Made by a program: the position numbers and the translations under genes
Shown here: piece after piece, positions 1 to 32,000 of the stretch
Position numbering within the stretch: the stretch's first letter is position 1
Layout: the number at the start of each line of letters is the position of its first letter
DNA from: Wallemia ichthyophaga EXF-994
Lineage: Eukaryota; Fungi; Basidiomycota
Reading direction: 5' to 3'
Length of the DNA stretch: 32,000 nt
Assembly: GCF_000400465.1 (NCBI RefSeq)
Contig: NW_008806283.1
Coordinates: forward strand, 120,001 to 152,000
The notes under the pieces: generated by a model
The model's input: the letters and a program-made list of their open reading frames with translations, nothing else
What the model was told of the DNA's origin: nothing
Database searches by the model: none

Positions 1-149
1 GAGAGTATTAAATGGTGGATTCGATATTTGTTACAATACTAATGAATCAACGACAATACACTTGACAGTAGAGAACGCAATTTACAACAAATTTAATTTT
101 ACAATTATTTCAATCTTATCTGCATTCGTCATCGTATTCTCGACTCAAA

Positions 150-662
150 ATGGGCAATTCAACTTCTAAAGCGGTGAGAAGACTCCCAAAAACTCAATCA
201 AAACAAGTACCGAAGGCAACTGAATCTTTAGATAGATTGAAGAATCCTAGCACTTCACATGATGAGCCACACACAAAACCAAATGCAGCCATGAAAGATG
301 GCCAAGATCCAGATTTTATGAATAATTTGTCAAAAATTGATCCAGTTAAGATTGAGAAAGCTCAAACAAATTTTAGACCTTCAGATAAGATGATCAACAT
401 TTTGAGAGGCAGGAAGGTGGAGAGCGAGGTGGATAACGCAGCAATGGCGTATAATAGGCTATCTCCTCAGTCTTTGTTGGTTTACTTGGAGGAGCGTAAG
501 AATGGCGGTGATGTTGGGCAGCTTAATAGATCATTCAACGTTAACGACAGTGACGCTGAAATCATTGAGAAATACACAGCAGCACCAACAACAGGCACTC
601 CGTTTACAGTCAAAGTCGATGAAAATTCTGGTGAAATCCAAAGAGTCATCGTATCTTTGTAA
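150..662 (+). CDS. Hypothetical protein (170 aa) with a possible N-myristoylation motif
   Basis: Single-exon ATG..TAA ORF flanked by AT-rich intergenic DNA. The N-terminus MGNSTS fits the MGxxxS myristoylation consensus. No domain recognised. Confidence 0.75.
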   Translation: MGNSTSKAVRRLPKTQSKQVPKATESLDRLKNPSTSHDEPHTKPNAAMKDGQDPDFMNNLSKIDPVKIEKAQTNFRPSDKMINILRGRKVESEVDNAAMAYNRLSPQSLLVYLEERKNGGDVGQLNRSFNVNDSDAEIIEKYTAAPTTGTPFTVKVDENSGEIQRVIVSL

Positions 663-857
663 TCTCTTTGCCCAGATTTAATTAGTTACGCACGCACAGA
701 TACACGTTCAGCCAAACAGAGACAGCTACAGCCTTGTATAATTATATTTGAATTTTATTTTATTTGAGTATTCCGCGCAGTCTCGATCAAATCGATCGAA
801 GCGCTTTTAATAGAATCCCGCTTCAGCCACCATTCCTCTTAATCCACAACTTCCATT

Positions 858-2050
858 ATGGTCCTCCTTAAAACAGCAACAACGCTGCTCGCTGCAACAG
901 CCGCTTACGCTTGGAACCACACGGCATCTGATGTTATCGCCACAGGAAGTTAGTCCCGCTTCTGTACCACTTGTGACACATCCTTACATGTCAAACAGCA
1001 ATGGGTACCACCAACCCTCCAGAGGCAACGATGGGCACAGAACTTAACCAAACCTCGGTAGCCCGTCTTGTCTCCATTAACTCCATCGACGATTTCTGTT
1101 TCTTCGGTCCAAAAGAGGCAAATGTAACCATCGGTGACACTGAAGGTGAACAAGTCGCCTGGTGTACTAAGCCACGTAACAACGCACGTGTTATCCCAGA
1201 TGGCACTATTACCTCTACGCACTTTGTTAAGACCCCCGCTTACGTCCAAGTTTCTGGGTGAGTTGTGGTGTCTCGGTAAGTAATTTTGCTAAAACAACTT
1301 AGTTTCGGTGATTTGACAAAGATCGGTGTTAAAGACGGTGACTACGGTGGTGAGCTTGACCCACACGGTGCTACTGGCGATGGTAACCCAGTTGGTGGTA
1401 ACGTTACTTCGGACATTGTCAACGGTACCTCTACTTCTTACGCTGAGTGGATGGAATTCATCTCATACGAGCAATTCTGTATCAGAATTTGTACAGCAAG
1501 CAACGACACTTGGGGTGCTCCAGTCATGTGCGAGCACAAATTAGATGAAATGGGTTGCGGTTTCGTTATGCCAGATGCAGGTGACAGTGATGTCTTTGAG
1601 ACCTGTGATGCTGACGTTGCTTACCCACCTGGTGTTTACCCTATAGATGGCTCTTACTCCACTTTCGCTCAAAGATACACTGGTAGCTACTCCTCAGGTA
1701 CCACTGGTGCCATGGTCGGATACACTGTCGGTGTTACTGACACTCCAACCGCCGCACAAATGACCCCATCCTCATCCAACTGTGTCACTCAATCATCCCT
1801 TGCTGGCAACAACGTCGATGTCTCAGCTACTGGCGTCATTGAAGATAACAGAGACGACGATTCGGACTCAAACAGTGACCCTGACAGCAATAAATCCGAC
1901 AAAAGCAACCCTGACGGCAACGATGGTGGCTCCACCGGCAGCGGCCAAACCAGCGCCAACGCTGGCGACGGCGATTCTAGCGCTACCACCTTCACTGGTT
2001 TCGCCACCGTCTCAGCTATCGCTTTGGCTGTGCTCGCAATTGCCCTCTAA
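858..2050 (+). CDS. Secreted GPI-anchored mannoprotein resembling Cryptococcus MP88 / 'macrophage-activating glycoprotein' (~365 aa)
   Basis: Exons 858-948, 999-1257 and 1303-2050; introns GTTAGT..CAG (50 bp) and GTGAGT..TAG (45 bp) join in frame. Signal peptide MVLLKTATTLLAATAAYA; conserved block RLVSINSIDDFCFFGP..VAWCTKPRNNARVIPDGT..FVKTPAYVQVSG..GGELDPHG; Ser/Thr/Asp/Gly stalk; hydrophobic C-terminal GPI signal (FATVSAIALAVLAIAL). Confidence 0.88.
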
Positions 2051-2307
2051 GATAAATTGACTTTTGCTAAGACATGAGTGGGACGCTCTGTCTGCTTTCA
2101 CAACCTATTTTATACTTTCTTGACCATATAACAACATCCGATTGCACTGGATAAACAGAACAATGAAATCTTGTTTCTTTATACACGTTCACTCATTATT
2201 GACGAATTTTATTGTGCAATTCTTGTCGACATATCGTATTCACAGTCTATCGAGCTGAGCGTTGTTTGGTTGATACAATTACTCATGGCATGTACACTTG
2301 ATTTATC

Positions 2308-2562
2308 ATGTCATATTACACCCGTGAGTGTCTCAGACTTATCTAGCATTGGCAATATCATTCCCTAGACATCTTTGTCATGCGCTTCGAGCCACATCTT
2401 CTCCGACTTGTCCAGCAACCCAAAGTCGATGAGACGTTTGTCGATTTGAACCTGAGTCCAGCGGTTGTATTACAGCCAGCCTTCTTTTGCGGCCGCCCGA
2501 ACAGCGACGACAACCTCGATGCGCATGCCGAATCTCTTCGCATTCTCGTGTCCGCTGAATAA
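2308..2562 (+). CDS. Putative small spliced protein (69 aa), unknown function
   Basis: ATG at 2308 in atcATGtc context. A 45-bp intron GTGAGT..CCCTAG (2324-2368) joins MSYYTH in phase to IFVMRFEPHLLRLVQQPK...VSAE*. No homology recognised. Confidence 0.45.
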
Positions 2563-2617
2563 ACCTACTCGACGCGCTAATACCAGACTAAAAGTGAGAC
2601 TAATAAAATTGAGTAGA

Positions 2618-2625
2618 TATAAAAG
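2618..2625 (+). promoter_or_regulatory. TATA box upstream of the hydrophobin gene
   Basis: TATAAAAG lies about 55 nt upstream of ATG 2678, followed by an A/C-rich leader. Confidence 0.55.
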
Positions 2626-2677
2626 TCAAAAACGCTCCTGATATAATACTACAATCAAACACACTTTGAATCTCACA

Positions 2678-3039
2678 ATGATTGCTCAAACTGTCTTCGC
2701 TGCTGCCCTCGTCGCCTCTGTCTCAGCTGGCTGGGAATCCAAGACCGGCTCATGTAACACTGGTAAACTCTCGTGTTGCGATTTGAACAAAAAGGTTCAA
2801 AAGTCAACCGGTGAAGAATCAGGCCTCCTCCACACTGGCGACGTTCTCGACCAAGTCGGTGTTCAATGTACTCAAGTCCCCCTCTTGATCGGAGTTGCTA
2901 TAGAGGGTAAGTAGATGCTCCTGTTTCACAGCACAATTAATAGCCCACAGATGAATGCAAAAACACTCCCACGTGCTGTGAAGACGTCAAGGAAGATGGT
3001 CTCGTTGGTGTCAACTGCACTCCAATCCCTCTCATTTAA
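2678..3039 (+). CDS. Class I hydrophobin (105 aa)
   Basis: Exons 2678-2906 and 2951-3039, intron GTAAGT..CACAG (44 bp). Signal peptide MIAQTVFAAALVASVSA. Eight Cys in the pattern C-X6-CC-X29-C-X14-C-X5-CC-X12-C. Confidence 0.95.
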
Positions 3040-4007
3040 TAGGTCGTTTACCTTAATTTGTTTAATTTACCATTAGATAGCAATCAATATGCGTTATTTA
3101 CTTCGATGTCTTGTTATTATTCACTTTAGTGCACCTACGAAAAGCACTACAAATGGTCGATTAATCTGATAATTATAATAGTGCATAGCCCATGGAATAA
3201 TGGCGTTTACGCCACCGAGCCTGCTTTAGCTGCTGTTGCGCAGTTTGTGTTATGCACGGCAAGTGATTTTGAGTTGAAAAATAGATTCGAAGTCCACGGT
3301 TATATTATTTTAATCTCTGAATCTACGAAGCCTCAACCATCTCTCCACAATCATTATCAATTTCCCCCAAATGCACCTGGTAAAGTCGAGCTTCCAGTTT
3401 CCAGAGTTGAGCTGAACCCCAATTTTACACTTCAAAGTGAGAGGAGAGTCAAAAATATCTTAGCTTTTCCTCGGTGCTAGGTTTGAGTCCTGTGGTCCGT
3501 AGACCTTGGAAAGCAGAACACGCGTCTAAAAAGGTGAATACTTGGATATTTGGGCATAAGCGATACCTGTCCGCTCTTTACGCTTATAGACAATGAATTT
3601 GCGCGCAATTTCCTGCGTTTGCTCGGTTTCGTGCTCCATAGTGATGCTGAATCCAACTTGTGCCTTGCCTTAATAGCAATAACAGAACCGAAAAGCTTTG
3701 AATTTTGCAACCTTCTTAAAGCTCGCCCAGAGCTATGATGGAATTCCTTTTATTTGAAGATTTCTTAAAGAGGAATCGCCTATGTTCATCTCAGCCCTTT
3801 GTTGGCCAGTTGAAGATCAAGTTGAGCTGATTTCATCCACTCAAGTCAAGCAGAAATCAATTCATTGAAAATGCTAAACTGAACAAACAACAAACCTATT
3901 TAGAGCACAAATAAATGTCTAATAGGTGATTATAAAAATATACATCTGTAAGTGGAACATAAACTAAATTGCAAGTATTTGCATTTAACGAGTGAGCAAT
4001 TATTATA

Positions 4008-4056
4008 CTAAGAACAGAGTCAGCTATGATACGGCTGCGCATATACCATTACTTAC
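4008..4056 (-). other. Consensus spliceosomal intron outside any CDS (probable 3'-UTR intron of the giant gene)
   Basis: Minus strand reads GTAAGT...GCTGAC...TTCTTAG, 49 bp, matching the size of the other introns. It starts 69 nt after the stop at 4126. No open frame spans it. Confidence 0.55.
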
Positions 4057-4125
4057 CTAGGTATATACACGAATTAATAAAAACAAGTAACGAGAGTAAT
4101 AAGTCTGGGGTATTAACATACGCGA

Positions 4126-7100
4126 TTAGCGTGGTTGAGATGGCAATGGCGGTGGGGCAAAGTTTACTGGTGGCTGCCAGCTAAGCCAAGCTGGTGGTGG
4201 TGGTTGGGCTGGATCTTTTGGCTTGTCATCCTTTTTGTTGTTCTCTTTGGCAGGTGGTGCACGAGGATTGTAATCAACCTTTGGCGGAGGTGGTGCGCCG
4301 TTGCCCTGCTTTGACTTGATGGCGAATAATTCACTAATTTCGTGTTGAAGGCCTCTCTTTTGTTCTCTGAGATCGCCAATTTCCTTCACCAAGCCTCGTA
4401 CTTCTGGCAACAGTTGCTTCTTAAACTCATCAACAGCTGTATCGATATTTCCTTTCATAGCAGTAGCATTAGACTTTTCGACGCTGCCAACGGTACTTCT
4501 ATGTTGAGATGTGTTATGCAGAATAATATCAGATGCAACGACCTTTAGCAATTTGCTGTTTTCATCATTTTGATGCTCTATCATATCGCGAATGTCCTGT
4601 AAAGTTGGCTTTGAAGAGGCCTGCTTTAGTCTATCTGCTTCAGCGGTCGTAAATGACGTTAATTGCTTGAGCGAATCAGCAATTAACTTGTGGTGTTCAT
4701 TACGCATCTTGTTAACATCTCCCAGCTGAGATTCTAGTTTCGATCTCTCAGCTTCAGCATCCTTTACTTTCTGCTGTAACTCAGCCTTCTCCTTTTCTGC
4801 ATTTTTATTTCTCTCTTCAGAGAGTGCCCTTTCAACAGCAAGTATTTCATTCAGTTTCTGTGAAATTGTGAGTAAAAAGAACGGCTCCCTTTGGAAAATA
4901 CCTACGCTGTGAGCATCATCACGTTCCTTTGATGCAGTGTTTGCCTTATCCTCAAGAGCACCTCTTTCAGCATCGCTCATTCCAGTAGCTGGTGCTTCCT
5001 TGGCAGCCTCCTTTGAAGGCTCACCAGGGAATGCTTTACTGAGGATATCCAAGATAGAATCAATACCAGGATCGCGACGATGTTGACCATTGGTAGCATC
5101 ATTGAGCACATTTTCCACCTTCTGGGCGGCTTCTGGAAGATCAGTAGAGTTTGGATCCGCAGATCCTGCGCCTGGTGTTTGAGGTACATCACTGAGTGCT
5201 CTGGTGGTACCTGCTGGTGAAGGGCCTTTGGTACCTGGTTCAAAAGCAGCGGCTTCGTCAGGAGCTTGTGAAGCATCGCCAAATGTTGATGGATCGCCTC
5301 CAGTGGCGACATCTTGTACCTTGTCGACAGGATCCTCAGAGCCTGGCTCAGTACCAACATTGCCCATGCTCATGGTTTCACCATCTCCAGAACTGTCCTT
5401 TTTGCCCTTCTTGCCTTTACTACCCTTTCCACCTTTTCCGCCATTTCCACCGGAAACTGGAGCAGAGCCATCAGCAGCTGGAATGTCAGCAACTGGTGGA
5501 GCACTGTCATCGCCTGAAGCTTGAGGAGCGTCACTGAACGCATTGTCCTTGGCTGGTGAGCCTAATACTGGATGTACATGGTTATCACCTGGAGCTTGAG
5601 GTGCGTCACTGAGTGCTCTAGTAGTACTCGCTGGTAAGGGGCTTTTGCCGTTCGCGTCAGAGAAACCTGGTGGGATTTCATTCGCGGTGGCTTCTTGTTC
5701 GGCAGGAGCTTCAGCGTCTGGCTCAGTGCCAACTTTACCAATGCTGTTGACCTCATCGCCCTTTTTGCCCTTGCTACCCTTTCCACCTTTTCCACCAGCA
5801 ACTGGAGCAGCGCCATCACTCGCTGGCGTTTCAGAAACTGGTGGGATACTGTCACCACCTGAAGCTTGCGGAGCATCACTTAGCACGTTATCGTGTGCTG
5901 GCGAGCCTAACATAGGAGGGAAATTAGCGTCTTCTGGAGCTTGTGAAGCATCGCCAAGTGCTCTTGTGGAACCTGCTGGTGAAGGGTCTTTGACGTTTGC
6001 GTCAGGATATTCTGCGGTGATTTTGTCTTGTGCTTGGTCAGAAGGAACTGCAGCGTCTGGTTCACTTCCAATATTGCCCATACTCCTGACTTCGCCATCT
6101 CCGGCACTGTCCTTCTTGCCCTTCTTTCCTTTTCCTTTCTTTCCACCTTTACCACCGGCTATTGGAGCAGCGCCATCAGCACCTGGCGTTTCTGCAGCTG
6201 GAGGAACACTTCCATCGCCTGGAGCTTGTGAGACATCACCGAGCACGTTGTCATGGGCTGGCGAACCAAACATGGGAGGGAAACTGTCATTCGCCGAGTC
6301 TTGTGGGGCGACGCCAAGTGCACCGGCAGTATCTCCTGGTGAAGGACCTTTACTTCCTGGTTCAGCAAACTTAACATTTCCAGGTTCTTGTGGAGCATCG
6401 CCAAGCGCTCTAGTAGAGCCTGCAGGTGAGGGTCCCTTACCATTTGAGTTGGAGTCACCTACTAGATTCCCACCAGCAGCGGCTTCTTGTTCAGCAGGAG
6501 GCGCAGGGGGTGCAACGTCTGGCTCACTCCCAACATTGCCCATGCTCCTAGCTTCTCCACCTCCACTACTGTCCTTCTTGCCTTTCTTGCCCTTACTACC
6601 CTTTCCACCTTTTCCACCGGCAAATGGAGCAATTCCATCAGCGTTGCTCCTGGCTGGGGAGCCGAAGACTGGAGATACGCCAGGCTGAAGACTGAGAGGT
6701 ACATCATGTTGTTGATCACCACCCGGAGTAGGCAGACGCGTGATTTCTGCGATTCTTGTTAATCATTGCTACGCTAACAAGCTTTACGTACCATTTCCAG
6801 CAGCATTTTGTGGTTGAGCATCTGAGTTTTGTGGCGCATCACCGAGGGTTCCTGCCTCACCAGCATGATTTCCCGTGGGAGATTGAGAGCTATTAGGCTG
6901 AGAAGCATCACCGACGAATGGCGGATCAGCTGGTGTTTCAGCTTGAGGAGCGATACCTCTATCAGACTGTGGAGGAGCTTCACTAGCTGCTTTCCCAGGT
7001 TGAGGAACATCACTGCCGACCGAAGCATCGTTTGCGGCAGTGCTTGGAGGAACAGTGCTTGGAGGGGCGGCACTACCAGGAGCATTACTAGAACCCTTAC

Positions 7101-10100
7101 CAGACTGAGGAGCATTGCTGCCACCTTTTACAGATCTGCTGCCACCCTTGCTAGATCCAGGCGCCTTACCGGCAGGTTTCCCGGGCGGTGGAGCATTGCT
7201 GCCGAGTTCAGTTGGCGCAGAAGAAAACCCTACTTTTCTGTCCTGGGGAATACCAGATTCAGGACCATCTTCGAGCTCTACACCCTGGCCGACAGGGGAT
7301 GGGACGTGGCTTGGAGCCCCATGGTTAGGCCCGACATTGCTAGCTGAGTGAGAAGGAGCAATACCATCCGGAGCCTGGCTGCCAGGGTCAGCTGGCCCGG
7401 AGCCAAGGTTTCTATCTGAGGGAGGAGCACCACCGAGTTCACCATCCTGGCGGTAAGGTGATCCAGCGTAACTTGGAGCGGCATGACTTGGAGCATGACT
7501 TGGAGGAACGTTGCTATCCGCATGAGTTGGTGCTTGCTCCTGTGGTGGATATTCATTTGTATCAGCACCTAAGGTAGCTTCACCTGGAGGCGGTGATCCG
7601 GCTTGAGTGCCAGCGTGACTACCAACGCCGTGACTTGCCGGTGGCTTCTGAGGCGAACCTCTACCTTTGCCTTTTCCTAGAAGCTTGTTGAGTCCTGGAA
7701 TCTCCTCTGAGAATGGCTTATTAGATCTAAGAGCTGCGAATGGTGGTCCCTTCTCTCCTGAATTTTCTTTACCTTCAGGCCTGCCTCCAGTGGATCTGAC
7801 AGCTCCGTCATCAGGAAGCACTGCACCTACTTCGCCTTCAGGTTTGCCTCCCATGGATCTGGCATCACCTTCATCAGGAAGCACTGCACCTTCTCCTTCC
7901 GGATTCATGCCTTGGGGTTTCCCATCTACAGATCTAGGACCACCCTCATCAGGAAGTGACGCACCTTGATCGTGTTGACCGTGTTCAGATGGCAATTGCG
8001 ATCCAGTCGCCTCATTCTTATGCAATCCTCGCATCGTATCGGCAGGGGGGGTAAATGAGGAACAATATCAGCAAGATCTGGATCTTCCTCACCAGCGTTA
8101 GAAGGGTCTCCCATTCCACGAGAGCCGCCTGATGGATCGGCCATACCACGAGATTCGCCCGATGGGTCAGGCATACCACGAGAACCGCCTGACGGATCAC
8201 CCATTGAGTGAGGCTCTTGGCCATTAGTAGGTGTAATACCACGAGATGCTCCGGAAGGACCGGGCATAGTATGAGGGTCGGCCGCGGTCGACGGCGCCAA
8301 TCCGCGACTGTCACCAGGTGGAATACCCCTCGAGCTATTAACTGAATCGCGAACATCGCGCAGTACTACCTCCATCTCCTTGATTTGGCGCTGAACAGGA
8401 CCCCACTCGTTGATCTTGGCTGACACCTCTCTCTCGAGCCAATTGTTGAGTGCCCTGTGGCGTTGTCAGACAAGAGGTAATGAGATAATCGACAATTGGA
8501 CTTACCCCAGATATCTATCTGCATCCATCTGGTGTCTCAGAATCTCTTCCGTATTCCATCCAGCTCTTCTTGTATTGTACAGCGTTTCGTTGACTGAATG
8601 TGAATAATTAGATAAAGGCTGCATTCCAGAATAATCACTCACAGCCTGGATGGAAATCAGAGCCGAATCGGAGAGGTATACCCATCCCTCCAGGTGGGAC
8701 ACCCGGCGGAGGCATTTGCATAGGTCTTGCAAATGAACCGCCTCTCATGCCATCCATCATAGGAGAAGGCCTGAACGTGGGATTAGGTCTGAACGTGGGG
8801 TTGTTTCTCATTGGGGCTGATCCATTCATTGGCATAGGACCAGCACCATGCATTGGGCCTGCGCCCATACCAGCAGGTCTCATCAGTGGTGGACGATATG
8901 GTGCACCACCCATCTGCGGAGGAAGCATTGGAGGATGGAATCCCCTCAAATTGTTCGCAGCTGGTCTGACGAATCCGTTAAAGTTAGGTGGCGGTCTAAA
9001 CCCGCCTCTGACATTGTATGGCATAGGCATGGCCATATGAGGTCCTCTCATCATTGGCGGTCGGCCTGGCATTGGCATAGCCATTCCATTGGGTCTGATA
9101 GGCGGAGGTCTGTTGAGACGTTCGAGAGGAGGTTTGAAATCGTGAGTATTGCTTTCCTTCTCAGTCCGTGGATATCCGCCTTCATTAACTTGTATTCTTG
9201 GTGTTGGCTGACGCTCTGGAACTGGATCTGGCACTGGTTTCTGCAATGTCTCTCGTGGTAGCTCTTCAAGGTATCCCTGTTCGAGCGGTGGGCCAGGTTC
9301 TGGATCGTAGACATCGGGGTACATGACATCGTCGTACTCCTCATCCGCCGTTTCAGTAGAAACACTTGAGAGCGACTTGGCAGGTGGTGACTCAGACCTC
9401 GCCCACCGTCTGCGCGAAGTGAAGTCCCTCTCGGCTCTTGACAAGTGAGGAACCTCAGGCTCCGAATATTCGTGAGATGCGTATATAGGCGGAGTTGGGA
9501 GGGGTCCCATTAGATCCCTCATGGATATTGAGTCATGCGGGTACATGTCATCCACGCTAGGCTGAACCTGCTCGACAGCCGGTTTTTGCGTTACTGTCGA
9601 GCTAGATGCTCCATCATCCAGCTCCGCATCTAAATCAGCACTTAGTTCCTCTCCATCGTCGTCAAACGGATGTTCTGACATCATGTCTGGCCAGCTGGAT
9701 ATACTTGAAGCACCACCCTTAGTGAAGTGTCCTTTAAAAGGAGTAAGTAAGGCTGACTTAGGAGAGATTTTTACCCACTGATTAAATTTCTGACAAGATT
9801 CTCCAATCTTAACATATGAGCGTTGTTTCGCTCCTCGTTGGCATCTCTGATACGCTTATCACTCCCAGTAGAATCGAGAGCATCGCGGCAGACATCAATG
9901 AGTCCATTTACCTTATTCTCCAAATCGTGAATAGGCTTGTCATCATGTACTGGCGGTGGAGGGATGTATGACATACTTGACTTCTTCCTCACATCGCGAA
10001 GAAGATCACCGGACCTGTTATCAAAGCTTTCGGGTTTAGGCTCAGACGGGAGATCAGGCACTGATTGATTATCCGTAAGCTTGCCCTCGGTTGTGACAGA

Positions 10101-13100
10101 AATGTCACCACTGCCCCTTCTCCTAAACGGAAGTACTCTGATTGCGTCAGCTAAGCCACCGAGCTCCTTTTGGATAGCATTAAGGATATCGTCAGTATTG
10201 TTAGTCCTACCCGATTCTCTGGCTAGCAACGCATTGAATAGCTTCTGGAGCTCAGACGTGAGGAAATTTTTATCCAACTCTCCGTGAACCATATCTTGAG
10301 TGATAGTTTTCGCATCACTGCTTCTATCTAATGGGATTGAGGTACCCTCGGATGATTCTGAAATAATCGTCGGCGCCAAAAACTTCGAATCGATCGTTGA
10401 GGAGCGCGACACAGTTGATACAGTCGTTGGAGCTTTCCTGCTAACCAAAGACGACACTCTTGACGGAGGCCACACCGATTCAGGTGAAGCTGTGCGCGAT
10501 GGAGCTAACAAATCCATGTCAAAGTCGTCTTCCTCGTCCTCAAACTCTCCACTCTCACTAGCAGCGTCAACACCAGCGCTCTGCTCGGGTGGAGGTACAT
10601 CTGAGCGTGCCTTGAACGAGCTCTTCTGAGACCTGCTTCTGGAGGGCTTCGTTGATGATTTCTTGGAAGACGACACGGATGGAGTTTTTCTTTCAGTTGT
10701 GTTGGGTTCAGTGGTGTTGGTTGGGATATGAGCTGATGCTGATGGGGAGCTGCTCGTGTGAGGCGAAGGTTGAGTTGTCGGTGGTGCTTGTGTAGCTGTA
10801 CTCGTCACGACAGGGGTGTTGGAACTAGGTGAGTTAGTTTGAGCAGTGTGGTACTCTGTCGACATAGTTTTTTCTTTGCTCTGAATTTTTGAGGAACGGT
10901 TAGATGAAGCGTTGCTGACCACCTTTTTCATTCCACTTCGTCTGCTCAAAGGCAGACTCCTCTCAGTTGGAGTGCTGTTTTGCTCAGGTGTGCCACTCTT
11001 GCTCTTGCTGATCAATTCGGTCAAAGCATCTTTCAATTCCTGATCCTCAGAACTGTCACCTAGCGCATCAACTAACTGAGCTAGAGACTTATGCGATGTG
11101 GACAGTCTCTCAGCTCTCTTCACCGTCGAAGGATTGGATGACTTTCTCGACAACGACCTTAGCAGCTCATTGGTGCTTGCGCCATTTTCTGCAGTTTCTC
11201 TTGTATCAATTTGGGATGGTTGCTGGGATTGAGAGGGGTAGGAAGAAGGGAGGGAGCGCATTAAGTCAGTGGTGTTTTGAGCGTGGGTGTCTTGAGGGTC
11301 TTGAGTGTGATAAGTATCATGCGTACTCTGTGCACCCATTTCAGGAGTATTTTGAATAGATATTGCAGAATGAGTGCGAGAATGGGATCTAGATTTCCCT
11401 GAATGGTTTGACTTGGGTGTTGTTGCAGTTTCGGGTTGCTGAGGAGAGGGTGTATCCTGATTCTCTCGCTCAATCTCAGTCTCCACAAGCTCTTTCTCCT
11501 TCTCCTTTTCTAACTCCTCCACCTTCTCCACCTTTTGAGGCACACTATTTGCCGACTTTGTCTTTGAATCTAATCCTGATCCTGAACCTAATCCTGAAGC
11601 TGAAGCTGATTGAGTCTCGACATCCTCCTCATCGGCATCTTCAGCCAGCTGACCGAGCTTGGGCGACCTGAGCATTCTCTCTGTGCTAGCGCCAATGCTC
11701 TTAGCGTCGCTCTTCTTCGATGCGGACAGGATAGTTGAAGTTGAGCTAGACGACGATCCACCACTACCGCCTCCGCTCCCACTCGCGCTGTCATCAGATG
11801 ACCTTCCCGACATTTTCCTGCGCCCGCCTCTTCTGTGTGCCCTAACGGACACAGACGGAGGGAAAATGATATCGTCAGCCTCGCTGTCATTTGCACTTCC
11901 GTCTCGAGTGTCTCGCGTGTCTCGCGAGTCCCACGTATCTGAAAGGATGCCCAATCCGCGCACAGTGTCTGAGGTGGACGTACCGGCGACCAACCCAATA
12001 GACGAATCATCAAGACTCTCCCTCTTCTTTTTCGACGTCGACGACCTGCCTCTACTTCTGCTCTTCTGGATGCTGCTGTTCGACTGCTGTTCTGAGTCGC
12101 TAGCTGTAGGTTCAGGAGCGCCAAAATCCTCAGACCTGACGTTAAAAGCGGACACCGAGCCAGCGTTGGAATTGGATGGTGATACCGGTCTCCTGACTAT
12201 AGGTGTGCCAGTGAGGGTGGTTTGACCGGGCAAGAGGGGCGAGTTTCTCGATGTGGCAGATGTGGCGGACGAAGCAGATGTCGAGGCAATCGAAGGCGCT
12301 CTAACAAGCATCCTGGTCTGGGGAGTCTGTATGGGTCTGATGACATCCCAGAATGCACCGACCCATTGTACACGCTCACGGGCGCTATCTGTAGCCAACC
12401 TCTCCCAGCCATCTTGATAGACGAGAACGAAGGGATTAAGGACACCCTCTAAACCACCCTGCTCGCGTGCGGCCACTAAACCGAGATCCAACTTGTGCGA
12501 TGCGGGGTTAGAAGGACTTGCGACGGAGCGGACTTCTGAGCAATGGTTGAGGTCAAGGGTGACAATCTGACGCTGTAGTCTAAAGCTGGACAAGTCAGGT
12601 GATGGTAGGAATGAAAGTTTGAGGGTCGTTGGTAGAAGCGCGGCTCTAGCACGTACCCATCGATAGGGAGTGCCGTCGTGTACGTGAAGATACCAGAGAG
12701 TGCCAGCACGAGCAATCTAGAGAGGAGATTTAGAATGTCTCAGGTAAAATTAAAATGAAAGAGAAAAAGCAAAACTTACCTGTTCAGTGATATCATCGAA
12801 GCTGGACAAGTCTATTGGAGAAGTGGGGCGCTGGGAGGTCATAGGAGTTTTATGTGAGGAAAGAGGGGTGGAGAAATCCGTTGGGGTCGACGAGCTGATC
12901 AAAGTTTCCCAGCCGTCGGTGAGACTTTCGTGGTGGGTGGGTGAGGGTAAAGATGGTAGAGAAGGCTGAATCTGAGTCTGTTTGCGTGGACGTGGTTTAT
13001 TATCGTCCTTGTTTCTGTTGAGGTTGATGGGGCGCTTTGTTTGAATGACTTTGCTGATTGGAGGAGAGGTGCTATGCTCAGGTCTCTGCTGAGGTCTCTG

Positions 13101-13685
13101 CTCAGATTTCTGCTCAGATTTCTGCTCAGATTTCTGCTCAGGCTTCTGCTCCTCCTTCTCCTTGCCGCTTTCGAAAAAGGCAATGAGGTTACCAGCCCTG
13201 CTGCTAATTTCAGAGTTGGCAGAGTTGGAAGCAGAATTGCTCCTTGAGTGGGAAGACTGCTGATCGAAAGTGATGAAGGGGGAATCACTGAACGCTGGTG
13301 TATCGAGCCGTGCCGAGTACTGCGAGGGGATCGACGGGATAGAGCTAGGCTGACCAGATGAGCGAACAGAAGCACTTCTAGAGGCGCTCGATATGGTTGG
13401 GATGTGCTGCGAGCTCGATGGTGGCTGTGAATTGCCGTCTCTACTCGATGGCGATGGAGAACTGAGCGTTTCAGCGTCGTCGATTGATTTGATATCGGGG
13501 GTAAAGCGGGGTAGATCGTCATTAGCGGATGAAGCTCTGCTCCTGTTACTCCCAGCCCCAGTACGGCTATGGCTGTGGCTATGGCTGTGACTGTTGCTCT
13601 GACTCGACGTTGTCGCCGGCTCAGACTCCTCGCCAATCACAGACAAGACGTGGGGAACGTACGGCTGTGATGACTGGCTCGACAT
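4126..13685 (-). CDS. Giant (~3,060-3,090 aa) mostly disordered protein: PH-like domain near the N-terminus, internal repeat arrays, C-terminal coiled coil
   Basis: Phase-compatible introns join the track ORFs: 12779-12717 (63 bp), 9778-9732 (47), 8642-8594 (49), 8505-8455 (51), 6791-6747 (45), and in-frame 4905-4858 (48). One junction near 8092-8017 is unresolved. The spliced PH-like segment reads IARAGTLWYLHVHDGTPYRWVRARAALLP..VTLDLNHCSEVRS..PFVLVYQDGWERLATDSARERVQWVGAFWDV. Helical patches: LGALNNWLEREV and DEFKKQLLPEVRGLVKEIGDLREQKRGLQHEISELF. Confidence 0.8.
5190..6680 (-). repeat. Four-copy imperfect coding repeat (113-154 aa period) with a Gly/Lys-rich polybasic core
   Basis: The anchor motif GGKGGK..KGKK..(M/I)G(N/K)(V/I)G(S/T)EP occurs at 6543, 6081, 5742 and 5367 (spacings 462, 339 and 375 bp). 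P(V/M)(F/L)GSPA appears 4 times and variants of GPSPAGSTRALGD 5 times. Confidence 0.9.
7770..7965 (-). repeat. Three-copy coding repeat GA(S/V)LPD(E/D)G..RS..G(K/R)P(Q/E)G
   Basis: Plus-strand CATCAGGAAG-containing units at 7809, 7872 and 7947. Confidence 0.8.
8107..8200 (-). repeat. Three-copy 30-bp coding tandem repeat DPSG(G/E)SRGM
   Basis: Translation DPSGGSRGMP-DPSGESRGMA-DPSGGSRGMG; ATACCACGAGA-like units on the plus strand. Confidence 0.85.
13075..13152 (-). repeat. 12-bp coding minisatellite, about 6 copies (EQKP/EQKS/EQRP)
   Basis: CTGCTCAGATTT x3 perfect, plus flanking variants. Confidence 0.9.
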
Positions 13686-13918
13686 TAGCTCTCTTTATGC
13701 CCGCGTCAGCTGTTATCGACATATAAAAACTCCACTCACAGCTGCTCAAGCACTGCAGCCTCCTCTGGCCGTAGATCTTCATCTTGATCTACTGACATTG
13801 TCTTTCTTTTTTGTTTCTTTTTTTTCCTCGTGGTTGTCGTTATGCAACCGTAAATGCCGTGATGATCAGGCATCTTTTTAAATATCTAAATTCGTAATTA
13901 AATCAATTGACACTATAT

Positions 13919-14113
13919 TCACGCGTTTCTACATCTAGATCCCCTTTTGGCCCCTCCTCATCACGCGTTTTCCCTTCCGCCCCTGTTCACTCACCTTCTA
14001 CTCCACTTTAGGTTCAAAAATTTTCGGAAAAGTTTTGTGTGGGGTGCGGAATATATTTGTGTGGAACATGTTTCAAAGGTGTGCTGTGCAAGACATGCTT
14101 ATTTTTCGCGTTT
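13919..14113 (-). promoter_or_regulatory. Candidate MCB/SCB-like cell-cycle boxes upstream of the giant gene
   Basis: TCACGCGTTT at 13919-13928 and 13961-13970; TTTCGCGTTT (minus strand AAACGCGAAA) at 14104-14113. All lie in a ~540-bp intergenic region, long for this window. Confidence 0.4.
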
Positions 14114-14226
14114 AAATACCTTTAAATCAACTTTAAGTGCGTTTGTGACGTGACTTTATGCACGGTAATGCACGGTGGCGTGAGTTAATGTGATACCATG
14201 TGATTTAAAAGCCTATAGAGTGTATA

Positions 14227-16289
14227 TCATCTGCAATATGTCAAACTTGTACACACGAATATTTTACTTAAGATTATTTTGTTGAGTTGCTGATCAAACA
14301 ACGGTACATTTCTATAACCTAAGAAGGGAAGTGTAATAGTTAGCAGCGTCACAACCACACACACTCCACAAACCCACCTAATTGCATCTGTGCGAGTGTA
14401 ATGGCGTAGCTAGCCACAGCCTCCTCATGCTGACTGCTAAGCACATCAAACTTGACGACGACAAGGTCTATCATGTTCCCTCTAACATTAACGTCGAAAC
14501 TGAGTGTTTCATTCCATGTAGGGTTTCCTTCCACCTGCCCATGCGATTGCAAATTTGCCGTGCTGGTGAAGCGTTTAAGACAAGTGTCATTATTGAAGGA
14601 ACGCGGTGTGTGCACCTCTACCGCCACTTTATTCACATTCTTCGACACTTGCTGCGCGCATATCACCTTAATGGAAAGACGCACCAGCCCCTTCAATTCC
14701 ACCATCCTCTTCTCCTCCTTGTTGCGCAAAGGTGATGGTTTCAACACATACCCGCCTGTATCATTGAACAAGGCGAAATTCAACCACATGGCCAAGTCCA
14801 CCGTCTGGTAATTGAGCGCTAACAGTTGCGATCCTACCGCCCAATAATCTAATACATCAAAATTAGTACTCTTCACTCTTGCTCCGTGTGGGTATATCCT
14901 TGTGAGATGATTGCGGTTGTGCTTCATAAACTCCCCACTACTCGCGTTTATCAGCTTCCGCGCTGATCTGTCAGACAAACTGAACATATGCTCTATTTCG
15001 TAATGCTCTTTCTTGTTGAAGCCTCGAAACTTTACACCCACTGTGTAGATTAGCAGATCGAGTAATTTCTGTGACATTTTAGTGTTATTTGTGTTAACTG
15101 CGTTATCCGTGTTATTCGTGCTCGTCGTCGAGTTGAGATTCCCAAATGAGTCGACAAGTGTGGGCGAGGTGGATGCAGTTGAAGATCTGTCAGATGAAGA
15201 TGCAGTGCTTCTTCGTCGTGTGACTTTCTGTATAAAGTTGCTCAACTTGCTCTTTTCAATGTCAGAGCTTGATGAGTGGGAGTGAGAGTGGGAGTAATCG
15301 GATGAGTTTGAGTTAAGTGCAACGTCAAAGCCATCCACCTTACTTGCCGCACTACTCCCACTTGCACTGGTTATGTGCAGGTTTTTAGTCTTGAATAGAA
15401 TCTTGTAGCGTAGTTGGTGTGGAGACGGTAGAATGTCTCTATCGTGTTGTAGCCTCTGAGTGATTAGCAAGTCACCGAGAATATCCACAAACAACCCAGC
15501 CATTCTATCTTGCTGTGCTAGATCACAGTGGTTCTCCACAGATAAAATCAAAGGCAGATTAGAAGAAATAAAGGCGAAAGTGTTGATTGTGGTGAGTATG
15601 TCGATTAGGGGGATGGGTTGGGTGAGAGTATGGCCGTGGTAGACAATAGGCCAACCATCGTCACCATTCCAAACGTCAATTTCTACACTTCTACAGCCCA
15701 GTAAGAGTGAGCGTATGTAGCCGATAGTGGTGGAAGAGCCAGCAAGTTGATTACCAAAGAGGTATGTGTTATGGGAAGCGCTAATGTAATAATTATAGAG
15801 TGGTTCATTTTCTGTGGTATTTTGTGGTTTTTGCAATGAATTCTCATTGGATTGAAGGTATCGATTGAATTGGAGTGTATTGAGTTGTGAAGGGGTGGAA
15901 TTGCATACGAAATCTTGCTGAGTGTGTTTTACAAACTCCTTGAAGTCATTTGGAGTGGATATTGGCAGGTAAGATGTATTATGAGTGCTGGTGCTGCTGC
16001 TAGAGTGTTTATCACCGGTAAACTCGCTGTGAAGGAGAATGAGATGCTTTATAAATGATTGATTCCCCCCTTGTAAATCAAACAAATCTAACTTTTTAAA
16101 TTTATTTGTCTTTGAGCTATTAAAGTAGATTGATAGGTGTGATCCATTTGAGTCGATGTAGACAATATCACTGAGTGGAATCAAACCCTCTTTCTTTGAA
16201 TTATATAGCAATCTCCGATCAGACAGTACAAATTCCTTTAATTTCACTTTTTTATTCGTTATTTTCATTAATTTCGCTTTGGAATCCAT
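14227..16289 (-). CDS. PLC1: Phosphoinositide-specific phospholipase C (PH, X, Y, C2; ~667 aa)
   Basis: X-box YYISASHNTYL..GCRSVEIDVW..VYHGHTLT..LSVENHC; Y-box RIYPHGARVKSTNF..GSQLLALNYQT; C2 domain. Last intron 14377-14319 (GTGGGT..TTAG) gives the typical tail GYRNVPLFDQ. First ATG is at 16289. Confidence 0.95.
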
Positions 16290-16308
16290 AGCTCTGGTGG
16301 CTTGGGAA

Positions 16309-16654
16309 ATGGCTTCGACATCAGAGAACAAGATATCCAATTTGGTGGGTTTTCATGGGTTATAATAATGAATAAGCTAATGGCCTTGATAGACAGACAA
16401 ATGCGTCGCTAACTTTGCAGTCAAAGCAGCAGCTGGATTGGGTGTTGGCGTGCTCACATCAGCCATCATATTCAAGAGAAGAACGTGGCCAATTACGTTG
16501 TTTACCGGATTCGGTGCTGGATATGCATACTCAGACTGCAACAGGTTGTTTAATCCATTGGCAGGTGGGTGAAATGTGTTTCTGATTTACAAACTAAAAT
16601 TGCACAGTACCCGGTTTAAAGATACAACAGCCAGATCAAGCTGATCAAAAATAG
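16309..16654 (+). CDS. MIC10: MICOS complex subunit Mic10 (84 aa)
   Basis: Not in the ORF track. Exons 16309-16344, 16393-16564 and 16608-16654. Protein: MASTSENKISNL-TDKCVANFAVKAAAGLGVGVLTSAIIFKRRTWPITLFTGFGAGYAYSDCNRLFNPLAVPGLK. It shows the GxGxG motifs in both TM segments and the KRR loop characteristic of Mic10. Confidence 0.92.
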
Positions 16655-16691
16655 AATAATTTGTAGCGTTGATTGATTTCGATTTCTCTTG

Positions 16692-16952
16692 ATGGAGGAC
16701 TACGATTTTGACAGTGATAATGAGTTTAAAGCTGGTTTGAGGCGTTTGGGGGATAATCCATCTGATGAGGTGGTTCAACAGGCTAAACAGTTTTACTACG
16801 CCAGACTCACACCTAGCTTGAACAGCGTGGTTGAGGCGATTAACACTGGTAAATCTCTTTCACTACCGCACACAAGCACAATTCCGAGCACGGTCGTGGC
16901 AGACCAACCATCATCATCCTCTACGCAGCAGCCAAAGAAGCCGTGGGATTGA
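16692..16952 (+). CDS. PEX39: Pex39/DUF5572-like small protein (86 aa)
   Basis: N-terminal YDFDSDNEFKAGL..AKQFYY, SLNSVVEAINTGK..IPSTV and C-terminal PKKPWD resemble the DUF5572 family with its (R/K)PWE motif. Recognised from memory. Confidence 0.6.
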   Translation: MEDYDFDSDNEFKAGLRRLGDNPSDEVVQQAKQFYYARLTPSLNSVVEAINTGKSLSLPHTSTIPSTVVADQPSSSSTQQPKKPWD

Positions 16953-17003
16953 GGTGTCGTTTCTGGTTCTTATGTCCAATGTCTCATCTATCAAATACTT
17001 CAC

Positions 17004-18377
17004 TCAGTCGAGTCTTCTCTTATAAACCTCCAAATCAACGCCATGACTCGCAAGCAATCCCAATAAATGTCCCTGGGAGTCGATACTCTCACCGCTGTAC
17101 TTGATTCGCTCATGGATAATCCTCACCATAGCCTCATACTTAGCATCCTCCACCTGCCAATTAGGATGTTTAACTTGGACAGGCTGAGTGATTTCCACCG
17201 CTCTCTTGAGGAATACCTGACTGTTATTGATTAGTGTGGTATAGTTTACATTCCCGCTGCCAACGAGCAGAGCTCTCAGTGTCGACGCACCCGCGACAGC
17301 CATAAGGATCTTAATTTGGTTAGCGAGTGACTGAGGATCGATACTGCCGATGGATTTAAGTGCTATTTCCATCTCGAGTGCTGCCTTGAAGAGGGACTGC
17401 GCCTCACATAGCAATTCCCAGCTGGAGACGCCTGAGACGCCACTCTTAGCCACTTCTACCAACACCTCTGCCAGCTCGCAGTGTGCTTCTACTGCCCCGC
17501 TATCTCTTCTCCCGCTGCGCAACTCGAGCACGTGTCTAAACTCAGCCACTATTGTTTGAGCCTGTGATTGAAATTGCGGTTGTGGTTGTGATTGCGATTG
17601 TATTTGCATCTGCAACTCTCCTAGGTGTATTTTGGCCTGTAGGAGGAGAAGCGTGTCTGTCTCCTTGAACTGCTCATCGACTGCGTTGTTGAGGGTGAGT
17701 GCCTCGTTGAGGGCCATCTGCGCGTGTGCCAGAGTGTGATCAGTGTTTGTGCTAGTGCCATCATCGACATCGACCACATCCTGCAATTTGAGCAGCACAT
17801 CAACGAGAATTTTGATATTCTGCACGATTTGATAGGGTGGGAGGGAGAGTGAGAGTGAGGCGCCGCCGCCAACATCCATAGCAGCAGCAGCAGCATAACC
17901 ACCACTGTCCGCACCCACAAAAGACTTCTGTTCTGCCACTAAACCGCGCAACAAATCGACGCAATGGGAGAAGGCATCAGCAGCGTCACGATCCGCCCCC
18001 AAATCAGCATGCAGTTCACCAACAGATACAGCAGACTGAATTGCGTTGTAGAGAGCGTCAAACCTGCCGATTTGGTTGGGTGGGTTGAATCGACCAGCGA
18101 CCTCCGCCGCGCTGATGAACAAACGATACGCCTCTTGCAGATAGACAAACGCGTCCGGAGGATGCTTATAGCCGCCACCAATCTCTAGACGTAGGCGAGC
18201 AGAGTTGTAGAGTGCGTCGTAGTGACTGCCCTGCTCACTCTCAAGTACCGCCGCATAGAGCGACAAGGCCTTCTCGTATCTCGCAACAACTTTCACGTCG
18301 TATCCCAATCTCTCAGCCTTATCTTCAATGTCCACCGCTTCGTCGTAGATTTCTTCTATGTCTGTGTGTTTGGGCAT
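17004..18377 (-). CDS. TPR-like alpha-helical protein (457 aa), possibly UPF0656-like
   Basis: Long clean ORF. Repeated helical units such as YEKALSLY..YDALYNSARL and FDALYNAIQS. Family assignment is tentative. Confidence 0.7.
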   Translation of the reverse strand: MPKHTDIEEIYDEAVDIEDKAERLGYDVKVVARYEKALSLYAAVLESEQGSHYDALYNSARLRLEIGGGYKHPPDAFVYLQEAYRLFISAAEVAGRFNPPNQIGRFDALYNAIQSAVSVGELHADLGADRDAADAFSHCVDLLRGLVAEQKSFVGADSGGYAAAAAMDVGGGASLSLSLPPYQIVQNIKILVDVLLKLQDVVDVDDGTSTNTDHTLAHAQMALNEALTLNNAVDEQFKETDTLLLLQAKIHLGELQMQIQSQSQPQPQFQSQAQTIVAEFRHVLELRSGRRDSGAVEAHCELAEVLVEVAKSGVSGVSSWELLCEAQSLFKAALEMEIALKSIGSIDPQSLANQIKILMAVAGASTLRALLVGSGNVNYTTLINNSQVFLKRAVEITQPVQVKHPNWQVEDAKYEAMVRIIHERIKYSGESIDSQGHLLGLLASHGVDLEVYKRRLD

Positions 18378-18497
18378 ATGCGTGGGTGTGGTGGTGTAAG
18401 AATTGCTGATCGATTCAGATATCTATATCACTGTAGGGTATTTGGTTTCAATCTCACTTGCATTTCAATTCAAACTTCCTTTTCCGTCTTGTCGCTT

Positions 18498-18956
18498 ATG
18501 TGCACCCATTTCACCTACAAAATCAGTAGCAATGGCTACACACGCAAGCAGACACAGACACAGAAACTGGGCTACGAGGAGATATTGCAGGTATCTGCGC
18601 AACTCCACTCCATTCCACTCAAATGCATAGCCAGCCTGGGTTGGAGAGATAGCGACGGTGACGAAATAACGTTCAATTCAGACTTGGAGTTGGAGTGCGT
18701 GTATCAAGAGCAGGGGAGGAGTATTTCGGTGTGGGTAAACACAAATACCCAAGTAGCTTCTTTGGAATCCCCGGTATACGCCCAGCACGTTTCCTTGGCG
18801 GGAATTAGTGGGGAGAAGACGGAAATGAAGAATGAGTTGAATAAGCTGAGGGAGACATTGACAGCCCCGCCTCCACCTACGAGCACACGTCCCAACGCTG
18901 TTTACAGGGCACAGCAAGTGCTTTTACCCATACAAGGACCACCTGGAGAAGGATAA
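18498..18956 (+). CDS. Small PB1-domain protein (152 aa)
   Basis: Acidic OPCA motif LGWRDSDGDEITFNSDLELE, preceded by a basic beta strand (FTYKISSNGYTRK). First ATG in this frame downstream of the TPR-like gene start. Confidence 0.7.
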   Translation: MCTHFTYKISSNGYTRKQTQTQKLGYEEILQVSAQLHSIPLKCIASLGWRDSDGDEITFNSDLELECVYQEQGRSISVWVNTNTQVASLESPVYAQHVSLAGISGEKTEMKNELNKLRETLTAPPPPTSTRPNAVYRAQQVLLPIQGPPGEG

Positions 18957-19045
18957 TTATAAAAATACTCATATTCATTCCAATTGCTGTTGTATTTCGA
19001 ATATTCATGTATTTTGCTTCGTTACACCTCTCAAACACTCCAAAC

Positions 19046-19285
19046 ATGCGAGAAAAGAGACAAGAGAAATCCAACACACAAACCACGGAAGAAATCTGCA
19101 GAGACGTCGTTCGACACCTATCAACAGCTCAAATACCCATCAAACCGCTTCCAAGCGTGGAGGAGGTGTTGCGCGAGTCTCATTTGGCCTTCGTTCGTGG
19201 AGAGGGGGTTAGCAACGTGATCGAAAGACTCAAAGGTGCTAGGCTAACTGCTGCCAGACTACCCGGTGCCTGGGTGGAGTTGTAA
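19046..19285 (+). CDS. Small hypothetical protein (79 aa)
   Basis: caaacATG context after an AT/C-rich leader. MREKRQEKS..ICRDVVRHLS..LPSVEEVLRE..ARLPGAWVEL*. No family recognised. Confidence 0.5.
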   Translation: MREKRQEKSNTQTTEEICRDVVRHLSTAQIPIKPLPSVEEVLRESHLAFVRGEGVSNVIERLKGARLTAARLPGAWVEL

Positions 19286-19320
19286 GCATCTTTGTGTTTA
19301 CACCTTCAACACCCTCCATC

Positions 19321-19596
19321 ATGCCACAAGCATACAGATTAGCAGATATAGCACACAGATCATTCGTTAGTGTATTGGCAGGTGTTACTGTGAGTCGTTG
19401 AGTGTTACACAGCCACTCTCAACTTAACAGCTCCAGATATACGGCACTTTCACTCTTCTATCGGGCTACAACAACCACAAGCAAATGAGATTAGAGGCTC
19501 TTGAGAGGCATCAAGTGGGTTTGGAGTAAAAGCGTGTGCCTGTAGCTAACACTGGCTATTCAGATGTCCCTAAAGGAGGAAGAGAAGCAGATATAA
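19321..19596 (+). CDS. COX14: Cytochrome c oxidase assembly factor Cox14-like (59-61 aa)
   Basis: Not in the ORF track. Exons 19321-19389, 19437(or 19431)-19514 and 19564-19596; introns GTGAGT..CAG and GTGGGT..GCTAAC..CAG. YRLADIAHRSFVSVLAGVTIYGTFTLL resembles the yeast Cox14 motif [20 protein letters not shown]; single TM segment followed by a charged tail. Confidence 0.78.
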
Positions 19597-19632
19597 TGTA
19601 TTAAAATTTATATTTATTCTAATTTACTTGAT

Positions 19633-21081
19633 CTAAAGCATCCCCTCTACACCCATCCACAGCAGGAACCTCGTGAACAAACTAACTTTACGTTGTGGCT
19701 GCTTGAATGTCTTCTCACTAACCTCAGTACTGCAGCTATTCAATTCCTCTACCTCCCCTTGCAGCCTCTTTTTCAGCTCGCCACTACTCGTCATCAACAG
19801 AAAACTCAACTCAAGGTCGAGATTGCTACTTCGTCCACTGAGGTTCGAACTGCCGATGAGAGTGGCCATAGCATCATCTGCACTCTTCTCATTACGTATC
19901 CATAGCCCTTTGCAGTGGTAAGTCCAACCATTTCTCCGCCATTCTTTCAATTGGAGTGAGTTATGGCGGTGGTGTTTGATAGACGATGTGTAGAATTTAC
20001 TCATTAGATGCGTATATGCCTCCGGTATACGCCCACTAACTCCCCTGCTACCTAAAAATCCATTAGCATCCGGTGATGCAGCTATTATCCATGTCGGTAC
20101 TCGACTCTCCATTACGCGCCGCTTGTAACCCCCACCCAAGCTAAAGTAACCAGATGTCATGTGAAGTATAGCGCCAGGAATGCTGTTGATTGCGTCAAGA
20201 AGATAGTGCACCGAATCCTCCTCCTCCCTCACACCCCACAAACCAGACTGGATGAGCGGATAAATGGTGGTGTCGTATTGTGGCTGGTCTACTTGTTCAT
20301 TACTCATGCGACACTGTCTGCGAGTGAAGTGTTCCATCTCCTCACGCGCTTTATCGCTGAATGCACTAGCTGGTGCATCATTCTCCCATCGCACATCATC
20401 TGAGTCGCACAGTTTATAACTGAAGCGCGTCATTAACTCGACAAAAGCGCGTAAATAGTTGGATAACTGGAAATGATCAGTAATTTGCATATATCTGTCT
20501 TGTCTGTTTGTGAAATAAGACGTGTTTAGATTCGCCCCCGAAAGAAGAACAGTGTCATCGAAGCAGTATATCTTGGTGTGTTGTGTACCAAAACCTTCTA
20601 TAAATCTGGGCGGTATAAACCGTTGTAAGATGCCCAAATTGGTGTTTGGTTTGTGGAGAAATACCCTCACTCTATTGCCAAAGAGGCGTACCAGAGGGGA
20701 AATCAGACTGGCTGGTGAGTGTGGTGGGTGTGCTTGGCGTGTAAACCTATTGAAATCGGCGAGTATAGTGACTGTGAGCTGCTGATTCTCTCTCAGACGC
20801 CGCTGCAACAGTCCCACCAACTCATTCTGTTCTTCGCCGATATAGAGGGTGGAAATGTAGATAGAGCGTTGGGCTGTGTTTATATGATGTATAAATCGCC
20901 TATGGAAGTCAATAGGCTTGCTCAACAAGTCAATTTGCTTCGAATTTGCTTTGAAAGAAGGGTGTCTGTTGCACAGCCAGGGGTATAATTCATCGATGCG
21001 ATGTGGGTGATGTGTGCCGTGACTTGTGCCTTTAATTGGAATCTTCGGGATCTGATTGAACCAGTTCCTTAAGAAACCCAT
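19633..21081 (-). CDS. PGS1: CDP-diacylglycerol--glycerol-3-phosphate 3-phosphatidyltransferase (482 aa)
   Basis: PLD-superfamily motifs QHTKIYCFDDTVLLSGANLNTSYFTNRQDRY and WTYHCKGLW; IYISTLYIG; TLIGSSNLSGRSSNLDLE. Confidence 0.95.
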   Translation of the reverse strand: MGFLRNWFNQIPKIPIKGTSHGTHHPHRIDELYPWLCNRHPSFKANSKQIDLLSKPIDFHRRFIHHINTAQRSIYISTLYIGEEQNELVGLLQRRLRENQQLTVTILADFNRFTRQAHPPHSPASLISPLVRLFGNRVRVFLHKPNTNLGILQRFIPPRFIEGFGTQHTKIYCFDDTVLLSGANLNTSYFTNRQDRYMQITDHFQLSNYLRAFVELMTRFSYKLCDSDDVRWENDAPASAFSDKAREEMEHFTRRQCRMSNEQVDQPQYDTTIYPLIQSGLWGVREEEDSVHYLLDAINSIPGAILHMTSGYFSLGGGYKRRVMESRVPTWIIAASPDANGFLGSRGVSGRIPEAYTHLMSKFYTSSIKHHRHNSLQLKEWRRNGWTYHCKGLWIRNEKSADDAMATLIGSSNLSGRSSNLDLELSFLLMTSSGELKKRLQGEVEELNSCSTEVSEKTFKQPQRKVSLFTRFLLWMGVEGML

Positions 21082-21130
21082 CAAATACTCCCGATGACTG
21101 TCTTCTCGATACCATCACTACCGACAATAG

Positions 21131-22890
21131 ATGATTGATGATTTCTACGAATATTTATCTAACAAATCCAATGGAATCGCTGTAGATCATCTAAAACTGG
21201 TTAGCTGTCTTCTACTGAGCTACCCACTCTCTCACTGTGAGCCCAACCACTAAATACGGTATCATCCACTCAAAGTCCCCTAGTATTCTTGCGTATTCCA
21301 CCTCAATATCCAAATCTACGTCACGCCTTTAATCTATCCTCTTCTCTTTTCTTCCTTGTCGGGATATTCTCACTTAAATGGGGTCTAATCAACCTCATCC
21401 TAAACTCTGTCATTAGTTACTCCCTGGCACACACTCTATCCAGGTACAAACACATGCCGTGGATCGTTATGGCTTTTGCCATGTCACACCTCCTATGTTT
21501 CCACCTACGACGCCTAATCCACACTACTCCCTCAACCTCGGTCGAAATCAGCGGTAGTCTGATGGTTCTCATCCAGCGTACAACCACCTACGCCTGGAAT
21601 GTCCATGATGGCTGCTGTACCGATGCCGAATTGCAGGAATTGCAGGATCACCAGAAAGACAACCGCGTCACCCACAAACCCTCCCTCCTCGCTTTCCTCG
21701 CTTACACTCTCTACTTTCCCGCCATCCTCGTCGGTCCTGCGTTCCCATACGACGCGTATGCCAGTTTAGTGGATGATAGTCTATTTGAGACACCGCGCCC
21801 GCGCAAGCTCAAACTCAAAGGACGCAGACGGGCTGGATATCGTAGAATGGTATTTGGGTTATTTTTTTTGGCCATCTACGCGGTGTGGGGGGGATCCGCT
21901 GATATGTCCCGCCTCATTGACCCTGCCTGGCAGCGCAACCACACCATTCTGCGCCGCATCCTCTTCGTGCAGAAAGCAGGCGTCATTACTCGGTTTAAGT
22001 ACTACGCAGTCTGGTCCATCTCTGAGGGCGCGTGCATCATCTCGGGTCTCGGCTTCAATGGCTACAACGCCGCTAATGGGCGCACGCGCTGGGATCGGGT
22101 GCGCAATATCGACGTGCTCAGCGTAGAGCTGGCGCAGAACATTAAGGAGCTACTAGACGCGTGGAATATGAACACTAACATTTGGCTCAAGACTTGCGTA
22201 TATCTTCGCATCACTAGTCGTGGTGAAAAACCTGGTTTCGCGTCCACCCTCTTCACCTTCCTCACGAGCGCTTTCTGGCACGGCCTGCCTTTGGGTTACT
22301 ATCTTACATTCGTCTTCGGTGGGTTCCTCCAAGCTCTGGGGAAGATGGTGCGCAGGAATGTGAGACCGTTTTTCATCGCTACTGATAAACAAGGTGAACA
22401 AATTGAACAAGGCAAACACCTCAAATACCTCTATGATGTACTCTCCATCATTACCACACAGACGCTCATCAACTTTGCCGTTATCCCCTTCCTGCTTCTT
22501 GATTGGAGAGATAGTGTACGAGGATGGAATAGCGTGTGCTGGTATGGCGTAGTGGTGGTCGCGTGTGCTTTCGCCTATTTCAAAGGTTTCGGTGGCGTAG
22601 GGAGGTTACAGAGCAGACTACAGAAGCAGCAACGCGATGATACGCTCAACGACCTCCTCTTCGACGCCACCCCTACATCTGAGTTGAGAGATAGGGTGGG
22701 GCTGGACGAGGAGCTGTTGACAAGAGACGTTGACGAAATGATTCAGAAACTACTCTCTAATGGCTCACTCGCCAGTCGCGAAGCTGCGGATCAGATTAAG
22801 GATATGAGCAGCGACGGGAAGGCTATAACAAAGGCAGCGGTTAAAGACGCTGTTGAGGGAAATAGAAGTGGGAGTGGGAGTGAAATTTAA
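21131..22890 (+). CDS. ALE1: MBOAT lysophospholipid acyltransferase (570 aa)
   Basis: Exon 21131-21236, intron 21237-21283 (47 bp), exon 21284-22890. N-terminal HLKLVSCLLLSYPL; RFKYYAVW; AWNMNTNIWLKTCVYLR; catalytic-His motif TSAFWHG..GYYLTF. Confidence 0.95.
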
Positions 22891-23152
22891 AGCAAAAGTA
22901 AATAACCACTCATTTTATGTTTTGTGTTTTGTGTTTTACGATGAAATGAAAATTTTGATATCATTGTTTCGTCGTTCGCGGTTGTGTGCTGTAAACCGGA
23001 ATGGTATATACTCACTAGCCAGCACCCACACACACATCTTAAGTATAAACTTGGCATCTATCCAAATGTCACCCACTTCGGGTATTAAAGTCAACTGATT
23101 CTTGTGGAAATACCACCAACTAGTGTAATTTATATCATAAGATCAATAAACC

Positions 23153-24088
23153 ATGGTAGATACACAACCAGCCAGTCTGCACTCACTACCTGCTGAGTTG
23201 CTGGATATGGTGTTGATACTGCAGCCGCAACTCGCAAAGACATGTAAATACCTCTACAACCTCAATCTAAAGAACGATTTCGCCATCGTTAGAGGTCCGG
23301 GTTGCAAAATACGCGGGGTGTCCCACTACACATTCTCAGAAACTCCCGTTAAGCTTATCGGTGGTTTTAACGGGCAGCTGAAACGAATGACGATACTACC
23401 GTGTGCAGATTACATCAGAAAGCTTTACGTGAATATGCACAACACCAAGTCAGGTAGGTGGGGGTGAAACGTCGAAATCCGGGGATGATGAGCGCATAAA
23501 TAACTCAAAACAGGTAAAATGGGCTCGTATATCAACACACTAGCTAATCACGTTTGCGCATTCACCAACCTCCACCAGCTGACAGTAACGTTGAGTTCCC
23601 TTTACCACATACTTGCTATGAAGAATATTGTCATGGAGAATATATCCACGCTGGTGCTCGAATGCAGGAGTTTCTACCTCGAAGATAGTGAGCCGGATGA
23701 TGTGGTGGACTTGCTGCTCACCTCCTTCCCCAATCTCGAGAAAGTGCTCTTGTACGCCGGGAATGACTTCAGAGGCTCGGCGGAGAAACTTAAGAAAGTG
23801 TTTAGCGAGAAAATGCCAGCCTCTAGATACCTACAATATGCTGTTATATTATATAGGAGCTGGAGCAATGTCTCCTTGACATCGACAATGGTTTACCTCA
23901 ATGAATACATACGGGTAGGTGGAGGTGGACGTGAACACGGAAATTTGAAATACACACGCACAGCTCTCGCCCCAATATGCACACCAAATCTGCTCAAGGT
24001 ATCACCCACTATCAGCCGCGTTCTTGAGAAGATGGCAGTGTCTCACGATATAACCCAGCTGCATCACATCACGATTGGATATGAATGA
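23153..24088 (+). CDS. F-box-like / LRR-like protein (291 aa), probably lineage-specific
   Basis: Intron 23454-23513 (GTAGGT..AACAG, 60 bp) joins two track ORFs in phase. N-terminal LHSLPAELLDMVL is F-box-like; FTNLHQLTV and FPNLEKVLL are LRR-like. Confidence 0.65.
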
Positions 24089-24205
24089 AGGAAAATAACG
24101 AATTTTGGTTACGATACAAGACTTGTATAGCTAATGATGCTAATGATACTAATATTGATTATATTAAACTACATGGACAGATAACTGAGTTTGTACATCA
24201 CCACG

Positions 24206-25231
24206 ATGAGGTAGGTGCAGTGATTATCAAGCTCTGGGTGATCTCACGGTGACCAGCTTCAATGACTTGGAAAGTGGAGGCGTGCCACTGTCTACGCCCA
24301 ACGAATCACCCGGCGTTTCGAGTGGGTTGAGCGGATATACAAAGCACAGCTCACAGCTCTCACCAACAACAGATGAGTTCATACAGCTCAAAGATAAGCT
24401 GAGCATTAGTATATTTAAAATAAACGGTAATATACAAGGTATCAACCGTATCGTAGCTGTTTTGGGCACAGCGAAAGAGCAAGGTGACTCACGGGACAGA
24501 CTACATGAGCTACTTGAGTCTACAAGGCTCATTGTCAAGAATACCACTGAGAACGTGCGTAATTTTACAAACTGGGATTATGGCGCACATCCGGCGAATA
24601 GTCCACAGATAATACGCAACACGCAGTCCAAGATTAGCAGAGACTTTAGTGGAGCTTTGCAGTCATTCCAGAGAGTGCAGAAGGATGCAGCGGAGCGAAC
24701 GAAATTGTCGACGGAGAAGGAGCTGTCGAGAAGAGTTGAAGGGGCAGCCCAGCCAGCCCAGCCCGATGAGGTGCTGTATAATCACCAGGATATATACCAG
24801 GGAGAGTTGCAAGAAGAGCAGCAGCAGCAACAGGAACAACACCAACAACAAATACACCCGCGTAGAATCACAGAAGCTGAAATGGCATACCAAGATGGAT
24901 TAATTGAGGAGCGTGATCACGAGATTAGAGATATTGAGACGTGCGTGTTTTATAAAAAAAAAAAGCTCTGGCTACTGCTCACACTCCACACAGCGGTATA
25001 CACGAATTAAACGACATTTTTAGAGATCTAGGTGGAATTGTCGTTGAACAGGGTGGAATGCTCGACAATATAGAGTCAAACGTAGATAATATCTCCTCAG
25101 ATGCCAACAGAGCTAATGACCAATTAATTTCTGCGCACGAGTACCAGCGTAAAGCGGGAAAGAGAGCACTATGCTTATTGCTAATACTTACAATAGTAAT
25201 ACTGATTGTAATACTCGTTTTGATTTTATAA
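24206..25231 (+). CDS. PEP12: Qa-SNARE syntaxin, Pep12/Vam3/syntaxin-7 type (308 aa)
   Basis: Exons 24206-24210, 24257-24940 and 24994-25231. Habc helices; SNARE motif EERDHEIRDIETGIHELNDIFRDLGGIVVEQGGMLDNIESNV; C-terminal TM LCLLLILTIVILIVILVLIL. Confidence 0.9.
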
Positions 25232-25322
25232 TTTTCAACTCATTCTCATCTCATTCCGAGTTTAATTGACGTCGCATTGGCCTAGTTTGATTTATTGTAC
25301 GGAATCCATCAATACTGTATTG

Positions 25323-26885
25323 ATGCAGATCAAACACAATGCCAATGAATTCCTAGAGCCCACCTCACCCACCATATCACCCGCGTTGATTTACTTTATA
25401 CAGAACAGCTCCCCTTCCAATCACGATGAAAGTCCTCAGTCTCAGAAAGTAGCGAGGTCAACACCGACGGTTTCCAGCCCCAAATTTGAATCGACTACGG
25501 CAGAGTTGAATAAGCGGCCGCTTTCTACTATGTTCAATAACGTTGGCAGTGCGTCAGGGTCCACGAGTAGTCACGCGCATGCACATACGCATACACACAT
25601 ACAAACACAAACACACACACTGGAAGAAGACTTCAGATCGGATATGCGGTCTAATAGGTCGTCTACAGGTACACTAGGTACCATCACGAGGAATAGTCTC
25701 AGAAGAAGAACTAAACCAAGTCTCCAGCTCTTCAACTCGCCTACAAGCAGCCATCAACCACAAGAACATCAATCACCTTATACTCCCACACTAAAACCAT
25801 CTTCAACCCATCATAGAAATTTATCAACGGAATACCTCTCTCATAAAATACAAGGATGGATGCCAAATTTCACAAACTCACTCTCAACTCCTCAGATTTC
25901 GACGGAGTCTTCTTCGTATGACAATAACCACAAAGAGTCCAAGGACTCGAAAGATAACAGCAAACGTGGTATGCTCGGTAAAGCATTCTCGAGTTTACAC
26001 TTTAACGACTTGGGTAAGTCTAGTCCCCAGAATAGCATCCTCAACTACAGATTGCGCATTGGATACCCAAATCAGCGTTTAGTATTTGGTGCATGTTTGT
26101 GGCAATCCACATACACAACTAAGATTGATAAATCTCCTTCGCTATGGAAAATACCAATTGAAGCAAAAGAGTACTTGCCATGTCTGGTAATCAGATGCTT
26201 TGAATATCTCATTCAATGGGCAATGGTTGAAGAAGGTATTTTCAGGATTTCAGGGAAGTCTTCACAGATATTACAACTTCGCAATGAATTTGATAGCGGG
26301 AGTGATATCTATTTGAGAGATATACATCCTTCCATACTAGATCCACACGCCGTTGCATCAATATTCAAAGCTTATTTAAGGGAATTACCACATAACATAC
26401 TCACAAATGAGAATATACCACAATTCAACGATTTCATGCAGATATCATATAAAGTAAATGCAGTTACCTCAGATGACACACCAGCAGCTGCATTAAAGTG
26501 TAACTATAAACAATGCGATCAAATTGACAGTAGTGATGTCGATTTGAAGCTGTTGAAAGATATTCTATCAGAACTACCGCATTCAAACTATTGGTTATTA
26601 CGACTAACGATGAAAATTCTTAAGTTGACAGCTGATAATAGTGAGGTGAACAAAATGACCCTATCAAATCTAGTACTCGTAATATGTCCGTCAGTTTGTT
26701 TATCAGCGATATTCGTCAAAATTTTAGTCAAGCACTTTGATTATCTTTTCGGGATTGATCATGTATTCGAAGATAGTGAGGATGATGAGCTTAGTTATTT
26801 GCGTCCAGAAACAAGCCAGCTGGTGTCATCTAGTGGTGAAAGAAGGAAGTTCAAGCTACTAAGCAGCAAGCGTGATAAGAAGTAA
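25323..26885 (+). CDS. RhoGAP-domain protein (520 aa)
   Basis: LPCLVIRCFEYL..EEGIFRISG (arginine finger)..DPHAVASIFKAYLRELP..NKMTLSNLVLVICPS; Ser/Thr-rich disordered N-terminus. First ATG is at 25323. Confidence 0.92.
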   Translation: MQIKHNANEFLEPTSPTISPALIYFIQNSSPSNHDESPQSQKVARSTPTVSSPKFESTTAELNKRPLSTMFNNVGSASGSTSSHAHAHTHTHIQTQTHTLEEDFRSDMRSNRSSTGTLGTITRNSLRRRTKPSLQLFNSPTSSHQPQEHQSPYTPTLKPSSTHHRNLSTEYLSHKIQGWMPNFTNSLSTPQISTESSSYDNNHKESKDSKDNSKRGMLGKAFSSLHFNDLGKSSPQNSILNYRLRIGYPNQRLVFGACLWQSTYTTKIDKSPSLWKIPIEAKEYLPCLVIRCFEYLIQWAMVEEGIFRISGKSSQILQLRNEFDSGSDIYLRDIHPSILDPHAVASIFKAYLRELPHNILTNENIPQFNDFMQISYKVNAVTSDDTPAAALKCNYKQCDQIDSSDVDLKLLKDILSELPHSNYWLLRLTMKILKLTADNSEVNKMTLSNLVLVICPSVCLSAIFVKILVKHFDYLFGIDHVFEDSEDDELSYLRPETSQLVSSSGERRKFKLLSSKRDKK

Positions 26886-26954
26886 GAACAAAAATGTCTA
26901 ATTGTAAAAGTGTACTATTAAGAAATAATAAATAAATAACTCTATAAGGTAAAA

Positions 26955-27464
26955 TTACAATCTCTTGAAGAAAGATTTCAGACGTGAAGGAGTCTTTGTA
27001 GGTTGAGGATACTTGCAAGCCATGAATTGAGGTATAGATGATGTTTGAATTAAGTAGTTTACGTGTTCGTATGCTTTCGTGAAGCAATCCGGATGTGTTG
27101 AAGTGCGGAGTAGATCGAGTGTGTATGATTGGATATCTTCTGGGAGATTTAGTTCAAATTGGCTGAGATTGTTGAAGTAGACGCTGATTATGTGATCAAC
27201 TTCACGTCTATATGGTTGTTCTTGTGTGTTTATGCTAGTCTTCTTCCTCCACTTGTTTAATCTACACGAAGGTGACTTATCCTGCTCTATTCCACTCAAT
27301 CCACTCCATCTACTCTTATAAGATAAAAACCACAAGATAAAGTTGAGATTCTCAATCGAGTGCTCCTGGTATTCTAAAAATGTCCTAAAATCCTCCGCCA
27401 ATTCGTTATTATTGAGTATTTCCGCCAGTGTTTGCACATTTTTCCCCGTTCTCCCCGTTCTCAT
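26955..27464 (-). CDS. Stand-alone RGS-domain protein (169 aa)
   Basis: LAEILNN..FRTFLEYQEHSIENLNFILW..IISVYF..ELNLPEDI..HPDCFTKAYEHVNYLIQTSSIPQF is an RGS-fold signature. Confidence 0.85.
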   Translation of the reverse strand: MRTGRTGKNVQTLAEILNNNELAEDFRTFLEYQEHSIENLNFILWFLSYKSRWSGLSGIEQDKSPSCRLNKWRKKTSINTQEQPYRREVDHIISVYFNNLSQFELNLPEDIQSYTLDLLRTSTHPDCFTKAYEHVNYLIQTSSIPQFMACKYPQPTKTPSRLKSFFKRL

Positions 27465-27514
27465 GTGATTGTCCAACAACAGCAATATAGCTATAAAAAT
27501 TATTACAAATACCT

Positions 27515-30500
27515 TTACAATAAAAGATCAAGTTGTTGTTTCAATTCCGTTGATATTTTCAAATATTCATTACGTTGTGCCTTGGCTACGCTTAAATCCC
27601 GTGCCATTTTTTCAACTCCATCAACGGCATGCACATCCGCATACATACCGTCGAGTTCCTCATTGAATGATTCGTATAGAACGCTTATCTCACTCTTGCA
27701 TTCATTCAATTGCTTCTCTAGCTTGTGCGTGCGTTCTGCGTCTGCTTTTTGACGCTGTTGCAATTGTCGCGCTACCTGTACTTGCAATTCAAGTGATCTT
27801 TCCATTTCCGCGAATGAATTGCTGTCGATTTGGCCGGATTTAGTCTTTTTCAGTGTTCTTGCGTCATCTGATAGCTGTATTGTGTGTCAGATGGGTATGA
27901 ATGGCACTCCACCGAACTCACACTGTCTATAAGGAAATTGAGACTTTCATCGGTAGTGCCTGCACTGTGACAAATCTCTTCCCACTTGCGTTTCCTCTCG
28001 CTCAAACCGACATCAACCCTGACAATCTCGGATTTAGGAGGAGGCATTATCTTACGGTCCTTGTTCTCCTTCTCTGAGGTATCAGCAGTGTCATTGTACA
28101 CCCACTCATCCAGTGCACTCGTGTAGCCGTAGCCATCCTCCGGCACTGACTTGGTTGACTTGGATGGTTTGAGTGGCTGTGGTTTTGGCTGTGACTCCGC
28201 CTTCACTTCCACTTGCTCCACTGCAACATTCTTACTTGGAATACTCAAAGGACGTACGACAGGCAAATCCATCTTGTACGCATTCCCGACTTTCGGAGTA
28301 GATTTAAGGGTGCTCCTGCTACTTGTGCTACCAGTACTACGGGTGAGATCGCGCGGTCCGAACGGTTTCCTTGCACCGGGCGACATTACTCCCGACCTCA
28401 GACCTGAACTTGTACCAGTACTGCGTGACCACGCGGACGAGTTGGTAGTCTGCCTCGACATACTGAATGCCGGTTCGGGGGGAATGAGTGAGCTGCTGAC
28501 GCTTTCCGGATGGGGTTGGTCAGGGCTAGTGGGAGTGGGTGTGTGGTTGGTGGTGTAAGTGTGAGAGTGCGTAGGTACACTCGTCGACCGCCGTCTGCTG
28601 ACTGTGTTCAATCCTGCTCTGCCCTCACGCACTATCGCTTCATCAGCCCCACCGGCTATGTAGGAAGGCTGGCGAGCTATTGCAGCTGCAATGTCTTCGT
28701 CTGTGTCGTTATCTGCCTCCTCTTCCGCATCCTCATAACGCGGGAATTGTGACGAATCATTCTCGCCGAATTTTAAGTCAACGCTGGTGGAATTAGAGAT
28801 AGTGCTGCCATTGCCGTTGGTGGCGTCGCTCGTGCGTGCATCTGTGTCACTACCGCAAGGCAGCGACGTCGAAGCGTCCGAGCGAGTGCTGTAATTACCC
28901 GCAGTAGCTAGGCTGCTATGAGAGCGGGGCGGGAGAGGTGGATCGAGTGGGTAACCATGTTCATTTTCATTCCCACTCTCACTCTCACTCCCACTATCAC
29001 TCCCACTCTTCTCACTCCTTGCAACGCTCACACCCACCACACCCACATTGCTCGAGGGAGGGGGAAGCGAGCGAGGTCTTTCGAGATAGGAAGCACGCAC
29101 GCCATCCCTGTAGTCGAGCATTTCCACCTCTTCCTCGGCCTTAGCAACAGCCAGGCGGCGCTCGTGGTCGATCTGTGCTTCCGTCGTCCTCCGCTTGTGT
29201 AGCTCGCGCGCAACGGCTTCTGCCTCAGCCTCCCGCTCGGCGTCAGCTGCAGGTGGCGTCTGCTTGCGTTTCACCTTGCGCTCGAATACGGCCGGTGCTG
29301 GCGGCGATTTGGGCAGTGGGCTGGGTGTACGCGTGTGAGTGTGTGCAAGGGTGGAATGAGAAGGCGCCGATCCGCGATGATCTACCGACGTTGCAGGTGT
29401 AGATGTCACCTCGCTGTTTACACTCCCCATTGTTAAATTACCGCTCGACTTGCTCGCTAGTGAGCGTGTGCGGCGGTGCGAGTGTGAATTGGTAGAGTTC
29501 GTGAGGTCTGCGTCAGGTACACCCAGCCTCCCATTGGCAACACCCGCGCCGTGCTTGAAGAAGCCCCTAGATACGCTCTCGAATTTGTTCTTTGTCGGTG
29601 AAGATGGTGCCCGCTCACGCTTGCGTCCTCCCACTGTCAGATTTGGCGCTAAGCCAGCAGGTGTATAGTCGTACAGACGTGCCGCTTGGATATGCCACAC
29701 GAGACGTTCGTAAACGCCAGCCATATCCACACTCTCTTCCAACTCTTCGGGTGGACTACTGAAAGTCGTGGTAAGGTGCACGTCGTCGTGTTCGTTGTTG
29801 ACTTGCGCACGCATCACTATTAGTGGACAAGTGCCTGCCTCGCCGAGTGGAATGGCATCAGCAACCCCTCCGCTCCCGTCCATGTGTAAAACTGCTTTGC
29901 TTTTGTGTGCTGATCTGAACCACTGGTCACGGGATGTGTACACATTGTAGTAGAGTCGAGCTCGCCCACTCCCCCGCCCACTGCTTACACCACCACTCTC
30001 TAATGGCAACCAGTCGCGGGATATCTTGGCACAGGCATCTCCGCCGGTTGACAATGTACTTAAAATGGCCTGCTGTTTCCATGTACTCGAAATGAACCGC
30101 GTCATTGGACTGTCCGTTGAGAGAGGTTCTGATGGAGAGAAAGACACTTGCGTTGCGGAGAAGGCTTTGGAGGATCTGTTAAACCGCTCATCGTCACAAT
30201 CAGCGAACGCTGAGTTGTTGAAGACAATACCGAGTTCTGAATTGTGTGTTAGTGGGTTACTAACACAGGAAAAAAACCAGTCACCTTGATGTGATAAATC
30301 GGTCAAAGTTACATCTGATAGGTCAGCAACAACTTTACAAACCAGTTGATGCTTTGCTATACCAATTCCCCAGGATTTGGCGGGTGTGGATGAAGGATTG
30401 GAAGCGTCCAAGTCATCAAGACCGGAGAGTTTGCGACCTCTTGCGTGAGCAGAGGGACGCTTAGCGATGACCAACTTATCGTTGAAGAGGAAGAGAGTGC

Positions 30501-31347
30501 ATGGGAGAGGGTCGTCAATGTGACTAGTAAGAGGAGTTGGAAGGTCGTCAACGTCGATGGAGTCGATTAGAGTGCGATTGTGTGAGATGAGATTTGGGGG
30601 AAAGTCTTGGATGTTTCTTTGGAGAGTGTGCATTAGAGTGGCACGTTTAGTAGTCTCGTCAGCTTCACAGGAGGCGATCTTTGAGGCTAAATCGAGAGCT
30701 TGAAAGAGTAGGGAGCGTTGATCGTGAGATTGGTCAAGATAGTTCATCATACCTTGAAGGAGGAGGATATAGCGGGGGATTCGTTGGACAGGCTCCATTA
30801 GCAGCTCTCTTAAGCCAATATTGTTGATACCCGTAGTCTGCCATTGGGTTCTATCGATGAATTCGACAAAAGATTTCTTCTTCAATAGGTCCTTGAACAG
30901 TTCAACGGATTTCTGCCTGTTAAAGTAATATTGGTTGTAAGGAGTGAGATAGGGAAAGTGAGACATGCAAATATTCCCTATGTTAAATTCATTCGCGTGT
31001 TCTAATTCGGTGAGGAAGGAGTAATTGATGTGCAAAATCTGATCAATGTTTGCAAATAAAGATTTGGCGTCAAAGTGGTTTATGATTTGAGTGTCTTTGT
31101 GTTTAGCGAATTGTCTCAATGGATCGGCGTAATTGAGTTTGAGAGCAGTGATCCTTTTAACGTAAGATTTCTCAGTGCTGATTAATTCATTGAGTTGCTG
31201 TTGAAATGATTGTATATTCGGAGATTTGGTTGGTGGTGGTGGGAGAGACGAGGAGTTCAGGGAAGGAGAGATGAGATTCTCGCCGATGTCCCAATAACAA
31301 CCATCAAATACAACATCACAGAAGAAAGCCTTATGCTGTGATGACAT
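27515..31347 (-). CDS. RhoGEF (DH domain) with long disordered region and C-terminal coiled coil (~1,245 aa), Gef2-like architecture
   Basis: DH motifs LNELISTEKSYVKRI..LFANIDQI..LRELLMEPVQRIPRYILLL; PH-like LFLFNDKLVIAKR. In-frame 48-bp intron at 30284-30237; intron 27921-27875 (GTGAGT..TACAG) joins the 27515-27805 coiled-coil ORF. Confidence 0.9.
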
Positions 31348-31445
31348 ATTTTTAATTATTTAATTGATATTGATGGTTCAATTCAAACTACCAAATTCGG
31401 TTGGTGTTGGGCAGCAATTAATTAAAAATCTTTTGGTAAACAACG

Positions 31446-32000
31446 ATGAAGAGGAGATCGACAGTTTGTGGATATGAGTTTACGTGTGAGCCATCAACAA
31501 CGCCAACAACGAAATCATCATCATCATCCTCATCGTGCTTGTCTTCCACTTTAACGAAAACAACTTCAATCTCCTCTAGATCTTTATCAATTACGGATAA
31601 GAGCGTTATAAGGAATTATCATTTACTACTTGAGTTGGTTAATACTGAGACGCAATACTACAACGACCTACGAATACTGGTAAACGTTTACTTGGACAAC
31701 CTACCCAAAGCCCTATCCTATCCAACTAGAAATCTAATCAAAAGAAATATTTCATCTATTCTCGCTTTACATTCACGTATAACGGCTTCTATTAACAAAG
31801 TACTCGATGATGAGCACTTGCAGCTAGATACCTTCACCATTGGTCCTGGTTCTGCTATTCACAAGCGCACAATTGACAGATGTACTGATAAAGTTGCAAA
31901 CAGCTTCATCGATCAAGCACCTTACTTCGACATATACAACGAATTCTGCGCTAATCACCCACGTGCCTTATCGAAATTATCCTCCTCCTCTAACCTCCCC
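31446..32000 (+). CDS. Second RhoGEF (DH domain), 5' partial, runs off the window end
   Basis: Frame is open from ATG 31446 to the window end, so it is missing from the track. It reads HLLLELVNTETQYYNDLRILVNVYL..IKRNISSILALHSRI..FIDQAPYFDIYNEFCANHPRAL, a DH-domain CR1 and following helices. Confidence 0.85.
   Translation, partial: MKRRSTVCGYEFTCEPSTTPTTKSSSSSSSCLSSTLTKTTSISSRSLSITDKSVIRNYHLLLELVNTETQYYNDLRILVNVYLDNLPKALSYPTRNLIKRNISSILALHSRITASINKVLDDEHLQLDTFTIGPGSAIHKRTIDRCTDKVANSFIDQAPYFDIYNEFCANHPRALSKLSSSSNLP

Follow-up and report, generated by a model that had tools for sequence, protein, structure and literature searches.

A giant PH-domain protein of a Basidiomycota-wide family is probably encoded by one minus-strand gene in Wallemia ichthyophaga

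The long open reading frames (ORFs) between positions 13685 and 4126 of a 32,000-nt window of the Wallemia ichthyophaga EXF-994 genome (contig NW_008806283.1) raise the question of whether they are several genes or pieces of one. Every long ORF in this interval lay on the minus strand, and all could be joined into one open coding sequence whose sole stop was the terminal one. An initial annotation had read six of these ORFs as a single gene of ~3,000 aa, and this held, given the joined coding sequence and the collinear single genes of W. hederae and Naganishia. Based on sequence comparison, we consider it very probable (about 0.9) that all long minus-strand ORFs from ~13.8 to 4.1 kb form one gene belonging to a basidiomycete-wide family. 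The best explanation of the locus as a whole, one nuclear gene with the family architecture, an assembly error and a tether or scaffold product, is reasonably probable. The predicted structure is given in Table 1.

Five of the six GT-AG introns proposed initially were confirmed (63, 47, 49, 51, and 45 nt; introns 2 to 6), the fifth in order, near 8050, was doubtful, and two introns and the first exon had been missed. All seven good introns had a GTNNGT donor, a CTRAY-like branch point, and an [ACT]AG acceptor, and the spliced junction peptides agreed with those of relatives (ITEQ/IARAG, NLIR/HFT, HPG/FNETLY, RYLG/ALNNWL, and AGN/EITRLP, with the slash marking the junction). The ATG at 13685, previously taken as the start, turned out to be internal, with a conserved exon and a 47-nt intron upstream. 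The peptide of this exon matched the start of the protein in both W. hederae and W. mellicola, and its motif E[EQ]A[AV]L..L was also present in Ustilaginomycotina members. The position of intron 1 was common to both Wallemia relatives, and its removal yielded LEQLELMSSQ, the W. mellicola counterpart being LEQLEIMSNQ. An in-frame ATG further upstream, at 13873, may be an alternative start.

For intron 3, GTGGGT at 9778 was the only donor preserving the frame, whereas GTAAAA at 9774 disrupts it; the split Arg codon was A/GA in the window and W. hederae and C/GT in W. mellicola. Intron 7, if retained, puts VGIFQREPFFLLTISQ inside a helix; the W. hederae protein lacks this insert (DDAHG/KLNEML), and its gene has an intron at the matching position. 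Two other candidate introns were ruled out: 12656-12586, within the PH-coding sequence, is conserved coding sequence, and splicing at 7830-7781 shifts the frame. The plus-strand ORFs in the span (e.g., 5645-6688), for which a family match was sought and none found, were regarded as antisense artefacts that track the repeat periodicity.

Table 1. Predicted gene and its features, in window coordinates (all on the minus strand).
Feature	Position	Length	Details
Gene	4126..13798		ATG 13798 to stop 4128-4126; 8 exons, 7 well-supported short introns; product ~3,085-3,110 aa
Exon 1 (added)	13740..13798		ATG 13798; encodes MSVDQDEDLRPEEAAVLEQ plus 2 nt
Intron 1 (added)	13693..13739	47 nt	GTGAGT..GCTGAC..AAG
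Exon 2	12780..13692		N-terminal Ser/Thr-rich disordered region
Conserved motif SRAGNLIAFFES (exon 2)	13202-13167		aa 184-195
KSEQ coding microsatellite (exon 2)	13075-13151		
Intron 2 (confirmed)	12717..12779	63 nt	GTAAGT..TCTAAA..TAG; ITEQ/IARAG junction identical in relatives
Exon 3	9779..12716		PH domain, then ~850 aa of S/T-rich disorder and two helical islands
PH domain	12327..12716		aa 327-454; strands beta1-beta3 in 12716-12609
Wallemia-conserved helical islands (exon 3)	10277-10095; 9932-9779		Second extends into exon 4
Intron 3 (confirmed)	9732..9778	47 nt	GTGGGT..CTTAC..AAG
Exon 4	8643..9731		Acidic stretch, then Pro/Met/Gly-rich region 9111-8644
Intron 4 (confirmed)	8594..8642	49 nt	GTGAGT..TCTAAT..CAG
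Exon 5	8506..8593	88 nt	First part of conserved mid island (FNETLYNTRRAGWNTEEILRHQMDADRYLG)
Intron 5 (confirmed)	8455..8505	51 nt	GTAAGT..TCTGAC..CAG
Exon 6	6792..8454		Mid helix remainder (to 8340), DPSGGSRGM repeats, hypervariable G/P/A/S-rich region
Candidate GT-AG at the fifth proposed junction (doubtful)	8028..8092	65 nt	Only plausible bridging stretch
Intron 6 (confirmed)	6747..6791	45 nt	GTACGT..ATTAAC..CAG
Exon 7	4906..6746		Four tandem polybasic units, then start of C-terminal domain
Intron 7 (added)	4858..4905	48 nt	GTAGGT..ACTCAC..CAG; in frame, stop-free, within last ORF
Exon 8	4126..4857		Stop 4128-4126; most of two C-terminal helices, Pro-rich tail PPPPAWLSWQPPVNFAPPPLPSQPR
C-terminal helix 1	4974-4618		Spans intron 7
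C-terminal helix 2	4306-4602		

A tblastn search with the 2,529-aa W. hederae protein (E3P99_02781) gave collinear matches from 13691 to 4129 on one strand, and a three-way alignment of the window, W. hederae, and W. mellicola was unbroken over all junctions. The W. hederae orthologue, with 60% BLASTP identity over 77% of the query, was collinear all the way from the N-terminal motif to its C-terminal residues, and all seven intron positions were kept in it. In W. mellicola, five positions were checked and were present; intron 6 was looked for there and not found. Identity to W. hederae was 97% in the PH domain, 95% in the mid island, and 87% at the C-terminus, versus 48% in the repeat region. 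The window protein is ~550 aa longer than this orthologue, mainly because it has four polybasic-box units rather than one, together with expanded G/P/A/S stretches.

A profile search of 1.84 billion representatives retrieved 326 proteins at E ≤ 1e-3, including 90 at E ≤ 1e-30. Members came from Agaricomycetes, Tremellomycetes, and Ustilaginomycotina, and the window PH domain had all invariant columns of the family (VTLDL..C.EV.S, D.G..AA..Q, and PF.L.Y.DG.ERLA..SA.ER..WV.A.W). A BLAST comparison with 20 members matched the PH domain in every member, the C-terminal region in 19 of them, and the mid helix in 6; the order of these elements never varied. Among the retrieved proteins, 26 carried the PH domain followed by the C-terminal motif. 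These bear out the uncharacterised basidiomycete family, with a PH domain and an EV..L..E.G.LRE end, that the initial annotation had invoked; the family had been described there as shorter, but its members measured 1,687-3,742 aa (median 2,992), so that ~3,000 aa is typical. Other members include those of Heliocybe sulcata (A0A5C3NHR9, 3,312 aa), Kwoniella newhampshirensis (IAR55_004393, 3,323 aa), Thecaphora frezii (3,100 aa), and Naganishia liquefaciens (NliqN6_1609, 2,591 aa; one annotated, collinear gene).

The elements follow a fixed order, namely the EEAAVLEQL motif, [KR]xxxDLIx[FM]FE, the divergent PH domain, a Pro/Met/Gly stretch, the mid helix, hypervariable repeats (with four polybasic boxes here), the C-terminal helix pair, and a Pro-rich tail, and the conserved ones are separated by long disordered linkers. 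In Ustilaginomycotina members the PH domain is farther along the chain, at ~residue 900-1,300 instead of 300-550. Cluster look-ups returned only 'hypothetical protein' names, and the UniRef name is 'PH domain-containing protein'. The literature search found no paper on the family and no published function for any member, and a homologue search with the PH region gave mostly short unnamed fragments from metagenomes and sequencing runs, with no locus-tagged orthologue from a model organism. Judged by these comparisons, this is an uncharacterised Basidiomycota-wide family without a Pfam model or a name. Regarding the genomic surroundings, the upstream neighbour is a PI-PLC gene in the window, W. 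hederae, and W. mellicola. A functional link to this gene was considered and rejected, as the adjacency seen in the three Wallemia genomes is absent in Naganishia and Grifola.

The PH domain had been said to be complete only with the segment 12716-12594, an open frame that precedes the first start-type codon in the mechanically called ORF. This was correct, since the segment encodes beta1-beta3, and the fold was confirmed by AF2 and Foldseek. The domain is a seven-stranded antiparallel beta-sandwich capped by a C-terminal alpha-helix, with a conserved helical insertion separating beta5 from beta6. In the AF2 model (pLDDT 78.7, pTM 0.72), strands were placed at residues 3-11, 19-27, 31-36, 51-55, 59-64, 94-100, and 103-109, and the helix at 112-130. 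The best 50 matches listed by Foldseek against the PDB were all PH domains (best E 1.7e-6), among them BTK, DAPP1, TAPP1, PLCgamma2, ASAP1, and anillin, with target-normalised TM-scores of ~0.5 for BTK and up to 0.74 for short PH domains. Pfam scans of the window protein, searched in four pieces, gave no match at E ≤ 1, and three full-length relatives had none at E ≤ 0.01; the PH profile matched nothing significantly among PDB sequences (best E ~0.9, to BTK). As modelled, the PH domain is divergent, recognisable by fold and invisible to Pfam.

Two tryptophans of its C-terminal helix, W135 and W140 of the alignment (ERVQWVGAFW), were invariant in 13 diverse members, and the near-invariant surface residues suggest a single specific ligand. 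In the beta1-beta2 region, beta1 ends in LNVH, without Lys, and the window has YRWVRAR in beta2, which contains RxR, where the family consensus is YRWQRCQ, YKWVQAD, or PHWQRVQ. The basic KXn(K/R)XR phosphoinositide-binding signature was not conserved in the family, so that membrane anchoring is a putative role only.

Upstream of the PH domain, the motif [KR]xxx[DEN]LIx[FM]FE was found in 20 of the 22 members examined, and the window has it as SRAGNLIAFFES (Table 1). An FFAT-like reading of its AFFESG was considered; the consensus LIx[FM]FE comes without the acidic tract or Asp of FFAT. The mid helix (aa 1685-1732, ~50 residues) aligned with six Ustilaginomycotina-type members, and a Pro/Gly-rich stretch similar to that of exon 4 was visible in the Naganishia sequence. 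The repeats of exon 7 are four diverged tandem units of ~345-460 nt each (~6640-5320), each with a polybasic GGKGGKGSKGKKGKK box (at 6618, 6156, 5796, and 5451); W. hederae has one such unit. At the C-terminus, AF2 predicted two helices of ~100 residues each (pLDDT 85-94; aa 2820-3026), and the motif EV..L..[ED][VI]G.[IL]RE..[KR].L occurs in the window as EVRGLVKEIGDLREQKRGLQHE. This region was kept in 20 family members; its last 243 aa gave nothing significant against PDB sequences, and Foldseek found no match to its model in the PDB. Crude proxies indicated a disorder-like composition for ~80% of the chain, and only ~25% was of strict low complexity, so that the earlier figure of >80% low complexity roughly holds for disorder by these proxies but not in the strict sense. 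The conserved helical islands noted between the disordered stretches were recovered by BLAST against members and by the AF2 C-terminal helices.

As given, the sequence encodes the full protein only with a base change at a C7 run (8051-8045) or through a poor intron. No coordinates had been proposed for this junction, and the candidate 8092-8028 has a GTGAGG donor, a GAG acceptor, and no CTRAY branch point. It contains the peptides EEDPDLADIVPH (frame 0) and PADTMRG (frame 2), and its excision deletes DPDL..VPH...P.DTMRG, a peptide that both Wallemia relatives encode and conserve. The frame is lost at the C7 run, beside which lies an alignment gap of 16 nt (3n+1) against W. hederae and W. mellicola, and conserved coding sequence flanks the break on both sides. 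The run, the gap, and the conserved peptide together suggest either an error of assembly or a genuine frameshift. Thus, 8092-8028 is probably not an intron but coding sequence with a 1-nt frame error or a true frameshift, and a one-base assembly error appears most likely. Independent same-species sequence over the C7 run was sought by exact-product look-ups and a 28-nt metagenome scan, and none was found. It is rather unlikely that the break is genuine and that a recently gained intron at 8092-8028, specific to this species and derived from coding sequence following the loss of 16 nt, splices it out; in that case the six-intron model would hold at this junction, with DPDL..VPH..TMRG missing from the protein. 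Such an intron (GTGAGG..GAG, length 3n+2) brings the frame back, its GT and AG both arise from substitutions present in the window but not in W. hederae or W. mellicola, and the downstream 3.9 kb is open with a C-terminal end 87% identical to that of W. hederae, so that the downstream part is evidently translated. However, nine GT..AG pairs could bridge the two frames by chance, and chance alone is therefore expected to supply one. Moreover, the candidate lacks the branch point, its donor has no T at +6, and GAG is the least favoured acceptor, whereas the seven good introns have all the usual signals; the stretch to be removed is also still conserved peptide, in two frames.

Far less probable is that the break separates at least two genes, a PH protein ending at ~7929 and a downstream coiled-coil protein, or marks a recent pseudogene truncated at the frameshift. 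Although, as sequenced, frame 0 reaches a stop at ~7929 past the C7 run, the 1,300 codons downstream are open, the C-terminus is strongly constrained, and intron 6 joins two more downstream ORFs in the window. The orthologue is indeed split in some public annotations (W. mellicola, Grifola frondosa, and one Marasmius assembly), but another Marasmius tenuissimus assembly has one 3,632-aa model, and the PH domain and C-terminal motif share one chain in the 26 independently annotated proteins, from three basidiomycete lineages. For the genome, the single-gene reading with a frame error entails a corrected gene model with one more exon and two more introns, and marks the site of a likely single-base error or genuine frameshift. 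Public annotations often fragment genes of this family or read through their short in-frame introns.

From the architecture, our tentative proposal for the product is a long flexible tether or scaffold. The end with the LIxFFE motif and PH domain would dock on a specific partner or membrane, the helical-pair end would dimerise or bind a second structure, and the linker, with its proline-rich and polybasic stretches, would attract acidic or SH3/WW/profilin-type partners. The Pfam, PDB-sequence, and Foldseek searches gave no functional pointer beyond the PH fold, and a role at the septum or cortex or in a condensate, as suggested in the initial annotation, is speculation. With low probability, the protein might instead be a soluble hub or condensate scaffold (e.g., nuclear or RNP-associated), in which the PH-like domain would bind protein and the KGKKGKK boxes would serve as nuclear localisation or nucleic-acid-binding elements. 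This would fit the unconserved phosphoinositide signature, the S/T/P/G-rich disorder over most of the chain, the four K-rich boxes with KKKR/RRGGRRK stretches, and near-invariant PH surface residues suited to one specific ligand. The polybasic boxes are, however, lineage-specific (one in W. hederae, four in the window), and Pfam scans found no RNA-binding or nuclear domain. For the proposed tether, as for any other role, the LIxFFE motif, divergent PH domain, mid helix, and C-terminal helical pair offer handles for studying the function of the family for the first time in a model basidiomycete; it occurs across the phylum, has proteins of 2,000-3,700 residues, and lacks a Pfam model, a name, and a studied member.

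Leashin and the SPA proteins of the Pezizomycotina septal pore are very long, mostly disordered proteins with short conserved islands. They are not known to have a PH domain or to occur outside Pezizomycotina. The resemblance of the family to them, in its long disordered chain with short conserved islands, corresponds to the septum and tether analogy of the initial annotation, and no sequence relation was found. Septal pore components are treated elsewhere (PMC10023807). The occurrence of the family also in yeast-form basidiomycetes (Naganishia, Kwoniella, and Cryptococcus sp.) argues against a septal-pore-specific role. Num1, Mcp5, and ApsA are ascomycete anchors of dynein or mitochondria at the cortex, S. 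cerevisiae Num1 having a mass of 313 kDa (PMC2199608, PMC3308694). Num1 and the protein described here are both giant fungal proteins in which a PH domain and a coiled-coil assembly domain (predicted in the latter) are combined with internal tandem repeats and extended non-globular regions. The polarity is reversed, however: Num1 has an N-terminal coiled-coil/BAR-like region and a C-terminal PI(4,5)P2-binding PH domain, whereas in the present protein the PH domain precedes the long helices. The Pfam, PDB-sequence, and Foldseek searches showed no match to Num1 in sequence or fold, and homology is not supported. The analogy of a two-ended tether is nevertheless plausible; one attachment module would consist of the LIxFFE motif and divergent PH domain, the other of the 200-residue C-terminal helical pair. 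Carried further, the analogy would make the family, which is conserved in Agaricomycotina, Wallemiomycetes, and Ustilaginomycotina, a basidiomycete two-ended cortical or organelle tether, a doubtful but conceivable identity, comparable to Num1 or to ER-plasma-membrane tethers, though unrelated to them and reversed in polarity.

All long ORFs from 13.7 to 4.1 kb are on the minus strand, and joining these ORFs at short GT-AG introns produced an open coding sequence with a single terminal stop, whose translated product is abundant in Ser, Pro, Gly, and Ala. The Wallemia hederae protein matched the window collinearly on one strand by tblastn (13691 to 4129), and the three-way alignment was continuous over the junctions ITEQ/IARAG, NLIR/HFT, HPG/FNETLY, RYLG/ALNNWL, and AGN/EITRLP. 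All seven supported introns were position-matched by introns in the W. hederae DNA, and the five positions checked in the W. mellicola DNA had introns at the same place. These seven introns share a GTNNGT donor, a CTRAY-like branch point, and an [ACT]AG acceptor; the donor at 9778 (GTGGGT) is required for the frame, which the alternative at 9774 (GTAAAA) breaks. Because 26 retrieved proteins combine the C-terminal motif with the PH domain in a single chain, the reading of the separate ORFs as one gene, at which the initial annotation had arrived by merging six of them, is well supported by sequence comparison. That observation was largely right, but its gene model needs three corrections; its short GT-AG junctions stood except for a doubtful one near 8050, and two introns had been missed.

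The ATG at 13685, previously taken as the start, is internal, because a conserved exon followed by a 47-nt intron stands upstream: from ATG 13798 the window encodes MSVDQDEDLRPEEAAVLEQ, matching the N-termini of relatives (MS.(V/I)D..(Q/E)D(L/I).PEEAAVLEQL). Ustilaginomycotina members have a motif resembling the N-terminal one, EEQAVLDMLD. A further in-frame ATG precedes ATG 13798 by 25 codons, with no intervening stop, and reading from it would give MPDHHGIYGCITTTTRKKKKQKRKT across an A-rich stretch; this extension had no match to the relatives' N-termini, and the stretch is probably 5′ UTR. Near the 3′ end, the last ORF contains an in-frame, stop-free stretch that would read as the 16 codons VGIFQREPFFLLTISQ if coding. 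These residues are missing from the W. hederae protein, and an intron occupies the corresponding position of its locus; the stretch is an intron (intron 7) that was overlooked. Two well-formed intron-like stretches, starting five bases past the stop codon, may be introns of the 3′ UTR or belong to a gene further downstream.

At the fifth junction originally proposed, the best GT-AG candidate can still be read as EEDPDLADIVPH and, in a second frame, as PADTMRG; both match uninterrupted coding sequence, DPDLKELVPHFGDDKAKHPSDTMRG in W. hederae and its equivalent in W. mellicola. The DNA alignment has a 16-nt (3n+1) gap adjoining a C7 run. We favor a one-base homopolymer error at this run as the probable origin of the frame break. 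The main rival is that the break is bypassed by a young, species-specific intron. Nine GT..AG pairs near 8050 are able to bridge the two frames, so that one such pair is not evidence of splicing; moreover, the candidate, with its GTGAGG donor, its GAG acceptor, and no branch point found within it, is unlike all seven good introns, and its region is still readable as peptides matching the coding sequence of the two other species. An independent sequence of the same species was sought for the C7 run and none was found. Since the 3.9 kb downstream of the break are still open and the C-terminal end is 87% identical to that of W. hederae, this downstream sequence is evidently expressed.

Positions of the gene, its introns and repeats, and neighboring genes in the window
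Feature	Position	Strand	Remarks
Coding sequence	13798-4126	minus	eight exons; stop 4128-4126
Upstream in-frame ATG	13871-13873	minus	
Intron 1	13739-13693	minus	47 nt; GTGAGT, GCTGAC, AAG; joins exon 1 to ..LELMSSQ
LIxFFE motif	13167-13202	minus	SRAGNLIAFFES
Coding tandem repeat	13075-13151	minus	12 nt x 6.4 (KSEQ)
Coding tandem repeat	8111-8204	minus	30 nt x 3.1 (DPSGGSRGM)
Candidate at fifth junction	8092-8028	minus	65 nt; doubtful
C7 run	8051-8045		
Coding tandem repeat	7772-7891	minus	63 nt x 1.9
Four diverged tandem units	5320-6640	minus	345-460 nt each; 61-80% DNA identity
Intron 7	4905-4858	minus	48 nt; GTAGGT, ACTCAC, CAG
Intron-like stretch	4121-4057	minus	65 nt; GTATGT..TAG
Intron-like stretch	4056-4008	minus	49 nt; GTAAGT..GCTGAC..TAG
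PI-PLC gene	14349-16340	minus	W. hederae locus (L001) 3582-5384; W. mellicola locus (L002) 3767-5627
PLD-like	19633-21084	minus	ORF-level Pfam match
MBOAT	21289-22890	plus	ORF-level Pfam match
Syntaxin-like	24249-25010	plus	ORF-level Pfam match
RhoGAP	25266-26885	plus	ORF-level Pfam match
RhoGEF	27850-31347	minus	ORF-level Pfam match

A search with the full model retrieved three relatives, in W. hederae (E3P99_02781; 2,529 aa, 60% identity, 77% coverage), W. mellicola (1,979 aa, C-terminus truncated), and Naganishia liquefaciens (NliqN6_1609; 2,591 aa), the first and last with the UniRef name 'PH domain-containing protein'. These matches place the window in a Wallemia-lineage basidiomycete distinct from W. 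hederae and W. mellicola. An exhaustive profile search, run with the PH region, gave 326 representatives at E<=1e-3, and lengths of 2,300-3,700 aa were common among them. Those looked up were all basidiomycetes and all named 'hypothetical' (Heliocybe, Chiua, Plicaturopsis, Lyophyllum, Pluteus, Marasmius, Kwoniella, Cryptococcus sp., Cryptotrichosporon, Moesziomyces, Thecaphora, Violaceomyces, Kalmanozyma, Ceraceosorus, and Jaminaea). The 26 single-chain proteins measured 1,687-3,742 aa (median 2,992), and the initial annotation was wrong in describing the family as shorter. Judged by these matches, the gene is an orthologue in an already annotated, unstudied family; more widely, this is a phylum-wide family of giant proteins without a Pfam model or any characterized member.

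Errors are frequent in the public gene models of the family. In W. hederae, the annotation runs through the first intron (in frame there; L001 6063-6117), inserting WVEKKRYDEMEANTQCS. The W. mellicola annotation (L002 12157-15296) has a separate 464-aa gene downstream, a candidate that is probably the missing C-terminal part of the 1,979-aa protein. At the Grifola frondosa locus (L004 8460-20132), a 254-aa PH fragment has same-strand flanking genes of 443, 1,789, and 667 aa, which may belong to one gene with this fragment. Marasmius tenuissimus has proteins of 2,492 and 766 aa in one assembly and of 3,632 aa in another.

The PH domain was undetected by Pfam in the window protein and three relatives. 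An AlphaFold2 model built from a 19-sequence alignment (pLDDT 78.7, pTM 0.72) had seven strands and a C-terminal helix, and every one of the best 50 Foldseek PDB matches listed was a PH domain. Strands beta1-beta3 are encoded by 12716-12609, within the segment 12716-12594 that the initial annotation added to complete the domain, a point that is thereby confirmed. Three blocks are near-invariant in the family: VTLDL..C.EV.S; D.G..AA..Q, which sits in a helical insert separating beta5 from beta6; and PF.L.Y.DG.ERLA..SA.ER..WV.A.W. Membrane anchoring is not established, because the family as a whole does not keep the basic KXn(K/R)XR signature typical of PH domains that bind phosphoinositides.

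In BLAST comparisons with 20 members, every one matched the PH domain, 19 matched the C-terminal region (about aa 2890-3045), and six, of Ustilaginomycotina type, matched a mid helix (about aa 1685-1732), with constant order among matched members. Twenty of the 22 members examined, including the retrieved proteins P0025, P0029, P0031, P0003, P0077, P0073, and P0078, also have a fourth conserved piece, the LIxFFE motif ([KR]xxx[DEN]LIx[FM]FE), 150-280 residues before the PH domain; it reads RRAGDLIAFFE in Agaricomycetes, KKTSDLIKMFES in Tremellales, and TKAKDLIRMFES in Ustilaginomycotina, and is likely a docking motif. AlphaFold2 modeled the C-terminal 320 residues as a pair of helices, each about 100 residues long (pLDDT 85-94), parted by a conserved KP turn and followed by a Pro-rich tail; the low pTM leaves helix packing undefined, and a Foldseek search with this model gave no match.

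Identity to W. hederae was 97% in the PH domain, 95% in the mid island, 87% at the C-terminus, 72-82% in most linkers, and 48% in the G/P/A/S-rich repeat region. Each of the four tandem units encodes a polybasic GGKGGKGSKGKKGKK box, and because W. hederae has a single unit, their gain is, on this comparison, an expansion specific to the lineage. The antisense and off-frame ORFs that recur periodically there are by-products of the repeats. The short coding repeats vary in length among Wallemia species. The chain had been described as more than 80% low-complexity; crude composition proxies class ~80% of it as disordered-like and ~13% as hydrophobic islands, with strict low complexity at ~25%.

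Directly upstream on the same strand is a gene for a PI-specific phospholipase C with the PI-PLC X and Y domains, an adjacency kept in three Wallemia genomes and absent from Naganishia and Grifola; as synteny at the level of the genus and not a functional cluster, it was given no weight as a functional link. The interval 19633-31347 is rich in lipid and small-GTPase signaling genes, as judged from ORF-level Pfam matches only.

Searches of Pfam, PDB sequences, fold libraries, and the literature assigned no function. From its architecture alone, we tentatively suggest, at less than even odds, that the protein could be a long, flexible scaffold or tether whose two ends are conserved: the LIxFFE motif and PH domain would form one and the C-terminal helical pair the other, with a Pro/Met-rich, polybasic linker between them. 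The presence of the family in yeast-form basidiomycetes (Naganishia, Kwoniella) argues against a role limited to hyphal septal pores. Although its domain order is reversed relative to the window protein and homology was not detected, Num1 is the closest functional analogy.

What the first reader, a model, noticed from the sequence alone, without database searches (positions are those of the whole stretch)
25323..32000. Four consecutive GTPase regulators: RhoGAP, RGS, RhoGEF, RhoGEF
Seen: four adjacent genes, all GTPase regulators (one Rho off-switch, one G-alpha off-switch, two Rho on-switches), preceded by a syntaxin. The two GEFs are divergent with 98 nt between ATGs; RhoGAP and RGS converge with a 69-nt gap. 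Established: in animals RGS and DH domains are fused in p115RhoGEF/LARG to couple G-alpha to Rho. Inference: a physically clustered G-protein-to-Rho signalling module (polarity, septation or osmotic response). I know no such described fungal cluster.
Basis: partly seen in the sequence, partly recalled or inferred. Interest (0 to 1): 0.72.

Follow-up and report, generated by a model that had tools for sequence, protein, structure and literature searches.

The report
Rho and G-protein regulator genes adjacent
In the salt-loving fungus Wallemia ichthyophaga four GTPase-regulator genes really do sit side by side, but only the pairing of the two Rho activators (RhoGEFs) is old and shared with mushrooms; the Rho off-switch (RhoGAP) and the G-alpha off-switch (RGS) are neighbours in Wallemia only, and no link between them is shown.

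Summary
The window is Wallemia ichthyophaga DNA. It encodes, in order, a syntaxin, a RhoGAP (25323-26885 +), a 169-aa RGS-only protein (26955-27464 -), a Bud3/Gef2-type RhoGEF (GEF1, 27515-31347 -) and a second DH-PH RhoGEF (GEF2, from 31446 +). The 69-nt and 98-nt gaps are as described.

One correction: GEF1 has a further 3' exon (the 96-aa coiled-coil ORF). It therefore ends only 50 nt before the RGS start codon.

With 12 RhoGEF, 7 RGS and 7 RhoGAP genes among 4884, about 3e-6 runs of four are expected under random gene order. The order is kept in four Wallemia lineages.

Outside Wallemia no RGS or RhoGAP lies within 10 kb of either GEF in nine genomes. GEF1 and GEF2 are adjacent in Tulasnella, Serendipita, Coprinopsis and Rickenella, in other orientations. 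In Wallemia they share a short divergent promoter that holds a conserved 12-mer.

GenBank models that fuse GEF1 and RGS are annotation artefacts. None of the four genes appears in the published list of salinity-responsive genes.

Verdict: an old RhoGEF gene pair plus neighbours specific to Wallemia. A G-protein-to-Rho module is not shown.

The parts
24249..25231 (+). Syntaxin gene (Pep12/Vam3-like t-SNARE). Two exons are resolved, with a 53-nt intron at 24941-24993. The 5' exon holding the ATG is not resolved.
   Evidence: Pfam Syntaxin_2, 91.6 bits. The W. mellicola orthologue carries Syntaxin_2 plus SNARE. The splice was reconstructed.
25323..26885 (+). RhoGAP gene, a single 520-aa ORF. The GAP domain is aa 286-458 and the arginine-finger motif GIFRISG is present. 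The N-terminal 280 aa are low-complexity.
   Evidence: Pfam RhoGAP, 106 bits. The best solved relatives are the GAP domains of RalBP1, RICS and p50RhoGAP. It is collinear with the W. hederae and W. mellicola orthologues from aa 1.
26886..26954 (.). 69-nt gap between the convergent stop codons of RhoGAP and RGS. The two 3' UTRs must abut or overlap.
   Evidence: Read from the sequence.
26955..27464 (-). Stand-alone RGS-only protein, 169 aa, ATG at 27464.
   Evidence: Pfam RGS, 41.8 bits. The orthologues in W. hederae and W. mellicola are stand-alone proteins of 168-174 aa. The exact 169-aa protein is in the reference genome. The AF2 model has pLDDT 73 and all top Foldseek matches are RGS domains. 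The SxEN and ELNL motifs align to RGS1/RGS2.
27465..27514 (.). 50-nt spacer between the GEF1 stop codon and the RGS start codon, same strand.
   Evidence: The same spacer is 109 nt in W. mellicola, about 0.35-0.5 kb in the metagenomic lineage and 2.39 kb in W. hederae.
27515..31347 (-). GEF1, a Bud3/Gef2-type RhoGEF of 1245 aa. CDS exons are 31347-30285, 30236-27922 and 27874-27518, followed by the stop codon at 27515-27517. The DH domain is aa 52-226, followed by a PH-like region, a long disordered region and a conserved C-terminal coiled coil.
   Evidence: Pfam RhoGEF, 115 bits. It matches the reference protein 'Rho guanine nucleotide exchange factor gef2', EOR00694.1. Orthologues score E of about 1e-80 across Agaricomycotina, and some reach the PH_BUD3_C threshold. 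The C-terminal coil is conserved.
27491..27648 (-). The 158-nt 'intron' of the GenBank MAKER models (E3P91_03059 and others) that fuse GEF1 to RGS. It is in fact coding sequence for the last 44 aa of GEF1 plus the intergenic spacer.
   Evidence: Differences from W. hederae fall 4, 3 and 13 on codon positions 1, 2 and 3. The annotation method used no RNA evidence.
31348..31445 (.). 98-nt divergent promoter shared by GEF1 and GEF2.
   Evidence: The same head-to-head layout is found in four Wallemia lineages, with 102-nt and 117-nt gaps in W. hederae and W. mellicola and about 295 nt in the metagenomic lineage.
31389..31400 (+). Conserved 12-mer TACCAAATTCGG (pattern TACCAAAWWCGG) inside the divergent promoter. 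It is a candidate transcription-factor site.
   Evidence: It occurs once in the window (0.01 expected by chance). It occurs once in each Wallemia locus and always in this spacer. It is absent from the nine other loci.
31446..32000 (+). GEF2, a DH-PH RhoGEF. These are the first 185 of 1211 aa (P0129); the gene runs off the window.
   Evidence: Pfam RhoGEF, 53.7 bits on the fragment and 107.5 bits on the full P0129, plus weak PH and SOS1_NGEF_PH hits. The window matches P0129 at 100% identity.

Best explanation
The region holds five separately transcribed, ordinary genes of Wallemia ichthyophaga: syntaxin, RhoGAP, a small RGS protein, a Bud3/Gef2-type RhoGEF (GEF1) and a second DH-PH RhoGEF (GEF2).

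The cluster has two layers of different age.

(a) The GEF1-GEF2 adjacency is old. The same two unrelated GEF subfamilies are neighbours in at least four orders of Agaricomycetes. In Wallemia they lie head to head and share a promoter of about 100-300 nt that keeps a 12-nt element. The most likely working relation is therefore co-regulated transcription of two Rho-family activators. By homology, GEF1 would act on a Rho4- or Cdc42-type GTPase in septation or cell division. This is an inference.

(b) RGS and RhoGAP became neighbours of this pair only in the Wallemia lineage, in a very gene-dense genome. They persist there as part of general collinearity across the genus. Nothing found here couples them functionally to the GEFs.

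Shown: the gene identities, gene structures, synteny pattern, conserved motif and the fusion artefact. Inferred: co-regulation, GTPase targets and a septation role.
For: Species: GEF1 is 100% identical to W. ichthyophaga proteins.

Within-genus synteny:
- W. hederae and W. mellicola have the order PLD-MBOAT-X-syntaxin-RhoGAP-RGS-GEF1-GEF2.
- A more distant metagenomic Wallemia-like lineage (RGS 44% identical; GEF2 58% identical to W. hederae's) keeps syntaxin-RhoGAP-RGS-GEF1-GEF2, with X-MBOAT-PLD moved to the other side.

Old GEF pair:
- GEF1 orthologues are adjacent to a second RhoGEF in Tulasnella, Serendipita and Coprinopsis (tail to tail) and in Rickenella (tandem).
- These neighbours are GEF2-type. 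They score 100-229 bits with each other and with Wallemia GEF2, against 20-50 bits with GEF1-type proteins.
- The Tulasnella, Rickenella and Coprinopsis neighbours themselves are among the best 150 of 1.84 billion representative proteins for a GEF2 profile, as is a close relative (88% identical) of the Serendipita neighbour.
- Tulasnella has adjacent locus tags, FRB95_000747 and FRB95_000748.
- The DH domains of GEF1 and GEF2 share only the CR3 motif, so the pair is not a recent duplication.

Promoter motif.

No RGS or RhoGAP near the GEFs outside Wallemia.

Compact genome: 514 genes per Mb, with coding sequence covering about three quarters of the genome.

Bud3-family GEFs act on Rho4 or Cdc42 in septation and cytokinesis: PMC5999796, PMC4294672, PMC7328677 and Justa-Schuch 2010 as cited in PMC4424799.
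Against: - A run of four such genes is very improbable under random order: 3e-6, or 7e-5 given the pair. 'Just neighbours' is therefore not a comfortable null.
- The block stayed intact in the one lineage whose flanks were rearranged.
- The 50-, 69- and 98-nt spacers leave room for transcriptional coupling among all four genes.
- The GEF pair is missing in Auricularia, in two Tremellomycetes and in Ceraceosorus. Its orientation differs between Wallemia and the Agaricomycetes, so independent origin or neutral retention cannot be excluded.
- No expression data were available to test co-regulation.
- The motif's binding factor is unknown.
Confidence: 0.5

Rival explanations
1. All four genes form one functional, co-regulated G-alpha-to-Rho module. 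The RGS protein senses or terminates G-alpha-GTP, the GEFs and the GAP set Rho, Cdc42 or Rac activity, and physical linkage ensures joint expression or joint inheritance.
For: - The run is statistically improbable.
- The order is kept in four Wallemia lineages, although RGS identity falls to 44% and GEF2 identity to about 60-70%.
- The block survived a rearrangement of its flanks.
- Spacers of 50, 69 and 98 nt force the transcription units to overlap or be shared.
- RGS-RhoGEF coupling exists in animals, Entamoeba and Naegleria (PDB 4gou is among the fold matches).
Against: - RGS and RhoGAP are not near either GEF in any of nine non-Wallemia genomes.
- The syntaxin and other unrelated neighbours are conserved in Wallemia just as well.
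- Among the 213 GEF1 homologues found (the best 120 listed with their Pfam domains), the only listed one that also carries an RGS domain is the artefactual W. ichthyophaga model.
- W. hederae has 2.4 kb between GEF1 and RGS.
- None of the four genes is in the salinity-response list.
- There are no interaction or expression data.
Confidence: 0.15
2. Nothing here is functionally constrained. Both the four-gene run and the GEF1-GEF2 pair are neutral leftovers of ancestral gene order and of genome compaction, picked out after the fact.
For: - The finding was selected post hoc from a scan.
- With a broad 'signalling' class of about 300 genes, a run of four is expected in 6-7% of genomes.
- The genome is extremely compact.
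- The pair's orientation is not conserved: head to head, tail to tail and tandem.
- The pair is absent in four of the sampled genomes.
Against: - The pair persists across the split between Wallemiomycetes and Agaricomycetes. The authors estimate that split at about 250 My.
- The RGS-GEF1 adjacency, the one other adjacency the fetched loci allowed to be tested, is not kept outside Wallemia.
- The adjacency persists through changes of orientation.
- A 12-mer is conserved in an otherwise diverged shared promoter.
Confidence: 0.3
3. GEF1 and RGS are one gene in W. ichthyophaga. As in the GenBank models E3P91_03059 and others (1359-1399 aa), it would encode a fungal DH-RGS fusion protein, at least as an alternative isoform.
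For: - A consensus GTATGT donor (27648) and a TATAG acceptor (27491) join the two reading frames in frame.
- Only 50 nt separate the two genes.
- Nine such models, covering at least 21 GenBank protein entries, exist in the population-genomics annotations.
Against: - The 'intron' removes 44 codons that are conserved in all Wallemia and are weakly recognisable in Agaricomycotina. Their substitutions are biased to third codon positions.
- The reference annotation of strain EXF-994, whose genome paper also sequenced the transcriptome, has a separate 1245-aa GEF and a separate 169-aa RGS.
- The fused models come from MAKER without RNA evidence, in annotations that hold about 700 fewer genes than the reference.
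- The sister species have stand-alone RGS genes, one of them 2.4 kb away from GEF1.
Confidence: 0.05

Closest known systems
Bud3 / Gef2-type fungal RhoGEFs (S. cerevisiae Bud3, S. pombe Gef2, Neurospora BUD3, Fusarium FgBud3)
   Same: GEF1 has an N-terminal DH domain followed by a PH-like region and a long tail. Its basidiomycete orthologues reach the PH_BUD3_C threshold. The reference annotation names it 'gef2'. Family members activate Rho4 or Cdc42 at the division site (PMC5999796, PMC7328677).
   Different: The window protein itself does not score on PH_BUD3_C; it gives only a weak ECT2_PH hit. Its GTPase target in Wallemia is unknown. No paper found here mentions a conserved neighbouring second GEF.
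Animal RGS-RhoGEFs (p115RhoGEF, PDZ-RhoGEF, LARG) and the protist RGS-RhoGEFs of Entamoeba and Naegleria
   Same: An RGS-type domain and a DH domain are physically linked in the genome. The Wallemia RGS looks like a canonical RGS domain, as in the protist proteins, and keeps the SxEN motif and the Asn of ELNL.
   Different: Here they are two genes and two proteins. The RGS gene lies downstream of the GEF, not N-terminal to the DH domain. The linkage is confined to one genus. The only fused models are annotation artefacts.
Conserved divergent gene pairs with a shared bidirectional promoter (for example yeast GAL1-GAL10 and histone gene pairs; from general knowledge)
   Same: GEF1 and GEF2 start 98-117 nt apart (about 295 nt in the metagenomic lineage), head to head, in four Wallemia lineages. 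A 12-mer in the spacer is conserved.
   Different: In Agaricomycetes the same two genes are neighbours but lie tail to tail or in tandem. A shared promoter therefore cannot be what kept them together throughout. Co-expression has not been tested.
Two-GEF control of one GTPase in septation (Neurospora BUD3 and RGF3, both acting on RHO4)
   Same: A Bud3-type GEF is paired with a second, unrelated DH GEF.
   Different: GEF2 shows only DH and PH in Pfam, with no third domain, and its DH domain is closest to those of P-Rex1, Asef and Tiam1. From memory, RGF3/Tus1-type GEFs also carry a CNH domain, so GEF2 does not look like an RGF3/Tus1 orthologue. A shared target for GEF1 and GEF2 is speculation.

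Membership tests
RhoGAP (PF00620) | Domain profile match above the curated threshold | tested here: met
   106.3 bits against a cut-off of 24.5, aa 286-458.
RhoGAP (PF00620) | Catalytic arginine finger (GxFRxSG motif) | tested here: met
   EGIFRISGKSS aligns to the EGIYRVSG motif of RalBP1. That this motif carries the arginine finger is general knowledge.
RhoGAP (PF00620) | GTPase-activating activity on a Rho-family GTPase | not testable with these tools
   Needs a biochemical assay.
RGS (PF00615) | Domain profile match above the curated threshold | tested here: met
   41.8 bits against a cut-off of 23.9. phmmer against the PDB finds nothing. A profile of six orthologues reaches RGS2 and RGS1 at E of 2e-4 to 4e-4.
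RGS (PF00615) | All-helical RGS fold | tested here: met
   The AF2 model has pLDDT 72.9. The best 34 Foldseek PDB matches are all RGS domains, and TM-scores normalised to the target are 0.5-0.65. Model confidence is moderate.
RGS (PF00615) | Residues that contact G-alpha (the SxEN motif, and the Asn of the alpha5-alpha6 loop) | tested here: met
   HSIENLNF aligns to FSEENIEF, and ELNL aligns to EINI of RGS2/RGS1. Both are invariant in the six orthologues. The role of these residues is taken from general knowledge of RGS4.
Dbl-homology RhoGEF (PF00621) | DH domain profile match, for both GEFs | tested here: met
   GEF1 scores 115 bits. The GEF2 fragment scores 53.7 bits and full-length P0129 scores 107.5 bits.
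Dbl-homology RhoGEF (PF00621) | PH domain directly after the DH domain | tested here: inconclusive
   GEF2 gives PH and SOS1_NGEF_PH hits at E of about 0.02, below threshold. GEF1 gives an ECT2_PH hit at E 0.03.
Bud3/Gef2-type GEF | PH_BUD3_C domain (PF25351) after the DH domain | tested here: inconclusive
   It is not detected in the window protein. It is detected above threshold (28.3-28.8 bits against 27) in the orthologues P0022 and P0024, and it is precomputed for about ten other orthologues.
RGS-RhoGEF fusion proteins | RGS and DH-PH domains in one polypeptide | tested here: not met
   The stop codon is at 27515-27517 and the C-terminal 44 codons are under coding constraint. The reference genome has separate 1245-aa and 169-aa proteins. 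The sister species have separate genes.
Functional gene cluster (all four genes) | Linkage kept beyond the general collinearity of close relatives | tested here: not met
   No RGS or RhoGAP lies within 10 kb of GEF1 or GEF2 in Trametes, Saitozyma, Tulasnella, Auricularia, Serendipita, Kwoniella, Ceraceosorus, Coprinopsis or Rickenella.
Functional gene cluster (GEF1-GEF2 pair) | Linkage kept across classes | tested here: met
   The two are adjacent in Wallemia (four lineages), Tulasnella, Serendipita, Coprinopsis and Rickenella. Subfamily identity is shown.
Functional gene cluster (either) | Co-expression or shared regulation | not testable with these tools
   The only indirect evidence is the conserved 12-mer in the shared promoter. 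None of the four genes is in the salinity-response table.

The most novel reading that the evidence does not exclude
The Bud3-type and DH-PH RhoGEF genes form a selectively maintained gene pair across Agaricomycotina. In Wallemia that pair has gathered a compact cluster of four GTPase regulators with shared or overlapping transcription units. An RGS gene starts 50 nt after the GEF's stop codon, and the two GEFs share a 98-nt promoter. On this reading the cluster couples G-alpha signalling to Rho signalling through gene arrangement rather than through domain fusion, and would be a 'split' fungal counterpart of the RGS-RhoGEFs.
Probability: 0.12. Interest if true: 0.6.

Novelty: new member of a known kind. 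Interest (0 to 1): 0.35.

Why it matters
If the GEF1-GEF2 pairing is under selection, it is a rare case of a long-lived linked pair of signalling regulators in fungi, as opposed to metabolic gene clusters. It would also point to a concrete hypothesis: two GEFs expressed together for septation or polarity.

For annotation there is a practical result. The DH+RGS 'fusion proteins' of W. ichthyophaga in GenBank are merged gene models and should not be cited as fungal RGS-RhoGEFs.

If all of it is neutral, the region is simply a striking chance run in a very compact genome.

Tried and rejected
1. GEF1 and RGS as one gene. Rejected.
2. The two GEFs as recent tandem or inverted duplicates. Rejected: their DH domains share only the CR3 motif, and cross-family scores are 20-50 bits.
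3. Gene X (23153-24088) as the orthologue of the F-box/LRR gene that lies near the GEF pair in Coprinopsis and Trametes. tblastn gave no hit.
4. A simple five-gene inversion in the metagenomic lineage. The left flank of L006 has no similarity to the flank beyond GEF2 in W. mellicola, so the rearrangement is more complex than that.
5. Word-indexed homologue search with the GEF2 DH domain. It returned only three Wallemia-like hits. The exhaustive profile search was needed.
6. Whether the second RhoGEF in Trametes, four genes from GEF1, is GEF2-type. Only its first 700 nt were in the locus, and they gave no hit. Left open.
7. Expression values for the four genes. The all-genes table was cut when stored and none of the peptides searched for occurs in it. 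The differential-expression table holds none of the four.
8. Literature support for reading the 12-mer as an Mcm1/MADS-type site, and for BUD3 belonging to the yeast CLB2 cluster. Neither could be confirmed in the paper library. Both remain recollections and are not used as evidence.
9. RGS or RhoGAP synteny seen from their own side in non-Wallemia fungi. The RGS search had found no relative outside Wallemia-like genomes.

Full report
**What is there.** The window is fungal DNA. The 1165-aa ORF at 27853-31347 (-) is 100% identical to Wallemia ichthyophaga proteins. The exact 169-aa RGS protein and the full GEF2 (P0129) are on record from a 430-kb scaffold of W. ichthyophaga, the same scaffold that carries EXF-994's gef2 protein.

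- Syntaxin_2, 24249-25007 (+).
- RhoGAP, 106 bits, in the ORF from ATG 25323.
- RGS, 41.8 bits against a threshold of 23.9, in 26958-27485 (-).
- RhoGEF, 115 bits, in 27853-31347 (-).
- RhoGEF, 53.7 bits, in the truncated ORF from ATG 31446.

The 69-nt convergent gap and the 98 nt between the divergent ATGs are exact.

**Gene structures and a correction.** GEF1 does not stop at 27850.
- A 47-nt GTGAGT...ACAG intron (27875-27921) joins it to the 96-aa coiled-coil ORF. The protein ends ...KQQLDLLL, with its stop at 27515-27517.
- This C-terminus is present in the W. hederae and W. mellicola orthologues. It is weakly detectable in the Trametes, Saitozyma, Tulasnella, Auricularia and Coprinopsis orthologues.
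- A second intron of 48 nt (30237-30284, with an ACTAAC branch site) is removed in the reference protein EOR00694.1. That protein is 1245 aa and is named 'Rho guanine nucleotide exchange factor gef2'.
- The RGS protein begins at ATG 27464, only 50 nt after the GEF1 stop.

**The fused GenBank models are artefacts.**
- Nine W. ichthyophaga models from the population-genomics project (for example E3P91_03059, 1395 aa, with Pfam RGS plus RhoGEF) join GEF1 to RGS. They do so through a GTATGT (27648)...TATAG (27491) 'intron'.
- That 158-nt stretch encodes the last 44 residues of GEF1. These are conserved in all Wallemia species.
- Against W. hederae they differ at 4, 3 and 13 sites in codon positions 1, 2 and 3, which is the signature of coding constraint.
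- The models were made with MAKER (Augustus trained on Laccaria, plus SNAP) without RNA evidence. The resulting annotations average 4188 genes against 4884 in the reference.
- The reference genome, W. hederae and W. mellicola all have a stand-alone RGS gene. In W. hederae 2.4 kb of ORF-poor DNA separates it from GEF1.
- There is therefore no fungal DH-RGS fusion protein here.

**The four proteins.**
- The RhoGAP carries the arginine-finger motif GIFRISG. Its closest solved relatives are the GAP domains of RalBP1, RICS and p50RhoGAP.
- The RGS protein is little more than the domain itself. A model built from six orthologues (pLDDT 73) matches only RGS domains at the top of a PDB fold search. 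A profile aligns its invariant HSIENLNF and ELNL motifs to the corresponding motifs of RGS1 and RGS2. It looks like a competent, canonical RGS domain.
- GEF1 has orthologues across Agaricomycotina at E of about 1e-80, and several reach the PH_BUD3_C threshold. The window protein itself does not, so I call it Bud3/Gef2-type by orthology.
- GEF2 (P0129, 1211 aa) is DH, then a weak PH, then a long disordered tail. Its DH domain is closest to those of P-Rex1, Asef, Tiam1 and intersectin.
- The DH domains of GEF1 and GEF2 share only the CR3 motif, so they are not recent duplicates.

**Is the run more than chance?**
- The genome paper's Pfam table gives RhoGEF 12, RGS 7 and RhoGAP 7 among 4884 genes.
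- Random order then gives an expected 3e-6 runs of four. Given a pre-existing GEF pair, the chance that two more such genes adjoin it is 7e-5.
- These figures are post hoc. With a class of 300 'signalling' genes the expectation is 0.07.
- The run is nominally very unlikely, but probability alone says nothing about function.

**Synteny within Wallemia.**
- W. mellicola and W. hederae have the same order, PLD-MBOAT-X-syntaxin-RhoGAP-RGS-GEF1-GEF2. In W. hederae one merged 1088-aa gene model hides the RhoGAP, the syntaxin and gene X.
- A more distant, metagenome-derived Wallemia-like lineage (L006/L007; RGS 44% identical to the window's, GEF2 58% identical to W. hederae's) keeps syntaxin-RhoGAP-RGS-GEF1-GEF2. 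There X-MBOAT-PLD lie on the other side, after GEF2, and the opposite flank is unrelated.
- The block therefore survived one rearrangement, but it did so together with the syntaxin.

**Synteny outside Wallemia.** I fetched 10-kb flanks around GEF1 orthologues in seven genomes and around GEF2 orthologues in two.
- GEF1 side: Trametes, Saitozyma, Tulasnella, Auricularia, Serendipita, Coprinopsis and Rickenella.
- GEF2 side: Kwoniella and Ceraceosorus.
- No locus holds an RGS or RhoGAP gene, either by precomputed Pfam or by tblastn with the Wallemia proteins.
- GEF1 is directly adjacent to a second RhoGEF in Tulasnella, Serendipita and Coprinopsis (tail to tail) and in Rickenella (tandem). In Trametes another RhoGEF lies four genes away; its type could not be verified.

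These neighbours are GEF2-type, on four grounds:
- Wallemia GEF2 hits them by tblastn and GEF1 does not.
- The Tulasnella, Rickenella and Coprinopsis neighbours are among the best 150 hits of a GEF2 profile searched against 1.84 billion representative proteins, as is a close relative (88% identical) of the Serendipita neighbour.
- The Tulasnella neighbour is FRB95_000747, next to the GEF1 orthologue FRB95_000748.
- All-against-all BLASTP splits the proteins cleanly into a GEF2 group (100-229 bits within the group) and a GEF1 group (260-880 bits within the group), with 20-50 bits between the groups.

The pair is not adjacent in Auricularia, Saitozyma, Kwoniella or Ceraceosorus.

**The shared promoter.** In all four Wallemia lineages the two GEFs lie head to head, with 98-117 nt between the ATGs and about 295 nt in the metagenomic lineage. 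The spacers are otherwise diverged. All of them contain TACCAAAWWCGG once, and the motif occurs nowhere else in the window or in any of the 13 fetched loci; 0.01 matches are expected by chance in the window. From memory it resembles a MADS/Mcm1-type CC(N)AATT(N)GG site. I could not confirm that consensus in the paper library, so it is only a lead.

**Interpretation.** The cluster is composite.
- The GEF1-GEF2 linkage predates the Wallemiomycetes-Agaricomycetes split, which the genome paper estimates at about 250 My, or else it arose twice. In Wallemia it takes the form of a divergent pair with a conserved promoter element, so co-regulation is the most economical mechanism.
- Bud3-family GEFs activate Rho4 or Cdc42 at the division site in ascomycetes (PMC5999796, PMC4294672, PMC7328677, and Justa-Schuch 2010 as cited in PMC4424799). 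A role in septation or cell separation is therefore a reasonable inference for GEF1. W. ichthyophaga grows as multicellular clumps.
- RGS and RhoGAP are neighbours only in Wallemia. Its genome has 514 genes per Mb and coding sequence covers about three quarters of it. I found nothing that ties them functionally to the GEFs.
- The osmotic-response suggestion gets no support. No peptide from the four proteins occurs in the table of 639 salinity-responsive genes. The caveat is that gene models in that table could differ from mine.

**Novelty and verdict.** No paper in the library mentions Wallemia together with RhoGEF. RGS-RhoGEFs are described for animals, Entamoeba and Naegleria. The two papers in the library that mention both RGS-RhoGEF and fungi describe none in fungi. 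The individual genes are ordinary members of known families. What is new is the conserved GEF1-GEF2 adjacency and the correction of the fused GenBank models.

- The module interpretation is only partly supported.
- Interest is moderate to low unless expression or interaction data link the four genes.

Noticed in passing
window 14352-16340 (-), 19636-21084 (-), 21289-22887 (+): Three lipid-related enzymes lie just upstream of the block: a PI-specific phospholipase C (X, Y and C2 domains), a PLD-like protein and an MBOAT acyltransferase. The PLD-MBOAT adjacency is kept in all Wallemia loci, including the rearranged metagenomic one.
   Followed up: partly
window 4129-6543 (-), 6787-8034 (-), 8638-9684 (-), 9774-12593 (-), 12753-13685 (-), 17007-18377 (-): Six long ORFs (311-940 aa) in the GC-richer part of the window have no Pfam match at E<=0.001. 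What they are was not examined.
   Followed up: no
L001 (W. hederae) 7611-9980: A 2.4-kb spacer with no long ORF lies between GEF1 and RGS. It is absent from the other Wallemia species, whose spacers are 50 nt to about 0.5 kb. Its origin (degraded mobile element or other) was not determined.
   Followed up: no
L001 (W. hederae) 10613-14452: The annotated 1088-aa gene with no Pfam hit is a merged model. By tblastn it covers the RhoGAP, the syntaxin and gene X. This is the same kind of annotation merging as the W. ichthyophaga GEF1+RGS models.
   Followed up: yes
window 23153-24088 (+): Gene X, between MBOAT and the syntaxin, has two exons and about 293 aa. It has an F-box-like LPAELLDMVL motif near the N-terminus but no Pfam hit. 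It evolves fast, with only 37-47% identity within Wallemia.
   Followed up: partly
L013 (Rickenella mellea) 1-5102: A RasGAP plus CRAL_TRIO protein of 2749 aa (NF1/Ira-like) lies two genes upstream of the GEF1-GEF2 pair. It is another GTPase regulator in the neighbourhood and may be coincidence.
   Followed up: no
L003, L009, L012, L013 (Agaricomycetes): Other genes recur around the GEF pair in Agaricomycetes: RING-finger genes, DUF676, an LRR_FBXL15 gene with an amidohydrolase gene, and a Myb gene. This indicates wider conserved microsynteny there. No similarity to any Wallemia locus was seen in the tblastn runs made with the GEF2-type proteins; these flanking genes themselves were not used as queries, and the sequence beyond GEF2 is not in the window.
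   Followed up: partly
window 25323-26160 and 28400-29500: His/Thr-rich low-complexity runs (HAHAHTHTHIQTQTHT in the RhoGAP N-terminus; HTHTRTPSP and THSHTYTTNHTPTPT in the GEF1 tail) occur in both neighbouring proteins. They are probably encoded by CA-rich simple sequence.
   Followed up: no
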